A stretch of DNA of 64,000 nucleotides from positions 28,538 through 92,537 of the forward strand of contig JAVCCL010000020.1 in assembly GCA_030765505.1 (NCBI GenBank), given 5' to 3'. Both the position numbers and the translations under genes were made by a program. Position 1 is the stretch's first letter, and each line of letters opens with the position of its first letter. The notes beneath the pieces were generated by a model. That model was not told where the DNA came from. It made no database searches and saw only the letters and a program-made list of their open reading frames with translations. This stretch comes from Candidatus Kaelpia imicola (GTDB taxonomy: Bacteria; Omnitrophota; Gorgyraeia; Kaelpiales; Kaelpiaceae). This document shows positions 1 through 64,000 of the stretch, one piece after another.

Positions 1-1055
1 CTGCCAATATACAGCATTATGCAAGAATAGTCAAAGAGAAGTATGTTTTACGTTCCTTAATTAATAGCTCAACCAAAATAATAAAGAAATGTTATGACCC
101 GGTTGATAATGTAGATAGACTGCTAGATGAGTCAGAGCGTGCTATTTTTGAAATAGTTTCTCATAAGATGGAAGGTAAGATCTCTTCTATAAAAGATCTT
201 ATAAAATCCAGCATCACCACGATAGATAATCTTTATCAGCGTCAGAGTAGTATAACAGGGGTGCCGACAGGTTATAATGATTTCGATTCTTTAACAGCTG
301 GTCTTCAAAATTCAGACCTGATTGTTGTAGCCGGAAGACCTTCTATGGGTAAGTCTGCATTTATATGTTGCGTTGCAGAGCATGCAATACTTGAAGAGAA
401 AATTCCTGTTGCAATATTCAGTTTAGAGATGTCGAAAGAACAGCTAGTGCATAGAATACTCTGTTCTCATGCCCGTGTTAACGCACATCAGGTTAGACGC
501 GGGTTCTTAAGACCTGAAGATTGGCCTAAGCTTACATCTGCTGCAGGTAAGCTTGCAGAAGCACCTCTATTTATAGATGATACTGCAGGCTCCAGTGTTT
601 TAGAGTTAAGGGCAAAAGCAAGAAGATTAAAGGCTCGCCATGATATAAAGCTCATAATAGTAGACTACATGCAGCTTATGCGCAGCAGCTATCGTTCTGA
701 GAGCAGGCAGCAGGAGATATCTGAAATATCACGCAGTCTTAAAGATTTAGCAAAAGAATTAGGAGTTCCTCTTATTGCTGTGAGTCAGCTTTCGCGTGCG
801 GCTGAGATGAGACAGGATAAGAGACCGCAACTTTCTGATTTAAGGGAGTCCGGAGCAATAGAACAGGATGCTGATTTAGTTGTTTTACTTTTCAGGGAAG
901 AATATTATTCTCCTTCTGGAGAAGAGAATAAAGGTGTTGCGGATCTCATTATTGCCAAGCAGAGAAACGGTCCTGTAGATACTGTCAAGCTTGCGTTTAT
1001 TAAAGAATATACCAGGTTTGAGAACCTTTATAAAATGGAGGTTAATTTAAGTTGA
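1..1055 (+). CDS. dnaB: Replicative DNA helicase DnaB, C-terminal RecA-like domain. The 5' end is truncated by the window edge.
   Basis: In-frame translation from position 3 (ANIQHYARIVKEKYVLRSLI...) continues into ORF 168..1055. Walker A motif GRPSMGKSAF, and IIVDYMQLM, SQLSR and RESGAIEQDADLV motifs are typical of DnaB. Confidence 0.9.
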   Translation, partial: ANIQHYARIVKEKYVLRSLINSSTKIIKKCYDPVDNVDRLLDESERAIFEIVSHKMEGKISSIKDLIKSSITTIDNLYQRQSSITGVPTGYNDFDSLTAGLQNSDLIVVAGRPSMGKSAFICCVAEHAILEEKIPVAIFSLEMSKEQLVHRILCSHARVNAHQVRRGFLRPEDWPKLTSAAGKLAEAPLFIDDTAGSSVLELRAKARRLKARHDIKLIIVDYMQLMRSSYRSESRQQEISEISRSLKDLAKELGVPLIAVSQLSRAAEMRQDKRPQLSDLRESGAIEQDADLVVLLFREEYYSPSGEENKGVADLIIAKQRNGPVDTVKLAFIKEYTRFENLYKMEVNLS

Positions 1056-3337
1056 AAGTAACAAAACTTAGTCTATCTTTTTTCTCGTTTTTGTTTTTAA
1101 TTTCTGTATCCTGGGCTCAAGATATGCCCAATATCTTAGATCTCCAGGTTGTTGGAAACAAGAATATTAGCGAATCTGCTATAATAGCTAAAATTAAAGT
1201 TAGGCCTAACCAGCTCTTCTCTCAGCAGATGATAGATGAAGATATAAAACGGCTCTATGCTACAGGGTTTTTTACTGATGTTGTTGTTGATGCGAAAGAA
1301 GAGACTGATGGCATCATTATCATATTCTATGTGAAAGAAGCACCGTATGTTGATGGAGTTATCTTTAAGGGAAATCGTATCTTTAGAGATGATAAACTGG
1401 AGAGATTGGTTAAGACTACTGGGGGGCAGTTTTTTGACAAATGGCAGCTGAAGACAGATATGGAGGAGATCAAGTTAAAGTATCAAGAGAAAGGCTTTGC
1501 AAACGTAGCTGTAGATTATGATTTAGAGATTGATCAGAATAGTGATAAGACTACGGTGGTAATTAATATTGATGAAGGGGGAAGAGTAAGGATAAGAAAG
1601 ATTGAGTTGGTTGGAGTAGAGGCTTTCAAAAAGAAGAGAATTCTTAAACTTTTGAGGACAAGAACAAAGACTTGGTTTAGATCCGGCGCTTACAAAGAAG
1701 AGGTTTTCAAGGAAGATCTGTCCAGGATAGAGGATTTTTATAAAAGAGACGGGTATCTTGATGTAGAGGTGAGCGGCGATTCGAGCTTCGATAAAAAAGG
1801 AAAGATGATTTTAACAATAAAGGTTGATGAGGGAAAACAGTATAAAGTTGGAGAAGTGTCTCTGGAGGGTAATAATGTTTTTCCTTTAAATGAAGTTGAA
1901 AGTATTCTAAAGCTCGATAGGGATAGTGTGTTTAGTTATGACTCTTTGAAGCTTGATACTCAGAAGCTGCAGGATTTTTATTTTAACAAAGGTTATATCA
2001 AGGCTCAGATTGAAACGGTACCGGTGATTAATTCAGAGACTGGGTTTGTGGATATAAAATACTCTGTAGTAGAAAACGAAATACATTATTTAGACAGGAT
2101 AGATATAAAGGGTAATGTTAAGACTAAAGATGTTGTAATACGGAGAGAGTTAAGGATGTATCCAGGTGAGAAATTTGATGGCAGCAAGATAAAGAGATCT
2201 AGGCAGAGACTTGAAAATCTGGGTTATTTTGAAGAGATAGATTTCGACATTTTTCCGACTGATGAGGAGAACAAGGAAGATTTATTGGTACGTGTAAAAG
2301 AGTCTAAAACAGGAGAGTTTAGTTTTGGCGCCGGATATAGTTCTGTTGATGAGTTTATAGGTTTTGTCGAATTGAGTCAGAGGAATTTTGACATATCCAA
2401 TCCTCCAACGTTTACTGGAGGAGGTCAGAGAATTACGCTACGCACTGAGATGGGTACAACCAGGAATGATTATGAGTTGAGCTTTACAGAACCCTGGATA
2501 TTCGGTTATCCTTATCTTTTTGGTTTTGATATCTACCAGCATTCGAGAGAACGGGAGAGTGATATCGGTTATGATTGGGATGAGGAGCGACAGGGTATAT
2601 CTTTAAGGCTAGGCAAGGAGATATCGGAGCATAATAGCCTCTACCTGAGAACGCGATTTGATAAGGTGGATATATCTAATGTTGCTGCAGATGTTTCAAA
2701 TGCTCTTAAGAATGAGGCCGGAGAGAAGAATATCTATGCTATTAAACTTACCTTCGCTAGAGACAAAAGGGATAATATTTTCGATCCCACAAAAGGATAT
2801 TATTTTAGCAGTAGCCTTGAAAATGCAGGTGGTTTTATGAGTGGAGATGTAGATTTTTTACGTCAGACGAATCAATTTAGCTGTTACTATTCAATACGTG
2901 AAAAATGGGTTTTAAATTTTAGGCTCAATTCTGGTATAATAGATACTCAGGGCGATACATCTTCCGTGCCTCTCTATGAGAGATTATTTGCAGGAGGGGC
3001 TTATAGTATTAGAGGATATGATGAGAGAAGCGTAGGGCCTAAGGATACGGTTAAGACGAGTGATCCTATTGGAGGCGAAGCGCTCTTAATAGGAAATATC
3101 GAATTGACAGTTCCTATTTATGAAAATATAAAAGGTGCTTTCTTTTACGACGTTGGTAATGTTTGGGAGAAGAAGAGTGATTTTGCTTCAGATGGGTATA
3201 AATCTTCAGTTGGTTGTGGTCTAAGATTGAATACTCCCATTGGACCTATAAAGTTGGATTATGGTTATCCTTTGGATTCGGATGAGAATGATTCTGATAG
3301 TGGAAAAGTCCATTTTAGTATGGGACACAAATTTTAA
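1052..3337 (+). CDS. bamA: Outer membrane protein assembly factor BamA (Omp85 family, POTRA repeats plus beta-barrel).
   Basis: TTG start overlaps the dnaB stop. Clear signal peptide (MKVTKLSLSFFSFLFLISVSWAQD). 761 aa with repeated POTRA-like segments. The C-terminal barrel ends in an aromatic residue (HFSMGHKF). Sits in the conserved bamA-skp-lpxD neighbourhood. Confidence 0.9.
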   Translation: MKVTKLSLSFFSFLFLISVSWAQDMPNILDLQVVGNKNISESAIIAKIKVRPNQLFSQQMIDEDIKRLYATGFFTDVVVDAKEETDGIIIIFYVKEAPYVDGVIFKGNRIFRDDKLERLVKTTGGQFFDKWQLKTDMEEIKLKYQEKGFANVAVDYDLEIDQNSDKTTVVINIDEGGRVRIRKIELVGVEAFKKKRILKLLRTRTKTWFRSGAYKEEVFKEDLSRIEDFYKRDGYLDVEVSGDSSFDKKGKMILTIKVDEGKQYKVGEVSLEGNNVFPLNEVESILKLDRDSVFSYDSLKLDTQKLQDFYFNKGYIKAQIETVPVINSETGFVDIKYSVVENEIHYLDRIDIKGNVKTKDVVIRRELRMYPGEKFDGSKIKRSRQRLENLGYFEEIDFDIFPTDEENKEDLLVRVKESKTGEFSFGAGYSSVDEFIGFVELSQRNFDISNPPTFTGGGQRITLRTEMGTTRNDYELSFTEPWIFGYPYLFGFDIYQHSRERESDIGYDWDEERQGISLRLGKEISEHNSLYLRTRFDKVDISNVAADVSNALKNEAGEKNIYAIKLTFARDKRDNIFDPTKGYYFSSSLENAGGFMSGDVDFLRQTNQFSCYYSIREKWVLNFRLNSGIIDTQGDTSSVPLYERLFAGGAYSIRGYDERSVGPKDTVKTSDPIGGEALLIGNIELTVPIYENIKGAFFYDVGNVWEKKSDFASDGYKSSVGCGLRLNTPIGPIKLDYGYPLDSDENDSDSGKVHFSMGHKF

Positions 3338-3352
3338 AAGGAGAAAAACAAT

Positions 3353-3847
3353 ATGAAAAGAATATTTTTTACACTGTTAATATCAGCTATTCTTATCTCT
3401 GGTTTTGTTGAAGCTGCTGATAAATTTGCCTGCGTAGATTTGGAACAGGTTTTTAATGAGTATCAAAAAACAAAAGATGAAGAAGCAAAGCTTACAAAGA
3501 TAGGCGAAGAGAAACAGAAAGATATAGACTCTAAGTTAAAAGAGATAGATAGATTAAAAGAGAAGCTGGATCTACTGTCGGATAAAGAGAAAGAAAAGAT
3601 AAAGGTTGAATTAAATCAGAAAATGGAAGAACTGAGACAGTTTGACCGTCAGGCAAGAACAGACTTAATGCGTCAAAGAAACGAGATAATAGAGGGGATA
3701 CTTCAAGAGATAAATAAGGTTATTGAAGATTACGGCAAGTCAAGAAAATATACTATAATGTTTAACTCTAGAGCTCTTCTTTACAAAAATAAAGATTTAG
3801 ATATTACCCAAGAAGTGATAAAATATTTAAACAAAAAATATAAGTAA
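3353..3847 (+). CDS. skp: Periplasmic chaperone Skp/OmpH.
   Basis: 164 aa. Signal peptide followed by a K/E-rich coiled-coil body. Canonical position between bamA and lpxD. Confidence 0.8.
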   Translation: MKRIFFTLLISAILISGFVEAADKFACVDLEQVFNEYQKTKDEEAKLTKIGEEKQKDIDSKLKEIDRLKEKLDLLSDKEKEKIKVELNQKMEELRQFDRQARTDLMRQRNEIIEGILQEINKVIEDYGKSRKYTIMFNSRALLYKNKDLDITQEVIKYLNKKYK

Positions 3848-3874
3848 TTATTAAACCTAAGACAAGGAAGATAA

Positions 3875-4972
3875 GTGAAGGTAAATTCAGGTTACGATGA
3901 GAATGGTTTTCGCCCCCGTCTGGATTTAACGCTGACTCGTATAGCTAAGCTTATAGATGGTGAAGTTATAGGTGATGGCAGCATTATTATTAAAGGGCTA
4001 TCGGGGATTAAAGAGGCTCAAGAAGGCGATATTACATTTGTAGCCAACCCTAAATATTTTTCGCTTATAAATACAACCAGAGCGTCTGCCGTTATTACCT
4101 CGCAAGCTGTTGAAGGCACAGATAAGCCTATAATAAAGACGGAAAATCCTTCTCTTGCTTTTGCCAAGCTGGTTTCTCATTTTGCTCCTGACGAGAACGG
4201 AATAAAGCCGGGAGTCCATCCTACTGCAATAATTGGTAAAGATGTAAAGTTAGGGGAGAATGTCTCTATTGGGCCTTATGTGGTAGTATCAGATGGTGCC
4301 TTTATCGGAGATAACACTGTTTTACAAGCAGGTGTATATGTAGGAAGCTATAGTAAAATAGGGGCAAGTTGTACAATATATTCTCATGTTGCTGTAAGAG
4401 AGCGGGTAACTATAGGCAGCAATGTGATAATACATTCCGGTACAGTAATAGGTAGCGACGGTTTCGGTTATGCCACTGTTAAAGATGTCCATTACAAAAT
4501 TCCGCAAATAGGCACTGTATTTATAGAGGATGATGTTGAAATAGGAGCAAATGTGACTATTGACAGGGCTCGCTTCGGGAAGACTCATATAAAGAGGGGA
4601 ACAAAAATCGATAACCTTGTTCAGATTGCCCACAATGTTGAGATAGGCGAAAATTCTATTGTAGTAGCTCAGTCTGGGATATCCGGCAGCACTAATATAG
4701 GTAGAGGTGTTATATTGGCGGGGCAATCTGGAGTTGTTGGCCATATCAATATAGGTGATAATGCGCGTGTGGCAGCTCAGGCGGGAGTTACAAAATCAGT
4801 TCCAGAAGGTGAGGTAGTGTCGGGCTATCCTGCTAGGCCTCATGGCACGGCAAAGAGAATTAATGCCTGCGTACAGAAGTTACCAGAATTCTATAAATGT
4901 ATTAAGGGTCTTCAGAAAAAGATTGAGGATTTGGAATCAGAGTTAAGGGAGCTACGGGAAAAGGCGTCTTAA
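3875..4972 (+). CDS. lpxD: UDP-3-O-acylglucosamine N-acyltransferase LpxD.
   Basis: GTG start. Long run of hexapeptide (left-handed beta-helix) repeats, e.g. VEIGENVSIGPYVVV, TIGSNVIIHSGTVIGSDGFGY. C-terminal coiled-coil tail. Position in the lpx cluster. Confidence 0.9.
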   Translation: MKVNSGYDENGFRPRLDLTLTRIAKLIDGEVIGDGSIIIKGLSGIKEAQEGDITFVANPKYFSLINTTRASAVITSQAVEGTDKPIIKTENPSLAFAKLVSHFAPDENGIKPGVHPTAIIGKDVKLGENVSIGPYVVVSDGAFIGDNTVLQAGVYVGSYSKIGASCTIYSHVAVRERVTIGSNVIIHSGTVIGSDGFGYATVKDVHYKIPQIGTVFIEDDVEIGANVTIDRARFGKTHIKRGTKIDNLVQIAHNVEIGENSIVVAQSGISGSTNIGRGVILAGQSGVVGHINIGDNARVAAQAGVTKSVPEGEVVSGYPARPHGTAKRINACVQKLPEFYKCIKGLQKKIEDLESELRELREKAS

Positions 4973-4973
4973 A

Positions 4974-6290
4974 GTGGAACATCAGCATACTATTTCAAAA
5001 GATGCAGCTATCTCGGGGGTAGGTCTTCATACAGATGAGAGAGTTAATTTAAAGATTAAGCCTGGAGAGGTTGATAGCGGAATAACTTTTAGAAGAATAG
5101 ATATAGAGAGTTCTCCTCTTATACCTGCTCACATCTCGCATGTTCTAGATTTGACTTTAAGTCTTAGGCGTACGTCTATTGGCATTGATAATATAGAGAT
5201 TCATACAATAGAACATCTTATGGCTTCTTTGGCAGCCTGTAAGATAGATAATGTCTTAGTTGAGATAGATGGTGTTGAGGTTCCAGGTTTAGACGGAAGT
5301 GCTCTGCCTTTTATTGAAAAGATAAAAAATGCAGGCATAGTTAAGCAGAATGCAACAAGGAAGACTTATCGACTTAAAGAACCTATTTTAGTTGAAGATG
5401 GAGAAGCCTCCCTGATGGCTTTTCCCAGCAATAACTTAAATATCTCTTACCTTCTGAATTATGATCATCCTCAGCTTAAAACCCAATATATAAGACATGT
5501 TTTAGATGAGGGAACATTTAAAGATGAGATTGCTCCCAGCAGAACATTCTGTTTAGAGGAAGAGGCTGAAAAATTAACGGAGATGGGCTTAGGTAAGGGT
5601 GCTAATTATGACAATACGCTAGTTGTAACTGATTCAGGTGTTATAGAAAATCAATATAGAATAGAAGATGAGCCTGCAAGGCATAAGGTTCTAGATTTAA
5701 TAGGCGATCTTTATCTCGTAGGTTGTAAGTTGGAGGCTAATATAGTAGGAATAAAGAGCGGCCATCCTTTAAATATAAGGATGGTTAGAAGAATAGAACA
5801 GCAGATCAAAAGGTTTCAGCAAGCCGGGATACATAGGGGCGGATTAAAAGAGTTTGAGCTACCTTTGGGGGTGGAAGAGATAAAGCAGATACTTCCTCAT
5901 AGAGATCCTTTTCTTTTTATAGATAGTATCATAGAGATAGAAGAGGGCAAGCGTGCTGTGGGGATTAAAAAGTTGGCTTTAGACGAGTACTTCTTTAAGG
6001 GTCATTTCCCAGGGCGGCCGGTTATGCCGGGAGTGTTAATAGTTGAGGCGATGGCTCAGGTTTCAGGTGTATTGATGTTAATCCAAAAGCAACATAGAGG
6101 AAAACTTGCTTTCTTTATGGGTGTTGATAAGGTTAGATTTAGAAGGCCGGTTCTTCCTGGAGATCAATTGTATCTTGAAGCTGAAGTTGGTCGATTAAGG
6201 ACAAAGACTGGTGAGATGCATGCAAGAGCATTGGTTAACGGCAAGGTCGCGGCTGAAGCATCGCTGCTCTTTGCTTTAATTGAAAAATAG
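4974..6290 (+). CDS. lpxC/fabZ: Bifunctional LpxC/FabZ fusion: UDP-3-O-acyl-GlcNAc deacetylase (N-terminal) fused to 3-hydroxyacyl-ACP dehydratase (C-terminal).
   Basis: N-terminal roughly 285 aa are LpxC-like (SGVGLHTDERVNLKIKPGE, HKVLDLIGDLYL). C-terminal roughly 145 aa are a FabZ hot-dog domain (HRDPFLFIDSI..., FFKGHFPGRPVMPGVLIVEAMAQ). Confidence 0.85.
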   Translation: MEHQHTISKDAAISGVGLHTDERVNLKIKPGEVDSGITFRRIDIESSPLIPAHISHVLDLTLSLRRTSIGIDNIEIHTIEHLMASLAACKIDNVLVEIDGVEVPGLDGSALPFIEKIKNAGIVKQNATRKTYRLKEPILVEDGEASLMAFPSNNLNISYLLNYDHPQLKTQYIRHVLDEGTFKDEIAPSRTFCLEEEAEKLTEMGLGKGANYDNTLVVTDSGVIENQYRIEDEPARHKVLDLIGDLYLVGCKLEANIVGIKSGHPLNIRMVRRIEQQIKRFQQAGIHRGGLKEFELPLGVEEIKQILPHRDPFLFIDSIIEIEEGKRAVGIKKLALDEYFFKGHFPGRPVMPGVLIVEAMAQVSGVLMLIQKQHRGKLAFFMGVDKVRFRRPVLPGDQLYLEAEVGRLRTKTGEMHARALVNGKVAAEASLLFALIEK

Positions 6291-6295
6291 TAAAG

Positions 6296-7060
6296 ATGAT
6301 TCATCCCACCGTAATTATCAATAGCGGATCAAAGATAGCTTCTGATGTTGAGATAGGCCCTTATACCGTTATTGGTGGCGACGTTGAAATAGCATCAGGT
6401 ACAAAGATAGCATCTTTTTGCACTATTACAGGCTATACAAAGATTGGAAAAAACAATAATATCTTCTCTAATACTGTTTTAGGAAGTATTCCTCAGGATT
6501 TAAAATATAAGGGTGAGAAGAGCAATCTCATTATTGGAGATGGAAATAAAATAAGGGAGTTTGTAACTATGAACCCTGGGACTGGTGAGGGAGGTAAGAC
6601 CGAGATAGGTAATAATAATCTGATTATGGCTTATGCGCATATTGCACATGATTGTATAATAGGAAACAATGTTATTATAGCCAATGTTGGGACTCTAGCG
6701 GGGCATGTTGAGATGGAAGATGGTGCAATACTGGGTGGTCTTGCTGCGATACATCAGTTTGTCAGAGTTGGAAGATTAGCGATCATAGGAGGATGTTCTA
6801 AGGTTACTCAAGATATACCGCCTTTCTCTATGTGTGATGGTCATCCTGCCAAATTCAGAGGTTTGAACCTTGAAGGACTTAAAAGAGCAGGATATAGTGT
6901 TGAGGAGCGGATGATTTTAAAAAAGGTTTTTAAAGTCCTCTTTCTATCTAAGCACTCTCTATCAAATGCTATAGAGATTGTTTCTAAAGAGTATAAAAGC
7001 AGAGAGATAAATTCTCTGCTTGATTTTGTGGCTAAATCAAAAAGAGGTATATGCAGATAG
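6296..7060 (+). CDS. lpxA: Acyl-ACP--UDP-GlcNAc O-acyltransferase LpxA.
   Basis: 254 aa. Hexapeptide repeats followed by a C-terminal helical domain. IHPTVIINSGSKI at the N-terminus. Position after fabZ. Confidence 0.9.
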   Translation: MIHPTVIINSGSKIASDVEIGPYTVIGGDVEIASGTKIASFCTITGYTKIGKNNNIFSNTVLGSIPQDLKYKGEKSNLIIGDGNKIREFVTMNPGTGEGGKTEIGNNNLIMAYAHIAHDCIIGNNVIIANVGTLAGHVEMEDGAILGGLAAIHQFVRVGRLAIIGGCSKVTQDIPPFSMCDGHPAKFRGLNLEGLKRAGYSVEERMILKKVFKVLFLSKHSLSNAIEIVSKEYKSREINSLLDFVAKSKRGICR

Positions 7061-7857
7061 AGAGAGTTGGTCTTATAGCGGGAGGTACAGAGTATCCTCT
7101 TTTAGCGGCGAAGCAGGCTAAATTGAAGGGAGTTCAAGTCTATGCTGTTGCTATCAAAGGTTTGACGTTATCTGAGCTTGAGAGAGAAGTGGAAGATTTA
7201 ATCTGGATAGAACTTGGTCAGTTTAAACCTTTAATAGATTTTTTCAAAAAATATGAGATATCATCTGCTATTATGGCAGGCAATGTTAAAAAAGAAGATC
7301 TATTAAAACATTTTAAGCTTGGTCCTCGAGTTTTTGCCATGATGAAAGGTTTTACTAATAAATCAGATATGAATCTACTTGATATAGTTGCTAATGAGCT
7401 AAAAAAAGTAGAAATTAAATTGCTAGATGCTAGAACTTTTCTGGATGACTATATTGTCAAGAAGGGTTGTTTGACGCAGAAGCCCCCAACAGATAAAGAA
7501 TGGGAAGATATTCGTTTTGGTTGGGATTTAGCAAAGGCGGTATCTTCTTTCGATGTCGGTTTAACTGTTGTTGTTAAAGATAGAGTAGCTCTGGCAATTG
7601 AGGCTGTTGAGGGAACTAATGAGGCTATTAAGAGGGGGGCAAATCTTGGCGGAGAAGGATTTGTTGTTGTAAAAGTGGCACGGCCTAATCAAGATATGAG
7701 ATTCGAGCTTCCTGTTGTCGGACTTGATACCATAAAGTTGTTAAAGAAGCTTAAAGCATCTATTCTTGCGATCGAGGCTGATAAGACTCTGTTTTTTGAT
7801 ATCCCTGATTCAATTAAAGAGGCAGATGGAGGCTCTATCTCTATAGTAGCGTTATAG
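7051..7857 (+). CDS. lpxI: UDP-2,3-diacylglucosamine hydrolase LpxI (DUF1009 family), in the position usually taken by LpxH.
   Basis: 268 aa. DUF1009-like sequence (RVGLIAGGTEYPLLAAKQAK..., FDVGLTVVVKDRVALAIEAVEGTNEAI). Overlaps the lpxA stop and lies immediately downstream of lpxA, as in Caulobacter-type lpxA-lpxI arrangements. Confidence 0.7.
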   Translation: MQIERVGLIAGGTEYPLLAAKQAKLKGVQVYAVAIKGLTLSELEREVEDLIWIELGQFKPLIDFFKKYEISSAIMAGNVKKEDLLKHFKLGPRVFAMMKGFTNKSDMNLLDIVANELKKVEIKLLDARTFLDDYIVKKGCLTQKPPTDKEWEDIRFGWDLAKAVSSFDVGLTVVVKDRVALAIEAVEGTNEAIKRGANLGGEGFVVVKVARPNQDMRFELPVVGLDTIKLLKKLKASILAIEADKTLFFDIPDSIKEADGGSISIVAL

Positions 7858-7914
7858 CGATTACATTCCGTTATTTGATAGAAAATATTGCCTCAATCTA
7901 TTATATTATTCACT

Positions 7915-9798
7915 ATGTTAAGCTCTCAAAAATTGTACGATACTATTGTTGTCGGTGCTGGTCATGCAGGTATTGAAGCTGCTCTGGCATCTGCTCGTAT
8001 GGGTTCTGAAACACTTCTTTTAACTATGAGCATAGCAAATATTGCCCAGATGTCTTGTAATCCTGCAATAGGAGGGGTAGGCAAGGGTCAGCTTGTCAAG
8101 GAGATTGATGCCCTCGGCGGTGAGATGGCAAAAGCTATAGATGAAGCTGGAATACAGTTTAGAATCTTAAATTCTTCAAAAGGTGCAGCAGTTCGCTCTT
8201 CCCGGGCTCAGGCAGATAAGGTGAGGTATAGTCTCTATATGAGAAGAGTGCTTGAAGGACAAGATAATTTAGATATAAGAGAAGCTAAAGTAGTAAGCCT
8301 TATAGTAAAAGATAAGAGCGTTAAAGGTGTTCTAACGGAAGATTCTGTTGAGTTTAAGGCTAAGACTGTAATTTTGACTCCGGGAACATTCTTAAATGGT
8401 TTAATACATATAGGATTGGATAGCTATTTTTCAGGGAGGATGGGTGAAGGGGCAAGCTTAGCGCTCTCTGAAAATCTTAAAGAATTGGGTTTTGAGATAG
8501 GAAGATTTAAAACGGGTACACCTGCGAGAATCTATAAAAATTCAATAGATTTTTCTAAGATGCAAGTTCAACATGGCGATTATCCGATACCGTTTTTTTC
8601 ATTCTGGACTAAAAATAAAGAATTGGAGCAGATTGACTGTTTTCTGACTTATACAAATAAGGCAACTCATGAGATAATCAGGGATAATTTGGATAGATCT
8701 CCTCTATATTCAGGCCGTATTAAAGCAACAGGAGTGAGGTATTGCCCGTCTATTGAAGATAAGGTAGTCAAGTTTCCGCATCACGAGCGCCATCTGGTCT
8801 TTTTAGAACCTGAAGGTCTTCAGACAGATGAATATTACCCCAACGGAATCTCAAACTCTCTCCCTATAGATCTACAGATTAAAATGGTGAAAACTATTCC
8901 AGGTTTAGAGAGGGCTGAGTTTGCAAAGCCGGCATACGGAATAGAACATGATTATATAGATCCGACTCAGTTATATCCGACATTAGAGACAAAGCTGATT
9001 AAAAATCTTTACCTTGCCGGGCAGATTAACGGAACTACTGGCTATGAAGAAGCAGCAGCTCAGGGACTTATGGCGGGAGTGAATGCAGCTTTAAGGGTTA
9101 AAGGTAAGGCTGATTTTATCCTAGATAGGAGTCAGTCCTATATCGGGGTTTTGATAGACGAGCTTGTTACTAAGGGTACAGATGAGCCTTTCAGGATGAT
9201 GACTTCCCGGGTTGAATTTAGATTGCTATTGAGGGAGGATAATGCTGTTTTAAGGTTAAGCGAATTTGGTTATAAGTTAGATTTGCTTACCAAGGAGAAG
9301 TATAAAGATGTTTTAGGTTTTAAAGATAGAATAGCAGAGGCAGGGGAATATTTGAAAAGGAATAGAATAAGAACTGAAATATTAGGAGAGAAGATGCCTT
9401 CGTTAGGAATTTTAAACTCAAGGCAGTCTTTAAACTACGAGAGTTTACTACGGCGGCCTGAAATCGATTTTAATCATATTAAACTATTGGATGATAAGAT
9501 TGCTGGATTTGATGACAATATTTTAAATCAGATAGAGATAGAGCTAAAATATGAAGGCTATATTAAAAGACAGTTTAAGCAGGTTGAAGAGTTTAGAAAG
9601 ATTGAGAACATAAAGCTGTCATTTGATTTAAATTATAAGAATATGTCCGGATTGTCATTAGAGGCAAAAGAGAAGTTAAATAAGCTTAAACCTCTGAGTT
9701 TAGGGCAGGCATCGCGTATCCCGGGTATTACACCTGCAGCCATTGCGTGCCTTATGGTCTATTTAAAGAAAAATAAATCATGGAAGGAAAAGAATTAG
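7915..9798 (+). CDS. mnmG: tRNA uridine-5-carboxymethylaminomethyl modification enzyme MnmG (GidA).
   Basis: FAD-binding N-terminus ([23 protein letters not shown]). Roughly 625 aa. C-terminal GidA-associated region. The probable start is the ATG at 7915, not the upstream ATG at 7888 used in the ORF track. Confidence 0.9.
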
Positions 9799-10451
9799 TA
9801 AATAAATTAGAGAGTTTTATTTTGGGAGAGAGAGCAGCTGTTTTTGGAACAGCTTTTGTTGAAAGTATAAAATCCGAGTTCAAACTATCACAAGGTGAGA
9901 TGGAAGGCTTAGATCACGCTATAAGTTTTGGTTTTAAATTATCCAGCGCGGTTTTAGATGGTATTATTGAATACCCTACAAAATTATATTTTCATCACTA
10001 TAGGATGGTTAATATGTTTTTAGACCAGCTCTCCTTAAAGGTTGTTAGAATAATCGAAAAAGAGGGTTTTAGGGCTCTAGCCATACCGGCTTCACAGATT
10101 GTCGATTGGAAGAGACAGACTTCTTATCTATCGCATAAAAAGGTAGCCTATCTATCTGGTTTAGGCTGGATAGGCAGAAACAATCTCTTGGTTCACCCTG
10201 AGTTTGGTTCTCAATTGAGGTTTGCTACTGTTTTAACCAGCCTTAAACTGCCTTCTAAAGAGCCTCTAGGATTTGGCTGCGGAGATTGTAGGCTATGTAT
10301 CTCCTCTTGTCCTGTTGGAGCGATAACAGATGATCCAGAAGACTTTAATCACTTGGCCTGTTATAATAAACTAGATGAGTTTAAAAAGAAGAACTTTGTA
10401 GGTCAACATATCTGTGGAATATGTGTTAAGGTATGCAGAGTAAAGGCATAA
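9780..10451 (+). CDS. QueG-like 4Fe-4S protein (epoxyqueuosine reductase family, short form of 223 aa).
   Basis: The motif [31 protein letters not shown] resembles the QueG core. Ferredoxin-type cysteine cluster [16 protein letters not shown]. Directly downstream of the tRNA-modification gene mnmG. The protein is much shorter than canonical QueG (approximately 380 aa). Confidence 0.45.
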
Positions 10452-11389
10452 AACAGAGGGTTAAAATTTTAAAGATTCTAAGTCAATCTGACTTTGTATC
10501 AGGTCAGAGTATTGCAGATAGCTGCAATATAAGCAGGATTGCGGTCTGGAAACATATAAACTATCTGAAGAGTAAAGGGCTAAAGATAAATACTTATCTC
10601 AATAAGGGATATAGTTTCACCGGATTTGGCGATAGGTTGCTTCCTGAAGTGGTTAGACTCAATCTCCTCAAGAATAATTTTATAAAGGATATTATCTATT
10701 TTAATGAGATCGATTCTACCAATAATGCTGCTAAGAGAATACTTAAAGAAGGTTCTCTGGTTATTGCAGAGCAGCAGAAGAAAGGGAGAGGTAGGAATGG
10801 AAAGGAGTGGAAGTCTGAGAAGTACAAAGATATTCTTTTCTCTGTTACGGTCTCTCCCAAGATGCCCTATCACTATCTTCCGATTTTTAATATTGTAGGT
10901 GCATTATCTATAGCCGGAGCTTTAAATAGGTTGTTTAAGATAGATGCAAAGACCAAATGGCCAAATGATATCTTAATAGGGAATAAGAAAGTAGCTGGGG
11001 TGCTGGTCGAATTTATCGCAGAGATTGACTTAATAGATAAGCTTATTTTAGGAGTCGGCATAGATGTAAATTCTAAGCCGAAGATATCTAGAGCCTCTTC
11101 AATTTTATCTATTCTGAAGAAAGGCAAATTAGATAGGCTGGAAATTTTAATCGCAGTTGTTAACGAGCTGCATAGTTTTATAAAATTAATTGGAAATAAA
11201 AATTTCTCTAAAATCCAGGCTATCTGGAAGAGCTGTTCATTGGATTACGGTAAAGATGTAAAGGTAAAAGAGAATGGAAAAATAATTGTCGGAAAGTCAG
11301 ATGGAATAGATAGTTATGGCAATTTGATTCTTAGAGAGGGCCGTACTATCTCTATCCTCCATACTGTAAGCTCTCTTAAGATTATATAG
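10433..11389 (+). CDS. birA: Bifunctional biotin--[acetyl-CoA-carboxylase] ligase and repressor BirA.
   Basis: N-terminal winged-HTH (RVKILKILSQSDFVSGQSIADSCNISRIAVWKHINYLKSKG). Biotin-protein-ligase core (GRGRNGKEWKS). C-terminal SH3-like domain. 318 aa. Confidence 0.85.
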   Translation: MQSKGIKQRVKILKILSQSDFVSGQSIADSCNISRIAVWKHINYLKSKGLKINTYLNKGYSFTGFGDRLLPEVVRLNLLKNNFIKDIIYFNEIDSTNNAAKRILKEGSLVIAEQQKKGRGRNGKEWKSEKYKDILFSVTVSPKMPYHYLPIFNIVGALSIAGALNRLFKIDAKTKWPNDILIGNKKVAGVLVEFIAEIDLIDKLILGVGIDVNSKPKISRASSILSILKKGKLDRLEILIAVVNELHSFIKLIGNKNFSKIQAIWKSCSLDYGKDVKVKENGKIIVGKSDGIDSYGNLILREGRTISILHTVSSLKII

Positions 11390-11435
11390 TTTGAATCATA
11401 CCCAATCCACCATGGTTAATTTTTTATAACCTTTA

Positions 11436-11462
11436 TTGACATTGTTTACTTTTTTTATATAA
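11436..11462 (+). promoter_or_regulatory. Near-consensus sigma70-type promoter upstream of the SSS transporter gene.
   Basis: TTGACA at 11436-11441 and TATAAT at 11457-11462, separated by a spacer of roughly 15 nt. This leaves a 5' UTR of roughly 40 nt before the ATG at 11509. Confidence 0.4.
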
Positions 11463-11508
11463 TTGTTAACATCAAATATCAATCTTTTCAGTTTTTTGAT
11501 TAAAAACT

Positions 11509-12771
11509 ATGTATCGAAAGAATTTTTATTTAGCTGGAAGAGGTGTTGGCTTATCTCAGTTAGTATTTTCGCTTTTAGCAACAATAGTAGGTGCTTCGTC
11601 AACAATCGGTTTGATGAGCTTTGCCTATGCCGTTGGTCTGCCCGCTGCTCTATGGCTTATATTTCGTTCACTGGGATTATTTTTGCTCTCCTTGTGTTAC
11701 TCAGGATTTTTTTCAAAAGACGATAACTATACAATTTCAGAATTCCTGGGTAAGAGATACGGTATTGAAGTCAAAAAGATTGCAAGCTGGGCTATATTTC
11801 TATCTTGGATTGGGGTTATTGCTGCTCAGATTCTTGCATTAAAAGAACTAATTGGGGTATTTATTCCCGCGGCTCCTTCAGTTCCAACCGTTCTTGTAAT
11901 AACAATATTTTTAGCAGCATATACTCTAATAGGGGGGCAGAGAGCGGTAATAGTTACAGATAGAGTGCAGCTTTTGCTTTTGATATCGGGACTCTTGGCT
12001 ATAAATTTTGTTTTTATAAAAAGATTAGGATGTAATTGTATAAATATAGGTTCTGATTATATTAATTTTCCTGTCAATAGTAGATTTTCCATGTCTGAAT
12101 TATTATACCTCGGCTCTGTATTGATACCTGTATATTTTATAGGTCCGGATATACATTCCAGGATTTTCTGTTCTCGCGATAAGAGAGTTATTAAAAAAGC
12201 TCTTAAGATTACAGCTCTGATTCTTTTACCCCTTTCATTATTGATAGTATTTCCTGCTTTAATGCTTCATGGTGCTCCAGTTTTTTCTGGCCCAACCGAT
12301 GTTTTGAATCTTTTTTTTAATCAGCTTATAGATTTTAGACCTGCTTTTTACCTTTTCTTAGTTGCCTTAATATCTACGCTTCTCTCTTCAGCAGATAGTT
12401 GTCTTATGACATCAGCTACCATATTTACACACGATATATTAAACCTACATAGAGATAGAGATGTTCTTTATACCAGGATTACTATATTCTCAATAGCATT
12501 GCTGGCATTTGTTTTAAGTTTTTATTTTAAAGATATTATCAGTCTTCTTAAAGCCTCTTATTCAATCTATACATCGGGCGTATTTATTCCTTTCTTATTG
12601 ATTCCTTTTAAAGATAGATTGAAAATCAAAAATAGAGCTGTTTTTATAAGCATGCTGGTCTCAGGCTCTATCGGGATAGTATCTGTTTTTTCGGGTTTTA
12701 AGATTGGAGTAATCTGTTCATATTTAGCCTCAGGAGTTGTTATATGTATTCTCTCTTATCTAAAAAAGTGA
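11509..12771 (+). CDS. Sodium:solute symporter (SSS) family transporter, short form that starts at the conserved AGR motif. Substrate unknown.
   Basis: FYLAGRGVG, GGQRAVIVTDRVQ and roughly 11-12 predicted TM helices match the SSS (PutP/PanF/SGLT) family. An in-frame stop at 11497-11499 excludes an upstream TM1. Confidence 0.7.
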   Translation: MYRKNFYLAGRGVGLSQLVFSLLATIVGASSTIGLMSFAYAVGLPAALWLIFRSLGLFLLSLCYSGFFSKDDNYTISEFLGKRYGIEVKKIASWAIFLSWIGVIAAQILALKELIGVFIPAAPSVPTVLVITIFLAAYTLIGGQRAVIVTDRVQLLLLISGLLAINFVFIKRLGCNCINIGSDYINFPVNSRFSMSELLYLGSVLIPVYFIGPDIHSRIFCSRDKRVIKKALKITALILLPLSLLIVFPALMLHGAPVFSGPTDVLNLFFNQLIDFRPAFYLFLVALISTLLSSADSCLMTSATIFTHDILNLHRDRDVLYTRITIFSIALLAFVLSFYFKDIISLLKASYSIYTSGVFIPFLLIPFKDRLKIKNRAVFISMLVSGSIGIVSVFSGFKIGVICSYLASGVVICILSYLKK

Positions 12772-14531
12772 ATTTAGTCCTTTTTGCGTTAACTCTGATT
12801 AAAACTATAGATGCTTCTGAGATAATTAAATTGTCCCCTATAGCTCTTAGAGATGATTTTTCTTTTTTTTCAGGTCCGTCTTTTTCAAGCAGCAAATTAG
12901 TTACAAAAGAAGAGGAGAGTTTTCTCTATGGCTCCATAGATGATCTTATTGAGAGCGAATTCAATATCGATATACAGCAGCGCGGTCTGTTTGCTGTGCA
13001 ATCGGAGCTGAATATCAGGGCCAGTAGTTTTGAGCAGAGCCTTGTTGTTGTTGATGGGGTTAATCTTAGTGATCCTCAGACATCTCATTTCAGTATGGAT
13101 CTACCGCTCTCTAATTATGATTGGCAGAGTATAAAAGTGTTAAAAGGATCAAGCTCTTCTCTCTATGGTTCTCATGCTATAGGCGGGGTACTTGATATTG
13201 AGACTGTTAGCCCGCGGGAGAATAATCTAAGAGTAAGCAGTACTTTTGGGGAGAAGCAGCTGCGTGTTTTTGATATTGCCTTAGATAGGGTTAGTGAGCC
13301 ATTGAACTATCATCTAAGTATTCAGCAAAGTTCCTCTGCCTCCTACAGGGAAGAGACTGATTTTAGCTCATTCAATATATTCTCTAAGTTTATTTTTAAT
13401 GAAATATTTGGTTCACCCAAAGTCGTTCTTGCCCATAATAGCAAAAAGTTTGGCGCCAGCTCTTTTTACTCCTCCAGTTATCCTAGAGAAGAGGAGAATA
13501 TAGATACAGAGCTTTATATTGTTAATTTTGATTTTATTTGGAATAATTTTGCTTTCTCTCCGATTTTATATTTTCGTCGTCATTGGGATAAGTTTATTCT
13601 TGATAGAAGTAACCCTGATCTGTTTAAAAACGTCAGCACTAATTATATTAGAGGGATTAAATTACCCTTCAGCTTTGCAATGCTTGATACCGGTATAGAC
13701 CTATCTCTGGAAGTTAGAGAGGAAGAGATTGACAGCACAAATATGGGTAAGCATTCAAGATCTCTGTTCTCTTTGTCTACGGCAGCATCTAAAGAACTAT
13801 CGGATAGATTAAGTTGTTTGATAAGTTTTAGAATAGATAATTATAGTGGCCTTGATATTGAGGTAAGTCCGGGGCTCTATCTTGAGTATAGACTAACAGA
13901 AGATAAAGGTATCTTTTCGTCTTTTCAGAGAGCGTATCGAGTGCCGAGTTTTACAGAGCTCTATTACTCCAGCCCGGCCAACATTGGAAATCTTAGCTTG
14001 TCAGTTGAGGATTCTTTTAGCATAGAATTAGGCTACTTAAAGAAAGGTATCTTATCTTACGGGGCTTCAGTTTTTCGGCGCTTTGATTACAATTTAATTG
14101 ATTGGGCCAGAAACTCTACTTCTGATGCCTGGAGAGCTCAGAATGTCTCTTATGCTAAAACAGATGGAATCGAAGGCTGGCTCTCTTATGATGATTTTAA
14201 ATTCTCATATGCTCTGTTTGATGCAGAACATAAGAGCAGAGCATCTTATAGTAAATATATTGCTAATTATCTTCAATATAATTTTAGTGTTTCACAAAAA
14301 ATAGAAACAGATTATTTCAATATTAACTTAGGTTTAAGCTATCAGGAAAGAGTTAAAAATAGCGGATTTTTTAATTTAGACGTAGTCTTATTTAAAGAGA
14401 TTATTTTAAAAGGTAATTCCGTTGATCTTTACCTAAAGTTTATGAATTTAACCAATGCTTCGAAGTCTGATATAGGAGGCGTTCCGCTGCCCGGAAGATG
14501 GGTCTCAATGGGTATAGCAATGGCATTTTAG
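12744..14531 (+). CDS. TonB-dependent outer-membrane receptor-like beta-barrel protein.
   Basis: Signal peptide. Plug-domain motif SIKVLKGSSSSLYGSHAIGGVLDIET. Long beta-rich C-terminus ending in an aromatic residue (GIAMAF). 595 aa. Confidence 0.65.
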   Translation: MYSLLSKKVNLVLFALTLIKTIDASEIIKLSPIALRDDFSFFSGPSFSSSKLVTKEEESFLYGSIDDLIESEFNIDIQQRGLFAVQSELNIRASSFEQSLVVVDGVNLSDPQTSHFSMDLPLSNYDWQSIKVLKGSSSSLYGSHAIGGVLDIETVSPRENNLRVSSTFGEKQLRVFDIALDRVSEPLNYHLSIQQSSSASYREETDFSSFNIFSKFIFNEIFGSPKVVLAHNSKKFGASSFYSSSYPREEENIDTELYIVNFDFIWNNFAFSPILYFRRHWDKFILDRSNPDLFKNVSTNYIRGIKLPFSFAMLDTGIDLSLEVREEEIDSTNMGKHSRSLFSLSTAASKELSDRLSCLISFRIDNYSGLDIEVSPGLYLEYRLTEDKGIFSSFQRAYRVPSFTELYYSSPANIGNLSLSVEDSFSIELGYLKKGILSYGASVFRRFDYNLIDWARNSTSDAWRAQNVSYAKTDGIEGWLSYDDFKFSYALFDAEHKSRASYSKYIANYLQYNFSVSQKIETDYFNINLGLSYQERVKNSGFFNLDVVLFKEIILKGNSVDLYLKFMNLTNASKSDIGGVPLPGRWVSMGIAMAF

Positions 14532-14577
14532 CCATTTAAAACTCCAATCTTGAAGCTATTTAGAGTATAATAAACGG

Positions 14578-15558
14578 ATGGCTTGGGATAGATTTTTAGA
14601 TCAAGATAAGATAATCTCTATACTTAGGTCTTATATAGAGTTAGATCAAGTATCAGGCAGCTTTATATTTTCAGGATTAAAAGGGGTCGGCAAGTTCTCT
14701 ATCGCTAAAGAGTTCTCTAAATCTGTTAATTGTTTACAAAGTGCTGGAGATAGCTGTTCCGTTTGTCAGAACTGTGTTCAGATAGAGAGAGAATTTCATC
14801 CCGACTTTTATATTGTTCGTCCAGCAGAGAAATCCGGTGAGATAACCATTGATATGATAAGAGAGTTGCAGAGGTTCTTGAATCTCTCTCCCGCAAATGC
14901 GAGAAAGAAGTTTTTTATAATAGATCAGGCTGAGAAGATGAATATTGAGTCAGCCAATGCATTTCTTAAAAGCCTTGAAGAACCTCCTTTAGATTCTGTT
15001 ATTATCCTGGTTAGTTCAAGGCCGGGTGCTCTCATTGCTACTATAAAATCCCGCTGTAAAGAGTTGAAATTTAGACCCTTAAGTAAGAAGACTATAGGGA
15101 TACTGCTGAGAGATAAGTTTGAATTGACTATAGAGGAATCAGCAAGAATATCGGCTCTCTCTGAAGGCGGATTAGATTTCGATTTAGAGGGCATAGATTT
15201 AACCGGTATTGAGACAACTTTAAAAGAGTTTTTCCGCTTCCCGCGGTTTAAAGAGAGAGGAGATAAAAACCTTTTGCATCAGCAGAGGGAGAGGTTAAAA
15301 GATAAGATTAGAATTCTGATTCTTTATATTAGAGATATTCTGTGTATAGTCAATGAAGTCGATTCTCTATCAGTTTTTCCAAGTTTAGACAATAGAGATA
15401 AGGTTATAAATATTGAGTCCAAAGATTTAATTGAAAAAATAGATAAATTGGAGTATCTTTACAGTGCGTTAGGTTCAAACGTAAATCCGGATTTTATCTA
15501 TAAAGTAGTTAGAAATTTATATAAGGAGGTTGAGCTTAAAAGTGAAATACACAGTTAA
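14578..15558 (+). CDS. holB: DNA polymerase III delta-prime subunit HolB.
   Basis: AAA+-like N-terminus with a degenerate Walker A (FSGLKGVGKFSIAKEFSKSV). Zinc-module cysteines (CSVCQNC). Synteny with PSP1/ricT downstream, as in Firmicutes holB-yaaT. Confidence 0.8.
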   Translation: MAWDRFLDQDKIISILRSYIELDQVSGSFIFSGLKGVGKFSIAKEFSKSVNCLQSAGDSCSVCQNCVQIEREFHPDFYIVRPAEKSGEITIDMIRELQRFLNLSPANARKKFFIIDQAEKMNIESANAFLKSLEEPPLDSVIILVSSRPGALIATIKSRCKELKFRPLSKKTIGILLRDKFELTIEESARISALSEGGLDFDLEGIDLTGIETTLKEFFRFPRFKERGDKNLLHQQRERLKDKIRILILYIRDILCIVNEVDSLSVFPSLDNRDKVINIESKDLIEKIDKLEYLYSALGSNVNPDFIYKVVRNLYKEVELKSEIHS

Positions 15559-16354
15559 TGTGCGTTTAAGAGAAGCAGGCAATGCAATAAATGGCTTTTG
15601 CGAAGATATCCCTCTCTTAGCCGGAGATATCGTTATTCTTCAGGTAGAGAGAGGCTATGATTACGGTGAGGTTATTTCCGACCCCCATCAGATGAGTAGT
15701 GATAAAGATATAAAAGGAGCTTATAAGGTTATAAGAAAAGCAACCAGGGAAGACTTTCTGCAAATAAAAAGAAATGAGAGAAAATCCAGAAGTGCTGTCA
15801 GAATATTTGAAAGAAAATTACGCCAACATAAGCTGGAGATGAAACTTGTTGGAGCAGAGTATGCGTTTGACAGGACAAAGATAATTTTCTATTTTACAGC
15901 TGAGGAGAGGATAGATTTCCGCTCCCTCGTGCGTGATCTGGCCAAAATATTCAAAACCCGCATAGAGCTTAGACAGATAGGTGTTAGAGATGAAGCTAAG
16001 ATATTGGGTGGTTACGGTGTTTGCGGCAGACCGCTCTGTTGTGCTTCATTTTTAAAAATGTTTTCTCCTGTCACTGTTAAGTTTGCTAAAGAGCAAAACC
16101 TTCCCATGAATCCGAGTAAGATATCCGGTGTCTGCGGGAGGCTGATGTGTTGTTTAGGTTTTGAGAAAAAGTTCTACGATCAGGCACTAAAAACAATGCC
16201 TAAGATAGGACAGAAAATAGATTTAGAAGACGGTAAGGCCAAGGTCATAGATGTAAATTATATTACAGGATTTACCAAGGTTGAATGTGAAGACGGAAGG
16301 ATTAAGAAGATAGACTTTAGAGATAAAAAGCCTGTTTCTAAAAATGAAAAATAA
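15530..16354 (+). CDS. ricT: PSP1 C-terminal domain protein (RicT/YaaT family).
   Basis: Conserved PSP1 cysteine-rich segment GGYGVCGRPLCCASFLKMFSPVTVKFAKEQNLPMNPSKISGVCGRLMCCLGFE. Located after holB. Confidence 0.8.
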   Translation: MSLKVKYTVNVRLREAGNAINGFCEDIPLLAGDIVILQVERGYDYGEVISDPHQMSSDKDIKGAYKVIRKATREDFLQIKRNERKSRSAVRIFERKLRQHKLEMKLVGAEYAFDRTKIIFYFTAEERIDFRSLVRDLAKIFKTRIELRQIGVRDEAKILGGYGVCGRPLCCASFLKMFSPVTVKFAKEQNLPMNPSKISGVCGRLMCCLGFEKKFYDQALKTMPKIGQKIDLEDGKAKVIDVNYITGFTKVECEDGRIKKIDFRDKKPVSKNEK

Positions 16355-17903
16355 GAAATTCTGCATAACCACTCCGCTCTATTATGTAAATGGAGAGCCT
16401 CATATCGGTCACTCCTATACCAATGTAGCAGCAGATGTTTTAGCTCGTTATATGAGGATGAAGGGAGAGAGCGTATATTTTTTGACTGGCACCGATGAGC
16501 ATGGCCAGAAGATTGAGAGAGCAGCCAAAGAGTCAGGTTCGGATGATGTTAAGGTTTTCTGTGACTCAATAGTAAATAAGTTTATTGACCTCTGGGGTAT
16601 TTTAAATATATCTTACGATGATTTTATTCGTACAACAGAGTTTCGCCATGAAGAGACGGTCAAGAAAATTCTCGGCTCTCTTTATAAGGAGGGGTATATC
16701 TATGAATCAAACTACGAAGGTTGGTATTGCATGCCCTGTGAGACTTTCTGGATAGAGTCTCAGGTTGAGAACAAGCTTTGCCCTGACTGTGGAAGAGAGT
16801 TAGAATTTATAACCGAGAAAAACTATTTTTTAAAAATGTCAGAGCATAGAGATTGGCTTAAAAACTACCTGCAAGACAATAAAGGTTTTATCTTGCCTCA
16901 GTCACGTTTTAATGAGGTTATCTCTTTTCTTGAAAACCCATTGGCGGATCTATGCATCTCCCGCCCTAAAGAGAGGGTTTCATGGGGAATAGCTATCCCC
17001 TTTGATAACGATTATGTTACTTATGTCTGGTTTGAGGCTCTGCTTAACTATATAACAGCCCCAGGTTTTTTAAGAGAAGATGATAATTTCGAGAGTATTT
17101 GGCCTGCAGATGTGCAATTTATGGCAAAGGATATTTTGCGTTACCATGCTGTCTATTGGCCGATAATGCTGCATATGTTAGGGTTGGAACTTCCTAAGAT
17201 GGTATTCTCTCATGGTTGGTGGTTAGTAGAGAAGGAAAAGAGTATTGATAAGATATCTAAATCAAAGGGTAATGTGGTTGATCCCAGGGAGTTGGTCAAT
17301 AAATATAGCACTGATGCTTTGAGGTATTTTTTACTTAGAGAGGTTCCTTTTGGAATGGATGGGAACTTTTCAGAAAGCAGTTTTATAAAACGGGTCAACT
17401 CGGACTTGGCTAATGACTTCGGAAATCTTATTTTCAGAACTTTGAATATGATAGTAAAATATTATGACGGTATTATTCCGAAAAACGAGAGAGCTTTTGA
17501 TAACTGCGATGAGTCTTTCTCTTCTAAAATTGCGTCAATCTATGAAAAGATTGAAGAGTTCATGAAGAGAGTTGATTATCAGAATGTTTTAGAGACTATA
17601 TGGGAGTTAATAAGTGCAGCAAATAAATATATCGAGTTAAAAGCCCCCTGGAAGCTTAAAAAAGAAGACCCCGATGAGCTTGCCTATGTTATATATACTC
17701 TCTCTGATGTAATAAGGATTGTTTTGGTAGCACTTACTCCTTTTATTCCGGCATCTACTCAGAAGGCATGGTCTTATTTCGGGTATAAGGATAAGGTTGA
17801 AGAACATAGTTATTCTGAAATATCATTATGGGGCAAAATCCCTTTTAATCAGATTGTTGAAAAAGGAGAGCCTCTATTTCCCAGGATAGAGGTAGAAAAG
17901 TAA
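16344..17903 (+). CDS. metG: Methionine--tRNA ligase MetG (short form without the C-terminal tRNA-binding appendix).
   Basis: Class I HIGH motif (EPHIGHSYTNV), KMSKS motif (KISKSKGN) and a CPDC zinc knuckle. 519 aa. Confidence 0.9.
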   Translation: MKNKKFCITTPLYYVNGEPHIGHSYTNVAADVLARYMRMKGESVYFLTGTDEHGQKIERAAKESGSDDVKVFCDSIVNKFIDLWGILNISYDDFIRTTEFRHEETVKKILGSLYKEGYIYESNYEGWYCMPCETFWIESQVENKLCPDCGRELEFITEKNYFLKMSEHRDWLKNYLQDNKGFILPQSRFNEVISFLENPLADLCISRPKERVSWGIAIPFDNDYVTYVWFEALLNYITAPGFLREDDNFESIWPADVQFMAKDILRYHAVYWPIMLHMLGLELPKMVFSHGWWLVEKEKSIDKISKSKGNVVDPRELVNKYSTDALRYFLLREVPFGMDGNFSESSFIKRVNSDLANDFGNLIFRTLNMIVKYYDGIIPKNERAFDNCDESFSSKIASIYEKIEEFMKRVDYQNVLETIWELISAANKYIELKAPWKLKKEDPDELAYVIYTLSDVIRIVLVALTPFIPASTQKAWSYFGYKDKVEEHSYSEISLWGKIPFNQIVEKGEPLFPRIEVEK

Positions 17904-17906
17904 TAA

Positions 17907-19280
17907 ATGTATCTTGTCGATACTCATTCTCATCTCTGGCATCCGGAGTTTAAATTTGATTTAAAAAGAGTGGTCAATAGAGCTAAAGAAAAGAGTGTTG
18001 AATACATAGTTGTATTAGGCGTTGATTTAGATACCTCTCTTAAATCCCTCTCTATTGCAAGAAAGTTCAAGAATATCTATGCTGCTGTAGGGTCTCACCC
18101 GCATAATGTAAAATCTTTTAAAGATAGAGATCTGCTGATTTTAAAGAAGCTGCTCAGGAGAAAGAAGGTTGTTGCTTTTGGGGAGATAGGCCTTGATTAC
18201 TACAGGAAGAGTTCAACTTCTAAGAACCAGATATCAATGTTGGAGAGACTGCTTGGACTATGGCAGGATTTTAACCATCTTCCGCTTGTTATACATAATA
18301 GAGATGCTGATGAGGATATATTATCAGTCCTGGATAACATAAAAAGATTTTCGCCTAAGGTTATTATGCATTGTTTCTCCGGAGATATTGATTTTTTAAA
18401 AAAGTGTCTAAAGAGAGGTTTCTATATATCCTATGCTACCAATCTGACGTTTAATCGAGATTTAAAAAAACTTATTAAGCATACACCATTGGATAGACTA
18501 TTGCTTGAGACAGACTCTCCCTATCTTGCGCCTTTAACAAGGAGAGGCGGTAGAAATGAACCTGCATTTTTAAAAGATTCTTTAGATATTGTTTTAAAAG
18601 AGAGATCGGTAACTGAAGAAGATCTCAGGCGGTCTCTAGCATTAAATTCTAAGAGGGTGTTCGGTATAGGGAGCATCAAGAGAGAACCCAAGTATCTGTA
18701 TAGATATAAGGATGGTCTATATATAAACCTTACAAATAGATGCAGCAACAGGTGTTATTTTTGCAGCGGTTTGGTCAGTGATTATTTTGCGGGGCATAAT
18801 TTAAGACTTAAGAGAGAACCTAAAATAGGCGAGGTTTTAAGGGCTATTGAAAAAGAGAAAGGATTTGATGAAGTTGCTTTTTGCGGCATAGGAGAACCTT
18901 TCTTTAAGTTTAGAGAGTTAAAAGAGATAGCTAAGGGTTTAAAAAGCAAGGGTTATAGAGTCCGCGTTATTACTAATGGATGCGGTAATTTAATCTCAAA
19001 AAGAAATCTCTTGCCCGAACTTAAAGGCTGTATCGACAGCATATCTATCAGTCTGAATGTCGAGGATAAAGATAAGTATAATTCTTTCTGTAATCCCGAT
19101 TTTGGAGATGATACTTTTAACAGAGTGATAGATTTTATTAAAGAGTCAAAAAAATATATACCTTGGGTAGAAGTAAGTTTTTTAGATATAGAGGGGTTCT
19201 CCCTTGAAAAAGCCAGGAAAATAACTGATGATTTGGGAGTTAAATGCAGAGTAAGGGCCTATAATTTGATTAAAGCCTGA
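17907..19280 (+). CDS. Fusion protein: TatD-family metal-dependent hydrolase (N-terminal, approximately 260 aa) plus a compact radical SAM domain (C-terminal, approximately 195 aa).
   Basis: TatD signatures (LVDTHSHL, histidines of GSHPHNV, FGEIGLDY, ETDSPYL). The C-terminal half has a CX3CX2C radical SAM cluster motif (NRCSNRCYFCSG) and a glycine-rich SAM motif (AFCGIGEPF). Confidence 0.8.
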   Translation: MYLVDTHSHLWHPEFKFDLKRVVNRAKEKSVEYIVVLGVDLDTSLKSLSIARKFKNIYAAVGSHPHNVKSFKDRDLLILKKLLRRKKVVAFGEIGLDYYRKSSTSKNQISMLERLLGLWQDFNHLPLVIHNRDADEDILSVLDNIKRFSPKVIMHCFSGDIDFLKKCLKRGFYISYATNLTFNRDLKKLIKHTPLDRLLLETDSPYLAPLTRRGGRNEPAFLKDSLDIVLKERSVTEEDLRRSLALNSKRVFGIGSIKREPKYLYRYKDGLYINLTNRCSNRCYFCSGLVSDYFAGHNLRLKREPKIGEVLRAIEKEKGFDEVAFCGIGEPFFKFRELKEIAKGLKSKGYRVRVITNGCGNLISKRNLLPELKGCIDSISISLNVEDKDKYNSFCNPDFGDDTFNRVIDFIKESKKYIPWVEVSFLDIEGFSLEKARKITDDLGVKCRVRAYNLIKA

Positions 19281-19285
19281 TTATT

Positions 19286-20338
19286 ATGGATTTTAAGAAA
19301 GGTTTAAAAGATTTTGTCGATGAGTTTGGTTTTTATATCTTTATACTCTTCTCTACATTTGTAATATCTCTCTTTGAAGCAGCTATCCCAAGGAGAATAT
19401 GTCTTGGTCAGTTATACTCCAAGGCTTTAGCTTTAAAGCAGGTGTGGGAAGAGAGGCTGGCTTTAAACGAAGAGAAGTTTTTAAATTTAGAAACTATTTT
19501 TGGTTCTCCGCTTTTTTTGATATTTTTGATATTCGCTTTTATCTCTATGGTTATGTTCTTAATCCAAATTTATAGAGCATTGACTTTAAAACCTCTTATA
19601 AAGAGATCCAATTTCTCTCCTTCTCCTCTCTGGAGTTTAAAAGATTTTCTTAAGATATTGGTTTGGGTTATATTCTGGCTTCAGATTTTCTCTGTCTCAG
19701 ATGAGTTGCTGGGATTTTTTATGAAAATATCGACCGAAAGAGAGTATATAGTCTTTAATCTTTTTAACTCATTTGCTTTAGATGTTACAATATTCGTTCT
19801 AATTTTATACTGGCTTAAGAAGTATTTCGGGCAGGGTCTGTCTGCAGTAGGTATAGGGCTTAAAAAGATGCTTTATTCTCTTAAAATAGCACTATCAAGC
19901 TATCTTTCTTTTATCCCTCTGCTCTTTATAGTTATGGTTTTAAGTTTGGCATTTTTGGGCAAGTATGAGAAAGCAAGTTCTCCGCAGTTGATATTCTTTT
20001 TTCTTCTTTTTGAAAAGAACCCTCTTGTTCTAACTTTGACCTCTCTCTTTGTCATTTTAATCGGGCCTTTTGTTGAAGAACTGTTTTTTAGAGGTCTGCT
20101 ATACACCGTTTTAAAAAAGTCAATAGGGGGATTACAGGCGCTCGTAATCTCATCTTTATTGTTTGCGTTTCTCCATATGAATATCATAGGTTTTTTTCCC
20201 ATACTGGCTTTAGCTTTTCTATTTGTATATCTTTATGAGAAGACGGGTTCTCTATGGTGCTCTATATTCGTGCATGTTCTGCATAATGGTTTTATATTGC
20301 TATTGATATTTCTCTGGAGGAGATATGTAGGGATATGA
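19286..20338 (+). CDS. CPBP family (CAAX-protease/Abi-like) intramembrane metalloprotease.
   Basis: Multi-TM protein with CPBP motifs 1-3 (FVEELFFRGLL, FAFLHMN, HVLHNGF). Confidence 0.75.
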   Translation: MDFKKGLKDFVDEFGFYIFILFSTFVISLFEAAIPRRICLGQLYSKALALKQVWEERLALNEEKFLNLETIFGSPLFLIFLIFAFISMVMFLIQIYRALTLKPLIKRSNFSPSPLWSLKDFLKILVWVIFWLQIFSVSDELLGFFMKISTEREYIVFNLFNSFALDVTIFVLILYWLKKYFGQGLSAVGIGLKKMLYSLKIALSSYLSFIPLLFIVMVLSLAFLGKYEKASSPQLIFFFLLFEKNPLVLTLTSLFVILIGPFVEELFFRGLLYTVLKKSIGGLQALVISSLLFAFLHMNIIGFFPILALAFLFVYLYEKTGSLWCSIFVHVLHNGFILLLIFLWRRYVGI

Positions 20339-21408
20339 TGGATTTTAAAGATTTCTACGGTAAGAGTTTTCATATAGAACATTTAAAATGGGATGGAAGC
20401 TGTCTTGAGGTTTTAGATCAGAGGCTGCTTCCTGATAAGATATTTTGGGTGAGCGCAAATAACATAGAGGATGTCTTTAATCTAATTAGAAAGATGTATA
20501 TTAGAGGTGCACCTCTAATAGGGATTGTTGCTGCTTTCGGGGTAGTTCTAAAGATAAAGTCTGACATGCCCAGAGATATTGCAGGGCTAGAGAGGCAGAT
20601 TGATAGTGCAATAGAGATATTATCTAAATCTCGGCCCACAGCGGTAAATCTACACTGGGCGTTAAGAAGAATTAAAGAAGTTTTCAATAAGAATAGAGAT
20701 AGAAATTTAATTGAATTGATAGATATTATAGAGAATGATGCACTATCTATATGGAAAGAGGATCTAGAGCAATCTTACAGAATAGGAGATTTAGGTTCTG
20801 AGCTAATAGAAGATGAGGATAACGTTCTAACGCATTGTAATGCTGGTGGACTTGCAACAGGGGGCTATGGTACGGCTCTGGCTGTATTCTTCAGCGCTAA
20901 AGAGAGAGGAAAGAATTTTTCCGTCTATGTAGATGAGACAAGGCCTCTGCTTCAAGGCGGGAGGTTGACTTGCTGGGAATTAAAAGAGGCAGGTATAGAT
21001 TATAAATTAATTACCGATAGCATGGCCGGGTTTTTAATGAAAGAGAAGAAGATAGACAAAGTGTTTGTCGGAGCCGACAGAATAGTTAAGAACGGTGATT
21101 TTGCCAATAAGATCGGTACTTATTCTTTAGCCAGACTTGCAGGGATACATAAATTACCTTTCTATGTTGTTGCTCCTTCAACCAGTTTCGACTTATCTCT
21201 GGATAGAGGAGAGGATATTCCCATTGAAAGAAGAGGTTCTGATGAGGTTCTTAAGATATCCGGGGTTAGAGTTGCGCCTTCCGGTACTAGAGTTGAAAAT
21301 CCGGCTTTCGATATAACCGAGTCTGAATTTATAACTGCCATAATAACTGAGAAAGGAATAATAGAGAGACCTTTTAAAGAGAGAATCAAGAAGGTGCTAA
21401 ATGGATGA
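20335..21408 (+). CDS. mtnA: S-methyl-5-thioribose-1-phosphate isomerase MtnA (eIF-2B alpha/beta/delta-like family).
   Basis: LEVLDQRLLP, IRGAPLIGIVAAFG and CNAGGLATGGYGTAL motifs of the MtnA/e2B2 family. 357 aa. Confidence 0.75.
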   Translation: MMDFKDFYGKSFHIEHLKWDGSCLEVLDQRLLPDKIFWVSANNIEDVFNLIRKMYIRGAPLIGIVAAFGVVLKIKSDMPRDIAGLERQIDSAIEILSKSRPTAVNLHWALRRIKEVFNKNRDRNLIELIDIIENDALSIWKEDLEQSYRIGDLGSELIEDEDNVLTHCNAGGLATGGYGTALAVFFSAKERGKNFSVYVDETRPLLQGGRLTCWELKEAGIDYKLITDSMAGFLMKEKKIDKVFVGADRIVKNGDFANKIGTYSLARLAGIHKLPFYVVAPSTSFDLSLDRGEDIPIERRGSDEVLKISGVRVAPSGTRVENPAFDITESEFITAIITEKGIIERPFKERIKKVLNG

Positions 21409-22285
21409 GGATAGATTGGTAACCTTATTAACTTCATTGTTTAAAGATGATAGAGGTTTAATAGGTATAGGAGATGATGCTGCGGTATTACCATATAAGG
21501 AGGGTGAGAATCTTCTCTTTACAACCGATACCATTATTGAAGGCAGACATTTTGTAAAGGATAGATTAAGCCCGTATTATATAGGCCGTAAGGCTATGGC
21601 GGTTAATATATCAGATATAGCTGCTATGGGAGGGGAGCCTCTCTATGCGGTGGTCAATCTTGGAATTAAAAGACTGGATAAAAGTTTTGTATCCAACATC
21701 TATAAGGGTATTAAGAATATAGCCGAAAGGTATGGCATAAAAATAGTGGGCGGTGATACGGTTAAGAGCAGCTCTCTTTTTTTGGCTGTTGCTATGATAG
21801 GCAAGGTTAAGAGTGGTCGTCTATTGACTCGATCCGGGGCTAAGACTGGCGATACTATCTATGTTACAGGTACTATTGGCGGAGCTACCTCTTCTTCTAA
21901 GCATTATAAATTTAATCCAAGATTGAAAGAGGCTCAATGGTTGAGTCGTAATTTCAAGATAAATTCTATGATAGATGTAACAGATGGCTTGATTTTAGAT
22001 CTTAGTAGATTATGCAGGGCTTCTAATAAAGGTGCTATCTTAGATAAAAGATTGATTCCTTTGTCAACAGGAGCAGCCAGCTTTAGCAGTGCAGTCAAAG
22101 AGGGGGAAGATTTCGAATTATTGTTTACCGCTTCAAAGAAGAGTAATATTCCAGGCTCTATTCCAGGTTGCGGTCTTAAAGTCAGGTCTATAGGCAATAT
22201 TATAGGAAAGAGAGATAGAATCCTTATTCAGGAGGCAGGACGGGTGAGAGAGGTTAAAGTAGGGGGTTATGACCATTTCAAGTAA
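21401..22285 (+). CDS. thiL: Thiamine-monophosphate kinase ThiL.
   Basis: PurM-like fold motifs (IGIGDDAAVL, AVNISDIAAMGGEP, KIVGGDT). Confidence 0.85.
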   Translation: MDEDRLVTLLTSLFKDDRGLIGIGDDAAVLPYKEGENLLFTTDTIIEGRHFVKDRLSPYYIGRKAMAVNISDIAAMGGEPLYAVVNLGIKRLDKSFVSNIYKGIKNIAERYGIKIVGGDTVKSSSLFLAVAMIGKVKSGRLLTRSGAKTGDTIYVTGTIGGATSSSKHYKFNPRLKEAQWLSRNFKINSMIDVTDGLILDLSRLCRASNKGAILDKRLIPLSTGAASFSSAVKEGEDFELLFTASKKSNIPGSIPGCGLKVRSIGNIIGKRDRILIQEAGRVREVKVGGYDHFK

Positions 22286-22730
22286 AAAGATTTATACTAA
22301 TTCTGAGCAGGAGACTTTTAATTTAGGCAAGAATATGGCGAACTCTATCTCTCCTGGGGTAGTGGTCGGTTTTGAGGGAGAGCTGGGTGCGGGTAAGACC
22401 GTTCTTGTAAAAGGTATTCTGGCAGGATTAGGATATGAGCCCAAAAATGTAGTTAGCGCTTCTTTTGTTTTAGCCCAGGAATATAAAGCCAGGTTCCCTG
22501 TTGTTCATATGGATCTTTATAGATTGACCAATAAAGCTGAAATATTTGAAATTGATTGGGATGATTACATTTCCAGAGAGAATGTCGTTCTTGTAGAATG
22601 GGCGGAAAAAACCAAAGGCGTTTTAATTCTGGATGTTTCGGTAAAGATAGTTCTTCTATCCGAAGATAGGCAGCGGTTAGTAGAGGTTGATACAGATAAC
22701 GTAAAATTTTTAAAGGAGATAACTTTTTAA
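22269..22730 (+). CDS. tsaE: tRNA threonylcarbamoyladenosine (t6A) biosynthesis ATPase TsaE (YjeE).
   Basis: P-loop GELGAGKTVLVKGI. 153 aa. Followed by tsaB. Confidence 0.85.
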   Translation: MTISSKKIYTNSEQETFNLGKNMANSISPGVVVGFEGELGAGKTVLVKGILAGLGYEPKNVVSASFVLAQEYKARFPVVHMDLYRLTNKAEIFEIDWDDYISRENVVLVEWAEKTKGVLILDVSVKIVLLSEDRQRLVEVDTDNVKFLKEITF

Positions 22731-22735
22731 TTAAG

Positions 22736-23413
22736 ATGTTTATTCTTGGGATAGATGCTTCTTCAGATCGGTTGAATATCGGATTGGGTAAAGATGGCGA
22801 GCTGGTCTCCAGCCTATCACTGGAAAATCCTCGTAAGCATACAGCCTTGTTATATAAATATATTAATGCGGTATTAGAGAAGAGAGGGATAGCAGTTGAA
22901 GATCTAAGTTGTTTTGCTGCTGTTGTAGGTCCAGGTTCCTTTACTGGAATAAGGATAGCTGTTACAGCAGTTAAGGCTCTTGCTTATGCTTTAGATAAAG
23001 ACGTGGTGGCTTTAAACTCTTTGGATCTATTAGCCTTGAACGCATCTCCTTTTAAAGGCGATACTGTTGCTTCTTTAATGGACGGCAAGAGAGGCAATAT
23101 CTATTTTTCTAAGTATAAAAGAAGTGGGGATGGCTTTAAAAGAGTTAGTGAATATGCTCTAATATCTGCAGAAGAAGCTGGAGATAGATTAAAAGATCTG
23201 GATATTGTTTTGGGAGATGGAGTTGATATGTTAAGAGAAGTTTATCCTCATATAGAGAATAACTTAAATATTCCAGATAAAGAGAGCTGGTCTATAAAGC
23301 CTGAATATATGATAAGTTCAGCTTTTCACAATTGGAATAATGGAGAGAGGGAGAATATATTTGATTTAAAGCCCGTTTATATTTATCCTAAAGAGTGTAC
23401 GATAAGGAGATAG
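22736..23413 (+). CDS. tsaB: tRNA t6A biosynthesis protein TsaB (YeaZ).
   Basis: ASKHA-fold N-terminus (ILGIDASSDRLNIGL, GPGSFTGIRIAV). 225 aa. Adjacent to tsaE. Confidence 0.8.
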   Translation: MFILGIDASSDRLNIGLGKDGELVSSLSLENPRKHTALLYKYINAVLEKRGIAVEDLSCFAAVVGPGSFTGIRIAVTAVKALAYALDKDVVALNSLDLLALNASPFKGDTVASLMDGKRGNIYFSKYKRSGDGFKRVSEYALISAEEAGDRLKDLDIVLGDGVDMLREVYPHIENNLNIPDKESWSIKPEYMISSAFHNWNNGERENIFDLKPVYIYPKECTIRR

Positions 23414-23434
23414 TATAATTAAAAAAGGTGTAAT

Positions 23435-24562
23435 ATGCAGATAGACCTAAGAAATAGAATATCCTCCAGATGCTGGTTAGAGATAGATTTAAATATTTTA
23501 AGGTCTAATCTCCTAAATTTAAGAAAGTTTTTAAAATCAGAAGTCGGCATTATTGCTGTTGTAAAGAGTGATGCCTATGAGCATGGAATAAAAGAGGTTG
23601 TAGAAACCCTGGCAGATCTGGTCGATATCTTTGCAGTCTCCAGCCTTAATAAAGCCTATGAGATTAAAGAATGCGGCATAGATAAACCCATTCTCTTCCT
23701 CTCTAATCCTTTAGGGGCTGATGATCTAAATTTTATAATAGAGAAGGATATAATTCCGGTTATAAATAGCATTGAGTTTTTAGATTCTTTTCAAAGAAGA
23801 GCCGTACAGGCTGGTATTAAAATTCCGGTACATATCAAAATTGATACTGGTATGTCTAGATTAGGTGTAGGGTGGGAGGAGAGCAATAGACTGATAAAGG
23901 CTCTTCTTAAAGCCAGCCATCTTGATGTTCAAGGCTGCTTTACTCATTTTGCACATGCTGAAGATATAGATTTTACGAGGTTGCAGGCAGAGAGATTTCA
24001 ACATTCAAGAACTCTTCTTAAGTCCCATGGTTATAATTTTATATCTCATGCGGCCAATAGTTCTGCAACTTTACGCATGCCTTCTCTCTGGTATGATTTT
24101 GTAAGACCGGGGCTGATTCTTTATGGGGTATACCCTGATTCTGGAGTAAAAAATAGAATTAGGATAACCCAGGCTATGAGCTTTAAAACCCGCCTTATAG
24201 AGATAAAGACTGTAAGAAGGGGGAGTTTTATAGGATATTGCTGTACCTATAAAGCTTCTTTGGATATGAAGATAGGCATTATTCCTGTAGGTTATAATCA
24301 GGGTATTCCTTGGAGTTCTTCAAATAGAGGTTCAGTTCTTCTGAGGTCCAAAAGAGTGCCTATTTTAGGTAGAATTTCTATGGATCAGATAATCGTTGAT
24401 TTAAGGGAGGTCGAAGAGGCTCAGATAGGTGATGAGATTGTAATTACAGGAAAACAGGGGACTGAAGAGATAAGAATTGAAGAGCTGGCTGAGTTATCCA
24501 ATACAATCCCTTATGAAGTTTTATGTAGTTTGGGCAAAGCTAAAGACAGAGTCTATCTTTAA
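23435..24562 (+). CDS. alr: Alanine racemase.
   Basis: PLP-lysine motif (AVVKSDAYEHG) and overall alanine-racemase architecture. 375 aa. Confidence 0.85.
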   Translation: MQIDLRNRISSRCWLEIDLNILRSNLLNLRKFLKSEVGIIAVVKSDAYEHGIKEVVETLADLVDIFAVSSLNKAYEIKECGIDKPILFLSNPLGADDLNFIIEKDIIPVINSIEFLDSFQRRAVQAGIKIPVHIKIDTGMSRLGVGWEESNRLIKALLKASHLDVQGCFTHFAHAEDIDFTRLQAERFQHSRTLLKSHGYNFISHAANSSATLRMPSLWYDFVRPGLILYGVYPDSGVKNRIRITQAMSFKTRLIEIKTVRRGSFIGYCCTYKASLDMKIGIIPVGYNQGIPWSSSNRGSVLLRSKRVPILGRISMDQIIVDLREVEEAQIGDEIVITGKQGTEEIRIEELAELSNTIPYEVLCSLGKAKDRVYL

Positions 24563-24652
24563 CTTGTTTAATTTATTAAATTATTTTTTTGTTGTCTATA
24601 ATTTTAGAGCTGTTGTTATTTTTAGATAATAGATTTGCAAAAGGAGGTAGGA

Positions 24653-26305
24653 ATGCGTAGTGATAAAATAAAGAGAGGAGTGGAGCGGGTTCCGCATAGG
24701 GCGTTGCTCTATGCAACAGGAGTATCTAAGACTGCCTGGAGAAAACCTTTTATAGGGATGGTTTCAAGTTTTACTGATCTTGTGCCGGGACATGTTAATA
24801 TGCGTGTTTTAGAGCGTGCAATTGAGCAGGGTGTGTTCTCTGGAGGCGGTGTGGGTTTTTATTTTAGTGTACCCGGTATCTGTGATGGTGTTGCAATGGG
24901 GCATAGCGGTATGAGGTATTCTTTACCGTCGCGTGAATTGATAGCAGATATGATCGAGAGCACTGCTAATGCTCATCAGCTTGATGGTCTTGTCTGTCTC
25001 ACTGATTGCGATAAGATTACTCCGGGTATGCTGATGGCTGTTGCCAGAATTAATATACCTGCGATTATTGTTACGGCCGGGCCCATGCTTGCCGGTAATT
25101 ATAAAGGTAAGAGGCTCTCTTTAGTCCGTGATACTTTTGAAGCCATAGGTCAATATAGAGCAGGTAATATATCAAGAGATGAACTTACTGAATTAGAGTG
25201 CCGTGCTTGTCCTGGAGCTGGTTCATGCCAGGGAATGTATACAGCAAATACAATGGCCTGTTTAACGGAGGCATTAGGAATGAGCCTTCCTCTCTGTGCC
25301 ACCTCTCCGGCTGTGTCTGCTGAGGCGGTAAGAATTGCAAGAGATAGCGGCGAAAGGGTTGTGGAGCTTGTAAAGAAAGATATAAAGCCAAGAGATATAA
25401 TGAATAATAAATCGTTTGATAATGCTATAGCAGTTGATATGGCTTTGGGTGGTTCGACAAATACTGTCTTACACCTTAAAGCTGTTGCGCATGAAGCAGG
25501 AGTAGAATTATCACTGGATAGGTTTGATCAGATAAGCAAGAAGACTCCTAATATTTGTAAGCTCAGGCCGGCTGGAGATTACATGATGGAGGATCTACAT
25601 AGAGCAGGGGGTATACCGGCTGTTCTTAAGAGGCTTAAAAAATTAATCAAAAACAATATTACTACCTCAGGTCATATGGTTCATAAAATCTTAGATAATG
25701 CAGAGATATTTGATGATGATATTATAAGGTCAACAGATAGAGCCTATTCTAAAGAGGGTGGTATTGCGATATTAAAGGGTAATATTGCTCAAGATGGTGC
25801 GGTTGTTAAACAGTCGGCGGTATCTAAGGAAATGCTTAAATTCAAAGGTAAGGCCAGGGTTTTTAATTCTGAAGAGGCTGCAAATAAGGCTATTTTAGAC
25901 GGTAAGATAAAGAAGGGGTCGGTTGTTGTTATAAGATATGAAGGACCTAAGGGCGGTCCCGGTATGCGTGAGATGCTGGCTCCGACTTCAGCCGTATATG
26001 GTATGGGTTTAGCTAATGATGTTGCCTTGATAACTGATGGCAGGTTTTCAGGAGGTACCCGTGGGCCCTGTATCGGACATATCTCTCCAGAGGCCCAAGA
26101 AGGGGGTGCTATTGCTTTAATTCAGGAGGGAGATGTTATTAAGGTTGATATTCCTAAAGGAAAGTTAAATCTTTTGATCTCCGAGAAAGAGTTAAAAGAG
26201 AGAAAAAAGAGATGGCGTAGTCCAGAGTTAAAAGTAAAAGAGGGCTGGCTCTCCCGCTACGCGAAGCTGGTTAGCTCTGCCAGTACAGGGGCTGTTTTTA
26301 AATAA
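24653..26305 (+). CDS. ilvD: Dihydroxy-acid dehydratase IlvD.
   Basis: IlvD/EDD family motifs ([26 protein letters not shown]). The ATG at 24653 is preceded by the RBS AAGGAGG and is preferred over the upstream ATG at 24635. Confidence 0.9.
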
Positions 26306-26314
26306 GCTTTTGCA

Positions 26315-27766
26315 ATGATAACTTCTCAGATAGAGAAAATAGATAATTATAGGTGGCGTATACCGAGAGATTATCAGAAAGGTATGAGAGTTCCGGGGAT
26401 AGTCTACGCCACTGAGGATATGTTTGATAAAGCTATAGACAGTCAGGCCTTTAAGCAGGTTGCCAATGTTGCCCATCTTCCTGGGATAGTTAAATACTCT
26501 CTGGCCATGCCCGATATCCACTGGGGTTATGGTTTTCCAATAGGAGGGGTTGCAGCAACCGATCCTGACAATGGCGGTGTTATCTCACCCGGTGGAGTTG
26601 GGTATGATATAAACTGCGGCTTAAGGCTTTTACGTTCGGATATAGAGTATAAGGATATTGAAAAAGAGGTTATCAATTTGGTTTCATCTATCTATTCCTC
26701 TGTTCCTGCAGGAGTTGGCTCAAAAGGTGATGTCAGATTGTCCAGAAAAGAGGAGAGGAGTCTTTTATTAAAGGGTGCAAGGTGGACTGTTGAGAAAGGA
26801 TTTGGAGTAAAAGAAGATCTAACATACTGCGAAGAGAATGGTCAGATAGAGGGAGCAGATCCTGATAAAGTAAGCGATAGAGCATATGAGAGAGGTAGAG
26901 ACCAGTGTGGAACTCTTGGTTCCGGGAATCATTTCTTAGAGATTCAGGTGATAGATGAGATATACGATGAGTATTCTGCTGATAGGTTAGGACTAAAGAG
27001 AGGTGCTGTCACAGTAATGATCCATACCGGTTCTCGCGGGTTTGGTTACCAGGTCTGCGATGATTATTTAAAGACCATGGTTAAAGCAGTCAGTAAATAC
27101 GATATAAGCATTCCAGATAGACAGCTCGCTTCCGCTCCCATTAATTCTAGGGAAGCGAAAGATTATATCGGGGCTATGAGATCTGCTGCTAACTATGCCT
27201 GGGCTAATCGGCAATATATTACTTATTTAATAAGGACTGTTTTTGAAAAGGTCTTTGCTCAGAGCTGGGACTCTTTGGGACTCAATTTAGTATATGATGT
27301 TGCTCATAATATTGCAAAATTCGAAAAACATATTGTAGATGGAAAGAAGAAAATATTATGTGTTCACAGAAAAGGTGCGACACGTGCATTCGGACCTGAT
27401 CATCCTGAGATACCGGAAAAATATAAAGATATAGGTCAACCTGTGATTATACCCGGAGATATGGGTACGGCCTCCTATCTTCTGCTTGGAACTGAATCTG
27501 CAATGAGAGAGAGTTTTGGTTCAACCTGCCATGGGGCAGGCAGGGTTATGTCCAGAACGGAAGCGATTAAAAAAGGCAGGAATAGATCTATTAGTAAAGA
27601 GCTTAAAGATAGAGGAATATTTGTTTTATCTAGAGGCAAGAAGACATTGATTGAAGAGATGCCTGATGCATATAAAGATATAGACCAGGTGGTTGATGTT
27701 GTTGTGTCGGCGGGAATATCAAAAAAAGTTTGTAGAATGAGACCGGTTGGTGTTGTTAAAGGGTAG
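26315..27766 (+). CDS. rtcB: RNA-splicing ligase RtcB.
   Basis: GYDINCGLRL, GSGNHFLEIQ and HTGSRGFG motifs of RtcB. 483 aa. Confidence 0.9.
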   Translation: MITSQIEKIDNYRWRIPRDYQKGMRVPGIVYATEDMFDKAIDSQAFKQVANVAHLPGIVKYSLAMPDIHWGYGFPIGGVAATDPDNGGVISPGGVGYDINCGLRLLRSDIEYKDIEKEVINLVSSIYSSVPAGVGSKGDVRLSRKEERSLLLKGARWTVEKGFGVKEDLTYCEENGQIEGADPDKVSDRAYERGRDQCGTLGSGNHFLEIQVIDEIYDEYSADRLGLKRGAVTVMIHTGSRGFGYQVCDDYLKTMVKAVSKYDISIPDRQLASAPINSREAKDYIGAMRSAANYAWANRQYITYLIRTVFEKVFAQSWDSLGLNLVYDVAHNIAKFEKHIVDGKKKILCVHRKGATRAFGPDHPEIPEKYKDIGQPVIIPGDMGTASYLLLGTESAMRESFGSTCHGAGRVMSRTEAIKKGRNRSISKELKDRGIFVLSRGKKTLIEEMPDAYKDIDQVVDVVVSAGISKKVCRMRPVGVVKG

Positions 27767-27794
27767 TTAGTTGCGATAAAAACAGGGAGGATAT

Positions 27795-29048
27795 ATGTTG
27801 GATCCAAAATTTATTCGTGAAAATAGTAATTTAATAAGAGAGTCTTTAAAGAATCGTAATATGGATTTCGATATAAGCAATTTTTTAGATTTAGATGAAA
27901 AGAGAAGAGTTTTTATAAAAGAGATAGATGATTTAAGGTCTGAGCATAACAGGGAGAACAAGAAGATTCCGGAATTAAAGAAGAGAGGTGAAAATATTAA
28001 TGTTAAGTTAGAAGAGTTAAAAAAGCTCTCCGATAAAATAAGTTCTAAAGAACAAGATTTAAAAGATAGGGAAGATAAATTAAAAGTTTTACTTCTGAAT
28101 ATTCCTAATATTCCGCATCAATCTGTTCCTGTTGGCCCTGATGCTTCTTTTAATAAAATAGTTAGAGAATGGGGTGGAGACAAGAAGTTTGATTTTAAGC
28201 CTCTAACTCATATTGAATTAGCCGAACATTTAGATATTATTGATTTTTCAAGAGCAGCTAAGATAACAGGATCTAATTTTATTCTATTTAAAGGTTTTGG
28301 GGCAAAGCTTGTCAGGGTGTTAATGAATTTTATGTTAGATTTACATACTCAAAAGCATGGCTATTGCGAAGTATGGCCTCCATTATTAGTCAATAGGGAT
28401 AGTATGATTAGCACAGGTCAACTGCCTAAGTTAGAAGAGGATATGTATAAACTGAACGGCGAAGATTACTTCTTAATTCCTACGGCTGAAGTACCTCTAA
28501 CCAATATTCACAGAGATGAGATTTTGAATGAAGACGACCTGCCTATCTATTATACGGCTTATACTCCCTGCTTTAGAAAAGAGGCAGGCTCTTACGGTAA
28601 AGATACTAAAGGTTTAATTAGAGTACATCAGTTTGATAAGGTCGAGATGGTTAAGTTTACTACCCCTGAATCTTCTTGGGATGAACATGAGAAGTTAACT
28701 CAAGATGCGGAAGAGGTTTTACAGCTTCTGGGTTTAAGATATAGAGTTGTTGCACTCTCAACAGGTGATCTATCGTTTGCGGCTTCTAAGTGCTATGATT
28801 TAGAAGCTTGGACATCGGGATTAGAGAGGTGGCTTGAGGTCTCAAGCTGCTCTAATTTTACTGATTTTCAGGCCAGGCGGGCTAATATAAAAATGAGAAG
28901 AAAGGATGGCTCTTTAACTTATGTACATACTCTCAACGGTTCCGGACTTGCTTTCGCCAGGATTATAATATGCCTTCTAGAGGTTTACCAGCAGAAAGAC
29001 GGTTCTATCTCTATTCCTGATGTTTTACGTCCTTATATGGAAAAATAG
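27795..29048 (+). CDS. serS: Serine--tRNA ligase SerS.
   Basis: N-terminal coiled-coil arm and a class II catalytic core (FRKEAGSYGKDTKGLIRVHQFDKVEM, GSGLAFARI). Confidence 0.9.
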   Translation: MLDPKFIRENSNLIRESLKNRNMDFDISNFLDLDEKRRVFIKEIDDLRSEHNRENKKIPELKKRGENINVKLEELKKLSDKISSKEQDLKDREDKLKVLLLNIPNIPHQSVPVGPDASFNKIVREWGGDKKFDFKPLTHIELAEHLDIIDFSRAAKITGSNFILFKGFGAKLVRVLMNFMLDLHTQKHGYCEVWPPLLVNRDSMISTGQLPKLEEDMYKLNGEDYFLIPTAEVPLTNIHRDEILNEDDLPIYYTAYTPCFRKEAGSYGKDTKGLIRVHQFDKVEMVKFTTPESSWDEHEKLTQDAEEVLQLLGLRYRVVALSTGDLSFAASKCYDLEAWTSGLERWLEVSSCSNFTDFQARRANIKMRRKDGSLTYVHTLNGSGLAFARIIICLLEVYQQKDGSISIPDVLRPYMEK

Positions 29049-29156
29049 GTAAAATAACATTTTAATAATATTTAAAGATAGATACTTTAGTTTTAGATGT
29101 CTTTTCCATTGCATAATCCTCTATTTCTATTACAATTTAACAATAGCTTTTAGTCC

Positions 29157-29244
29157 GGAGGCGTGGCAGAGCGGACTAATGCGGCGGTCTTGAAAACCGT
29201 TGTCCTTTACGGGACCAGGGGTTCAAATCCTCTCGCCTCCGCCA
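29157..29244 (+). tRNA. tRNA-Ser (anticodon UGA), class II with a long variable arm.
   Basis: Manual fold: acceptor GGAGGCG/CGCCTCC, 3-bp D stem, anticodon stem GCGGT/ACCGT, loop CTTGAAA (anticodon TGA), 16-nt variable arm, T arm AGGGG-TTCAAAT-CCTCT, 3' CCA encoded. Immediately downstream of serS. Confidence 0.85.
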
Positions 29245-29303
29245 TTTCTTGTATTGTGAATGTAATATATTACTGTTAGTGTATAACTTAGGAGGTTAAA
29301 TCA

Positions 29304-30125
29304 ATGGTTAAGTTTAGTAGCATATCTGAGGCAAAAATAAGTCGAGCTATAGTTAAGGAATTCAACGAATTTTTATCTAATTATATAGAGTCTGATGTCA
29401 TTATAGTTGGCGGTGGTCCATCTGGATTAATGGCTGGCAAGAGGTTGGCTGAAAATGGTTTTAAAACTCTTTTAATAGAGGCTAACAATTATCTTGGAGG
29501 AGGATTCTGGATGGGTGGATTCTTCATGAATACTGTCACTTTCCGTGATCCTTCTCAGAGAATTTTAAAAGAGATTGGGGTTCCTTATAAAGAGGCAGAG
29601 GCTGGTCTATTTACTGTAGATGGGCCGCATGTTTGTTCACGCTTGATTGCCAGTGCTTGTGACGCTGGATTAAAAATATTAAATCTTGTCAGGTTTGATG
29701 ATCTTGTATTAAAGAAGAATAACAAAGTTGGCGGTGTAGTTATAAACTGGGCCGCAGTAGAAAGTCTACCCAAGCAAGTACGTTGTATAGACCCTATTGC
29801 AATAGAGTCTAGGTTGGTAATAGATTCTACTGGTCATGATGCATGTGTAGCAAATCAATTGGCAAAACTTGGGTTATTAGAGATGAAAGGTGAAAAATCT
29901 ATGTGGGTTGAGAAATCTGAGGATTTAATTGTTGAGCAGACCGGCGAAGTTCATCCGGGTTTGATTGTTACAGGTATGGCCGTAGCTTCAGTCTATGGTG
30001 TCCCCAGAATGGGGCCTACTTTTGGAGCTATGCTTTATTCTGGAATAAAAGGTGCTGATGAGGCTAAAAGAATTTTGAGTTCTTCTAGTCCTAATATATC
30101 GGATAGAGAAGAAATACTGAGCTAA
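29304..30125 (+). CDS. thi4: Thi4-family thiazole synthase (putative thiamine thiazole moiety synthase).
   Basis: FAD-binding IIVGGGPSGLMAGKRLAE. Thi4 core (EANNYLGGGFWMGGFFMN, DSTGHDACV). 273 aa. Confidence 0.85.
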   Translation: MVKFSSISEAKISRAIVKEFNEFLSNYIESDVIIVGGGPSGLMAGKRLAENGFKTLLIEANNYLGGGFWMGGFFMNTVTFRDPSQRILKEIGVPYKEAEAGLFTVDGPHVCSRLIASACDAGLKILNLVRFDDLVLKKNNKVGGVVINWAAVESLPKQVRCIDPIAIESRLVIDSTGHDACVANQLAKLGLLEMKGEKSMWVEKSEDLIVEQTGEVHPGLIVTGMAVASVYGVPRMGPTFGAMLYSGIKGADEAKRILSSSSPNISDREEILS

Positions 30126-30284
30126 TATTCTAAATTTATTTTTATAAGTTTTGATATTTATGATTGAAAATGTTATTTCTATTTAAAAGTGAGAATTTTA
30201 TTGCTCCAAGATGTCTATGCTTTATCTTAGCCGTTATCCGAAAAAATAGCCACCAGACTTATCTCTGGGCGAATTAAAATCCAC

Positions 30285-30312
30285 TTGCCCAAATCCTCTT
30301 TTATGCTATAAT
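30285..30312 (+). promoter_or_regulatory. Sigma70-type promoter driving tRNA-Phe.
   Basis: TTGCCC at 30285-30290, a 16-nt spacer, then TATAAT at 30307-30312. The predicted transcription start is a few nucleotides before the tRNA 5' end at 30323. Confidence 0.45.
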
Positions 30313-30322
30313 TCAAATTTAT

Positions 30323-30395
30323 GCCGAGATAGCTCAGTAGGTAGAGCGCAGGACTGAAAATCCTGGCGTCCCCAGTTCGATTCTGGGTCTCGGCA
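30323..30395 (+). tRNA. tRNA-Phe (anticodon GAA).
   Basis: Cloverleaf GCCGAGA-TA-GCTC-AGTAGGTA-GAGC-G-CAGGA-CTGAAAA-TCCTG-GCGTC-CCCAG-TTCGATT-CTGGG-TCTCGGC-A. CCA is not encoded. Followed by a T-run. Confidence 0.9.
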
Positions 30396-30500
30396 TTTTT
30401 TATTTTTTACTCTTTTGTAAACCTCTCTTTATATAATTCAATAACCGTTTTCTTTCTAAAGCTATATAGTATTCAAATTCTTATTTTATAAGTGTTTTTA

Positions 30501-30509
30501 TGTTATAAT
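30501..30509 (+). promoter_or_regulatory. Extended -10 element (TGnTATAAT) upstream of tRNA-Thr.
   Basis: tgtTATAAT at 30501-30509, roughly 18 nt upstream of the tRNA 5' end. The -35 region is weak (TTATTT). Confidence 0.35.
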
Positions 30510-30527
30510 TCATAACTGTTAAATTAT

Positions 30528-30600
30528 GCCGGGGTAGCTCAGTTGGTAGAGCAGGGCTTTCGTAAAGCTCAGGTCAAGGGTTCGAATCCCTTCTCCGGCT
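30528..30600 (+). tRNA. tRNA-Thr (anticodon CGU).
   Basis: Cloverleaf GCCGGGG-TA-GCTC-AGTTGGTA-GAGC-A-GGGCT-TTCGTAA-AGCTC-AGGTC-AAGGG-TTCGAAT-CCCTT-CTCCGGC-T. Followed by a T-run. Confidence 0.85.
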
Positions 30601-30621
30601 TTTTATTTAGGTTATTTTTGA

Positions 30622-31107
30622 TTAATTTTTGCTTGGAGAGATAATCTCTGTTTTAGAAAGATAGTTCCAGCGCCAGGCTTCTTGGGCGATAGATTTAAGA
30701 TGAGATATCGAGCCAGGTTGATATTCTATCTTCCAGTCTCTAATTGTCCCTTCTTCACTAAGTTCACCGATTGGAGTATATGGAGAGTTTAAAATATTGC
30801 GTAAGTTTTCGTCTTTGATATCAATTGTTAAATTACCTCTTTTTAATAAAGCAGAGCCAATATATTTACCCTGCTCTAGGCTGTCGGGTTCTAATTCCCA
30901 GAAATCTATCTTTATAATCCTATAATTATCAAATTTCTCTACTATTGAATGAAGATTTTTCTGTATCTCGATTTTATTTTCAGCTAAGCTTGCTAAAATA
31001 TTAGCAACTTTGACCCGTTCAGCAGATATTAAGTCTATAAAATTAAGAAGAGCTATATATACTGCTAAAAGGAATGCTATCGACAATATGTTGAATTTTC
31101 GTACCAT
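30622..31107 (-). CDS. Hypothetical membrane-anchored protein (161 aa) with one N-terminal TM helix.
   Basis: ORF on the opposite strand to its neighbours. N-terminal hydrophobic helix (ILSIAFLLAVYIALLNFIDLI). No recognisable motifs. Confidence 0.45.
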   Translation of the reverse strand: MVRKFNILSIAFLLAVYIALLNFIDLISAERVKVANILASLAENKIEIQKNLHSIVEKFDNYRIIKIDFWELEPDSLEQGKYIGSALLKRGNLTIDIKDENLRNILNSPYTPIGELSEEGTIRDWKIEYQPGSISHLKSIAQEAWRWNYLSKTEIISPSKN

Positions 31108-31173
31108 TTACTTTATATTAAATTCATTGTTTGTTCTTGTCAACTTAGATTTTATTTTATAATATCTTAAATC

Positions 31174-31821
31174 ATGCAATATATTGTTGTAATTGACTAT
31201 AATATGGGTAATCTACACAGCGTATCTAAGGCTTTAGAGAGAGTTGCTGAACCAGAAGGTTTTAGAGTTAAGGTAAGCAATGATAGGGGGGTTATATCTA
31301 GAGCTTCTGCGATTGTCTTTCCGGGTGTAGGTGCTTTTGGAAAAGGAATGGAGAATCTTAAAAGTTTTGGCTTAGCGGATGTTCTAAAAGAGAGAGTTAA
31401 AGAAAGAGTGCCTTTTCTTGGAATATGCTTAGGGCTTCAGCTTCTTTTTACAGAGAGCGAAGAGCACGGAAGCTTTAAAGGGCTTGATATTTTAGCTGGA
31501 GAGGTTATTGGATTCTCTAAAGGGGTTAAGGTTCCTCATATGGGATGGAATAGAGTGGAGCATATAGAGGAGGAGGAAATAAATAAAGGCTCGGGGTTGT
31601 TTAGAAATATTTTAGATAGAGATTATTTTTACTTTGTCCATTCCTATTTTGTCTTACCTGATGATAAAGATATTATTATTGCAAAAGTTGATTATGGAAA
31701 CAGTATTGCTGCAGCTGTAAATAAAGATAATATCTATGGTGTTCAGTTTCATCCCGAGAAAAGCGGAGATTCCGGAATAGCTCTATTTTCAAACTTTGTT
31801 GAAATAGTTAAAGGAGGTTGA
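31174..31821 (+). CDS. hisH: Imidazole glycerol phosphate synthase glutamine amidotransferase subunit HisH (or HisH-like amidotransferase).
   Basis: Class I GATase triad context ([17 protein letters not shown]). 215 aa. Followed by hisF. Confidence 0.8.
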
Positions 31822-31822
31822 G

Positions 31823-32584
31823 ATGCTTACGAAGAGAATAATACCCTGTCTTGATGTCAAAGACGGGCGGGTGGTTAAAGGTATCAACTTTGTTAATCTA
31901 AAAGACGCTGGAGACCCAGTAGAGCAGGCCAAAGTTTATAATAGTCAAGGTGCAGATGAATTAGTATTTCTTGATATTGCTGCCTCTTTTGAAAATAGAG
32001 GTCCTATGCTTGAGGTCATAACAAAAACAGCCGAACAGGTCTTTATCCCTTTGACGGTTGGAGGCGGAGTTAGAAGTATTGATGATATTAGAGAACTTCT
32101 TAGAGCCGGAGCCGATAAGGTCTCTATTAATACAGCAGCTGTTAAAGATCCAGGATTAGTTAAGGAGTCAGCCATTGAGTTTGGCAGCCAGTGTGTAGTT
32201 GTGGCTATAGATGCTAAAAAAGAGAAAGAGGGTAAATGGGAAGTCTATACCACCGGAGGAAGAACATCGTCTGGGCTGGATGCTATAGGATGGGCGAAGG
32301 AGATTGAAGAGTTGGGGGCAGGTGAAATTCTTTTAACCAGCATGGATAGAGACGGGACTAAAGACGGGTATGATTTAGAGTTGACTAAAAGAGTGGTGAC
32401 TGCGGTTAATATTCCTGTTATTGCCTCAGGAGGTGCTGGTAGTCTTGAACATCTCTATCAGGCGTTTAATGATACAGATTGCGATGCCGTTCTTGCAGCT
32501 TCAATATTTCATTATGGTGAATATACAATCAAAGAGGCTAAAAAATATCTCGAAGAGAAGGGGATTTCAATAAGATCTAATTAG
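31823..32584 (+). CDS. hisF: Imidazole glycerol phosphate synthase cyclase subunit HisF (or HisF-like).
   Basis: [16 protein letters not shown] and (beta/alpha)8 barrel glycine motifs (VGGGVRS, ASGGAGS). 253 aa. Confidence 0.8.
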
Positions 32585-33695
32585 AGATACAATTCAATAT
32601 TGAACTTACTGCCTTAACCACAGCTCCTTTATCTCCCAACTTGATCTTGAAGTCGTTAAGTTTTTCTTTTAAGCTAAAATAATAATCTTCGTTTAGTAAT
32701 ATCTTTTCAAGATGTTTTGTTAGATTTTTGGGTCTTAACTTGTATTGAATAAGTTCAGGCATTGCCTCTTCTTTTAATATTAAATTGACCATTCCAACAT
32801 GCTTTACTCTAATCATTGGTTTAAGAATCAGATAGTTGATGAGCGATGTTTTGTATATTACAAGGAATGGATTACCTATAATCGCAGCTTCAAGAGTTGC
32901 GGTTCCTGAAGCTACTATCCCTAAATGGGAGTGGTATATTGCATTGTAGGTATCATCCGTGATTATTTTGAAAGAATTATTGATATCCTGGTCTAAATAT
33001 TTTTTTAAGTGTTTTGAAATTAGCAGCAAAGTATCTAATTCGTATTTCTTTGAAATTTCAGCTATAGATTTTTTTATTACAGATATATGTTTTTTAAACT
33101 CATTCTCTCTTGAACCTGGCATAAGAAATATTCTTCTTCTATTTTTATCTAATTGATATTTTTCTAAAAATGCGTCTTCTGTTAATTTGGGTTTTATTAT
33201 ATCTAGAAAAGGATGGCCTATAAACTCAACTTCAACTCCGAATCTATTGTAGAATTTTTTCTCGAATTCAAAAAATACAAACATCTTGTCGACATATCTT
33301 TTTATAATTTCTACTCTCTTTTCTCCCCAGGCCCAGAGTTGAGGGCTGATGTAATATATTGTCTTTATATTGAGTTTCTTGACCTCCTTAACAAGTTTAA
33401 GATTGAACCCTGGGTAATCTATGAATATAACAGCCTCTGGTTGCTCCTCTTTGATTTTGGTTAATATCTCATGAAATAGTTTTTTAAAGAAAGAGATATG
33501 CTTAATAACATCAAAAAAACCGACTACCGCGCTGGATGCTAAGTCATAATATATATTTACTCCAGCAGAGCGCATCTTCTCTCCGCCTAATCCATAGAAT
33601 TGAATCTCAGAGTCTCTATTCTTTATCTCATTAACTAAGAGGCTGCCGTGGAAATCCCCTGAGGGCTCACCTGCTACAATAAATATTTTCTTCAT
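32577..33695 (-). CDS. lpxB: Lipid-A-disaccharide synthase LpxB.
   Basis: N-terminus [20 protein letters not shown] is typical of LpxB (GT19). 372 aa. Its 3' end overlaps hisF by 8 nt in convergent orientation. Confidence 0.85.
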
Positions 33696-33697
33696 AA

Positions 33698-34615
33698 TTA
33701 GCTGCGGGAGATTATTCGTTCTATTTTTAACGCTGTCTTTAAGGCTAGTCTTGCATCTTCTCCGGATACTTCTGGTTGATTTCTCTTTTTGACCGCATCC
33801 ATAAAGCTCTTGATTTCAAGCTGTAAGGGTTGCTCTTTTTCTATCTCTATCTGTTTTTTTATGATCTCTCCATTAACCTTACGGTAGATGTTAACTTCTT
33901 GATGCCTGTAATCTAAAGATATGTAGCAGTTCTCTTTGAAAATTCTTATTTTGCGTAGACTATCATCGGATATGCGGGAGGATGTTATATTACAGACAGT
34001 CTTATTTTTAAAGGTTATCCTGGCGTTTGCTATATCAGGATGGTCGGTCACTACTTTTAGCCCTGTTGCTTCAATCTTCTTTATCTTAGAAGAAACAAAC
34101 TGAAGAATTATATCAAGATCATGTATCATAAGATCAAGAACAACGCTAACATCCATCGATCTTTTACTGAAAGGACCTATCCTGTGGCATTCAATAAATT
34201 TAATCTCACCCGGAATATTCTCTATTGCAGTCAGCGCTTTATTAAATCTCTCTACATGACCAACCTGTAATATCCGTGATTTTTTTTTGGCGATTGCGAT
34301 TAAGTTCTCTGCTTCTTTTAGTTTTATTGTAATAGGTTTTTCTACCAATACGTCTACTCCGTTACTCAGAAATTCTTTTGCTATTGAGTAGTGTGTCGAG
34401 GTGGGGGTGGCTATGCTTACTGCGTCTACTTTAAAGAGCCCATCTCTAAAATTGTCTGAATACTCAGCTTTCAATTCAGATGCTAGATTTTTTGCTCTTG
34501 CCTCTACAACATCAGAAAGGAATTTTACTTCTACGTCGGGAAGCTGGGAATATATCTTACTATGAAACGTCCCCAGATGTCCTATACCTATAATACCAAC
34601 TCTTATTTTTTTCAT
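33698..34615 (-). CDS. Gfo/Idh/MocA-family NAD(P)-dependent oxidoreductase.
   Basis: Rossmann N-terminus (IRVGIIGIGHLGTFH), EKP motif (VLVEKP) and a C-terminal alpha/beta domain. Translationally coupled upstream of lpxB (2-nt gap). Confidence 0.8.
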   Translation of the reverse strand: MKKIRVGIIGIGHLGTFHSKIYSQLPDVEVKFLSDVVEARAKNLASELKAEYSDNFRDGLFKVDAVSIATPTSTHYSIAKEFLSNGVDVLVEKPITIKLKEAENLIAIAKKKSRILQVGHVERFNKALTAIENIPGEIKFIECHRIGPFSKRSMDVSVVLDLMIHDLDIILQFVSSKIKKIEATGLKVVTDHPDIANARITFKNKTVCNITSSRISDDSLRKIRIFKENCYISLDYRHQEVNIYRKVNGEIIKKQIEIEKEQPLQLEIKSFMDAVKKRNQPEVSGEDARLALKTALKIERIISRS

Positions 34616-34721
34616 CTAAAGAATTATAACCAACTTATGAAGAGCTGGTCAATCTGTTTATCTTTTCGGCAGCTTTTAATTCTCTTGTATTGGAATAGGT
34701 GGTTATTTTAAAATTATAAAG

Positions 34722-35486
34722 ATGAAAAACATTTATCTTAAAAGCATTGTCATAATATCTACTCTCTTTGTTCTATTTCAATATTTTAATCAACGGATTA
34801 ATTATCCTAGAGTAGCTCTTGTTGAAGAGGTTATAGATGGAGATACTATTTTGCTTGAGAGCGGGAGATTGCTCAGGCTTCTTGGCTTAAATACACCGGA
34901 GACCAAAATCAATATAGCCGGGGAATGGAAAGAGAAGAAGAGCATCTGGGGTGAGAGAGCCTATCTTTTCAGTGAGAACAGTCTCAAGAATAAGAATATC
35001 AGAATAGAGTATGACAGAGAGAAAAAGGATATATACGGAAGATTGCTAGGTTATGTTTTTTTAGAAGATAATTTTATAAATCAGGCTTTATTGAGCGAAG
35101 GGTTAGCTGTTATAGATATAAGGTACCCCAATTTTAAATACTTGGACCAGCTATCTTTGGTCTTTAAAGAGGCTAAAGAGCGCGGGAAGGGTCTTTGGTC
35201 CGATTTTAAAATAATAGGACCTAAAGATGTATCTGAATATGAAGGGGAGGTAATTGCTGTTGAAGGGAGAGTGATCGATGTTTATAATAGCGAGAAGCTT
35301 CTGTTCTTTCTTTTGCCTTCTGAGTTTAAATTTGTTATATTCAAAGAGGGTTCACCTTTTTTTAAAAATAAGGAATTAGTTGTTTTAAAAGGTGAGATCA
35401 TAAGAGTATCCGGCATGGTTAAAAGATATAAGGGGTCTTATCAGATGGTAATACACCATCCTTACCAATTGGAGGTTTTAAGATGA
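34722..35486 (+). CDS. Staphylococcal-nuclease-like (thermonuclease / SNase domain) protein with an extra C-terminal domain.
   Basis: Signal/TM N-terminus. SNase motifs (VIDGDTILLESG..LRLLGLNTPE and IYGRLLGYVFLED). 254 aa. Confidence 0.7.
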   Translation: MKNIYLKSIVIISTLFVLFQYFNQRINYPRVALVEEVIDGDTILLESGRLLRLLGLNTPETKINIAGEWKEKKSIWGERAYLFSENSLKNKNIRIEYDREKKDIYGRLLGYVFLEDNFINQALLSEGLAVIDIRYPNFKYLDQLSLVFKEAKERGKGLWSDFKIIGPKDVSEYEGEVIAVEGRVIDVYNSEKLLFFLLPSEFKFVIFKEGSPFFKNKELVVLKGEIIRVSGMVKRYKGSYQMVIHHPYQLEVLR

Positions 35487-36409
35487 GGGATGTTGCGGTT
35501 ATTGGTTTAGGTCCTAGCGGTATGACAGCAGCTCTTTATCTCACTCGTTCTAAGTTGGATATTCTATGTTTTGAAAAGACATCTCCTGGCGGGCAGATTG
35601 TTATGACTGATAATATAGAGAACTATCCCGGTTTTCCTAAAGGTATATCCGGATATGAACTAGCTGAACTTTTCAAGAAACAACTTCAGATTTACCCCGT
35701 TGAAATAAAGAGCGAAGAGGTTATCGCTATTGAAAGAAAAGGTAATCTTATTATTAAAACTCTTTCTTCTGATTATGAGGTACTGAGTGTTATAGTTGCA
35801 GCAGGGGCCTATCCTAGAAGGTTAAGTATCAAGGGGGAGGATATCTTTACCGGTCGCGGTGTCTCATATTGTGCCACATGTGATGCTAATTTCTTTAAAG
35901 GTAAGAGAGTAGCTGTATTAGGCGGGGGTGACTCTGCTGTTGAGGAGGCTATATTTCTTTCCAAGTTTGTAGAGAAGTTATATCTCATACATCGCAGAGA
36001 GAGGTTGAGAGCTGTGGGCGTACTTCAGGATAAGATGGCAGCTCTTACTAATGTGGAGTTTGTTTTAGACAGTGTCATAGAAGAGATAGGCGGCGATTCT
36101 AAGGTAGGTTTTATTCAGATAAAGAATTTAAAGACCGCAAATAGTAAAAGAATAAATTTAGACGGTGTTTTTATCTTTGCAGGCTATACTCCAAATACCC
36201 AGTTTTTGAAAGAGTTTTTGCAATTAGATTCAGAAGGTTATATAATCGCTGTAGATAATTTCAAAACTTCGATAGAGGGAGTCTTTACTGCAGGCGATGT
36301 GAGGAGCGGTTCTCTTAAGCAGGTTATCTCTGCTTCCGGGGAAGGTGCTCATGCGGCGGTTAAAGTTTCAAAGTATTTAGATAAGATAAAAGGAGTCTCT
36401 TATGATTAA
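35483..36409 (+). CDS. trxB: Thioredoxin reductase TrxB.
   Basis: FAD and NADPH Rossmann motifs. Redox-active CATCD motif (CATCDANFF..GGGDSAVEEA). Confidence 0.9.
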   Translation: MRDVAVIGLGPSGMTAALYLTRSKLDILCFEKTSPGGQIVMTDNIENYPGFPKGISGYELAELFKKQLQIYPVEIKSEEVIAIERKGNLIIKTLSSDYEVLSVIVAAGAYPRRLSIKGEDIFTGRGVSYCATCDANFFKGKRVAVLGGGDSAVEEAIFLSKFVEKLYLIHRRERLRAVGVLQDKMAALTNVEFVLDSVIEEIGGDSKVGFIQIKNLKTANSKRINLDGVFIFAGYTPNTQFLKEFLQLDSEGYIIAVDNFKTSIEGVFTAGDVRSGSLKQVISASGEGAHAAVKVSKYLDKIKGVSYD

Positions 36410-36430
36410 ACATTTTAAAGGAGGATTAAT

Positions 36431-36745
36431 ATGCAAGAAGTAAATGCGGACAACTTTAAAAATGAAGTTTTAGAATCACCAGTTCCTGTTTTGGTCGATT
36501 TCTGGGCTCCCTGGTGTGGGCCCTGTAAAATGATCAGCCCTATACTTGATGAAGTGGCTGCTGATTTTGAAGGTAGGGTTAAATTTTCAAAACTCAATGT
36601 TGATGAGAATACTCAAGCAGCTGCTGATTATGGAATTATGAGTATACCGGCGTTAATTCTTTTTAAAGAGGGAAGACCGGCTGCCCAGATTGTAGGTGTT
36701 CAATCGAAAGAAGGAATAGCAAAATTCCTTAAAACCAATGCTTAA
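36431..36745 (+). CDS. trxA: Thioredoxin TrxA.
   Basis: WCGPC active site (DFWAPWCGPCKMISP). 104 aa. RBS AAAGGAGG upstream. Confidence 0.9.
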   Translation: MQEVNADNFKNEVLESPVPVLVDFWAPWCGPCKMISPILDEVAADFEGRVKFSKLNVDENTQAAADYGIMSIPALILFKEGRPAAQIVGVQSKEGIAKFLKTNA

Positions 36746-37161
36746 GGGATATCTCTTAAAAGTTTTTTCAAGATAGAACATGGTTCTACTATCTACATGA
36801 CTTGCGCCTATATTCTCTTTATACAACCAACTGTTATATCTGGATTTCGGAGCTGTCATAGTTGCAGCTGCGATATCTTCTTTTCTTGCAACTCTCTTTG
36901 TGAGGTTCTTGCTAATCACTCGATAGCGATAGATCCTGCTATAGACAATATGTATTAATATAGGAATTTTCTGATAGATTGCACTTGGTGCCGATCTTAT
37001 ATTAGGATGTATCTTTCTTCTGCTCTCTCTTTTTCTATTTACGAGATTCTTTATCGATATAGTCCCTGATTTAAAAACCCCCTTCTTTAGTTTTCTCCTT
37101 GACAGGGTACCTTGTAGTTCATAGAATACACTTAGTGGCATAAAGTGGAGCAAAGTGGAAT

Positions 37162-37599
37162 ATGTTTTACGGAGAATATGAACACAATCTGGATGAAAAG
37201 GGTAGAGTGGTCTTGCCGGCCAAATTCAGGCAGTTAGCCAAGAAAAAAATAATTAAAAAGTTTTACCTTACGCGTGGTATGGAGAGGTGTCTCTTCCTTT
37301 TCTCCGAAAGTGAATGGAGGGGGCAGGAGGATAAGTTTAAAGCTCTCTCTATTATGAAAAAAGACGCCCGGAGTTTTAACAGAATATATTTCTCCGGAGC
37401 AACTGAGATAACACCTGATTCTCAGGGCAGGTTTTTAATACCGTCTTATCTTAAGAATTATTCTGGGATTAAGAGAGAACTTGTTGTTATAGGAGTCTCA
37501 AGCAGGATAGAGATATGGGCTAAGTCTAAGTGGGATGAATTCTGCAGAACAGAGCTTAAGAATTTTGAAGATATAGCCGAAGAGCTTATTGAGGAATGA
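37162..37599 (+). CDS. mraZ: Division/cell-wall cluster transcriptional regulator MraZ.
   Basis: Duplicated MraZ half-domains (LDEKGRVVLPAKFR and DSQGRFLIPSYLKNY). First gene of the dcw cluster. Confidence 0.85.
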   Translation: MFYGEYEHNLDEKGRVVLPAKFRQLAKKKIIKKFYLTRGMERCLFLFSESEWRGQEDKFKALSIMKKDARSFNRIYFSGATEITPDSQGRFLIPSYLKNYSGIKRELVVIGVSSRIEIWAKSKWDEFCRTELKNFEDIAEELIEE

Positions 37600-38564
37600 A
37601 TACTTTATTAAAAGAGGTAATTATGGATGAGAGAAACAGAACCGAGCATACCCCTGTCATGCTGAATGAGTCTATAGATTTCATGAATCTTAAAGCGGGT
37701 GATGTCGTAGTAGATTGTACGGTTGGTATGGGTGGACATTCAGAGAGAATACTGGAATCTATATTACCCGGAGGGAAGCTTATTGCAATAGATAGAGACT
37801 CTGAAAGCTTGAAGATGGCCCAGGAGAGGCTTTCTCGCTTTAAAGGCAGCTTCTATATTTTTAATGACAATTTTACAAATATAAAACAGATACTTCGTTC
37901 TTTAAATATAGAGAAGGTGGATGCTGTTTTGTTTGACCTGGGAATATCCTCTTACCAGCTTGAAGGCAATAGAGGGTTTAGTTTTAAAAGAGATGCATTT
38001 TTAGATATGCGCATGGATACCGGGAGTAAGTTGACCGCTTATGATATAGTCAACTACTATTCCGAAAGGGAGATTTCAAGGATTCTGAAAGTTTTTGGAG
38101 AAGAGAGGTATCATCAGCGTATTGCACATGGGATTATTTTAGCCAGAAAAGAGAAGGCGATAGAGACTACCAAAGAGCTTTCAGGGATAGTCTTAAAAGC
38201 AGTCCCGTATTCCTATGTAAATAGAAGGATTAACCCTGCTACACGGACTTTTCAAGCATTGCGTATAGCCGTTAATAGAGAACTGGAGAGCATTTTTACG
38301 GCAGTTAAAGATGCGATAGATCTTTTGCTTCCAGAGGGAAGGATAGTTGTAATAAGTTTCCATTCCCTAGAGGATAGAATCATAAAACGTACTTTCAGGG
38401 ATTTTCAGAAAGATGGACATTTACAACCCCTTATCTCCAAACCGCTGATTCCTTCTCCTCTGGAGGTTGATATTAACCCCAGGTCAAGAAGTGCTAAATT
38501 GCGTGCAGGCAAAAAATGTAAAAATTCAGATCTAAATTTATTTTTGAAAATATTTATGTTATGA
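37596..38564 (+). CDS. rsmH: 16S rRNA (cytosine1402-N4)-methyltransferase RsmH (MraW).
   Basis: HTPVMLNE, DCTVGMGGHS and SAM-methyltransferase fold motifs. 322 aa. Confidence 0.9.
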   Translation: MNTLLKEVIMDERNRTEHTPVMLNESIDFMNLKAGDVVVDCTVGMGGHSERILESILPGGKLIAIDRDSESLKMAQERLSRFKGSFYIFNDNFTNIKQILRSLNIEKVDAVLFDLGISSYQLEGNRGFSFKRDAFLDMRMDTGSKLTAYDIVNYYSEREISRILKVFGEERYHQRIAHGIILARKEKAIETTKELSGIVLKAVPYSYVNRRINPATRTFQALRIAVNRELESIFTAVKDAIDLLLPEGRIVVISFHSLEDRIIKRTFRDFQKDGHLQPLISKPLIPSPLEVDINPRSRSAKLRAGKKCKNSDLNLFLKIFML

Positions 38565-38911
38565 ACAGAAGCGATATTTTTTATCTAAAAAATATTTTCG
38601 CAGTGTTTGTTCTGACTTTAATGAGTTTTTTTTATTTAGAACAGAGAATGTCTTTAATCAAAGAGAATTATTGGGAAGCAAGGTTTCAGAACATATTAAG
38701 AGAAGAGGTGGTAAAGAATGAAGAGCTTACATATAAGGTTGCGGGATTGGAGACCCCTTCTATGCTGGAGGAGAGACTTTTGGTTTTAAAGCCCGACTTT
38801 AGTTTTGCCAAGTCGGTAAGAGTGGTTAGAATTCCTTATCAGAGAATAGATGGAGATAAAGAGGAATACAATGTAAGCGGTAGAATATCTTTTGCCGGTG
38901 AAATTCCCTAA
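38561..38911 (+). CDS. ftsL: Cell division protein FtsL-like (small bitopic membrane protein).
   Basis: 116 aa. A single N-terminal TM helix followed by a coiled-coil-like region. Located between rsmH and ftsI. Called mainly on position. Confidence 0.5.
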   Translation: MNRSDIFYLKNIFAVFVLTLMSFFYLEQRMSLIKENYWEARFQNILREEVVKNEELTYKVAGLETPSMLEERLLVLKPDFSFAKSVRVVRIPYQRIDGDKEEYNVSGRISFAGEIP

Positions 38912-38928
38912 AAAATTTTAAGACTAAA

Positions 38929-40647
38929 TTGCTTGATGTCAAAGTTTTAAAACTAAGATTTTTCCTCTTTTTACTTTTTGTTTTAATACTCGGAAAATTG
39001 GTTTACCTGCAGTTAATAAAAGGAGATCAGTTTTACCAGATAGCTCTGCAGCAACAGGAGAAATATTTGATAGTCAGAGGGGAGAGAGGTAAGATTTTCG
39101 ATTCTTGCGGCAGAGTTTTTGCTATGGATAGAAACATTTATTCAATATTTGCTGATCCAAACAGGGTATCTGATAAAAAAGCGGCTGCTATTAAAATAGC
39201 AGCTGTGCTTGGTATGGATTTTGAGTTAGTTTCAGAAAGATTGAATAAGGACTGCATGTTTATATGGCTTAAGAGGGGTTTAGAACATGGTAAGGCTCAA
39301 GAGTATCTTAAGGAGATTGACTTAAGCGGCTTGGGAATTAAAGTTGAGAGAAAAAGAGTATATCCTCACAATACTCTTGCTTCCCAGGTGTTGGGTGCAG
39401 TTGATATTGATAATAGAGGTATATCCGGTCTGGAGTTTCATTATAATGATATCTTAGAAGGGGCTGAAGGGTATAGGCTTACTTTAGGTGACGGGAAAAA
39501 TTTGATTCTAAGTGGGTTTACGACGACTTATATACCTCCTAAAAACGGTAATGCATTAGTACTTACAATAGATCAAGTCTTACAGCATTATGCCCAGGAA
39601 GAAGCCAGACAGATTTATGAGAAATATAAAGCCAAGAGGGTCTCTATTGTTATTATGGACCCTTACAAAGGAGATATACTCTCTCTTGTAAATATTCCAA
39701 CTTTTAACCCTAATAAGATAACCGATGCTGATTTAAGCAATATGAGAAATTTTGCTATTTCAGATCTTTTTGAGCCTGGTTCGGTTTTTAAAGTTATTAC
39801 AGCTGCTGCTCTTTTAGATCAAGGACTCCTAAGATTAGAGGATAGGGTTTATTGCGAGAATGGAAGTTATAAAATTGGTAGAAGAATATTACATGATTAT
39901 CATGCCTACGGAGATTTAGATTTTAAATCTGTAATAGTTTACTCAAGTAATATTGGGGTGGCAAAATCGGTAATAAAGATGGATAGATATGAATTCTATA
40001 AATATCTGAAGATTTTTGGTATCGGTGAACCTACAGGTATAGATCTGCCTGGGGAGTCTGGGGGTATATTGAGAGAGCCTGGCAGTTGGTCTGATTATAG
40101 CCAAGTATCTATTGCAATGGGTCAAGAGGTAGCTGTTAATTGTTTGCATCTTGGTAAGATTATGAGCATAATAGCTAATGGAGGCTATTCCGTGGAACCT
40201 CACATAGTCAAAGAGGTGAGGGATGAGAATGGGTTTAAAGTAAGAAGCATAAATCCTTCCAAGGGTGAGAGAATATTAAGTCCGGAGGTTGCAAAGGAGA
40301 TGCAGCTTCTATTGCAGGAAGCGGTTGAGAGTGGTACCGGCAGATATGCCAAAAGCAGCCTTTATAGTATAGCTGGTAAGACAGGCACAGCCCAAAAGGC
40401 TAACCTGAAAGACGGGGGATATTATAAGAATAGATATGTTGCTACATTCATGGGTTTTATTCCGGTTGAAGAGCCTAAGATTGTAATCGTGGTAACAGTG
40501 GATGAGCCTCAGCCTTTACATTTTGGAGGCGTAGTATCTGCTCCGGTGTTTAAAAATATAGCAGAGAAGGCAATGTTGTATTTAATGGTTTCTGAAAACA
40601 AGAGAGAGGTTTCTGATGCAGTTAAGCAGGGTTTTATCTGGAATTGA
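38929..40647 (+). CDS. ftsI: Peptidoglycan D,D-transpeptidase FtsI (class B PBP).
   Basis: N-terminal TM. PBP dimerisation domain. Transpeptidase motifs SVFK (GSVFKVIT), SSN (YSSNIG) and KTG (GKTGTAQ). Confidence 0.85.
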   Translation: MLDVKVLKLRFFLFLLFVLILGKLVYLQLIKGDQFYQIALQQQEKYLIVRGERGKIFDSCGRVFAMDRNIYSIFADPNRVSDKKAAAIKIAAVLGMDFELVSERLNKDCMFIWLKRGLEHGKAQEYLKEIDLSGLGIKVERKRVYPHNTLASQVLGAVDIDNRGISGLEFHYNDILEGAEGYRLTLGDGKNLILSGFTTTYIPPKNGNALVLTIDQVLQHYAQEEARQIYEKYKAKRVSIVIMDPYKGDILSLVNIPTFNPNKITDADLSNMRNFAISDLFEPGSVFKVITAAALLDQGLLRLEDRVYCENGSYKIGRRILHDYHAYGDLDFKSVIVYSSNIGVAKSVIKMDRYEFYKYLKIFGIGEPTGIDLPGESGGILREPGSWSDYSQVSIAMGQEVAVNCLHLGKIMSIIANGGYSVEPHIVKEVRDENGFKVRSINPSKGERILSPEVAKEMQLLLQEAVESGTGRYAKSSLYSIAGKTGTAQKANLKDGGYYKNRYVATFMGFIPVEEPKIVIVVTVDEPQPLHFGGVVSAPVFKNIAEKAMLYLMVSENKREVSDAVKQGFIWN

Positions 40648-42106
40648 TTTTCAATCCAGGAATTTTCAAGATTTAGATTTAAAAGGTATAAGTATTGATT
40701 CCAACAAAATTCAAAGAGATTTTATGTTTCTGGCTATTAAAGGTGAGGATAGAGATGGACATGATTTTATTTATCATGCTGTAGAGCGCGGGGCTTCGGT
40801 TATATTTGCAGAGGAAGGCAGGTTCAATGAGGTTGTTTTTTCCGGAAGAGTTATACTTGTCGAGGTAAAGGAGCCGAAGGCTGTTTTGGCAAAGGTAAGC
40901 TCTAATTTTTACCAGACTCCCGAAGGTTCGCTGTATATGGTAGGCATAACAGGGACAAACGGTAAAACCACTATAAGTTTTATCTTGGAACATATTTTTA
41001 AAAGAGCAGGATTAACTACTGGATTAATAGGTACTATCTGTTATAGGGTCGGCAATAGAGAGATTCCTGCTTTTAATACTACCCCCGATGCAATTACCGT
41101 TAGGAGGTATATCAGAGAGGTTGTGGATATATCGGGAGATGCGATATTTATGGAAACATCTTCTCATGGCCTTATTCAGGGTAGGCTTAAAGGGATAGGT
41201 TTTGATAGCGCTGTATTTACAAATTTAGATAAAGATCATCTTGATTACCATAGAGATATGGATAGTTATTACCAGGCTAAGAAGATTCTCTTTGAAGAAC
41301 TTTTAAAAAAAGATGGTTTTGGAGTTATAAATTTGGACGACCCTTACGGTAGGCGGTTATATAAAGATATTTCTCAGGAAAAAGTGAGTTATGGATTTTC
41401 TGAAGATGCAGATATATCAGTTTTAGATTATAAGTTGGATATTAAAGGCAGCTCTCTTAGAATTAAAATCTTTGGAGAAATATTTAATTTCAGTACCTCT
41501 ATGATTGGTATCCACAGCATATACAATATTCTAGCAGCTATTGGTATAGCCGTAAGGTATGGATTGGATAGAGATTCGGTTATCAATGCGATAGAATCTT
41601 TTAAAGGTGTCAGGGGAAGGATAGAAAGGGTGTTTGGGTCTTCCGAGGTCAAGGTCTTTATCGATTATGCCCATACTCCTAAAGCTTTAGAGGAGATGCT
41701 CAAGCTGTTTAAGGGTTTAAAGAAAAACAATCTCTGGGTTGTCTTTGGTTGCGGTGGAGATAGATATAAAGATAAAAGGTATCAGATGGGGCGTATTGCC
41801 TCTAGCCTAGCAGATAAGGTTATAGTTACAACTGATAATCCCAGAGGTGAGAACCCGTTTAATATTATAGAAGATATAAAAAAAGGATTAGGTCAATTGG
41901 GTTCTGATTGCTGCATAGTTCCCGACAGGAGAGAGGCTATAGAGAAAGCTATATATGGAGCGCAGAGAGACGACATAGTACTTATAGCTGGTAAGGGTCA
42001 CGAGAAGTATCAGTTGGTAGATAATCTGGTTATTCCTTTTGACGATAAGGAGGTAGCTCGAAAAGCTTTAGCCAGAAGGACTATGGAAAGAACGGCAAAT
42101 GTCTGA
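40616..42106 (+). CDS. murE: UDP-N-acetylmuramoyl-L-alanyl-D-glutamate--2,6-diaminopimelate ligase MurE.
   Basis: Mur ligase P-loop GITGTNGKTT. N-terminal IDSNKIQRDFMFLAIKGEDRDGHDF. C-terminal domain ending in DDKEVARKAL. 496 aa. Confidence 0.85.
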   Translation: MQLSRVLSGIDFQSRNFQDLDLKGISIDSNKIQRDFMFLAIKGEDRDGHDFIYHAVERGASVIFAEEGRFNEVVFSGRVILVEVKEPKAVLAKVSSNFYQTPEGSLYMVGITGTNGKTTISFILEHIFKRAGLTTGLIGTICYRVGNREIPAFNTTPDAITVRRYIREVVDISGDAIFMETSSHGLIQGRLKGIGFDSAVFTNLDKDHLDYHRDMDSYYQAKKILFEELLKKDGFGVINLDDPYGRRLYKDISQEKVSYGFSEDADISVLDYKLDIKGSSLRIKIFGEIFNFSTSMIGIHSIYNILAAIGIAVRYGLDRDSVINAIESFKGVRGRIERVFGSSEVKVFIDYAHTPKALEEMLKLFKGLKKNNLWVVFGCGGDRYKDKRYQMGRIASSLADKVIVTTDNPRGENPFNIIEDIKKGLGQLGSDCCIVPDRREAIEKAIYGAQRDDIVLIAGKGHEKYQLVDNLVIPFDDKEVARKALARRTMERTANV

Positions 42107-43499
42107 ACTATCCTATCCGGAGATTAGAGAGTATTTAAGTACCTTTCTATCGGATGCGAATAGAGAGAGATTTCCTGCCGCCGGTTTTTCAATCGATAGC
42201 AGGACTATTCAGCCAGGTGAAATATTCATTACACTTAAGGGTGCAAGCTTTGATGGTCACGACTTTATAGAAGAGGCTGTTTTAAAAGGAGCTCGGGGGG
42301 TAGTATATCAAGACAATAGCGCTATCGGTGATCTAAGAAAAAATGATAGATTATCTTTTTTTAAGGTCAATGATTCTTATAATTTTATATATCAACTGGC
42401 AAGGTATAAAAGAATCAAGTTTAAGTTTCCTATAATTGCAGTTACAGGCAGTAATGGTAAAACAACAGTCAAAGAGCTTACAGCTGCGTTTTTAAATTCC
42501 AAATTTTCTACTTACAGAAATTATCTTAATCAGAATAATCTTTTAGGTCTCTCTCTGAATATTCTCAACTGTAATTTTGATTATGATTATGCGATTTTTG
42601 AAATAGGGATTTCAAAAAAGGGTGAGATGGATATACTCTTAGATATATTGAAACCTGATCATGGACTGATTACCAATATATCTTCAGCCCATCTTGAATT
42701 TTTACGAAATGAAGAGAATGTTTTTAACGAGAAGGTGAAGCTATTTGAATTTTTGAAAAAAGGCGGGTTTGCTTTTTATTCTAAAGATCAGGATTGTTTT
42801 AAAAGTTTAGATAATAGGATAGAGGCTGGTCTTAGGTTTAAGACATTTGGTTTAAAAGAAGATAACGATTGCTGGCTAAGAGTAGATAAGGTAAATATAG
42901 ATGGTCTTAAGTTGAACTACAGAGATAGTTTTAGTTTAAATTCAAATTTGCTGGGATATAAAAACGGTTTCAATATATCTGCGGCAATCTCAGTTGCAAC
43001 GGAGCTTGGTATAGATTTAGATTCTATTGCCGGAGTTCTGTCTGAATTCAAACCTTTAAACGGTAGAATGAACTATGAAAAGTTTTCCAATATCGACATC
43101 ATAGATGATAGTTATAATTCTAACCCTCAGGCTTTGGCTGTAGCTTTAGAGTTTATTTCAAGCTTAGATTATAGCGGGTTAAAGATTGCAGTTTTATCTG
43201 ATATGTCAGAGTTAGGTAGAGTCTCAGATAAAAAACATTTAGAGGCAGGAATTTTTGCGGCTAATTTAGATATTGATTATTACTTCTGTTGCGGTTCTAA
43301 TATAAAACATTTTGTTCAGGGACTTAAGAGCAGAGGTTTTCCTGAGGAGCGGATTTTGTTTTTGGACCAACAAAGCTTAGTGAAAAATCTTGCGACGATT
43401 ATTAAAAATTCTAAAGAAAGCTCTATGTTATTTTTTAAAGCTTCTCATGGTATGCATATTGATGATATTATTAAAAAAGTCAAAGAGAGGATTATTTAA
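42099..43499 (+). CDS. murF: UDP-MurNAc-tripeptide--D-alanyl-D-alanine ligase MurF.
   Basis: Mur ligase P-loop AVTGSNGKTT. Three-domain architecture. 466 aa. Confidence 0.8.
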   Translation: MSELSYPEIREYLSTFLSDANRERFPAAGFSIDSRTIQPGEIFITLKGASFDGHDFIEEAVLKGARGVVYQDNSAIGDLRKNDRLSFFKVNDSYNFIYQLARYKRIKFKFPIIAVTGSNGKTTVKELTAAFLNSKFSTYRNYLNQNNLLGLSLNILNCNFDYDYAIFEIGISKKGEMDILLDILKPDHGLITNISSAHLEFLRNEENVFNEKVKLFEFLKKGGFAFYSKDQDCFKSLDNRIEAGLRFKTFGLKEDNDCWLRVDKVNIDGLKLNYRDSFSLNSNLLGYKNGFNISAAISVATELGIDLDSIAGVLSEFKPLNGRMNYEKFSNIDIIDDSYNSNPQALAVALEFISSLDYSGLKIAVLSDMSELGRVSDKKHLEAGIFAANLDIDYYFCCGSNIKHFVQGLKSRGFPEERILFLDQQSLVKNLATIIKNSKESSMLFFKASHGMHIDDIIKKVKERII

Positions 43500-43501
43500 A
43501 A

Positions 43502-44587
43502 ATGTTCTATAGGATAATTTACCCTTTAAAAGATATTTTTTTTGGTTTTAACCTTTTTAAATACATTACTTTTCGTTCAATCGTTGCATCAGGATGTTCT
43601 TTTTTTATCTTCATCCTCTTCTATCCAAAGTTTGTACAGTATCTAATTAAAAGAGGTTTGATTGAAAATGTGAAAAGGGAGAAATGCGAGAAGCTCTATA
43701 AGTACCATGTTCACAAAGAAGGTGTTCCCACCTCAGGCGGTATCCTGATAATATTCTCAACTATTATTGCTACCCTGGTTTTTGGGGATGTTTTAAATCA
43801 TTATGTACAGATTGCCTTGTTGGCTTTTCTCTCTCTGGGGGCTTTGGGTTACTGGGATGATATATCTAAAATTAAGAATCAGAAGAGAGGAATATCGAGA
43901 AGATCTAAGATATTAGTTCAATCTCTGGTAGGCGTTATTGTCGGAGGCTATCTCTATTTAAGACCGGATTACAGTCCGGCGTTAGAAGTTCCTTTTTTAA
44001 AAGATTTTATTTTTAACATCGGTATTCTCTATATCCTTTTTGTAGTACTTGTTATTGTAGCTACCTCTAACGCTGTAAACCTCACCGATGGTCTGGACGG
44101 TTTGGCTGTCGGTTCTGTCATAATAGCAGCAATTGCTTTTGCGGTAATGGCATATCTTGCCGGCCATTTTAAGCTGAGCCACTATCTTTTGATCTCTTAT
44201 GTAGAAGGATCTGGGGAGCTCGCTGTATTTCTATCTGCATTGGTAGGAGCTTGCTTTGGTTTTCTTTGGTATAATGCCTATCCGGCTGATATTTTTATGG
44301 GTGATAGCGGCTCTATGGCCTTAGGAGGTGCTATAGCCACTGTTGCAGTGGTTATAAAAAAAGAGCTTCTTCTGTTGATAATAGGAGGTCTCTTTGTAAT
44401 TGAAACCATCTCTGTTTTAATTCAGGTTTTAAGTTTTAAAACGCGGGGTAAGAGGGTTTTTTATTTTGCTCCAATACATCATCATTTTCAGATTAAAGGT
44501 TGGGCGGAGCCTAAAATAATAGTTCGCTTCTGGATTATAGCTATTCTTTTTGCTCTTTTGAGTTTACTTACTTTGAAGTTGAGATGA
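43502..44587 (+). CDS. mraY: Phospho-N-acetylmuramoyl-pentapeptide transferase MraY.
   Basis: PNPT superfamily motifs (NAVNLTDGLDGLA, MGDSGSMALGG, HHHF). 10 TM helices. 361 aa. Confidence 0.9.
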   Translation: MFYRIIYPLKDIFFGFNLFKYITFRSIVASGCSFFIFILFYPKFVQYLIKRGLIENVKREKCEKLYKYHVHKEGVPTSGGILIIFSTIIATLVFGDVLNHYVQIALLAFLSLGALGYWDDISKIKNQKRGISRRSKILVQSLVGVIVGGYLYLRPDYSPALEVPFLKDFIFNIGILYILFVVLVIVATSNAVNLTDGLDGLAVGSVIIAAIAFAVMAYLAGHFKLSHYLLISYVEGSGELAVFLSALVGACFGFLWYNAYPADIFMGDSGSMALGGAIATVAVVIKKELLLLIIGGLFVIETISVLIQVLSFKTRGKRVFYFAPIHHHFQIKGWAEPKIIVRFWIIAILFALLSLLTLKLR

Positions 44588-45846
44588 AATCGGAGAATAT
44601 TTTCTGTGTAGTAGGTCTGGGCAGGAGCGGGTATGCTGCCGCTCAGCTATTAAAGAGGAAAGGTTTTCGTGTTAAGGTAACTGAATCTTCAAATAGCAGG
44701 GAGCTAAAAAAAAAGGCTTCCTCTCTCCTGGAGTTTGATATTGACGTAGAACTTGGGGCGCATAATGAGGATTTTTATAGAGATGCTGCGCTATATATAC
44801 TCTCACCTTCTATCGACAATAGTAATCCGGTTTTAAAGTATGCCAAGAGTCATAATATTTCTGCGATATCAGAGATAGAGCTTGCTTGGATGTACTCTCC
44901 GGCCAAGGTTATTGCAATAACCGGAACAAACGGCAAAACATCAGTTTCGACCTACATTCACAGAGTTTTAAATAAAATGGGCTATTCAGCTGTTCTGGCA
45001 GGTAATGTAGGTATTCCATTCTCTTCTCTGGTATTAGATCTGAACAAAAATGATTTGGTTGTTTTGGAGCTCAGTTCTTTTCAGCTTGAATATACGGTTA
45101 ACTTCCATCCTTATATAGCTGTTCTTTTAAATATTTCCCAGGACCATTTAGATAGACATAAGAGCATGGATGATTATTCAGGAGCAAAGTTTAAGATTTT
45201 TTCTAACCAGAGTCCGGGTGATATTGCAATAGTTGATCTGTCTCAGAGAATGATTAAGGAGAGAGAGGATTCTATTTTGGCAAAGCTTGTGGATATTTCA
45301 GTTTTTAAATCTCCTGAGATGAGTCAGAATCAAAAAGCAGTCTATCTTATAGCTAAAGCTCTTGGGTTAGAAGATAGACGGCTACTCTCTGAGATTAAGA
45401 AACTTAAAAATTTAAATCACAGGGAAGAGAGTCTTGGTTATATAGCCGGAGTAAGTTTTATAAACGATTCTAAGGCTACAAACCCTGATGCTACTAAGTG
45501 GGCTTTGAGCAATATTGATTCCGATGTGGTTCTTATTGCAGGTGGAAGAGATAAGGATATTGATTTTAGAATAATTAAAGATGAAATCTCAAGCAAGGTT
45601 AAAGCTCTAATATTAATAGGCGAGACAAAAGAGAAGATAGCCAATACAATAGGTGTTTTTGTCGAAGTCGTAAAATTTGCCGACAATTTAAAGGATGCTG
45701 TTAATATATCACTGGAGGAGGCTTCTTCCGGCGATACGGTTTTGCTCTCCCCAATGTGTTCGAGTTTTGACATGTTTAAGAGCTACATAGAGAGAGGCAA
45801 TCTATTTAAAAGAATAGTAAGAGATTTACAGAGATGCAAAAATTAA
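44584..45846 (+). CDS. murD: UDP-N-acetylmuramoylalanine--D-glutamate ligase MurD.
   Basis: Rossmann N-terminus (VVGLGRSGYAAA). Mur ligase P-loop ITGTNGKTS. 420 aa. Confidence 0.85.
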   Translation: MKSENIFCVVGLGRSGYAAAQLLKRKGFRVKVTESSNSRELKKKASSLLEFDIDVELGAHNEDFYRDAALYILSPSIDNSNPVLKYAKSHNISAISEIELAWMYSPAKVIAITGTNGKTSVSTYIHRVLNKMGYSAVLAGNVGIPFSSLVLDLNKNDLVVLELSSFQLEYTVNFHPYIAVLLNISQDHLDRHKSMDDYSGAKFKIFSNQSPGDIAIVDLSQRMIKEREDSILAKLVDISVFKSPEMSQNQKAVYLIAKALGLEDRRLLSEIKKLKNLNHREESLGYIAGVSFINDSKATNPDATKWALSNIDSDVVLIAGGRDKDIDFRIIKDEISSKVKALILIGETKEKIANTIGVFVEVVKFADNLKDAVNISLEEASSGDTVLLSPMCSSFDMFKSYIERGNLFKRIVRDLQRCKN

Positions 45847-46925
45847 AATGGAGAGTTATTCTTTTAAGTTTTATTTTAATATCTGCTGGGGTTATATTCC
45901 TTTATAGTTCTTCAGGTATATATTCTGAGATGGTCTTTGGGGATAGTTTCTATTACCTGAAACGTCAATTGCTGTTTATATTTCTAGGCCTAATAGCTGC
46001 TATAGTTGCTTACAAGGTAGATCTTAATAAAGTTGCAAGCCATAGCAGGGGACTTCTTTTTTTTGGATTAGCGATTCTTCTCTCTGTTCTTTTTTTTGGC
46101 ATACGTGCTGGCGGTGCTAAGAGGTGGTTTAGGCTGGGTGGTTTTGGTGTTCAGCCTATAGAGTTTGTGAGGATAATATATATAGTCTATTTGGCAGCAT
46201 TTTTAGAGAGGAGAAGGTATCTTTACAAAAATTTTAGCAGAGTATGCTTTCCGGTCTACTCTATTACCGCTATTTTAATGTTGCTTCTGATACTACAGCC
46301 GGATTTCGGTAATGCTATCTTCATAGCTTTGATCAGCATCTCTTTGCTTTATTTTACGGGAATTCCTTTTAAATTTTTGTTTTACACCCTCATAGGAATT
46401 ATTCCTTTTATCTCTATAGCATTTTGGAAACTACCCTATTTAAAACTAAGGGTCTTGGGTTTTCTATCTCCCTGGCGTCATTCTGAGAGCATAGGTTTTC
46501 AGTTAATACAGTCTTTTATAGCTATAGGCTCAGGTAGATTATTTGGTCATGGACTGGGTCTATCGCGACAGAAACTATTCTATCTTCCTCAAGCACATAA
46601 TGATTTTATATTTTCAATAGTCGCAGAAGAACTTGGTTTTTTAGGAGCATTCTCTTTGCTTTTGGTTTATATTTTTTTGATTTGGAACTTTATCTCTATT
46701 TTAAGTAGAATAGAAGGGTTATTTAAAAGATTGCTGCTTACAGGATTGATTATCTCTTTTAGTTATCAGATAGTTATTAATGTTGGGGTCTGTTTAGGGT
46801 TGTTGCCGACCAAAGGTTTGCCCCTTCCTTTTATAAGCTATGGCGGCTCTTCTATGATAGCGAATATGATTCTAATTGGATTGATTTTAAATATAGCTAA
46901 GAGAGGGGGCAGTCTTAGTGAATAA
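45834..46925 (+). CDS. ftsW: SEDS-family peptidoglycan polymerase FtsW.
   Basis: 10-TM SEDS protein with conserved motifs (PDFGNA, LPLPFISYGGSS). 363 aa. Confidence 0.85.
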   Translation: MQKLKWRVILLSFILISAGVIFLYSSSGIYSEMVFGDSFYYLKRQLLFIFLGLIAAIVAYKVDLNKVASHSRGLLFFGLAILLSVLFFGIRAGGAKRWFRLGGFGVQPIEFVRIIYIVYLAAFLERRRYLYKNFSRVCFPVYSITAILMLLLILQPDFGNAIFIALISISLLYFTGIPFKFLFYTLIGIIPFISIAFWKLPYLKLRVLGFLSPWRHSESIGFQLIQSFIAIGSGRLFGHGLGLSRQKLFYLPQAHNDFIFSIVAEELGFLGAFSLLLVYIFLIWNFISILSRIEGLFKRLLLTGLIISFSYQIVINVGVCLGLLPTKGLPLPFISYGGSSMIANMILIGLILNIAKRGGSLSE

Positions 46926-46968
46926 TATTCTGTATTATTTGTTTTAAGCGGTAGATTGGAATTTATTT

Positions 46969-48009
46969 ATGAACAGAGAGAGTATTTTTCTATTTGCGGG
47001 AGGTAGCGGCGGGCATGTCCACCCAGCTTTAGTCTTAAAAAAAGATTTAGAGTCCCGGGGTCATAAAGCGATTTTATTTATAAGCAACTTTTCTCATTTC
47101 GAGGCGGAATCGGGAATTAGAAGTTTTAAAATATCTAGACTGAAACTATTGGCTTTGATTCAATCTCTCTATATGTTTAATTATCTCTTGGTATTCTTTA
47201 TTTTAAAGAATACCAGTGTTGCCGTAGGGTTTGGCGGATATTATTCATTGGCGGGAATAGTAGCCGCAAAGATTCTTGGGAAGAAGACTTTTATATATGA
47301 ACCCAACATGGCGCTGGGGCGGTCCAATAGAATATTAGCTTATTTTGTAGATAGGATTTTAGTTTTATGGCCAGAGATATCTTTAAAATCTAAGTTAGGG
47401 TTCAAGATTAGAAGAATCAGGCCTTTAATAAGAAGAGAGAGCAGCTTAGTTGTAAAAGATAAGAGATGGCCATTCTCTATTCTGTTTGCAGGCGGGAGTT
47501 CTGGCTCAATGTTTTTAAACAATCTTTTTACAGAGATTATTCAAGGTGGCTTTTTAAGAGGCCAAGACTTAAGGCTTGTTCTCATAACGGGAGATAAGTT
47601 TTACCGCAAAGTCAAAGAGAGAATTGACGGTTTGAATATTAACAACAATCTTAATGTAGAGGTTTATAGTTTTCGCAATGATATGGAAATTTTTCTTGAT
47701 GATTTTGATTTTCTTATTTCCCGTGCCGGAGCTCAGATTATAGTTGAATCAATCTTCTCTGAGCTTCCGACGCTCTATATTCCTTATCCTTACGCTAAAG
47801 AGCATCAGCTTGAGAATGCGAGAAATATGCTGAGTAAGAGAGGTTCTTTTCTTATCAGGCAGGAACTGGCAGATGTAGAAGTTGTTGCTGGTTTTACGAA
47901 ATATATAGCAAGAGATAGAGAGGGTCTGAATCGGGTAAAAGTTAAATTGAGGCAGCTTAAGGGCAATTTCGAAAAAGCGGACAGGTCTATCGATATTATT
48001 TTAAAATGA
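46969..48009 (+). CDS. murG: Undecaprenyldiphospho-muramoylpentapeptide beta-N-acetylglucosaminyltransferase MurG.
   Basis: GT28 N-terminal glycine loop (FAGGSGGHVHPAL). C-terminal ENARNML-type motif (HQLENARNM). 346 aa. Confidence 0.85.
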   Translation: MNRESIFLFAGGSGGHVHPALVLKKDLESRGHKAILFISNFSHFEAESGIRSFKISRLKLLALIQSLYMFNYLLVFFILKNTSVAVGFGGYYSLAGIVAAKILGKKTFIYEPNMALGRSNRILAYFVDRILVLWPEISLKSKLGFKIRRIRPLIRRESSLVVKDKRWPFSILFAGGSSGSMFLNNLFTEIIQGGFLRGQDLRLVLITGDKFYRKVKERIDGLNINNNLNVEVYSFRNDMEIFLDDFDFLISRAGAQIIVESIFSELPTLYIPYPYAKEHQLENARNMLSKRGSFLIRQELADVEVVAGFTKYIARDREGLNRVKVKLRQLKGNFEKADRSIDIILK

Positions 48010-49364
48010 ACAGGAAGACCTCGTATTATTTAATTGGTATCTGTGGTATAGGTATGAGTTCGCTGGCTCAGCTTATTCAAAGCAGAGGTTTTAAAGTTAG
48101 AGGTTCGGATGCAAGTCCTGATGTTTTAATAGAAAGAAAACTGAGCTCTTTAGGTATTGAAGTATATTTTTCCCATGAAGCTGGAAGAATCAGAGAGAGC
48201 GATATAGTTGTCTATTCGACGGCTGTAGGGAAGAGTAATCCTGAATATATCGAAGCTAAAGGGAAGAACTGCGTTCTACTGCACAGGACATCTGCTCTGG
48301 TTGAAATGCTAAAGGACAGAAAATCCATTGCTGTTACGGGGACTCATGGTAAGACTACAATGACATATCTTCTTGCCTCTGTTCTAAGAAACTATGGTTT
48401 TGACTCGGGAATGATTTTAGGAGGCATATCAAAAGAGATAAACAATAATTTTATTCCCTCTAATTCAAATTATATTTTGGAATTGGATGAGAGTGACAGA
48501 AGTTTTCAGATTTTAGATTCTGATTTAAAGGTATTTACCAGTTTAGGTAATGACCATCTTGAATTTTACAATAATGATTTCTCTGAATTAAAGAGAGAGT
48601 TCAGGTGTTATATGCAAAAAGAAGGAGTTAATATTATATCCGCAGATGATAATTATCTGGTAGAGCTGGCAGAGGCAAGCTCTCTAAAGTATCTTAGTTT
48701 CGGATTTGGACCTAAAGCTGATTATAGGGGTGAATTAGTGGATAAAGGAGATTTTTTCTCAAAGATAAAGCTTTATAAGAACGGTAGTTTTATAACTGAA
48801 TATACTTTGCCCCTTATAGGCTATAAGAATGCATCTAATAGTTTAGCAGTATTTGCTCTTGCTGATATCTTAAAATTAGACCTTTTAAAGATTGCAGAAT
48901 CTTTTTCGGGTCTCTCTGGTATTGAGAGAAGGTATGATCTGAAGTTTTGTTCTAAAGCTGTAACTCTTATGGAAGATTATGCCCATCACCCCAGAGAGAT
49001 AGAGGAAGCGATAAGGACAGTTAAGGAATATTTAAAACCGCCAAGGATTTTGGTCGTTTTTCAGCCTCATAGGTATACAAGAACAGAGATGCTCTGGGAT
49101 GATTATAAAACCTGTTTTAAGGGCGGAGATAAGATCTATATTAGCGATATCTATTCAGCTTTTGAAGAGGTTATCCCCAGCATAAATTCCGAGATGCTGG
49201 TTGAGAATATAGGGTCTTCTAATGTTAAGTATGCTAAGATAGATGAGATTGCAGACTTACTGTTAAATGAAGTTAGGGAGGGTGATATGATCCTTCTCTT
49301 AGGCGCCGGCGATATAAACAAGATTTCAAAGAGATTAAGCGAAGGGTTATCAAGCATTGAATAG
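48006..49364 (+). CDS. murC: UDP-N-acetylmuramate--L-alanine ligase MurC.
   Basis: YLIGICGIGMSSLA N-terminus. Mur ligase P-loop VTGTHGKTTMT. 452 aa. Confidence 0.85.
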   Translation: MNRKTSYYLIGICGIGMSSLAQLIQSRGFKVRGSDASPDVLIERKLSSLGIEVYFSHEAGRIRESDIVVYSTAVGKSNPEYIEAKGKNCVLLHRTSALVEMLKDRKSIAVTGTHGKTTMTYLLASVLRNYGFDSGMILGGISKEINNNFIPSNSNYILELDESDRSFQILDSDLKVFTSLGNDHLEFYNNDFSELKREFRCYMQKEGVNIISADDNYLVELAEASSLKYLSFGFGPKADYRGELVDKGDFFSKIKLYKNGSFITEYTLPLIGYKNASNSLAVFALADILKLDLLKIAESFSGLSGIERRYDLKFCSKAVTLMEDYAHHPREIEEAIRTVKEYLKPPRILVVFQPHRYTRTEMLWDDYKTCFKGGDKIYISDIYSAFEEVIPSINSEMLVENIGSSNVKYAKIDEIADLLLNEVREGDMILLLGAGDINKISKRLSEGLSSIE

Positions 49365-50196
49365 CACTATCTTTGATGGCTACGGGTATTCGTTAAATCC
49401 TCTCTTTTTGCTTGAGATTTCAACGTTAGAGGAACTAAGGGGTACCGTTATTGATTTAAATAGCAAGTATCTAAGATATATGGTCTTTGGGAGATTAAAG
49501 AATATACTCTTCGCTAATCAGCGGAGCGATATTGTTGTTTTGAAGTTAAACGGCAGCATTTTTAAAAAGATTAAAAGAGAGGGAGATATTTTAGATGTTG
49601 GGGCAGGGGTAGAGGTTTCTGAATTGATGAGATTCTCTATAGATAATTCAATTGAAGGATTAGAGTATATGGTCGGCATCCCTTCTACTATAGCTGGGGC
49701 AGCCGTTGGAAATTCGGGGGCTTTTGGAAAAGAGATTTCCGAGAATATAGTTGAGGTTGAATGTCTAAATACTAAAGGAGAGCTGTTGATTTTAAATCGG
49801 GAAAAAATAGATTTTAAATATCGAGATTCCAATCTGGGAAATTTTATTCTGACCAAGGTGTTTTTGAAAATTGCTCTGGGGTCCAGGGCAGAGATAAAGA
49901 AAAATATGAAAGCTTATATAGAGAGGCGGTTCTATACTCAAGATCTAAGAGAGTCTTCCTGCGGTTGTTTTTTTAAAAACCATCTAGAACATAGAGCGGC
50001 TATTTTGATAGACTCTCTGGGTCTTAAGGGTTACAAAAGGGGCGGAGCCGTTGTTTCTGATAAGCACGCCAATTTTTTAATCAGTCTGGATAATAGTTCT
50101 TCTGAAGATATTCTGTCATTAAAAGATGTCTTGCAGAGGAGAGTTTGGAAAGATAAGAAGTTTTGGCTAGAGCCTGAAGTTAAACTAATATGGTAG
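49357..50196 (+). CDS. murB: UDP-N-acetylenolpyruvoylglucosamine reductase MurB.
   Basis: FAD-binding PCMH-type domain motifs (VGIPSTIAGAAVGNSGAFG). 279 aa. Position in the dcw cluster. Confidence 0.8.
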   Translation: MNSTIFDGYGYSLNPLFLLEISTLEELRGTVIDLNSKYLRYMVFGRLKNILFANQRSDIVVLKLNGSIFKKIKREGDILDVGAGVEVSELMRFSIDNSIEGLEYMVGIPSTIAGAAVGNSGAFGKEISENIVEVECLNTKGELLILNREKIDFKYRDSNLGNFILTKVFLKIALGSRAEIKKNMKAYIERRFYTQDLRESSCGCFFKNHLEHRAAILIDSLGLKGYKRGGAVVSDKHANFLISLDNSSSEDILSLKDVLQRRVWKDKKFWLEPEVKLIW

Positions 50197-51152
50197 CAGA
50201 TTTAAAAAAATATAGGATTGGAGTTTTAAGAGGAGGACCCTCTTCGGAGCGGGAGATATCTTTGCTTTCAGGAGAGTCAGTTTTAGAGATTTTGGAAAAG
50301 AGAGGTTTTGAAGTTAGAGATATTATAGTTCCGGAGAGAAAAGATAGGAAATATTTAAAAAGCTGGATTTTAAAAGTTTTAAAAGAAGAGAAGATAGACC
50401 TCTGCTTTATAGCGTTGCATGGATGGTTTGGTGAAGATGGAAATATTCAGAAAATATTGGACGAATCCAATTATCTTTATACAGGCTCTAATAAGCATGC
50501 CTGCAAAATATCTATGGATAAGATAGCCTCGAAAGATGTTTTTGAAAAGAATCTTATACCAACACCCCGCTATTTTATAGTTGATGCTGAGAGTAAAGTA
50601 AATTGGTCATTGCTTAAATTCCCGGCTATCCTGAAACCTTCTTCTCAGGGTTCAAGTATAGGGATTTATAAGATCAAAGATAGCATCGAAGCAGAATATC
50701 TTATACCTGAGGTTCTCAATTACGATGGAAGAGTTTTGGTCGAGGATTTTATAGAAGGAATAGAACTTACCGTTGGAATAGTGGAAGATAAGCCTCTTGC
50801 TGTAATCAAAATATCTTCCTCCAGTGATATTTATAATTATGAAGTTAAATATACTGATGGCTTAAGCAGCTACTCAATTCCGGCTGATATAGATAAAAGA
50901 TTGACTGAGAGAGTTCAAGGATTAGCTCTTAAGGCTCACCGGGCGATAGGATGCAATATGTTTTCTAGAGTAGATATACTATATTCAACGGTTAGAGATG
51001 AGGTTTTTGTTTTGGAGGTCAATACTATTCCCGGACTTACGAAAATTAGCCTTTTACCCAAAGCTGCCAAAGTTTGCGGGATTGAATTTGACGAACTAGT
51101 ATTAAAAATGTTAGAATCTGCCTTCAAGGGAGAGAGATGTTTAAGAAGATAG
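50190..51152 (+). CDS. ddl: D-alanine--D-alanine ligase Ddl.
   Basis: ATP-grasp motifs (IALHGWFGEDG, ILKPSSQGSSIGI, LEVNTIPGLT). 320 aa. Confidence 0.85.
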   Translation: MVADLKKYRIGVLRGGPSSEREISLLSGESVLEILEKRGFEVRDIIVPERKDRKYLKSWILKVLKEEKIDLCFIALHGWFGEDGNIQKILDESNYLYTGSNKHACKISMDKIASKDVFEKNLIPTPRYFIVDAESKVNWSLLKFPAILKPSSQGSSIGIYKIKDSIEAEYLIPEVLNYDGRVLVEDFIEGIELTVGIVEDKPLAVIKISSSSDIYNYEVKYTDGLSSYSIPADIDKRLTERVQGLALKAHRAIGCNMFSRVDILYSTVRDEVFVLEVNTIPGLTKISLLPKAAKVCGIEFDELVLKMLESAFKGERCLRR

Positions 51153-51895
51153 ATTACGAAAAAATAAAAATCGCGTTCTTTTTTCTAAACTGGGCTGTTT
51201 TAATTCTACTTTTGGTTTGGTTCTTCAATATTATGCAAAATTATAAGGTCTCTTCGTCTAGTTTTAGCATAAAAGAGGCCAAGGTTATTTTTAGCGATGG
51301 TTCAGGATTAGATAAGAGTAATGCGTTTAGATATTTAAATATCAAAAAAGGCGACTCTATTTTTAAGATAGACCCAATTGTAAAAATTAAAGAGATTTTC
51401 AAAAAGCATCCCGAGATACTTAAGCTCAGTCTTTATAAGCAGATGCCTAATAAGATTATGGCTATTGTTACAAATAGAATTCCCGTGGCTCAGATTCATT
51501 TAGGGCGCTATTATCCGCTGGATGCAGAAGGCTTTGTGTTGCCATTCCCCAGCAATTTCCGCATTGAGTCTCTACCTCTCGTTAAAGGGGTCAATCCGGG
51601 GGAAGTTGCGGTGGCTAGCGATGCTGACAATGCTAAGATAGACTCAGCTTTAGAGCTGTTGAATTTGATAGAGTCTGTTTTGGGTGAAAGAGGCATCAAT
51701 TTTGATATTGATGTTAATAGTGTCGAAGATATCAATCTTATACTTACTAATGATATTAAGGTCAAGTTGGGTAGAGGCGGCTTCAAGGATAAGCTGATAC
51801 GTTTAAAGGTAGTCTTAATCGATATGGAAGCCAAGAAGTTAAATCCGGCTATCATAGATTTAAGATTCGATAAGGTTGTTTTAATACCACGTTGA
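51137..51895 (+). CDS. ftsQ: Cell division protein FtsQ (POTRA domain).
   Basis: N-terminal TM helix, POTRA-like segment, beta-rich C-terminal domain. 252 aa. Between ddl and ftsA. Confidence 0.6.
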   Translation: MFKKIDYEKIKIAFFFLNWAVLILLLVWFFNIMQNYKVSSSSFSIKEAKVIFSDGSGLDKSNAFRYLNIKKGDSIFKIDPIVKIKEIFKKHPEILKLSLYKQMPNKIMAIVTNRIPVAQIHLGRYYPLDAEGFVLPFPSNFRIESLPLVKGVNPGEVAVASDADNAKIDSALELLNLIESVLGERGINFDIDVNSVEDINLILTNDIKVKLGRGGFKDKLIRLKVVLIDMEAKKLNPAIIDLRFDKVVLIPR

Positions 51896-51923
51896 AATTA
51901 AAAGCCAGGAGAAGTTTTTAGGT

Positions 51924-53102
51924 ATGCTCAAGTATGCTCTAGATATTGGCTCTACAAAATTGAGATTTGCTGCTGCAGGTTCGACAGATAGTGAATTGAA
52001 AATTTTGGGATATTTAACATCCAAAGTAGAGGGTTATTCAGGAGGAGTAATAACTGACTATAAGAAGTTGTTTTTTTCTATTTTAAAAATTATAAAAGAG
52101 TTCGAAAAACAATATAATAGTAAACCTAAAAAGATTTTGCTTAACTGTTCTCATCCGGATAGTAAGTTTTATCATTTGCGAGAGGTTTTCCAAAGAGATA
52201 TTTCTGAGCGGCCGATTTCGAATAAAGAGTTAAGGCGTTTAAGGAGCCAAGTCTTGCAGGATAAGATCGGCCTTGAAGAGGAAAAGATATTAATTCAGAT
52301 CGAAGAGTATATTATAGACGGGCAGAGAGGAGTTATAAGCCCAGAGAGGATGGTTGCCAGAAGCATAGAGGTTCTACTCAATGTGATCACTGTCCCAGTT
52401 AATTTTTTTAATAATATTCTTTCTATTTTTTCAGAGATAGGGATAGAGTTGGAAGCTATTATTCCAGAGGCTATAGCCAAGGCTAGTCTCTATTTGGATC
52501 CAGAAGATAAGAAGGCAGGCGTAATGCTTTTGGATATTGGATGGTCTAAAGCTAAGATGGTTCTCTTTGAAGGCAGCGTATTAAAAAATAGCATTGTTTT
52601 TGAAAGTGGTTTTAATGATATTTTCAAAAGATTAAAAGGGATATATCATTTAGATGATCTAGAAGCAGACAAGGTTTTAAATGAAGCTTTGGTTACAGAG
52701 AAAGAGAGTATAATGCTTCAAAGCGAAGAAGGCATAAAAGAGGTCTCTGTTGAAAATGTATGCCAGATTATAGAGAGGGGTTTTAGGAAGAACCTCTATT
52801 TTATTAAAAAGGCTATGGACTCAAAAGATATCTCTCATCTTCTTGCAGGAGGAATATTTATAACAGGAGGTTCTATTTTAAAATATCCAAACTTAAAGGA
52901 GATTGCGGCGGAAATTTTAAAACAACCAGTTATTGTCAAACAGAATAAAATATTTTCTCTGTCACCAGATTATGCAACTGTGATTGGAATGTTGAGTTAT
53001 TCATTTCAAGAGGAGAAAAAGTTTAATGAAAGAGATAAGTGTTGTAGTCTCGTAAAAAAAGGTTTAGGTAAGATTTATCAAATCTTCGATAAGTATTTTT
53101 AG
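51924..53102 (+). CDS. ftsA: Cell division protein FtsA (actin-like ATPase).
   Basis: N-terminal phosphate-1 motif (ALDIGSTKLRFA). Second ASKHA motif (MLLDIGWSKAKMVLF). Glycine-rich adenosine motif (FITGGSIL). 392 aa. Confidence 0.8.
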   Translation: MLKYALDIGSTKLRFAAAGSTDSELKILGYLTSKVEGYSGGVITDYKKLFFSILKIIKEFEKQYNSKPKKILLNCSHPDSKFYHLREVFQRDISERPISNKELRRLRSQVLQDKIGLEEEKILIQIEEYIIDGQRGVISPERMVARSIEVLLNVITVPVNFFNNILSIFSEIGIELEAIIPEAIAKASLYLDPEDKKAGVMLLDIGWSKAKMVLFEGSVLKNSIVFESGFNDIFKRLKGIYHLDDLEADKVLNEALVTEKESIMLQSEEGIKEVSVENVCQIIERGFRKNLYFIKKAMDSKDISHLLAGGIFITGGSILKYPNLKEIAAEILKQPVIVKQNKIFSLSPDYATVIGMLSYSFQEEKKFNERDKCCSLVKKGLGKIYQIFDKYF

Positions 53103-53105
53103 TCT

Positions 53106-54215
53106 GTGAAAATACTTCAAATAATTACTCACCTGGAGATAGGCGGTGCTCAAAAAGCAACTCTTCTTTTATCTCAAGAACTTATAAATAGAGGCCACGA
53201 GGTTGTTGTTTTATCTTCTGCCCAAGGCGGATTATTAAAAGAGTTTAAAGAAAAATTAGGTCCAAATTTTAGAAGTTTATGTTTTTTAAAAAGAGGTATA
53301 AATCCTATTTTTGACCTTTTAGCTTTTTTCTCAGTTTTCATCTATGTAAAAGAACTCAGTTTTGATCTGATCCATACGCACTCTTCTAAAGCCGGCATTT
53401 TAGGGCGCTGGGCTGCTCTCTTCTCATCTGTCAATTCTGTCCATACTGTCCATGGTTTTGCTTTTCATGATTATCAAAATTTTATTTTGAGATACTGTTT
53501 TATTTTGATTGAAAGAGTTACAGCTTTTATATCGGGTAAGATCATATTTGTATCCGAAGAGGTTAAAAAAAAGGCGTTTAAGAATTTTATAGTAACTACC
53601 GAAGAGAAAACAGAGGTTATCTATGAGCTTGTCAAGATTGATCCGCCTGAGCATAGAATAAAAAATAAAGATTTTTTTACAATAGGTATGGTTGCCCCGT
53701 TGAAAGAGCAGAAGAGGCCCGAGGATTTTCTGAAATTTGCGGTATCTTTAAGCAGAATACGCAAAGATGTAAGGTTTGTTTTAGTGGGGGATGGTAAATT
53801 GAGGCCAAAGCTGGAGATAGACGCGAAGAGATCTGGCATTCTATGTAAAGTTGAATTTAAGGGTTGGAGAGATGATGCTTATACCATAATGCAATCTTTT
53901 GATATCTTTGTGCTTACCAGCATCTTCGAGGGTCAACCGCACGTAATAATAGAAGCAATGTCGTTATCAATTCCGGTAATTGCTACTGCGGTTGATGGAG
54001 TAAGGGATTTGGTTTCTCAAGGTGAGAATGGATTTTTAGTCGAGCCTTGTAAGCCCCATGATATAGTATGCTTGGCTAATAGGCTATTAGATGATAAAGT
54101 ATTGAGAGAGTCTATTGGATCTAAAGGACGTAGCTATTTTGAGACTGAGAAAAGGTTTAACTACATTGAAAACATTAGTAAAATCGAAAAGCTGTATGAG
54201 TCTACAATGAAATGA
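53106..54215 (+). CDS. GT4-family (GT-B fold) glycosyltransferase.
   Basis: GTG start 3 nt after the ftsA stop. MKILQIITHLEIGGAQK N-terminus. C-terminal EGQPHVIIEAMSLSIPVIAT (E-X7-E motif region). 369 aa. Confidence 0.8.
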   Translation: MKILQIITHLEIGGAQKATLLLSQELINRGHEVVVLSSAQGGLLKEFKEKLGPNFRSLCFLKRGINPIFDLLAFFSVFIYVKELSFDLIHTHSSKAGILGRWAALFSSVNSVHTVHGFAFHDYQNFILRYCFILIERVTAFISGKIIFVSEEVKKKAFKNFIVTTEEKTEVIYELVKIDPPEHRIKNKDFFTIGMVAPLKEQKRPEDFLKFAVSLSRIRKDVRFVLVGDGKLRPKLEIDAKRSGILCKVEFKGWRDDAYTIMQSFDIFVLTSIFEGQPHVIIEAMSLSIPVIATAVDGVRDLVSQGENGFLVEPCKPHDIVCLANRLLDDKVLRESIGSKGRSYFETEKRFNYIENISKIEKLYESTMK

Positions 54216-55168
54216 ACAGAGTAGAAGTTTTCAACATAATGCTCATCTGTTTCGCGTTCTCTTTTTTCCTTTCTAAGTTTTTCTATAAAAAGAAAATCAA
54301 AGTAGGCAAAAAAGAGCAATCTACGCACGGTGGAGTTATAATTTTAGCGACAGTTTTTTTGGGAATATTAATATCTCCTTTAAGAGATACGTATTATGTC
54401 TGGAAGCTGTTCCTGCCTTTCTTTTTAATGTTTCTTTTAGGTTTTATCGATGATTATAAGCATCTCTCTCCTTATCCAAAGCTGATTGCCGAAATATTTA
54501 TAATACTTCTCGCGCTCTTTATGGGTTTTAAGACTGAAATCATGTACTTTCCTAGTTATCTTAATTATCTCGTCTCTTTGGTTTGGATTTTGATTTTAAG
54601 CAATGAATTTAATTTTTTAGATATAATGGATGGCCTCTCTTTGGGCAGCATCATAGCCGTGGCTTTGACGTTTACAATAATCGGTTTGATAAACTTTCAA
54701 CCTTTCAATCTTCTTTTTGCGGCAGTTGTTCTGGCCTCCTGCCTGGGTTTCTTTCCTTACAATTACCGTAAAGCATCTGCTTATCTTGGAGATAGCGGCA
54801 GTCTATCGCTGGGCTTGCTTATGGCTATTTTAGCTATATCGTTTAGTTATACGAGAGAAAATAGACCTATGGTCCTATTGACCCCTGTTATTATATTCGG
54901 GCTTCCTATTTTTGATTTTTTATATCTTACGATAAGAAGGGTCTGGCAACGGAAGTCTATTTTGAGAAAAAGTCCTGACCATCTTGCAATACTTATGCAT
55001 ATTAATGGAGCCTCTAGGAAAAGAGTAATATATAAGTTCTGGCTTATATCAGCAGGTTTTGCTTCTACAGCACTATTGCTTCAGTTCGGTTCGAGACTTT
55101 TAGGTGTTGTTGCATTGATTATCTCTATATTCCTTTTCTTTGAAGTTGCTTTACGATGCTATAAATGA
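54212..55168 (+). CDS. Polyprenyl-phosphate N-acetylhexosamine-1-phosphate transferase (MraY/WecA/WbpL PNPT family), a second PNPT paralog inside the dcw cluster.
   Basis: Multi-TM protein with a DD motif (GFIDDYK), NFLDIMDGL and LGDSGSLSLG. Short form of 318 aa. Overlaps the GT4 stop by 4 nt. Confidence 0.75.
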   Translation: MNRVEVFNIMLICFAFSFFLSKFFYKKKIKVGKKEQSTHGGVIILATVFLGILISPLRDTYYVWKLFLPFFLMFLLGFIDDYKHLSPYPKLIAEIFIILLALFMGFKTEIMYFPSYLNYLVSLVWILILSNEFNFLDIMDGLSLGSIIAVALTFTIIGLINFQPFNLLFAAVVLASCLGFFPYNYRKASAYLGDSGSLSLGLLMAILAISFSYTRENRPMVLLTPVIIFGLPIFDFLYLTIRRVWQRKSILRKSPDHLAILMHINGASRKRVIYKFWLISAGFASTALLLQFGSRLLGVVALIISIFLFFEVALRCYK

Positions 55169-56490
55169 AAAAGAGTGTAAATAATTTAATCCTTGGTTCA
55201 GGTATAACAGGGTTGAGCTGCGGCCTACATTTAGGAAATTTAAGTAATAAAAAAGGTGGATTTTCATCAGACTATTTAATCCTTGAAAAAGAGAAGGGTG
55301 TTGGAGGTTTAGCCCGATCTATCAAAAAGAAAGGTTTTGTATTTGACTATAGTGCTCATCTCCTGCATTGCAGGGATCCCTATTTTTCAAAATGGGTGGA
55401 GAATAATCTTAAAAAAAGTCTCAAGTTTCATAAAAGAAATGCCTGGGTCTACTCGCATGGGGTATTTACCAAATATCCTTTTCAGGCAAATCTCTATGGT
55501 TTGCCTAGAGATGTAATAAAGGATTGTCTTTTGGGCCTTTTGAGTTTGAATGGTTTTAGTGATAGTAAGCCCAATAATTTTGAAGAGTGGTGTTATAACA
55601 AATTCGGCAGCGGAATTTCTAAACACTTTATGCTTCCCTACAATGAAAAGTTTTGGAATATAGCAGCTAAAAAAATTACGCTAGAATGGATAGATGGTTT
55701 TATACCTCAGCCGCAGCTTAGGGATATGGTTAAAGGGGGATTTGAATATTCCCATAAAGAGTTTGGCTACCATAGCAAATTTTACTATCCTATTAATGAA
55801 GGGATAGAGCTTATAGTTAAGAAAATCAGTTCAAAATGCAGCAATATAGTACTCAAAGAAAAAGCAGAAAAGATAAACTTAAAAGAGAGATGGGTTTTAA
55901 CCTCTAGAGGCAGAAAGATTTATTACAATAATTTAGTCTCTACTCTTCCTATGGTGGATTTAAACGACATGATTATCGGAATCGATAGCAATATCAGTAA
56001 TCTTTTTCGCAAGTTAAAGTATATCTCTGTTATTAATGTAAATATGGGCATAAAACGGCCGAATATATCCGATAAAGACTGGGTCTATTTTCCGGAAGAC
56101 AACTTCTCTTTTTATCGTATTGGGTTTCCGATGAACTTTGCTCCTTCTTCTACACCTAGCGGTTTTAGCTCAATATATATAGATATCTCTTATTCAGGTT
56201 CTTTGGCTATCAACAAGAGAAAAGAGAGTATTATTGAACGGGTAAAAGCTGATTTGATCAAACTGGGTATTATTGGTGAAGAAGAGAGCATCCCGGTCGT
56301 GGACTATAATGATATTAAGTATGCTTATATACTCTATGATAAAAATTGGTCTCATGCTCGAGGTGGAATTATTGATTATCTTTTAAAAAATTCCGTATAT
56401 TCTGCTGGGAGATTTGGTTCCTGGAGCTATCTCTCTATGGAGGGGTGTTTTTTAGAGGGCAGGAGAATAGCCAATATATTAAAGAGATGA
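55165..56490 (+). CDS. FAD-dependent oxidoreductase, UDP-galactopyranose mutase / amine-oxidase-like.
   Basis: N-terminal dinucleotide-binding loop (ILGSGITGLSCGLHL...EKEKGVGGLARS). 441 aa. Overlaps the previous stop by 4 nt. Confidence 0.55.
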   Translation: MKKSVNNLILGSGITGLSCGLHLGNLSNKKGGFSSDYLILEKEKGVGGLARSIKKKGFVFDYSAHLLHCRDPYFSKWVENNLKKSLKFHKRNAWVYSHGVFTKYPFQANLYGLPRDVIKDCLLGLLSLNGFSDSKPNNFEEWCYNKFGSGISKHFMLPYNEKFWNIAAKKITLEWIDGFIPQPQLRDMVKGGFEYSHKEFGYHSKFYYPINEGIELIVKKISSKCSNIVLKEKAEKINLKERWVLTSRGRKIYYNNLVSTLPMVDLNDMIIGIDSNISNLFRKLKYISVINVNMGIKRPNISDKDWVYFPEDNFSFYRIGFPMNFAPSSTPSGFSSIYIDISYSGSLAINKRKESIIERVKADLIKLGIIGEEESIPVVDYNDIKYAYILYDKNWSHARGGIIDYLLKNSVYSAGRFGSWSYLSMEGCFLEGRRIANILKR

Positions 56491-56511
56491 AACATTTGAC
56501 AGCTTTTTATT

Positions 56512-57570
56512 ATGATCTTTGACGACCTATGTCTCTACCTAAGGCTCTATCCTGAAATTTTAAATCTTAGATTTGCGAGAGAGATGATATACTATCTCTT
56601 AAAAGGTGTTAGCAGGCATCCAATATCAATTAATTTTCTAATAACTTCTAAATGTAATTTTAAGTGCAAGATCTGTAGTTATTACGGTAATTCAGGGACT
56701 CATTTTTCAGAGCTGAGCTTTCAGGAATTTGTAGATTTCTTAGATCAGGTTCAAGCTTTTAAACCCTTGATTTTTTTAGGCGGCGGAGAGCCTTTTATAA
56801 GAGAAGATATATATTCCATGTTGGAGGAGATAGAGAAGAGAGAGCTTAAAGTGATAGTGTCGACAAATGGTTATTTGTTAGATTTAGATAGAATATCTTC
56901 TTTAAACTTAGATTCGCTCATCCTCTCTCTATATGGACCTGAGTCGATTCATGATAGTATTACTGGAGTTCCTGGTTCTTATTCTGTAGTTGTTAAAAAA
57001 ATAAAAAAGATAACAGCTGATAATATGGTTAAAAATTTAGTTGTATCTACAATCCTATTGCCTTCAAATTTCAAACATCTCTCTGAGTTCAGTGATTCTG
57101 TTTTTGCTTTAGGAGTTGATTCAATTAAAATTGAAAACCTTAATTATCTAACAGAAGAAGAGTTTGGGAGTTCTACTGAAGAGATGGCCGACCTTATTTT
57201 AAAACCCCATACTCTTGTTTTAGACAAGCATTGCTTCAGCAGAACCGATTTAGAGTATGCTTGGAACAGCATCAATGTTTTAAGAAGAAGATATAAAGGT
57301 AGATTATTTTTGAAGCCAGCTCTAAACAAGAGAGATTTTTTAAAATGGTATTGCGAGGGCAAAACTTTTAAGGGTTGTCATTTTATAAGACATTCTATCT
57401 TTGTCTCATCTTCCGGAGATATTATACCTTGTCAGTTTTTAAGTAAAACTAAGCTTGGAAAAATAGACAAAAATGTTGTAAAATACATATGGAACTCGAA
57501 GAGATATAATGATTTTAGAGAGTTTGTGCAAAGGACTGGCTTAGAAGTTTGTAAACGTTGTTGTAAATAA
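56512..57570 (+). CDS. Radical SAM enzyme with a C-terminal SPASM/twitch-like cysteine cluster.
   Basis: CX3CX2C motif (SKCNFKCKICSY). SAM-binding glycine motif (IFLGGGEPF). C-terminal cysteines (C...CQF...CKRCCK). 352 aa. Confidence 0.75.
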   Translation: MIFDDLCLYLRLYPEILNLRFAREMIYYLLKGVSRHPISINFLITSKCNFKCKICSYYGNSGTHFSELSFQEFVDFLDQVQAFKPLIFLGGGEPFIREDIYSMLEEIEKRELKVIVSTNGYLLDLDRISSLNLDSLILSLYGPESIHDSITGVPGSYSVVVKKIKKITADNMVKNLVVSTILLPSNFKHLSEFSDSVFALGVDSIKIENLNYLTEEEFGSSTEEMADLILKPHTLVLDKHCFSRTDLEYAWNSINVLRRRYKGRLFLKPALNKRDFLKWYCEGKTFKGCHFIRHSIFVSSSGDIIPCQFLSKTKLGKIDKNVVKYIWNSKRYNDFREFVQRTGLEVCKRCCK

Positions 57571-57583
57571 AAGGTTTTAAGTT

Positions 57584-58120
57584 ATGGATTTTGAACAAAA
57601 ATGGAAGAGGGCTGTAAAGAATACTGAAATAGAGAAAGGCTGGGTGGGCTATCTAAATACCAATTCGAGCACAACGCTCTCTTATATAATGCTCTCTGAA
57701 TCGATGCTTGATAATTCAGATACTGTTATCAGAAAAGGCAAGGTCGAAGTAACGCGACCCTTAATATACTTACCGGATAACAACCCTGTATTTGAAGGTT
57801 TTGAATTATCGAGTCAGAATCTATTTAATAGTTCTGTTTTGACTTTTCTTCTGTTGAGAGGAGTAAGTTTTCCTTCTTTAAAATACCAGAATAGTGTTTA
57901 CTCTCTGGATATTGACAATCTCTCTTTGACTGAGGCGGTTAAAAAGCATAAAAGAGAGCTTCAAAGATTGGAGGATGTTAAGACCGGTCTCATAGTAGGG
58001 TCTGATGACTGCTGGCATTACTCTCTTGCTATCTATGTTGCAGCTCTGACCTCTAAATCTGCCTCTAATGACATAGAGAGGTATCTTAAAGATTTAAAGA
58101 GTAGGTTTGAAGATAGGTAG
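57584..58120 (+). CDS. Hypothetical protein (178 aa) with no recognisable domain.
   Basis: ORF immediately downstream of the radical SAM gene (13-nt gap). No signal peptide or TM helix is apparent. Confidence 0.45.
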   Translation: MDFEQKWKRAVKNTEIEKGWVGYLNTNSSTTLSYIMLSESMLDNSDTVIRKGKVEVTRPLIYLPDNNPVFEGFELSSQNLFNSSVLTFLLLRGVSFPSLKYQNSVYSLDIDNLSLTEAVKKHKRELQRLEDVKTGLIVGSDDCWHYSLAIYVAALTSKSASNDIERYLKDLKSRFEDR

Positions 58121-58171
58121 CCTTTATCAAAAACGAGAGATGGATATTTAACTATATAAAAGGAGGTTAAG

Positions 58172-59116
58172 ATGGAAGAGAGAGAAGTTTTTGCAAAAGT
58201 TAACAGTTTAATAGAGAACATCGAAAAAGTTATACTGGGAAAGCACGATGCCGTTCAACTGGCAGTAGCTGTATTTCTATCCGAGGGTCATCTATTGATG
58301 GAGGATGTTCCCGGAGTAGGTAAAACTGTACTTGCTAAGTCTATGGCTAAATCATTTTCGGCAAGCTTTAGGAGAATACAATTTACACCCGACCTTCTTC
58401 CTTCAGATGTTACGGGCAGCTATATATTTAACCAGAAAAATTCCGAATTTGAATTTAGGTCCGGTCCGGTCTTTGCTAATATAGTTATAGCTGATGAGAT
58501 TAACCGCGGTACTCCTAGGACGCAGAGCGCTCTTCTGGAGCCTATGGAGGAGTATCAGGTTACTGCGGATGGTAATACTTTTCAACTTGATAGGCCATTT
58601 TTCTTGATAGCTACTCAGAATCCCGTTGAGAGGGAAGGCACCTATTTTCTTCCTATCTCACAGCTGGACAGATTTCTGGTCAAGATGGGTATGGGGTATC
58701 CCGAAAAAGCTGAAGAGATTCAGATTCTTTTAGACAGAGAGAGAGAGGATCCTCTAAATAAAATTGAGGCTGTAATTACCAAAGAAGAAATTCTTGAGAT
58801 TCAAAAATTTGTAAAAGCTATTAAGGTGGATGCTAAGATATACGAATATGTTATCAGCATAACACAGACGACTCGTGAGACTGATAAACTTATTCTGGGA
58901 GCGAGCCCCAGGGCATCTCTTGATCTATTTAGGTTATCTCAGGCTCTGGCACTAATGGAGGAGAGAACATATTGTATTCCTGACGATGTTAAGAAAGCTG
59001 CTCCACTGGTTCTTGCTCATAGGGTTATACCGTCTTCACCTGCAAAGACAGAGATTGGTAATACTCAGGAGATAATTAAAAAACTAGTAAATGAAATCTC
59101 CGTTCCTATCCAATAA
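58172..59116 (+). CDS. MoxR-family AAA+ ATPase.
   Basis: Walker A motif (GVGKTVLAKSMAKSF). Walker B motif (VIADEINR). MoxR-type C-terminal helical domain. RBS AAAGGAGG upstream. 314 aa. Confidence 0.9.
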   Translation: MEEREVFAKVNSLIENIEKVILGKHDAVQLAVAVFLSEGHLLMEDVPGVGKTVLAKSMAKSFSASFRRIQFTPDLLPSDVTGSYIFNQKNSEFEFRSGPVFANIVIADEINRGTPRTQSALLEPMEEYQVTADGNTFQLDRPFFLIATQNPVEREGTYFLPISQLDRFLVKMGMGYPEKAEEIQILLDREREDPLNKIEAVITKEEILEIQKFVKAIKVDAKIYEYVISITQTTRETDKLILGASPRASLDLFRLSQALALMEERTYCIPDDVKKAAPLVLAHRVIPSSPAKTEIGNTQEIIKKLVNEISVPIQ

Positions 59117-60386
59117 TAAGGGTTGCTGTGTTTTAACAGAGTTTGGCTTATATGCTCTGATTGTAGCGGTATTTTTAACTTCTCTTGGTTTTATACTGCA
59201 GTCCAATCTTATCTATCTTGTAGCATCAGGACTCTGGGGGCTTGTTTTGACTGACTTTTTATTTTCTTTTCTCTCCTTGAGAGGAATAAGGGTTACAAGA
59301 TTTGCTCCGACTCATGCAGTTAGAGGTGAGGATTTTAAAATAAGAATAAGATTAGAGAATAGAGGGTTCTCTAAGTACTTAATAAGATTGACTGATAGTA
59401 GTTTTACTGAAAATATATCCGGGGTAGAGCTTCCTATTGTACGTAGTTTAAAAAACAGTGAGATTTTAGAGCTGGATTATATTATGAAAATTAAAGCAAG
59501 GGGTGTTCATAATCTTGAGTCTGTTCAGGCAGAGAGCAGTTTTCCTCTTGGTCTTTGGAGGAGGGTTATAAATTTTCCCTCCAGATCCAAAATTACCATA
59601 TACCCTGAATTTTACGAGGTGCCTCAATTTGCGGTATCTTATAGGGGTATGAGATCGGAGTTTGCAAATACATCTTCTAATAGGCCTGGTATGGGCGGTA
59701 ACTTTTTGCAGATACGAGAGTATCAATACGGGGATAGTTTAAAGAATATTCATTGGAGAGCAACGGCTAGAACAGGAAAGCTTATGGTCAAAGAGCTAGA
59801 GAAATTTACTCTTTCAAACCTTTCTATAGTATTAGATAGTTCCTCTAATATGGTTTTAGGATTGCTTGAAGAGTCCAATTTTGAATATGCAGTTAAAACA
59901 GCTGCAACTATAGCCAACAAAGCTTTGAGTACTCGCTATCATGTAAAGCTTATATACTACAATCAGATTAAAAAGAAGATCGAGTTTAAGAAGGCTTACG
60001 GCCGAATGACTCCAATATTAGACAGCCTTTCTAAGATAGGTACGACGGAGAGGATAAATGTCAAAGATCTCGTAGATGCTTCTATACCTGAGATTGAGAA
60101 GGAGTCTGTTGCGGTTTTTGTCTTACTCTCCCTTAACTCTGATGTTACTCAAAAAATCATACAACTTGCAAATCAGGGTATTGATTCTGTGCTTGTCGTA
60201 TTTGATCCCAGGTCTTTTGCCGCTGTTCTGGATAAGAAGATTGGGAATTTTTATAATGTCTTCTCCCAACTTATGAGCGGAGAAGCGTTCTATTTAACTG
60301 GTGAAGGTATAAGGGTGTATATGGTAAAACATGGCGATCGTATACCTGATGCGTTAAGTAGACCGCATATGTTTTTATCTTCTTAA
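59091..60386 (+). CDS. DUF58-family protein (vWA-like), the usual partner of MoxR ATPases.
   Basis: Two N-terminal TM helices. DUF58 signature (FLQIREYQYGDSLKNIHWRATARTGKLMVKELE). 431 aa. Confidence 0.85.
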   Translation: MKSPFLSNNKGCCVLTEFGLYALIVAVFLTSLGFILQSNLIYLVASGLWGLVLTDFLFSFLSLRGIRVTRFAPTHAVRGEDFKIRIRLENRGFSKYLIRLTDSSFTENISGVELPIVRSLKNSEILELDYIMKIKARGVHNLESVQAESSFPLGLWRRVINFPSRSKITIYPEFYEVPQFAVSYRGMRSEFANTSSNRPGMGGNFLQIREYQYGDSLKNIHWRATARTGKLMVKELEKFTLSNLSIVLDSSSNMVLGLLEESNFEYAVKTAATIANKALSTRYHVKLIYYNQIKKKIEFKKAYGRMTPILDSLSKIGTTERINVKDLVDASIPEIEKESVAVFVLLSLNSDVTQKIIQLANQGIDSVLVVFDPRSFAAVLDKKIGNFYNVFSQLMSGEAFYLTGEGIRVYMVKHGDRIPDALSRPHMFLSS

Positions 60387-60387
60387 A

Positions 60388-63300
60388 ATGTTTTATATTA
60401 TTTCATTTTTACTGGTAAGCATTGGCATAACAGCTCTTCCGCTTATTGAAGGAGTGGGCTCCAGCCTGATTCTTGCAGGTTCTATTTTTACTTTTGGTTT
60501 CGTGTTGACGCAGCTGATTAAAAAATTCCACTTTTCAAAAAATGTTGCCAGAGCGTTACTCTTTATTGCCTTAATTATTGGGGTTGGAGCATTCTTTACT
60601 TCAGGTAATTCCGGAGAGTGGGCAATTGTATGGCTGATATGGTATCTTATCCTCTCTTTTCAGGTTATAAGCATCTTTAGCTCTAAAGATGTTAAGGGTT
60701 GGTTTAGCTCTTATCTTTTGAGTTTTATTCAGCTTTCTCTGGGCGGCATTTTTACAGAGAAGCTACTTTTCTTGGTCATCTTCTCTCTTTACCTGGCTTT
60801 ATCAGTATTCGGTTTCATTTTTTTGCTTCCTAAAATAGAGATACGGGACAAAATTTTAAAATTGATAAAACCCCGCTTAGATTTAGCAAAATGGGGTGCC
60901 TTAACAACCGTCAATGTCTTTTTTATAACAGGGTTAGTTTTTCTCATCTTGCCGAGGACTCAAAGCCCACTCTTTGCAGTTAAAAAAGAGATACATCTTG
61001 TTGAGAAGTTAAAAAAAGAAGTTGATTTTACAGAGGAGATGACAGAAGAAGAAGCTGTGAGCCTACCTGAGGAGATTGAGCTGGGAACTATATCCGAATT
61101 AAAAAATGAAAATAAGATGTTGATGTTGATAGAGACGGAGAGACCGTTTCTTTTTAGAGCCCAGGCTTTCAATTATTACGATGGCAGCAGTTGGATTAAA
61201 TACGGCAGTAAGTCCGTAACCATCAAAGTAAAAGATAATAAGATTAATTTTAAACCGCTCTATCTGAGAAAAGAACTCTTTGTTAAAACGACACCTGACA
61301 AGTTTTACCATCAAAAGTTTTATATTAAGAACTATTCTCAAAATCTTATTCTAAGCTCTTACCCTATTATAGGTCTATCTGGTTCAGATGTAGAAAAGAT
61401 TAAGATAGACCATTTTGAAAATATTTATTTACAGAGAAAACTTAAGTTTGGAGATGAATATGAGGTAATCTCTGTTGATAAGAGCTATCCTTCTAATTAT
61501 CTGAGGTCGCTGCCGAGGAAGTACCCCAGAGAGATTATGGATCTATACCTTCAGCTTCCGCCCAATATAGATAAAAGATTGATGGATTTGACTTCTAAGA
61601 TTTTAAAATATACACCCACCAATATTTACGATGAATTGATAACTCTTAGGAAATATTTGAAAGAGCATTGTATCTATAGTCGGTTAAATACCGGCAAAAG
61701 CCCGACGCTGTATGAATTCCTCTTTGATAAAAAGCCTGGTGATTGCGAGTATTTTGCAACAGCTTTGGCTTTAATGCTGCGTTATCGTAATATTCCTACG
61801 CGTTTTGTCATAGGGTTCTCAGGGGGGGAGTTTGATTCTCAGAAGAGAACCTCTATTATTTATGCAAAGAATGCTCATGCTTGGATAGAGGTTTTCTTCC
61901 CTACTATAGGATGGTTGCCCTGCGATGCAACCCCTAAGGCTCTTCTTCAAGAGCAGTGGGAAGAAGCCCCTAAGATGTTAGCCTTAAAACCTCAAGATTA
62001 TCCAGAGGATAGAGGATTTGCTGGCGAAAGCGGCAGCGGTGAGACGGCTGATTCAAAGCAGAGCTTAGAGAGGCAGGAGATTGCCGGGGAGGGTATTCCC
62101 GAGGAAGAGCTCTTGCCGCAGGATTATTATTTCAAAGATAGGTTATCTCAACATGGTTTTACTAAAGAGGAGATTGTTTTTTCAGAAGAATTTTTTGAAG
62201 AGGCGGCTACTCCTGCTGAATTAGCTGCCGAAGAAGAGGATCTATCCGGTCAAGGTTATACTGGAGATAAAGAGATAGCTACATTTGAAGAAGAGAGAGC
62301 CGAAGGCCTTTTAAGAGAGGATGAAGTAACCGAGGAGATTTTTACAGAAGAGGAGGCAGAGGAGTGGTTCTATAGAGAAGAAGGAGCGTTTAAAGAAGAG
62401 GAAGTAGAAGCAGAGACTGAATCAATAAGTGAGGATGATGTTTTTGAAGAAGTCGCTTTTTCAGAAGAAAGGGTAGAGACTGCTGTTAAAATAGAAAAGG
62501 AGCCGGCTGAAGGTGAGACTCTTGAAGAAGATTTAGCATCTTTTTATCAAGATAGTGAGGATTTAGGATTTACCGAAATAGCATCCGGGCTTGAACAGGA
62601 AGAAAAAGTTGTTGAAGAAGAAGTTTTGGAAGAAAAAAAATTAGCATCTCTGCCTAAAGAGCTTGAAGAAGGTTCAGTAAGAGTCGATTTAGAAGATGAA
62701 TTTAAAAAAGAAGATTTTGGCAAAGAGGAGGATCCTGCTGACTCTTCTTCTATTACGGAAGCTTCTTTAGAAGAAGGGATATCTGAACAAGAGTATCTTT
62801 CTGAAGAACTGTTATCTTCTGGTGATGTTGAGGTAGCGGAAAAAGACGTGCTCTCTGATGAAGGATTGACAATGGAAGACAGTGTTCCTTTGGAGCAAGA
62901 AGTGCTTCTGGATCAAGAGATTCAAGACCAAGAGATTGCTTCAGATCTATATCTGGATTCTTCTGTGTCGCCTGGAATTCCTATAACGGCTATGGACGAG
63001 GAAGAAGAGGGAGAGATTACAGAATTAATAGATGAAGAAGATGATATTATCCCTGATTTAGATATTGTCGAAGAGGAGGTTGCTTTAGAAGAGGATGTAA
63101 TATTAGAAGAACTGCCCGCTGAAGATCTGGTATCAGAAGAAGAATCATTAGAAGAGAGTGAAGAAGTTGCTTTTGAAGAAGATACAACATTGGAAGAGGA
63201 GATGGTTCAAGAGGATGATGTTTTTGAAGAAGTTTTAGAAGAGAGTGCGGAGACTATTATTAAAGAGGATGTGGTTGAGGGAGAGGTATCTGAAGAAGAG

Positions 63301-64000
63301 GATGTTTTGGGTGAAGTTGAGGTTGATAGCGAGAAAGAAGATTTAAAAATTGTTGAAGATATTGTACTAGAAGAGATAGGGGAGGCGGAAGAGTTTTTAA
63401 TTGAGGATATAGATGTTGCCCAAGAATTTACTCAAGCCGAAGAAATAATAGAAAATGATCTTCCTGAAAGAGAGATAGCTGCTTTAGATATCGGTACTGA
63501 AGTTAAAGAAGAAAAGCTCTTTGATGATATTCCCGAGATAGTTGAAGAGGAGTCTGTTCCAGAGGTATTATTGCCTGAAGATATTGAAGATAAGTTAGAA
63601 GATTCTCTGGGTAAGAATATTCTTTTTAAAGATGATTTTGAATTGATTGTTGAAGAAGATCTATCAAGGATTGAGGATGTTGCAGGAGAAGAGTTTGAGG
63701 CTGAAGATGTTTCAGTTGAAGATATGATCCCAGAAGAGGATTCAATTTCAGGTGAATTAGGCTTCTTGTTTAACATTTTAAAAGATAAGCTCAAAGAGTG
63801 GATTTTTGGATTCTCTTACTATACTCAAGCTCTAATAGTAGATTTTATTAAAGGTATATTTGTAGGTATTAAGAGTTTCATTTACGGAATAGGTGCTATC
63901 ATTTATAGTCATCTTAAAAATAATAAGACACCGTATTCTTTATCTATTGTTACATTCTTTGTGGCGTTTTTACTCTGGGCGCTGTTTAAAGAATTAATCA
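60388..64000 (+). CDS. Transglutaminase-like (TgpA-type) polytopic membrane protein with a very long acidic low-complexity insertion. 3' truncated by the window edge.
   Basis: ATG at 60388, one nucleotide after the DUF58 stop. Seven N-terminal TM helices (DUF3488-like). Transglutaminase Cys-His-Asp core (GDCEYFATALALMLRY...AHAWIEVFFPTIGWLPCDATP). Then a glutamate-rich stretch of roughly 590 aa and at least two C-terminal TM helices. The ORF is still open at 64000. Confidence 0.8.
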   Translation, partial: MFYIISFLLVSIGITALPLIEGVGSSLILAGSIFTFGFVLTQLIKKFHFSKNVARALLFIALIIGVGAFFTSGNSGEWAIVWLIWYLILSFQVISIFSSKDVKGWFSSYLLSFIQLSLGGIFTEKLLFLVIFSLYLALSVFGFIFLLPKIEIRDKILKLIKPRLDLAKWGALTTVNVFFITGLVFLILPRTQSPLFAVKKEIHLVEKLKKEVDFTEEMTEEEAVSLPEEIELGTISELKNENKMLMLIETERPFLFRAQAFNYYDGSSWIKYGSKSVTIKVKDNKINFKPLYLRKELFVKTTPDKFYHQKFYIKNYSQNLILSSYPIIGLSGSDVEKIKIDHFENIYLQRKLKFGDEYEVISVDKSYPSNYLRSLPRKYPREIMDLYLQLPPNIDKRLMDLTSKILKYTPTNIYDELITLRKYLKEHCIYSRLNTGKSPTLYEFLFDKKPGDCEYFATALALMLRYRNIPTRFVIGFSGGEFDSQKRTSIIYAKNAHAWIEVFFPTIGWLPCDATPKALLQEQWEEAPKMLALKPQDYPEDRGFAGESGSGETADSKQSLERQEIAGEGIPEEELLPQDYYFKDRLSQHGFTKEEIVFSEEFFEEAATPAELAAEEEDLSGQGYTGDKEIATFEEERAEGLLREDEVTEEIFTEEEAEEWFYREEGAFKEEEVEAETESISEDDVFEEVAFSEERVETAVKIEKEPAEGETLEEDLASFYQDSEDLGFTEIASGLEQEEKVVEEEVLEEKKLASLPKELEEGSVRVDLEDEFKKEDFGKEEDPADSSSITEASLEEGISEQEYLSEELLSSGDVEVAEKDVLSDEGLTMEDSVPLEQEVLLDQEIQDQEIASDLYLDSSVSPGIPITAMDEEEEGEITELIDEEDDIIPDLDIVEEEVALEEDVILEELPAEDLVSEEESLEESEEVAFEEDTTLEEEMVQEDDVFEEVLEESAETIIKEDVVEGEVSEEEDVLGEVEVDSEKEDLKIVEDIVLEEIGEAEEFLIEDIDVAQEFTQAEEIIENDLPEREIAALDIGTEVKEEKLFDDIPEIVEEESVPEVLLPEDIEDKLEDSLGKNILFKDDFELIVEEDLSRIEDVAGEEFEAEDVSVEDMIPEEDSISGELGFLFNILKDKLKEWIFGFSYYTQALIVDFIKGIFVGIKSFIYGIGAIIYSHLKNNKTPYSLSIVTFFVAFLLWALFKELI
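62000..63760 (+). repeat. GAA/GAG-rich coding low-complexity region (poly-acidic, glutamate-rich) with internal imperfect repeats.
   Basis: Hundreds of Glu/Asp codons. The exact 23-mer gaggatgatgtttttgaagaagt occurs twice (62431-62453 and 63211-63233), each encoding EDDVFEEV. Confidence 0.7.

Follow-up and report, generated by a model that had tools for sequence, protein, structure and literature searches.

The gene described here appears to join a TatD hydrolase and a radical SAM domain in one reading frame, which raises the questions of whether the two halves are truly one protein and, if so, on what substrate they might act together. It lies in a stretch of 64,000 nucleotides, referred to below as the window. 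An identical protein (100% identity) is recorded in NCBI under the name 'YchF/TatD family DNA exonuclease' from Candidatus Kaelpia imicola (Omnitrophota). The features of the gene are as follows.

17907..19280, + strand: whole gene, a single ATG-to-stop frame for a 457-aa TatD-radical SAM fusion protein
17916..18665, + strand: TatD domain (residues 4-253), a predicted YcfH/YabD-type, class II (HxH) binuclear metallohydrolase TIM barrel
17925..17933, + strand: HxH metal-binding motif H7-S8-H9, invariant in 50 fusions
18666..18695, + strand: inter-domain linker (residues ~254-263), of near-constant length in all fused homologues
18696..19265, + strand: radical SAM domain (residues 264-453), full-length TIGR04038 (tatD_link_rSAM / IPR023821)
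18741..18764, + strand: CX3CX2C [4Fe-4S] cluster motif (C279-SNR-C283-YF-C286), invariant in all alignments
18879..18899, + strand: FCGIGEP, a GGE-type SAM-binding motif, with F325, C326, G327, G329 and E330 invariant in fusions

The open reading frame list of the window showed that this frame is unbroken across the 457 aa. No in-frame ATG lies near the junction of the two halves, where only a GTG (codon 251) and a TTG (codon 289) were found. Homologues of the same length align with the protein end to end, which rules out both a frameshift and the merging of two genes. The single polypeptide proposed in the preliminary description, for which a frameshift or stop between the halves was the danger, is upheld. 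In favour of an artefact of assembly or gene calling, the source is a metagenome-assembled genome, and split, adjacent versions of the two genes occur in other lineages (L051, L068, L070 and L088). Against such an artefact, 110 representatives of 50%-identity clusters are fused at full length (433-572 aa), the same single frame recurs in 74 independent genome assemblies, and the linker is conserved at a fixed 8-10 residues in the fused homologues. The chance that the fusion is an artefact is negligible.

All motifs quoted at the outset (HSHL, SHPHN, FGEIGLDY, ETDSPYL, CSNRCYFC and AFCGIGEPF) are present in the translation, and as a set they lie far above chance expectation. The HMM scan with Pfam and NCBIfam placed both halves above curated cut-offs, as the two-domain call had anticipated. 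The TatD half matched PF01026 (TatD_DNase) with 236.8 bits (cut-off 27) over residues 4-253 and model positions 1-253 of 253, and TIGR00010 was matched with 232.4 bits (cut-off 206). The radical SAM half matched PF04055 (Radical_SAM) with 47.8 bits (cut-off 29.5) over residues 273-419, and TIGR04038 with 219.6 bits (cut-off 129.7) over model positions 3-192 of 192. The domain limits given earlier (1-260 and approximately 265-457) agree with these envelopes. That the gene encodes one polypeptide with two active sites, TatD plus radical SAM, is close to certain.

TatD enzymes fall into class II, with an N-terminal HxH motif, and class I, with (G/A)xN in its place (PMC10085689); the TatD half carries H7-S8-H9 rather than (G/A)xN and thus belongs to class II. 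Its six metal ligands (H7, H9, E93, H130, H155 and D203) were all invariant in 50 fused homologues, and the set HxH/E/H/H/D is that of E. coli YcfH, B. subtilis YabD and S. aureus SAV0491. AlphaFold2 modelled the whole protein with a pLDDT of 92.9 and a pTM of 0.88, and a Foldseek search with the model matched the TatD half to S. aureus TatD (6l25; TMt 0.95, rmsd 1.4 A), TM0667 (1j6o; TMt 0.92) and E. coli YcfH (1yix; TMt 0.90). The fold is therefore common to this half and the YcfH, YabD and SAV0491 group (TMt 0.90-0.95), whose genes also lie beside metG or holB, as the fusion gene does. These proteins stop at about 255-265 aa, whereas the fusion protein runs on through a linker of about 10 residues into the radical SAM domain. 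Comparison with stand-alone TatDs revealed a single fusion-specific conserved position in the TatD half, D239, and fusion-specific residues were set aside as clues to an interface or target. Judged from its sequence, the protein begins with an ordinary class II TatD binuclear metallohydrolase of the YcfH/YabD type.

The C-terminal half is a predicted minimal radical SAM core of the family TIGR04038/IPR023821 ('TatD family nuclease-associated radical SAM protein'), with which it has the invariant motifs YxNxTNRCxxxCxxC and FCGxGEP in common. The family is named for a physical link to TatD, which in this protein exists within one frame. The preliminary description had made its radical SAM call depend on the three cluster cysteines. 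C279, C283 and C286 proved invariant in every family alignment, being conserved in 110/110 full-length fused representatives, in 50 fusions and in 62 mostly stand-alone members. The domain is a partial-barrel core of about 190 aa, without an auxiliary-cluster or substrate-binding extension. AlphaFold2 gave this half a pLDDT of 95.0 and a pTM of 0.91, and a structure search with the model placed it on solved radical SAM cores at TMq 0.6-0.72. The closest were PFL activase, NifB, viperin, BlsE and QueE, all of them generic matches with 14-21% identity and all longer (214-477 aa each, against about 190 aa here); among the PDB matches, no solved structure of a TIGR04038 member was found. With PFL activase, NrdG, QueE and the cores of NifB and viperin, the radical SAM half shares small size, a partial (beta/alpha)6 barrel, one CX3CX2C and a GGE-type motif, yet it is shorter than these, only 14-21% identical to them, and far under the cut-offs of their HMMs. 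It also has neither a glycyl-radical partner nearby nor a nucleotide-binding C-terminal extension.

Membership of other radical SAM families was rejected. TIGR04100 (rSAM_pair_X), a sister family of similar length, aligned over model positions 3-197 of 197, but with 162.1 bits against a cut-off of 262. The NCBIfam scores for viperin, MoaA and NrdG2 were 32.5 (cut-off 180), 33.5 (325) and 30.4 bits (131), respectively. These scores bear on the proposal that the radical SAM half modifies a free nucleotide in the manner of viperin or MoaA, with the TatD half hydrolysing phosphoesters in the product or precursor. In NCBIfam and PADLOC, the highest-scoring named families after TIGR04038 and TIGR04100 are indeed MoaA, viperin/pVip and NrdG, and the closest solved cores include viperin-like enzymes in complex with CTP (TMq up to 0.72). 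However, all of these scores lie far under the family cut-offs, the C-terminal extension with which viperin and MoaA bind their nucleotide is missing from the 190-aa domain, and TatD enzymes are documented on polynucleotides (PMC10085689). A small-molecule substrate is improbable on this evidence. The bare core of about 190 aa suggests that the radical SAM half would act on a macromolecule.

An auxiliary Fe-S cluster was also considered and rejected: C326 is invariant and C395 98% conserved in fusions, but the protein has Ala at the third candidate column (position 436), and C395 is not conserved in stand-alone members. A second cluster common to the family is unsupported. The two halves differ in charge in the fusions, the radical SAM half being basic, with a median pI of 8.5 and net +3, and the TatD half acidic. 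The basic charge of the radical SAM half is modest, and it is absent from stand-alone family members (median pI 6.9).

The distribution of the fusion was assessed in the 80 closest species genomes, out of more than 600 with TIGR04038 members, and in the 150 best representatives of 50%-identity clusters. The survey of fused versus adjacent forms, which the preliminary description had called for, gave a single-frame fusion in 74/80 genomes and TatD adjacency in 3 more. Both halves were present in 128/150 representatives, and all of the 120 best word-indexed sequence matches carried both Pfam domains. Fusion carriers include Nitrospirota, Geobacterales, anammox Planctomycetota, Nitrospinota and Omnitrophota. 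The orthologues of Candidatus Kuenenia stuttgartiensis (P0328), Geobacter, Trichlorobacter and Geomonas have the same two-domain build (about 455-471 aa) and motif set and are 44% identical to the fusion protein over the full length, although they come from Planctomycetota or Desulfobacterota and the fusion protein from Omnitrophota. The rarity and novelty that the preliminary description implied for the single-polypeptide form did not survive this comparison. The fused form is dominant, the NCBIfam model is of the type 'subfamily_domain', and the Kuenenia record is annotated 'putative deoxyribonuclease YcfH / radical SAM domain protein'. The fusion is real, ordinary for its clade and the norm in several anaerobic phyla, and its architecture is already catalogued in NCBIfam and InterPro as well as represented by the identical NCBI protein.

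In the tree, the fused forms make up one clade with one state change. Since this one clade also has a fixed linker, the data are consistent with a single ancient fusion event at a conserved ricT-metG-tatD locus. The protein from the window belongs to the fused sub-clade and is a divergent TIGR04038 member, its nearest 50%-identity-level representative being 49% identical, whereas many other members are stand-alone proteins of about 200 aa. The sampled stand-alone members were TatD-adjacent in 4/14 cases and away from any TatD gene in 9/14. The earlier statement that small radical SAM proteins occur next to TatD genes is supported, TIGR04038 being named for such an arrangement, but most sampled stand-alone members do not show it. 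Because these nine are unlinked to TatD and their neighbours are heterogeneous, the TatD link is weaker than the family name implies, and the partnership is not obligatory family-wide. Some stand-alone members adjoin DNA-metabolism genes, namely an ATP-dependent DNA ligase (L086) or dnaB with an RNaseH-like gene (L087). Other fusion partners were sought as Rosetta-stone clues and yielded none: the longer relatives were TatD with insertions plus radical SAM, and two apparent exceptions, LspA with radical SAM (P0009) and UPF0102 with TatD and radical SAM (P0214), look like merged or partial gene calls.

These distributions also bear on whether the radical SAM half acts on its own partner, either as a maturase or activase of the TatD half or as a redox- or SAM-sensing Fe-S switch that gates it under anoxia. 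Activases that act on proteins come closest to the radical SAM half in size and fold (PFL activase, 3c8f/8fo0). The two halves are joined by a very short linker of fixed length, and the model's high pTM suggests that the radical SAM domain may be packed rigidly on TatD. On the other hand, D239 is the only fusion-specific conserved position that could be a target in the TatD half, most sampled stand-alone members have no TatD gene near them, and the SAM-binding motifs are all conserved, as in a catalytic rather than a sensory domain. A self-directed role is accordingly hard to favour, and we rate it as decidedly doubtful.

The genes upstream of the fusion gene were identified by profile searches and form the holB-like, ricT, metG and fusion gene order that the preliminary description had reported.

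14578..15558, + strand: holB-like DNA polymerase III delta' gene, at 171 bits slightly under the 180.6 cut-off
15530..16354, + strand: ricT (YaaT family), further upstream of the fusion gene
16344..17903, + strand: metG (methionine-tRNA ligase, short form), with its stop 3 nt before the fusion ATG

The gene lies in a co-directional housekeeping array, and the synteny with metG and ricT is kept across phyla. In the 80 related loci, metG was directly upstream in 39 and ricT upstream in 35, in fused and split forms alike. This shared synteny, and a TatD half nearly devoid of fusion-specific residues, bear out the view that the radical SAM module was added at an old housekeeping locus. Adjacency of metG and tatD is general in bacteria, also where no radical SAM domain is present, as in the metS-yabD pair of B. 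subtilis. A link to 5'-deoxyadenosine/methionine salvage through the downstream mtnA was rejected. Both mtnA and the CPBP protease gene are downstream in only 4/80 loci each, and because these loci are all Omnitrophota-like, this proximity reflects lineage synteny and not a functional connection.

The same context bears on a role in anti-phage defence or a mobile system, as a Qat-like TatD nuclease or a prokaryotic viperin-like module. PADLOC reported QatD at 82 bits and pVip at 34 bits, and NCBIfam reported QatD (NF041926) at 93.4 bits; the QatD cut-off is 230 bits, however, and such scores reflect generic superfamily similarity. No Qat partner genes are present, the two neighbours scanned with PADLOC (CPBP protease and RicT) match no defence model, and NCBIfam and Pfam identify the remaining neighbours as housekeeping genes. 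In addition, the TIGR04038 family is nearly absent from viral contigs, and the GC content of the gene (0.357) is in line with that of the window (0.370). A defence function has very little probability left and is effectively refuted by genomic context, the co-directional array and the cross-phylum synteny included.

Another candidate is a function centred on tRNA, in which the TatD half would be a DTD3-like D-aminoacyl-tRNA deacylase or a trimmer of tRNA 3' ends, and the radical SAM half would apply its chemistry to the same aminoacyl-tRNA or tRNA 3' end, with the aminoacyl moiety and the terminal nucleotide as possible targets. One article (PMC10711561, citing Wydau et al. 2009) places Synechocystis DTD3 closest to YcfH and states that YcfH, unlike TatD, hydrolyses D-aminoacyl-tRNA. 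Besides the metG gene directly upstream in many loci, the array in the window also carries tsaE, tsaB, mnmG, rtcB and serS, one stand-alone member directly follows gatCAB, and the weak PDB matches include radical SAM peptide epimerases (YydG/EpeE). With metG, gatCAB and tsaEB as neighbours and the deacylase activity of YcfH, a tRNA substrate fits about as well as DNA. However, metG-tatD adjacency tells little about the radical SAM half, tRNA-related neighbours are typical of housekeeping clustering, and the likeness to the epimerases is that of a generic core (20-21% identity). We hold the tRNA-centred function as a whole to be quite unlikely.

In the reading that we prefer, the radical SAM half would carry out a radical step on nucleic acid, which the TatD half would then cut. 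The radical SAM half would bind a [4Fe-4S] cluster through C279, C283 and C286 and reductively cleave SAM to a 5'-deoxyadenosyl radical, which would take a hydrogen atom from a macromolecule. Since this half has neither an auxiliary cluster nor a cap domain, simple hydrogen abstraction on a large substrate is to be expected. The likeliest substrate would be a damaged or blocked nucleic-acid end or a lesion. E. coli YcfH has 3'-5' exonuclease and AP-endonuclease activities, and a tatD/ycfH/yjjV triple mutant is sensitive to H2O2 (PMC10085689); through activities of the YcfH type, the TatD half would hydrolyse the radical-treated substrate. The fusion protein may then assist the TatD-dependent repair of nucleic acids in anaerobes as an oxygen-sensitive factor. 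From sequence and context, a role in nucleic-acid repair or modification is plausible, while the specific mechanism of a radical step followed by cleavage is tentative and less likely than not. A single figure of roughly 0.55 blends our near-certainty about identity and architecture with the low confidence in this mechanism. Our literature search found no functional study of the TIGR04038 family or of TatD with radical SAM.

A bolder version of the preferred reading is that the protein is a radical-based nucleic-acid repair or proofreading enzyme of anaerobes, acting on a lesion, a blocked 3' end or a mis-acylated tRNA 3' end. Lesions or blocked 3' ends beyond the reach of hydrolytic enzymes, for example lesions favoured by anoxia, would be attacked by the radical and then excised at the TatD site. 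We consider this version unlikely. Spore photoproduct lyase, itself a radical SAM enzyme, works on a DNA lesion directly. It offers a mechanistic precedent only: its likeness to the fusion protein is conceptual, it is much larger and not fused to a nuclease, and its family was absent among the best 25 of 35 NCBIfam matches of the fusion protein. If the bolder version were true, radical SAM DNA repair, with spore photoproduct lyase as its first case, would gain only its second kind of chemistry, or translational proofreading would gain a new form, and the YcfH/YabD branch of TatD would acquire a physiological role.

The automated name 'YchF/TatD family DNA exonuclease' hides the radical SAM half, which is thus easily missed in genome mining. 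The fusion occurs in Geobacter, Trichlorobacter and Geomonas, which can be cultivated and genetically manipulated, and the conserved covalent link between TatD and radical SAM provides an experimental handle both on the substrate of the near-universal YcfH/YabD-type TatD and on the chemistry of the radical SAM family.

The gene at 17907..19280 (+) is one ORF of 457 codons from ATG to stop, which the preliminary description had read as a TatD hydrolase fused in-frame to a compact radical SAM (rSAM) domain. All the motifs quoted for it (HSHL, SHPHN, FGEIGLDY, ETDSPYL, CSNRCYFC and AFCGIGEPF) are present in the translation, and the HMM scan proposed as a check showed that the Pfam and NCBIfam domain calls are sound, so the observation holds as written. 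In Pfam, TatD_DNase matched residues 4-253 (236.8 bits, cut-off 27) and Radical_SAM residues 273-419 (47.8 bits, cut-off 29.5). In NCBIfam, TIGR00010 (YchF/TatD family DNA exonuclease) scored 232.4 bits (cut-off 206), and TIGR04038 ("TatD family nuclease-associated radical SAM protein") matched residues 264-453 with 219.6 bits (cut-off 129.7), spanning model positions 3-192 of 192. In contrast, the fusion scored under the cut-off of the sister family TIGR04100 and far under those of the MoaA, viperin and NrdG models. These profile scores indicate motif content far beyond chance.

The fusion gene is part of a long, dense array of housekeeping genes that all point the same way:

14578..15558 (+), holB-like gene, 171 bits, just below the TIGR00678 cut-off of 180.6
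15530..16354 (+), ricT, an ORF from TTG with a 29-nt overlap with the holB-like gene
16344..17903 (+), metG, ending 3 nt ahead of the fusion's ATG
17907..19280 (+), TatD-rSAM fusion
downstream, co-directional, gene for a CPBP-family protease, start 5 nt past the fusion's stop
then, co-directional, mtnA, thiL, tsaE and tsaB, in that order
further upstream, dnaB, bamA, skp, lpx genes, mnmG and birA
further downstream, alr, ilvD, rtcB, serS and tRNA genes

The real ricT start may be further downstream, since the RicT profile match begins at residue 33. MetG is a short form (519 aa) that covers only model positions 2-513 of 648 (PRK12267) and thus is without the C-terminal tRNA-binding domain. The window contains a second bifunctional fusion at 4974..6290 (+), a 438-aa ORF that joins LpxC (PF03331, residues 4-274) to a C-terminal FabA/FabZ-like dehydratase (PF07977, residues 307-429), within a bamA-skp-lpxD-lpxC/fabZ-lpxA-lpxI cluster. 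Directly after the RtcB RNA ligase gene (26315..27766, +, 596 bits) come serS and tRNA-Ser. Two ORFs are without a Pfam match at E<=1e-8: one at 9780..10451 (+, 223 aa), which lies between mnmG and birA and slightly overlaps both, and one at 30622..31107 (-, 161 aa).

The fusion proved to be widespread. An exhaustive phmmer search covered 1.84 billion cluster representatives; among the best 150 matches, 128 contained both halves and 110 were full-length proteins of 433-572 aa (median 462), each with the CX3CX2C motif. PF01026 and PF04055 were both present in all 120 best matches of a word-indexed search, among them a Candidatus Kuenenia stuttgartiensis homologue that public records already call 'putative deoxyribonuclease YcfH / radical SAM domain protein'. 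A merging or assembly artefact as the source of the fused ORF is extremely improbable. When one genome per species was scanned, at least 600 genomes had a relative. The preliminary description had mentioned adjacent TatD and rSAM genes and proposed a survey of fused against adjacent forms; in the 80 closest species genomes, both lay in one open frame in 74, while the other six had adjacent genes (three), TatD 3.7 kb off (one) or no TatD within 4 kb (two). Fused forms were seen in Nitrospirota/Thermodesulfovibrionales, Geobacter sp. AOG1, Trichlorobacter thiogenes and Geomonas anaerohicana, as well as in anammox Planctomycetota, Nitrospinota, Omnitrophota, Zixibacteria, Verrucomicrobiota, Bacteroidota and Terriglobia. 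An identical protein (P0268, 100% identity, phylum Omnitrophota) is already in NCBI, and NCBIfam types TIGR04038 as "subfamily_domain", so it is expected as part of larger proteins. The TatD-rSAM fusion is a common form of an already known family, catalogued and annotated in public databases. Reading it as a Rosetta-stone clue to a common substrate is reasonable, but the fusion itself is no novelty.

Within the literature that could be searched, no paper named or characterised TIGR04038; the sole mention found was the InterPro name (IPR023821) in a visualisation preprint (bioRxiv 10.1101/2024.11.19.624229). P0268 and other fused homologues bear only the NCBI product names 'YchF/TatD family DNA exonuclease' or 'TatD family hydrolase', and even stand-alone rSAM proteins of ~200 aa are called 'TatD DNase family protein' by JGI, so the rSAM half is hidden in fusions and mislabelled in stand-alone proteins. 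Two homologues, P0009 (344 aa, partial signal peptidase II (PF01252) plus rSAM) and P0214 (433 aa, UPF0102/YraN-like fragment plus TatD and partial rSAM), probably come from short contigs on which gene calling merged or truncated the ORFs.

The TatD half belongs to class II, with YcfH, by its HxH motif (H7, H9), which defines that class (PMC10085689). E93, H130, H155 and D203 did not vary across 50 fusions, and D239 was the sole fusion-specific conserved difference from the closest stand-alone relatives. The AlphaFold2 model of the whole fusion (pLDDT 92.9, pTM 0.88) superposed in its TatD half with S. aureus TatD 6l25 (TMt 0.95, rmsd 1.4 A), and also with T. maritima TM0667 and E. coli YcfH 1yix. 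E. coli YcfH is a 3'-5' exonuclease on ssDNA and an AP-endonuclease on dsDNA, and a tatD/ycfH/yjjV triple mutant is H2O2-sensitive (PMC10085689). D-aminoacyl-tRNA hydrolysis, as by cyanobacterial DTD3, is reported for YcfH and not TatD in the part of PMC10711561 that cites Wydau et al. 2009; a tRNA-centred role of the fusion is rather unlikely.

In the rSAM half, the cluster cysteines C279, C283 and C286 were invariant in all alignments, and the GGE-type motif, FCGxGEP, was invariant too, so the rSAM call stands. A second Fe-S cluster is unsupported: one extra-cysteine candidate column is Ala in the Kaelpia fusion, and the C395 column is unconserved among stand-alone members. The rSAM-only model (pLDDT 95.0, pTM 0.91) matched only generic rSAM cores (BlsE, PFL activase, NifB, viperin-like enzymes, TYW1 and QueE) at 14-21% identity, all longer (214-477 aa). 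No family member turned up when PDB sequences were searched by profile (best matches RlmN and MoaA, E ~1e-5), and a structure search found no PDB entry with TatD and rSAM domains together.

We built a neighbour-joining tree of the rSAM domains of 50 fused and 61 stand-alone proteins, with the caveat that the two sets come from different searches; the fused domains formed a single clade, and one state change is enough to account for the distribution. The linker from the last TatD helix to the first rSAM strand is nearly constant (8-10 residues). Directly upstream was metG in 39/80 loci, and ricT was upstream in 35/80; both kinds of synteny also occurred where TatD and rSAM are separate genes (L051, L068). 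At another split locus (L088), metG, TatD and rSAM are separate genes with a 4-nt overlap, and MetG there, unlike the short form in the window, has 649 aa with PF01588. This synteny, together with the near-absence of fusion-specific TatD residues, supports the proposal that rSAM was added on to a long-established housekeeping TatD. Stand-alone members are less tied to TatD than the family name implies: of 14 sampled, four were TatD-adjacent, one had TatD 3.7 kb away and nine were unlinked. Their neighbours varied (csoR-copZ-copA, PFOR, gatCAB, ATP-dependent DNA ligase, dnaB with yabE-like/ksgA). One lies 23 nt downstream of the ligase gene (L086, 1998..3594), and another between dnaB and a yabE-like/ksgA/RNaseH-like run (L087, 1359..5981), a slot that in Bacillus, with its metS-yabD-yabE-rnmV-ksgA order, belongs to yabD (TatD).

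A defence role is very improbable: PADLOC similarity to QatD and pVip was generic only, and the rSAM family is near-absent from viral contigs. One IMG/VR viral contig carried a partial relative (L091, 4001..4447, 35% identity) that ends with the contig, and four further viral matches were generic rSAMs (26-33% identity). The GC of the fusion gene (0.357) matches that of the window (0.370), and gene context, GC and PADLOC gave no sign of a mobile or defence island.

Judged by conserved residues, the chain bears two intact active sites, and the high pTM of the model suggests a defined mutual orientation of the halves; that the rSAM half acts on or regulates the TatD domain is quite unlikely. In solved rSAM structures, a smaller, more open barrel generally goes with a larger substrate, as in PFL activase. 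By this rule, the rSAM half, which has a single cluster and neither a cap nor an auxiliary domain, is likely to carry out simple hydrogen abstraction from a macromolecule, and we consider small-nucleotide chemistry improbable. As the most economical reading (probability about 0.3), we infer that the rSAM half would abstract hydrogen from a macromolecular substrate, that this would be the very polynucleotide cleaved at the TatD site, and that the chemistry would be an oxygen-sensitive accessory to the processing of nucleic-acid ends or lesions. The probability left over by this and the other readings goes to other chemistry. The basic rSAM half in fusions (median pI 8.5 vs 6.3 for the TatD half) and the DNA-metabolism genes beside some stand-alone members (L086, L087) weakly support this polynucleotide mechanism. 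The worth of the TatD-rSAM fusion lies in its biochemistry; it may, at a lower probability, be an enzyme with which anaerobes use radical chemistry for nucleic-acid repair or for proofreading.

Follow-up and report, generated by a model that had tools for sequence, protein, structure and literature searches.

In E. coli and Verrucomicrobium spinosum the dcw cluster ends with ftsQ-ftsA-ftsZ. The window, that is, the whole 64 kb stretch of DNA analysed here, has an identical gene order up to ftsA, but ftsZ is missing and the FtsA scores under the equivalog cutoff. An earlier note on this DNA had posed an either/or, with ftsZ located elsewhere or a lineage that is FtsZ-less, and had proposed that the division operon had taken up a glycan module. 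What happened to ftsZ, and whether the genes that take its place have anything to do with division, are the questions addressed below.

The window comes from the uncultured Candidatus Kaelpia imicola (Omnitrophota, PVC group). Its FtsA-like protein, 178-aa orphan and mutase homologue each match a protein of the Ca. Kaelpia imicola MAG at 100% identity; the MAG has a reported completeness of 92%, and 64 kb of it was examined. As lpxA/B/C/D/I, bamA and skp are all found in the window, the organism is an LPS diderm. FtsZ was searched for in the window and in ~0.25 Mb of related loci (L001-L018), Pfam scans covered essentially all + strand ORFs of at least 100 aa in the window, and its dcw end was compared with 12 further distinct dcw ends that could be retrieved.

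The dcw cluster ends with a divergent ftsA

All features described here are on the + strand. The cluster from mraZ to ddl (37162..51152) comprises mraZ, rsmH, an ftsL-like gene, ftsI, murE, murF, mraY, murD, ftsW, murG, murC, murB and ddl, with gaps between genes of -32 to +43 nt. Pfam identified mraZ, rsmH, ftsI, mraY and ftsW among the window proteins, while the Mur ligases, murG, murB and ddl were assigned via orthologue tables and tblastn; the gene order agrees with precomputed Pfam tables for orthologues at 82-87% identity. The "ftsL" (38561-38911) was assigned by position only and has no Pfam match. The true MraY (43502-44587) scores 363 bits with TIGR00445 (cutoff 192), and ftsQ (51137..51895) was recognized by PF03799 FtsQ_DivIB_C (37.5 bits, cutoff 21). 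The order claimed in the earlier note, mraZ-rsmH-(ftsL)-ftsI-murE-murF-mraY-murD-ftsW-murG-murC-murB-ddl-ftsQ-ftsA, is borne out by Pfam and the orthologue tables.

The division genes of the cluster end with a divergent ftsA (51924..53102), identified through SHS2_FTSA, TIGR01174 and PDB matches. SHS2_FTSA (PF02491) is found at 31.4 bits, over the 25.4 cutoff, with the Pfam FtsA model below gathering; TIGR01174 spans the product from end to end (E 6.8e-36, 124.1 bits), under its equivalog cutoff of 175.85. The best PDB matches are the FtsA structures 7q6f and 1e4f, covering residues 5-362, and these and the PF02491 match point to the actin-like fold with an SHS2 (1C) insertion. FtsA proteins bind the FtsZ C-terminal peptide by way of subdomain 2B; the AF2 model of the window protein has a pLDDT of 40, too low to be used on this point. 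A C-terminal amphipathic helix is predicted (hydrophobic moment 0.67 over VKKGLGKIYQIFDK), in a protein ending in KYF, and this helix is predicted to be membrane-targeting. An xYF terminus recurs in 11/11 FtsA-like sequences, of which 10 belong to Omnitrophota-type loci. Identity of FtsA between Omnitrophota lineages is ~10-30% and most copies fall under the equivalog cutoff, which fits the loss of an FtsZ constraint; the FtsA of one Omnitrophota locus (L009) is canonical and passes the cutoff (TIGR01174, 238.8 bits).

FtsZ in the window, in relatives and in the literature

The absence of FtsZ from the 64 kb window, for which the earlier note had gone by the GGGTGxG signature, held up by motif search, tblastn and Pfam. 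No match was given by a regular expression for GGGTGxG-type motifs over the six-frame segments of the window, by the Pfam Tubulin and FtsZ_C models on essentially all its + strand ORFs of at least 100 aa, or by tblastn at E<=10 with the E. coli and B. subtilis FtsZ, a search no more reliable than the accuracy of its two query sequences. Similarly, tblastn at E<=1e-4 found no FtsZ in L001-L018, and the 0.5-10 kb past ftsA contain no ftsZ in any of the 12 further dcw ends, all of them distinct.

In the survey of Pende et al. (2021), FtsZ is missing in four of the five Omnitrophica genomes, and three of these four keep FtsA (supplementary table; PMC8178401), and a figure legend states the Omnitrophica as FtsZ-less (PMC8178401). 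The existence of FtsZ-less Omnitrophota is already published and is not new. PVC reviews list Omnitrophota as FtsZ-bearing, and the genome labelled Omnitrophica OLB16 encodes FtsZ twice, with one copy adjoining FtsA. Both observations would suit a Kaelpia that divides conventionally, with an ftsZ elsewhere in the genome and a cluster split after ftsA, as in several phyla. So would the amount of DNA seen (64 kb of a MAG reported to be 92% complete) and the retention, with its membrane helix, of FtsA, best known for anchoring FtsZ. We consider this scenario unlikely, as it runs against the survey, the 12 dcw ends and the unusual phylum-wide divergence of FtsA. Because four of five surveyed Omnitrophica genomes have no FtsZ and 0/12 dcw ends have ftsZ after ftsA, an FtsZ-less lineage is likelier, and FtsZ is probably absent throughout the Kaelpia genome. 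The either/or had been framed correctly, and the published survey and the dcw ends favour its FtsZ-less branch.

FtsZ-less division in the PVC group is seen in Chlamydiota and Planctomycetota and, according to PMC8178401, in Omnitrophica; common to these and the window are a dcw-type cluster, peptidoglycan genes, FtsQ/FtsW/FtsI and the lack of ftsZ. Chlamydiota and Planctomycetota lost ftsA along with ftsZ, whereas the window keeps an FtsA predicted to be membrane-targeted. It also differs from them in that the order from mraZ to ftsA is fully intact, and in that FtsZ absence from the whole genome is here an extrapolation. The Kaelpia dcw cluster ends with a fast-evolving yet recognisable ftsA that has no ftsZ next to it, most probably because the Omnitrophota have for the most part lost FtsZ but retained FtsA, FtsQ, FtsW/FtsI and a complete peptidoglycan pathway.

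Genes directly downstream of ftsA

The ORF coordinates, the two 4-nt overlaps and the gaps of 3, 21 and 13 nt given in the earlier note for this region were all exact. The first gene (53106..54215) encodes a GT4-family glycosyltransferase (Glycos_transf_1, 106.7 bits; Glyco_transf_4, 72.5 bits), for which no NCBIfam equivalog reaches its cutoff. It begins with GTG at 53106, 3 nt after the ftsA stop; this is the sole start codon within the first 30 codons, and the orthologues share the start site. The second (54212..55168), overlapping the first by 4 nt (ATGA), encodes a polyprenyl-phosphate sugar-1-phosphate transferase (PNPT) of the WecA/MraY superfamily (PF00953, 100.2 bits, cutoff 27).

The specificity of the PNPT bears on a further reading of the locus. 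The enzyme scores 60.7 bits with the TIGR00445 mraY model (cutoff 192) and 35.4 bits with the WecA model TIGR02380, a narrow model (cutoff 326), and its best PDB matches are MraY. An assignment as MraY was rejected on the score and on the presence of the true MraY (363 bits) upstream; the PNPT is a MraY paralogue. The slight preference for MraY models, the PDB matches and the location inside the dcw neighbourhood could still be read as signs of an alternative lipid I/lipid II-type pathway, in which the PNPT and the GT4 make a modified peptidoglycan precursor. This appears most improbable, with the PNPT far under the MraY cutoff, both the true MraY and MurG encoded upstream, a GT4 rather than a GT28 as partner, and a sugar mutase for which lipid II synthesis has no use. 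Moreover, the PNPT orthologues in two other contigs (L016 and L017) are WecA-like, with WecA giving the best score (100 and 80 bits).

The third gene (55165..56490), which overlaps the PNPT gene by 4 nt, encodes a homologue of UDP-galactopyranose mutase (UGM), a flavoenzyme of the eukaryote type. It was recognized by phmmer against the PDB, with the A. fumigatus and T. cruzi UGM as matches (3uka, 3ute, 4dsg; E 1e-39 to 2.5e-37; 4dsg aligned over residues 8-432), and by Pfam (NAD_binding_8, 42 bits, and Amino_oxidase); its N-terminus has the FAD-binding Rossmann character, and the match to the short bacterial Glf 1i8t reaches E 1e-7 only. The UGM active-site residues are aligned and conserved, with H65, R318, R416 and Y422 invariant in five clade members; by comparison with the A. 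fumigatus enzyme, we take these to be the His of the His loop, the FYR arginine, and the arginine and tyrosine of GRFGSWxY. The A. fumigatus motif FMRPYN reads FMLPYN here, with a Leu in place of the Arg, which is presumably Arg182, the flap residue that binds the UDP pyrophosphate; therefore, the substrate may not be UDP-Gal. The enzyme is predicted to supply a furanose sugar nucleotide. Homologues number 834 at E<=1e-10, the named ones being almost all from Omnitrophota with three from Elusimicrobia/Endomicrobiia, and some are UGM-GT2 fusions. This mutase homologue, the most informative of the downstream genes, had gone unnamed in the earlier note.

Conservation of the trio and the operon question

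The trio of GT4, PNPT and mutase homologue follows ftsA in seven further distinct loci, eight with the window, and GT4 orthologues come directly after ftsA in L001-L005, L007, L008 and L018. The adjacency holds over a range of FtsA identities from 82% to ~30%, and in L005 and L018 it persists even though the region just downstream is inverted or replaced. The gap between ftsA and the GT4 gene is 3-6 nt in 7/8 distinct loci including the window, and 235 nt in L003. The conserved core downstream of ftsA is this trio, not all five genes. Other Omnitrophota have different genes after ftsA. In L009 it is followed by proC, a PNP_UDP_1-family phosphorylase and ileS, in L006 by the gene of a B12-binding radical SAM protein, and in L010 and L012 by genes for an unassigned protein of 640-652 aa and for an HD-domain protein. 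The same pair of FtsQ and FtsA-like proteins as in L010/L012 occurs in L011, where the contig ends ~0.5 kb past ftsA. Synteny in relatives is mixed, with the ftsA-trio adjacency conserved within the clade and other genes after ftsA outside it. The adjacency, surviving as it does a downstream inversion, could reflect a real functional link, a point that may be under-weighted here.

In two contigs, one labelled Omnitrophica and one unlabelled, the trio is found away from ftsA. It adjoins ABC2_membrane and ABC_tran genes in both, with Wzt_C in L016 and without it in L017; the L016 neighbourhood also encodes a 1996-aa multi-GT protein, and B12-rSAM/SPASM proteins are also encoded near the trio in these contigs.

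The earlier note had taken the tight spacing after ftsA as that of one translationally coupled operon. This argument fails, as the window is equally compact elsewhere: among 26 unrelated + strand genes at 168-30125 the median gap is 5 nt, 21/25 gaps measure <=30 nt and there are 10 overlaps. Because compact spacing is the norm genome-wide, it is only weak evidence that an operon was recruited. No terminator-like sites turned up between genes, and the spacing is compatible with read-through. Transcription of the dcw cluster probably continues into the trio in the Kaelpia/Saelkia clade, where the trio directly follows ftsA.

The proposed recruitment of a glycan module is weakly supported. Functionally, it would mean that the cassette makes a septal or wall-linked glycopolymer, or keeps the undecaprenyl-phosphate pool in balance with what peptidoglycan synthesis draws, in an FtsA-organised, FtsZ-independent divisome. 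The conserved adjacency with its short gaps, which outlives rearrangement, speaks for it, as does biochemistry: PNPT and peptidoglycan pathways draw on one lipid carrier, as is established for the PNPT family. Set against these are the genome-wide compactness, the 235-nt gap in L003, the unrelated genes after other Omnitrophota dcw clusters, the inconstancy of the radical SAM and 178-aa genes, and the occurrence of the trio, off ftsA, in ordinary Wzm/Wzt-type polysaccharide loci on two other contigs, and we regard functional recruitment as improbable. More speculative, and quite improbable, is the fuller model in which the Kaelpia/Saelkia clade divides FtsZ-free, a membrane-anchored, fast-evolving FtsA organising FtsQ/FtsW/FtsI and the co-transcribed furanose-glycan cassette making a wall- or septum-associated glycopolymer for division. 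The cassette is probably a lineage-specific neighbour and not a replacement for FtsZ.

Proposed role of the cassette

The reading we favour, and hold to be reasonably probable, is that of a dcw 3' end without ftsZ in a largely FtsZ-less phylum, followed by a separate cassette that starts an envelope glycan. The PNPT would load a sugar-1-phosphate onto undecaprenyl phosphate, the GT4 would add a second sugar, and the mutase homologue would provide a furanose donor such as UDP-Galf. Most likely, the trio primes an ABC-transporter-dependent surface polysaccharide or an O-antigen-like chain, because the trio of L016/L017 sits with Wzm/Wzt-type exporters and large polymerising glycosyltransferases. 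The sequences show which genes are present, how far their synteny extends and that ftsZ is lacking from the window and every retrieved locus, whereas the substrates of the cassette enzymes, their co-transcription with the dcw genes and any tie to division are inferred. Pfam detected neither Wzm/Wzt genes nor a flippase, a polymerase or a Galf-transferase in the 64 kb window, and therefore the pathway is incomplete as seen.

D-galactan I of Klebsiella pneumoniae O1/O2 is made with WecA priming, the GT4 WbbO, Glf and Wzm/Wzt. With this system the window has in common a PNPT initiator, a GT4 and a UDP-galactopyranose mutase (in the window a homologue), and the flanking of the trio by Wzm/Wzt-type genes in L016 and by ABC2_membrane and ABC_tran in L017 is a further likeness. 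It differs in that its mutase is of the eukaryote type and not a short bacterial Glf, and in that no exporter or polymerising GT lies in the window. Initiation of the linker and galactan of mycobacterial arabinogalactan involves WecA, WbbL, Glf and GlfT1/2. Unlike in mycobacteria, no GlfT-type GT2, LCP-type ligase or arabinan genes were seen here, and the Omnitrophota are LPS diderms. Arabinogalactan resembles the predicted cassette product as a lipid-linked, Galf-containing polymer with a WecA-type start; it is later joined to peptidoglycan, and attachment in this manner would rationalise the linkage of the cassette with wall-synthesis genes.

Genes at the 3' end of the window

The earlier note had joined a radical SAM gene and the orphan to the trio as one five-gene unit. 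Neither is a constant member in relatives; both are lineage-variable add-ons, and L005 and L018, for example, have no radical SAM gene behind the trio. In the window this gene lies 21 nt after the mutase homologue (56512..57570; Radical_SAM PF04055, 62.5 bits; SPASM PF13186, 45.1 bits). The CxxxCxxC motif (Cys48/52/55) and five C-terminal Cys are conserved, and with just these five auxiliary Cys the SPASM domain is called partial. The enzyme stays below the cutoff of every NCBIfam subfamily (best 88 bits, cutoff 380). After a 13-nt gap comes the orphan (57584..58120), the homologues of which are, where labelled, from Omnitrophota only. It is followed by a MoxR-type AAA+ ATPase (58172..59116; AAA_3, 202 bits, and AAA_lid_2) and a DUF58 protein, the usual MoxR partner (59091..60386; PF01882, 52 bits). 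The final gene (60388..64000; open frame 60358-63999, ATG at 60388, one nt past the DUF58 stop) runs off the window; it encodes a TgpA-like membrane protein of the transglutaminase type that has a very long acidic stretch, and its orthologues carry TgpA_N and Transglut_core.

Gene Order at the End of the dcw Cluster

The dcw genes follow the canonical order from mraZ onward (with ftsL assigned by position alone), the last two, on the + strand, being ftsQ (51137-51895) and an ftsA-like gene (51924-53102). These are followed on the same strand by a GT4 glycosyltransferase gene (53106-54215), whose GTG is the sole start codon within its first 30 codons, a PF00953 transferase gene of the PNPT (WecA/MraY) superfamily (54212-55168), a gene encoding a FAD enzyme homologous to UDP-galactopyranose mutases (55165-56490), a radical SAM/SPASM gene (56512-57570) and a 178-aa ORF (57584-58120). 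The ORF map agrees base for base with the coordinates, overlaps and gaps of the earlier note, the junctions from ftsA to the 178-aa ORF being, in order, +3, -4, -4, +21 and +13 nt. As bamA, skp and lpxA/B/C/D/I are also found in the window, the organism is an LPS diderm. The genus Kaelpia, which belongs to the Omnitrophota and thereby to the PVC group, was described from a lake in Antarctica (PMC8542988).

The strand bias of the window is extreme, with nearly all genes on the + strand and a positive GC skew in each 2-kb bin. Two fusions were observed, LpxC-FabZ (438 aa, 4974-6290) and a TatD-type hydrolase/radical SAM domain fusion (457 aa, 17907-19280). A TgpA-like transglutaminase protein (60388-64000), whose gene extends beyond the window end, contains an acidic low-complexity stretch, rich in Glu/Asp and over 600 residues long (about 61900-63700), that precedes a C-terminal hydrophobic segment.

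FtsZ in the Window and in Related dcw Clusters

No FtsZ motif was found in the six frames of the window, no tubulin family member was detected by Pfam among essentially all + strand ORFs of at least 100 aa, and E. coli and B. subtilis FtsZ queries gave no tblastn match in the window even at E ≤ 10, a negative that is only as reliable as the query sequences used. The observation that no FtsZ is encoded in the 64-kb window was thus borne out by all three approaches.

Among 12 further distinct dcw ends (loci L001/L002, taken as one, L003-L012 and L018; the window is not counted), none has ftsZ directly after ftsA, and no FtsZ was detected by tblastn in the retrieved dcw-end loci. As in the window, the GT4, PNPT and mutase-like genes (the trio) follow ftsA in 7/12 (L001/L002, L003, L004, L005, L007, L008 and L018). 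The genes after ftsA in L009, which encodes a canonical FtsA (239 bits on the FtsA equivalog model TIGR01174), are proC, a PNP_UDP_1-family phosphorylase gene and ileS. In L010 and L012, an ftsA-like gene precedes genes for an unknown 640-652-aa protein and an HD-domain protein; L011 carries the same FtsQ/FtsA-like pair, and its contig stops about 0.5 kb beyond ftsA. In L006 (562-4228; metagenome contig, GCA_900218215.1), ftsQ and a canonical-looking ftsA are present, and a B12-binding radical SAM gene occupies the place of ftsZ. L007, L008, L009 and L011 are from GTDB representative MAGs titled "uncultured Planctomycetia bacterium", probably a mislabel of Omnitrophota bins; their dcw-region Ddl proteins are 44-79% identical to that of Kaelpia, and L007 and L008 are syntenic with Kaelpia.

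The published record on FtsZ in Omnitrophota is in conflict. Reviews of the PVC group describe FtsZ as present in Omnitrophica, the 2016 review on the basis of genome OLB16 alone, whereas the survey of Pende et al. 2021 (PMC8178401) describes Planctomycetes, Omnitrophica and Chlamydiae as being without FtsZ. Its supplementary table lists five Omnitrophica genomes: FtsZ is missing in four, three of which have FtsA, and OLB16 is the only one with FtsZ, adjoining FtsA. On the side of the reviews, a 2025 study describes conservation of the dcw genes across the phylum. No statement on the FtsZ status of Omnitrophota was found in Seymour 2023, Williams 2021, Santana-Molina 2023, Leonard 2022 or the 2026 complete-genome preprint. 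The FtsZ-less reading is therefore not new, the phylum-level statement having already been published, and our own locus sampling agrees with it. The earlier note had left two possibilities, an ftsZ gene elsewhere in the genome or division without FtsZ. The literature survey and the 12 dcw ends favor the second, and FtsZ is likely, if not proven, to be missing from the whole Kaelpia genome.

FtsZ-independent division of walled bacteria is an open question that has been studied mostly in Chlamydiota and Planctomycetota, where FtsA has been lost as well as FtsZ. Omnitrophota appear to have retained FtsA, FtsQ and FtsW/FtsI, along with the whole of the peptidoglycan pathway, but no FtsZ, and if the phylum is FtsZ-less it would be a natural test of what FtsA does alone. 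The main value of the finding is as a pointer to division with FtsA and no FtsZ, together with a literature conflict that could be resolved with complete genomes, of which 176 were recently reported for Omnitrophota (bioRxiv 10.64898/2026.06.07.730766).

Divergence of FtsA

FtsA is unusually variable across the phylum (about 10-30% identity between lineages), and most Omnitrophota copies fall below the TIGR01174 equivalog cutoff. A C-terminal amphipathic helix with an xYF ending is predicted in every FtsA-like protein compared. This combination of variability and a retained helix would fit a lineage without an FtsZ partner in which membrane-bound FtsA is still in use. The AF2 model of the FtsA-like protein, obtained with a 9-sequence alignment, had a pLDDT of 40, too low for use.

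The FtsA-like proteins of another Omnitrophota lineage (encoded within the regions L010:11803-16236, L012:11795-16196 and L011:9179-10330) are extremely divergent; they are 383-384 aa long, with about 13% identity to the Kaelpia protein and 47 bits on TIGR01174. The 640-652-aa protein encoded after ftsA in L010 and L012 is soluble and conserved, the two copies being 27% identical, and gave no match in Pfam or PDB. It is a candidate lineage-specific FtsA partner.

Enzymes Encoded by the Trio

The most informative downstream gene is the mutase homologue, which the earlier note had not named. Its product is similar to the solved eukaryote-type UDP-galactopyranose mutases of A. fumigatus and T. 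cruzi (E about 1e-39), the T. cruzi alignment spanning residues 8-432, nearly the whole protein. The protein retains the His-loop histidine and the FYR and GRFGSW motifs, and a Leu is found at the position that we take to be that of the flap arginine. The family has 834 matches at E ≤ 1e-10, the named ones being almost all from Omnitrophota, with three from Elusimicrobia/Endomicrobiia; a metagenome scan with the family alignment returned two loci, one of them already in the set. Members (including proteins P0067, P0070, P0074, P0084, P0089, P0095 and P0099) are mostly named protoporphyrinogen oxidase or FAD-dependent oxidoreductase in the source databases, and GT2-domain fusions of roughly 700 aa occur.

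The second gene product is a PNPT-superfamily member, with a PF00953 score of 100 bits. Its identification as MraY or alternative MraY was rejected, as its 61 bits on the mraY HMM are well short of the cutoff of 192, which the true MraY encoded upstream exceeds with 363 bits. The first gene encodes a generic GT4 enzyme. Taken together, the trio has the appearance of a starter cassette for a glycan that is linked to undecaprenyl and contains a furanose. The cassette is of lesser importance than the division question; it documents that the eukaryote-type UDP-galactopyranose mutase family is widespread in Omnitrophota, and shows a clade-specific link of envelope-glycan priming genes with the dcw cluster.

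Linkage of the Trio to ftsA

Tight spacing had been the main evidence for one translationally coupled operon, but it is not distinctive, the same spacing being found throughout the window. Among 26 unrelated + strand housekeeping genes in 168-30125, the gaps have a median of 5 nt, with 21 of the 25 at ≤30 nt and 10 overlaps; compaction there is extreme, about 98% of the region being coding. In consensus scans, neither promoters nor terminators stood out from background: there were 30 promoter-like sites versus 33 expected, and the terminator-like sites were all inside genes. In L003, a 235-nt gap separates ftsA from the GT4 gene. Read-through from ftsA into the trio is therefore plausible, but the spacing is a poor guide to function.

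The better argument for linkage is the adjacency itself, which is still found where FtsA identity has fallen to about 30% and where the region downstream has been rearranged. Against linkage, the genes after ftsA are different ones elsewhere in the phylum, and the trio also has other locations. In two more distant contigs, L016 and L017 (one labelled Omnitrophica), it is not near ftsA; its proteins are 35-46% identical to those of the window, with the PNPT scoring best to WecA. Here, the trio lies beside genes for an ABC ATPase, which carries a Wzt_C domain in L016, and for an ABC2_membrane permease; B12-radical SAM/SPASM proteins are found in both contigs, and a 1996-aa multi-glycosyltransferase adjoins the trio in L016. 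Of the recruited glycan/radical SAM module proposed earlier, the ftsA-trio adjacency stands within a clade. A more fitting description of the module is a three-gene glycan starter cassette (WecA-type/GT4/UGM-type) that came to lie downstream of and next to ftsA in a single clade of Omnitrophota and has variable accessory genes, the radical SAM gene among them.

In L017 (2355-11302; distant Omnitrophica MAG), an insertion of MoxR-DUF58 genes and a gene for a 996-aa protein separates the GT4 gene from the PNPT-mutase pair, an arrangement that echoes the MoxR-DUF58-TgpA genes downstream of the module in the window. Given this insertion, the MoxR/DUF58/TgpA genes may form an old neighborhood with the glycan cassette that is independent of ftsA.

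The Radical SAM Gene and the 178-aa ORF

The radical SAM gene and the 178-aa ORF, previously counted as module members, are not constant: in L005 and L018, neither follows the trio, and their place is taken by a TgpA-like gene in inverted orientation. In distant lineages (L019-L021), the genes preceding the 178-aa ORF homologue are not radical SAM genes, and the ORF was rejected as a fixed companion of the radical SAM gene. No MoxR gene was found within 500 nt downstream of it in L021; L019 and L020 end before the downstream side. The radical SAM protein fits no named subfamily. It contains the CxxxCxxC motif, and its SPASM domain is partial, being truncated relative to the seven-cysteine motif, as only five auxiliary cysteines are conserved. 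Its extreme C-terminus is CxxCC.

Follow-up and report, generated by a model that had tools for sequence, protein, structure and literature searches.

Klebsiella O2a galactan I (WecA, Glf, WbbMNO, and Wzm/Wzt) and mycobacterial galactan (WecA, WbbL, Glf, and GlfT1/2) share a succession of steps in which a PNPT (MraY/WecA superfamily) primer is followed by an adaptor glycosyltransferase and by furanose supplied by UDP-galactopyranose mutase (UGM). In the known galactofuranose (Galf) pathways, wecA is not linked to glf, and Galf is transferred by GT2 or GT111 enzymes. To our knowledge, the primer enzyme and the mutase lie apart in every characterized pathway, and we know of no PNPT that uses a furanose nucleotide. 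Furanose sugars and the enzymes that make them do not occur in animals and are recognized as drug targets. UGM-family enzymes include Cj1439 of C. jejuni, which converts UDP-GalpNAc to UDP-GalfNAc (PMC12096443).

The DNA analyzed here is a 64-kb stretch (the window) of contig JAVCCL010000020.1 in assembly GCA_030765505.1, from the uncultured Omnitrophota bacterium Candidatus Kaelpia imicola. It encodes a GT4-family glycosyltransferase, a PNPT, and a UGM-family flavoprotein in succession. In contrast to known Galf pathways, the PNPT and mutase genes lie side by side here and the two proteins co-evolve; a recognized Galf transferase was not found in the window. The GT4-PNPT-mutase trio, previously uncharacterized, is found again in no fewer than five bacterial phyla.

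Layout of the locus and its position behind ftsA

The dcw genes of the window run in the order mraZ-rsmH-ftsL-ftsI-murE-murF-mraY-murD-ftsW-murG-murC-murB-ddl-ftsQ-ftsA, with the GT4-PNPT-mutase module directly behind (Table 1). A sequence-only reading of this DNA had described two PNPTs in the window, had placed the shorter paralog between a GT4 and a flavoprotein, and had picked out the motifs GFIDDYK, NFLDIMDGL, and LGDSGSLSLG. The ORF positions and Pfam assignments bear this out (PF00953, 100.2 bits for the paralog against a cutoff of 27), and the motifs are present in its translation. The GT4 gene begins at a GTG codon 3 nt past the stop codon of ftsA, itself scoring 124 bits on TIGR01174 (cutoff 176); a search of the stretch from ftsA to the module gave no convincing terminator. 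The GT4/PNPT and PNPT/flavoprotein junctions are both ATGA overlaps. The three genes are translationally coupled, and their position after ftsA gives co-transcription with dcw.

Table 1. Genes of the module and flanking features in the window
Feature	Coordinates	Strand	Basis of assignment
Bona fide mraY, first PNPT of the window	43502..44587	+	TIGR00445, 363 bits (cutoff 192)
Divergent ftsA, last dcw gene	51924..53102	+	TIGR01174 below cutoff; SHS2_FTSA and FtsA Pfam domains
GT4-family glycosyltransferase (GT-B, retaining)	53106..54215	+	PF00534, PF13692, PF13439
PNPT, 318 aa, MraY/WecA-superfamily paralog	54212..55168	+	PF00953
FAD-dependent UGM-family enzyme, eukaryote-like type, 441 aa	55165..56490	+	PDB sequence search, profile, AF2 fold
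Radical SAM/SPASM protein	56512..57570	+	PF04055, PF13186
Conserved hypothetical protein, 178 aa	57584..58120	+	Size and position in the Kaelpia/Saelkia clade

The radical SAM/SPASM protein matched no NCBIfam model at cutoff. Its gene occupies the same position in four other loci (L001, L009, L012, and L092) and accompanies the module in the Kaelpia/Saelkia clade only. Directly downstream of it throughout this clade is the gene for the 178-residue protein, which has no match in Pfam or NCBIfam; its orthologs in L001 and L092 are exactly 178 residues long, and L012 has an ORF of equal size at this position. The window also contains bamA, skp, lpxD, lpxC-fabZ, lpxA, lpxI, and lpxB, a diderm/LPS context, and no flippase, polymerase, ligase, or ABC exporter was found within its 64 kb.

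The gene that usually follows ftsA in dcw is ftsZ, and a tblastn search with E. coli FtsZ did not find it in the window. Solely from the position of the module, the sequence-only reading had considered a septum- or envelope-associated polymer. A peptidoglycan-attached or septum-specific polymer functionally tied to division would account for a module located in the dcw operon at the expected place of ftsZ, and by analogy would resemble mycobacterial linker-galactan or wall teichoic acid linkage units. The 3-nt spacing without a terminator is consistent with such a product, as are the retention of the arrangement in five related genomes with identity down to 56% and the absence of ftsZ from their loci as well. 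However, linkage of the module to dcw is confined to the Kaelpia/Saelkia clade (the window, L001/L010, L009, L011, and L092); the module adjoins dcw genes in 3 of 80 loci, each from this clade, and in other lineages it lies within O-antigen-like or ABC-exporter glycan clusters. In addition, ftsA and the module are 236 nt apart in L092, and the window yielded no LCP-family ligase. Because the dcw linkage is limited to one small clade, a septal role is not supported and a division-linked polymer is very unlikely; the location behind ftsA is a lineage-specific rearrangement and does not in itself indicate a septal function.

The flavoprotein, its partner PNPT, and the GT4

The flavoprotein belongs to the UGM family and is of the eukaryote-like type, rather than being a protoporphyrinogen oxidase (PPOX) or a bacterial Glf. 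In a single-sequence search against the PDB, it matched the UGMs of A. fumigatus (AfUGM; E = 1.4e-39) and T. cruzi (TcUGM; 2.5e-37), compared with 1e-7 for E. coli Glf and 0.19 for PPOX; the family profile gave 1.5e-78 against AfUGM/TcUGM and 8e-13 against PPOX. The AF2 model (pLDDT 90.5) was aligned by Foldseek to AfUGM/TcUGM with TM scores of 0.89-0.92 and an rmsd of 2.1-3.3 Å at 25% identity, versus TM scores of 0.75-0.79 to PPOX and 0.61-0.67 to bacterial Glf/UGM. The enzyme shares its superfamily, and presumably its chemistry, with E. coli Glf, K. pneumoniae UGM, and Cj1439, but only the N-terminal 170 residues show sequence similarity (E = 1e-7 to 1e-10; E. coli Glf aligns over residues 8-173 only), and no GLF domain (PF03275) was found at E ≤ 0.001.

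Residue roles established for AfUGM and TcUGM (PMC3322874 and PMC4192007) were mapped onto the flavoprotein, with conservation counted in 32 relatives. In the FAD-binding GxGxxG loop, G11, G13, and G16 are invariant. The catalytic His loop above flavin N5 is represented by H65 (AfUGM H63), and the uridine pocket by Y104, Q107, F155, Y159, N160, and W164 (AfUGM Y104, Q107, F158, Y162, N163, and W167, respectively). The diphosphate ligands R327, Y419, and Y453 of AfUGM correspond to R318, Y388, and Y422, and its W315, Y317, and R447 to W306, Y308, and R416. All of these, together with R91, are invariant except W164, which is conserved in 31 of 32 sequences. The three-domain fold is likewise that of the eukaryotic enzymes (EC 5.4.99.9), as are the eukaryote-specific W315 and, in most members, N207. 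Unlike those enzymes, the family is bacterial, is about 60-70 residues shorter, and carries a Y-L-S-M-E C-terminal motif and an H-L-L-H loop resembling bacterial UGM; H68, the bacterial-type His, takes the position of AfUGM F66.

The substrate side of the pocket is less conventional. The mobile-loop (flap) Arg is missing from the alignment, with AfUGM R182, TcUGM R176, and KpUGM R174 all aligned to F179, a position held by Phe in 25 sequences, Tyr in 6, and Leu in 1. This Arg is essential or strongly activating in the UGMs studied: kcat/Km falls ~1600-fold in AfUGM R182A, and KpUGM R174A is inactive (PMC3322874). AfUGM Y334 (replaced by Phe) and N457 are also altered. The nearest conserved basic residue, K/R198 (27 of 32), is semiconserved and, judged from the alignment, could be the sole candidate stand-in. 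We predict that the flavoprotein acts as a pyranose/furanose mutase on a nucleotide sugar. It has a UGM fold and keeps R318 and R416 but not the mobile-loop Arg; since that residue is missing at the aligned position, UDP-Gal is not established as the substrate.

Source names of the homologs are inconsistent, including "protoporphyrinogen oxidase" and "FAD-dependent oxidoreductase". The sequence-only reading had left a choice between UGM and amine oxidases. A redox enzyme of the amine-oxidase/PPOX type, for example one oxidizing or desaturating a lipid-linked sugar or the lipid carrier, would fit the uneven naming, the lost flap Arg, and the Pfam matches, which are to Amino_oxidase and NAD_binding_8 only. 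Such a function is extremely unlikely, given a UGM profile match 65 orders of magnitude above that to PPOX, a TM score of 0.91 to UGM versus 0.79 to PPOX, and 30.5 bits on the PPOX model TIGR00562 against a cutoff of 97.85. The His loop and the uridine- and diphosphate-binding residues are invariant, and the fusion partners described below are nucleotide-sugar enzymes. The protein groups with UGM and not with PPOX or phytoene desaturase, and it keeps the residues that in AfUGM and TcUGM bind uridine and diphosphate.

The PNPT has the full set of MraY/WecA-type catalytic and uridine-pocket residues and an MraY fold (AF2 pLDDT 90.6; Foldseek TM 0.75 to MraY, E = 6e-9, and 0.70 to human GPT). Conserved residues comprise D80, D81, K90, N131, N134, D137, D140, N184, D194, and H257, so that the catalytic Asp and Asn residues are all kept. 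D80/D81, N131, N134, D137, and D140 are invariant in 69 partner PNPTs, and D194, the equivalent of MraY D265, is Asp in 48, Asn in 20, and Lys in 1. With MraY and the WecA/TagO/WbpL enzymes it shares the MraY/GPT fold, the DDxxK, NxxNxxDxxDG, and GD(S/T)GS motifs, the uridine-pocket Asn, and one His of HHH/HIHH. It differs in having just 318 residues, in its obligatory pairing with a mutase gene, and in the family signature S-x-D-H-x-A-L-R, which stands in place of the WecA HIHH and MraY HHH motifs. The PNPT is a distinct subfamily accompanying the mutase.

Assignment as MraY was rejected at 60.7 bits on TIGR00445 (cutoff 192), with the HHH motif reading D-H-L-A and only its first His kept. 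By model, WecA was rejected at 35.4 bits on TIGR02380 (cutoff 326), with no HIHH in the last cytoplasmic loop. The score also fell under the NCBIfam cutoff for archaeal MraY. Automated source names of the homologs are UDP-GlcNAc:undecaprenyl-phosphate GlcNAc-1-P transferase.

Among solved structures, the GT4 matches PglA (E = 1e-18) and WbnH (E = 2e-16) best, each of which catalyzes the second step on Und-PP-HexNAc. The GT4 is likely a second-sugar transferase acting on a lipid-PP-monosaccharide. In 57 of 80 loci, an orthologous GT4 (160-244 bits, versus 23-93 bits for other GT4s) is encoded next to the PNPT and mutase.

Conservation and surroundings of the module

Loci were surveyed from Omnitrophota, Elusimicrobiota, Nitrospirota, Acidobacteriota, and TA06. 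In 69 of the 76 loci that could be evaluated (91%), the PNPT gene is codirectional with the mutase gene and lies directly upstream of it, and pairwise-identity matrices of the two proteins correlate with r = 0.92, compared with 0.74-0.76 for either against the GT4. The PNPT-mutase pair is thus syntenic and co-evolving over at least five phyla. At 50% identity, the mutase family (E ≤ 1e-30) forms ~1000 clusters, mostly from uncultured phyla and with Nitrospira included. Relatives of the module are surrounded by ABC-2/ABC exporters, Wzy_C proteins, 4-epimerase-type SDRs, and many glycosyltransferases. Other Omnitrophota loci have ABC-2 permease and ATPase genes immediately behind the mutase gene, a point of likeness to ABC-transporter-dependent Galf pathways. 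A Wzm/Wzt exporter directly follows the mutase in L002, L003, L004, and L045 and is absent from the window.

A GT2 domain is fused to the mutase in P0025, P0028, P0032, P0042, P0047, P0053, P0057, and P0244; that of P0028, the one tested, resembles Dol-P-Man synthase, GtrB, ArnC, and PpgS. Fusions of an RmlD-like reductase to the mutase are present in other genomes, and no PNPT-mutase fusion was seen. A polysaccharide deacetylase gene is downstream of the mutase::GT2 gene in all three loci examined (L006, L090, and L091); L006 and L091 also encode PMT_2, GT87, and flippase-like proteins, and L091 a UbiA enzyme. The ArnC/PpgS-like GT2, the deacetylase, and, in L006 and L091, the PMT_2/GT87 GT-C enzyme and flippase-like protein recall the Arn (ArnC/ArnD/ArnT) and PpgS/Rv3779 pathways. 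In contrast to these, the deacetylase is not ArnD but an XrtA-system enzyme (TIGR03006), and the mutase::GT2 arrangement is absent from the window; the likeness is relevant only to what the mutase clade feeds.

These neighborhoods bear on a more conventional explanation, in which the PNPT makes Und-PP-GlcNAc as WecA does, a plain UGM supplies UDP-Galf for a galactofuranosyltransferase, which could be the GT4 or the product of another locus, and adjacency reflects a shared polysaccharide operon only. A WecA-type start is common to the Galf-containing K. pneumoniae galactan I, E. coli O16, and mycobacterial galactan, which counts in its favor, as do the automated names of the PNPT homologs, the conservation of the GT4 alongside the pair, the adjacency of glf and wbbI in E. 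coli K-12, and the 4-epimerase-type SDR gene between PNPT and mutase in L004. It is nevertheless somewhat unlikely. The PNPT falls far short of the WecA model and misses its HIHH motif, the pair stays together and co-evolves while the remaining cluster varies, in the mutase the canonical flap Arg is missing and sugar-side residues are altered, and the GT2 fusions suggest direct hand-over to a polyprenyl-phosphate transferase.

Proposed pathway and significance

Since the PNPT keeps its Asp and Asn residues and the flavoprotein clusters with UGM, an undecaprenyl-phosphate-linked glycan, possibly containing furanose, is the best-supported reading, as the sequence-only reading had proposed. GT4-PNPT-mutase is probably a conserved module priming an undecaprenyl-diphosphate-linked surface glycan with furanose. 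The flavoenzyme, with reduced FAD, would interconvert a UDP-pyranose and the thermodynamically disfavored UDP-furanose; the PNPT would place a sugar-1-phosphate on undecaprenyl phosphate at the inner membrane face, and the GT4 would then attach the next sugar. Extension and export of the lipid-PP-oligosaccharide would fall to genes elsewhere in the genome; in relatives, these genes encode Wzm/Wzt-like ABC exporters, Wzy_C-family proteins, and additional glycosyltransferases. The pathway would thereby give this LPS-bearing diderm an O-antigen-like surface polysaccharide.

The mutase is nearly always tied to an enzyme that transfers from a UDP-sugar to polyprenyl phosphate (the PNPT or a fused Dpm1/ArnC/PpgS-like GT2), and direct hand-over is therefore favored. 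We propose tentatively, at somewhat less than an even chance, that the furanose nucleotide is passed straight to the PNPT, and that this hand-over would pull the unfavorable mutase equilibrium; just as well, the furanose could be used by the GT4 or by a glycosyltransferase from another locus. Instead of Gal, a 2-acetamido sugar such as GalNAc may be involved. A bolder and unlikely version is that the partner PNPT represents a new specificity class, using the furanose nucleotide of the neighboring mutase, plausibly UDP-GalfNAc, to form an undecaprenyl-diphosphate-furanoside. If so, it would be the first case of a furanose priming a lipid-PP-linked glycan, and the mutase clade would form a bacterial branch, related to eukaryotic UGM, that is dedicated to loading furanoses on polyprenyl phosphate via a PNPT or a fused GT2.

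Because flavoproteins of this group are often named "protoporphyrinogen oxidase", the assignment corrects an inconsistent annotation. In the Kaelpia/Saelkia clade, the dcw position of the module is an accident of gene order and does not argue for a division-linked polymer. These bacterial flavoproteins are structurally nearer to eukaryotic UGM than canonical bacterial Glf is, which is relevant to how the eukaryotic enzyme arose. The widespread triad hints that the lineages carrying the module share a primer for envelope glycans, and possibly that their PNPT has a new donor specificity.

The flavoprotein and its place in the UGM family

The flavoprotein encoded by the last gene of the three-gene module matched only Amino_oxidase and NAD_binding_8 in Pfam, and its top NCBIfam models were unnamed PRK07208 families. 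A single-sequence search against solved structures returned the UDP-galactopyranose mutases (UGMs) of A. fumigatus (AfUGM; 1.4e-39) and T. cruzi (TcUGM; 2.5e-37), with E. coli Glf at 1e-7 and protoporphyrinogen oxidase (PPOX) at 0.19; a profile built from 32 family sequences gave 1.5e-78 for UGM, 8e-13 for PPOX, and 1e-10 for bacterial UGM. The AlphaFold2 model (pLDDT 90.5, pTM 0.90) matched AfUGM and TcUGM with TM scores of 0.89-0.92 and rmsd values of 2.1-3.3 Å, and matched PPOX (TM 0.75-0.79) and bacterial UGM (TM 0.61-0.67) less well. The sequence-only reading had allowed that the protein might group with PPOX; it did not, and identity as a PPOX or amine oxidase is rejected on the profile, the fold, and the residues described next.

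Roles of the active-site residues were taken from PMC3322874 and PMC4192007. Residues of AfUGM with invariant or near-invariant equivalents in the family are H63 (H65 in the flavoprotein), R91 (R91), Y104, Q107, F158 (F155), Y162 (Y159), N163 (N160), W167 (W164), W315 (W306), Y317 (Y308), R327 (R318), Y419 (Y388), R447 (R416), and Y453 (Y422). The arginine of the mobile loop, or flap (AfUGM R182), is replaced in the alignment by F179, and this position is Phe in 25, Tyr in 6, and Leu in 1 of the 32 sequences. Since an R182A substitution lowers the kcat/Km of AfUGM ~1600-fold and the equivalent mutant of K. pneumoniae UGM is inactive (PMC3322874), the change to Phe/Tyr is a genuine deviation from what defines a UGM. 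The second mobile loop carries a basic residue at position 198 in 27/32 sequences, making K/R198 a candidate stand-in for the flap arginine; R51 is another. Further differences from AfUGM include Phe for Y334, His for N207 (Asn in 26/32 family members), and Y-L-S-M-E for the Y-E-V-G-N-Q segment; in Y-L-S-M-E and in the H-L-L-H loop, the flavoprotein resembles bacterial UGMs. Because the predicted fold and nucleotide site of UGM are kept and the flap arginine is lost, the protein is assigned to the UGM family and is not named a UDP-galactopyranose mutase. It is called the mutase below for brevity.

The accompanying PNPT

The polyprenyl-phosphate sugar-1-phosphate transferase (PNPT) matches PF00953 with 100 bits, confirming the superfamily proposed from sequence, and it fits neither of the two families between which a choice had been expected. 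It falls below every curated PNPT equivalog in NCBIfam (mraY, 60.7 vs. 192 bits; archaeal MraY, 44 vs. 450; wecA, 35.4 vs. 326). Alignment with E. coli WecA, the window's own MraY, and relatives revealed retention of D80, D81, K90, N131, N134, D137, D140, N184, D194, and H257; loss of the catalytic aspartates (D80, D81, D137, D140, and D194), which would have undermined the proposal, is therefore not seen. We take the conserved residues to be the equivalents of Aquifex MraY D117, D118, N190, D193, D196, N255, D265, and H324, and their spacing in the alignment agrees. With all catalytic residues retained, the catalytic machinery is intact. The AlphaFold2 model (pLDDT 90.6) has TM scores of 0.75 to MraY and 0.70 to human GPT.

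In the window protein, the sequence of the last cytoplasmic loop is S-P-D-H-L-A-I-L, and 69 partner PNPTs (those paired with a mutase in other genomes) share the consensus S-x-D-H-x-A-L-R, whereas WecA has R-Q-H-I-H-H and MraY P-I-H-H-H at the same site. The donor-recognition loop forms a distinct type, unlike that of WecA or MraY. Assignment as an MraY duplicate or a WecA orthologue is rejected on the loop motif and the NCBIfam cutoffs. Separately, 20 of the 69 partner PNPTs (including those of loci L002 and L004; L-numbers denote homologous loci in other genomes) have Asn for Asp at the equivalent of the Mg2+-binding D265 of MraY (G-N-S-G-S).

Genomic setting and conservation of the module

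Anoxic Ace Lake in Antarctica is the site from which the genus Kaelpia was described (PMC8542988). Nearly all genes in the window lie on the + strand, and bamA, skp, lpxD, an lpxC-fabZ fusion, lpxA, lpxI, and lpxB are encoded there, so the host is an LPS-bearing diderm. The lipid A genes include LpxI instead of LpxH. Checking of ORFs and translations showed that the coordinates and motifs of the sequence-only reading were all correct.

Features of the window and their coordinates
Feature	Position	Strand	Remark
LpxC-FabZ fusion	4974-6290		438 aa
LpxI	7051-7857
TatD-type DNase and radical SAM domains in one ORF	17907-19280		457 aa
mraY	43502-44587		bona fide MraY
Divergent ftsA, including junction	51924-53106		last dcw gene; 124 bits vs. 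cutoff 176; no ftsZ behind
GT4	53106-54215	+
PNPT	54212-55168	+	318 aa
UGM-family flavoprotein (mutase)	55165-56490	+	441 aa
Radical SAM/SPASM enzyme and adjoining protein	56512-58120		352 aa, reaching no NCBIfam cutoff; 178 aa, conserved, no family match
MoxR AAA+ ATPase, DUF58 protein, TgpA-like membrane transglutaminase	58172-64000		TgpA-like ORF >1200 codons, leaves window end

The module follows a complete division/cell-wall (dcw) cluster (mraZ-rsmH-ftsL-ftsI-murE-murF-mraY-murD-ftsW-murG-murC-murB-ddl-ftsQ-ftsA). The GTG start of the GT4 gene lies 3 nt downstream of the ftsA stop codon, and ATGA overlaps join GT4 to PNPT and PNPT to the mutase; a promoter and terminator scan of the ftsA-to-module interval gave no signal above shuffles and no credible terminator. 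Genes for export or attachment of a glycan were not found within the 64-kb window. A tblastn search with E. coli FtsZ gave no match in the window or in the related loci L001, L009-L011, and L092, and inspection of a 10-kb flank of L092 also failed to reveal ftsZ. Because Omnitrophota generally retain this gene (PMC12283558), it is probably located elsewhere in the genome.

One genome per species was scanned, yielding 80 loci with this flavoprotein in Omnitrophota, Elusimicrobiota, Nitrospirota, Acidobacteriota, TA06, Aminicenantes, and others; neighbors were identified by calling ORFs and comparing them by phmmer to the proteins of the window. The mutase family itself comprises 1015 clusters at E <= 1e-30. 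A PNPT gene immediately precedes the mutase gene, in the same orientation, in 69/76 loci with enough upstream sequence, and the pairwise-identity matrices of the two proteins correlate with r = 0.92 over 66 pairs (r = 0.74-0.76 for PNPT-GT4 and mutase-GT4). An orthologue of the GT4 (160-244 bits against the window protein) is adjacent in 57/80 loci. It precedes the PNPT in Omnitrophota and comes after the mutase in Nitrospira and Elusimicrobia; remaining GT4s of those loci scored 23-93 bits. Several MAG records labeled "uncultured Planctomycetia" carry taxonomic labels that look unreliable (L009 and L012, 81-83% identical; L034, L057, and L072, clearly Omnitrophota-like).

Genes around the module differ between loci. 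They include an ABC-2 permease and ATPase directly after the mutase (L002-L004 and L045), a 4-epimerase-type SDR between PNPT and mutase (L004), nearby Wzy_C-family proteins (L056 and L086) and PMT_2 GT-C enzymes (L005), large GT4/GT2/methyltransferase clusters in Nitrospira (L050), and many radical-SAM genes in Omnitrophota loci, arranged in tandem beside the module in many of them (L016, L017, L030, L041, and L059). The ftsA-GT4-PNPT-mutase order is common to five related genomes (counting L001 and L092), down to 56% identity, and dcw genes occur in just 3/80 loci, each a close relative of the window. The septum- or division-linked role once suggested for the product is thus unsupported.

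The downstream block running from the radical SAM/SPASM gene to the TgpA-like gene recurs in L001/L010 and L092, and in L012, which is without ftsA. Its radical SAM/SPASM and 178-aa genes are always neighbors in the Kaelpia/Saelkia clade and could encode a maturase-partner pair or glycan-modifying enzymes. In two distant loci, L002 and L014, the MoxR-DUF58 pair is again a neighbor of the module, and the TgpA-like ORF includes a Glu/Asp-rich low-complexity region of ~600 residues.

A proposed pathway and the mutase fusions

In the proposed pathway, reduced FAD would attack C1 of a UDP-pyranose, displacing UDP, which would be held by R318, Y388, and Y422; by analogy with UGM chemistry, the sugar ring would open, reclose as a furanose, and take UDP back. 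The PNPT would transfer a sugar-1-phosphate to undecaprenyl phosphate through its DD/Mg2+ site together with the catalytic pair D137/D140, and the GT4, a protein similar to PglA and WbnH, would add a second sugar. As the consumer of the furanose, the PNPT is slightly favored at less than even odds, with the GT4 close behind and another glycosyltransferase less likely; the small remaining probability falls to the flavoprotein not being a mutase.

Mutase::GT2 fusions of ~700 aa occur among representative family proteins such as P0028, P0042, P0057, and P0244 (loci L006, L090, and L091); solved or curated relatives of the GT2 domain are Dol-P-Man synthase, GtrB, ArnC, PpgS, PgfS, and archaeal Dol-P-hexose transferase. 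These fusions parallel the PNPT pairing because either partner moves sugar from UDP to polyprenyl phosphate. A polysaccharide deacetylase gene follows in all three loci examined (L006, L090, and L091), scoring 310 bits against the XrtA-type model TIGR03006 in L006. L006 and L091 also encode, close by, GT-C enzymes of the PMT_2 and GT87 types as well as a flippase-like protein, and L091 adds a UbiA decaprenyl-phosphate-phosphoribosyltransferase (DPPR-synthase)-like enzyme. Such clusters resemble Arn/PpgS-style pathways, with a lipid-phosphate-linked aminosugar, possibly a furanose, as a possible product. Given the deacetylase association and the HexNAc preference of PNPTs, a 2-acetamido sugar is a reasonable guess for the sugar handled.

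In P0345 and P0387, an N-terminal RmlD-type nucleotide-sugar reductase is fused to the mutase domain, reminiscent of Fcf1/Fcf2, the route to dTDP-fucofuranose; this architecture suggests that some family members make NDP-6-deoxyhexofuranoses. The fusion partners fit a mutase acting on a nucleotide sugar. Two other fusions were noted: P0304 (1551 aa) combines mutase and DUF707 in one protein, and a connection between the module GT4 and the GT1_4::mutase fusion P0376 was rejected because their domains are unrelated.

Literature searches on the module, on Galf in Omnitrophota or Nitrospira, and on lipid-linked Galf donors returned nothing relevant. Family, fold, residue, and synteny evidence support the core of the sequence-only reading, in which a PNPT and a UGM-family enzyme would serve a lipid-linked glycan pathway. 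The module is a conserved, tightly coupled, and uncharacterized arrangement of known kinds of enzymes, with a non-canonical UGM active-site loop.
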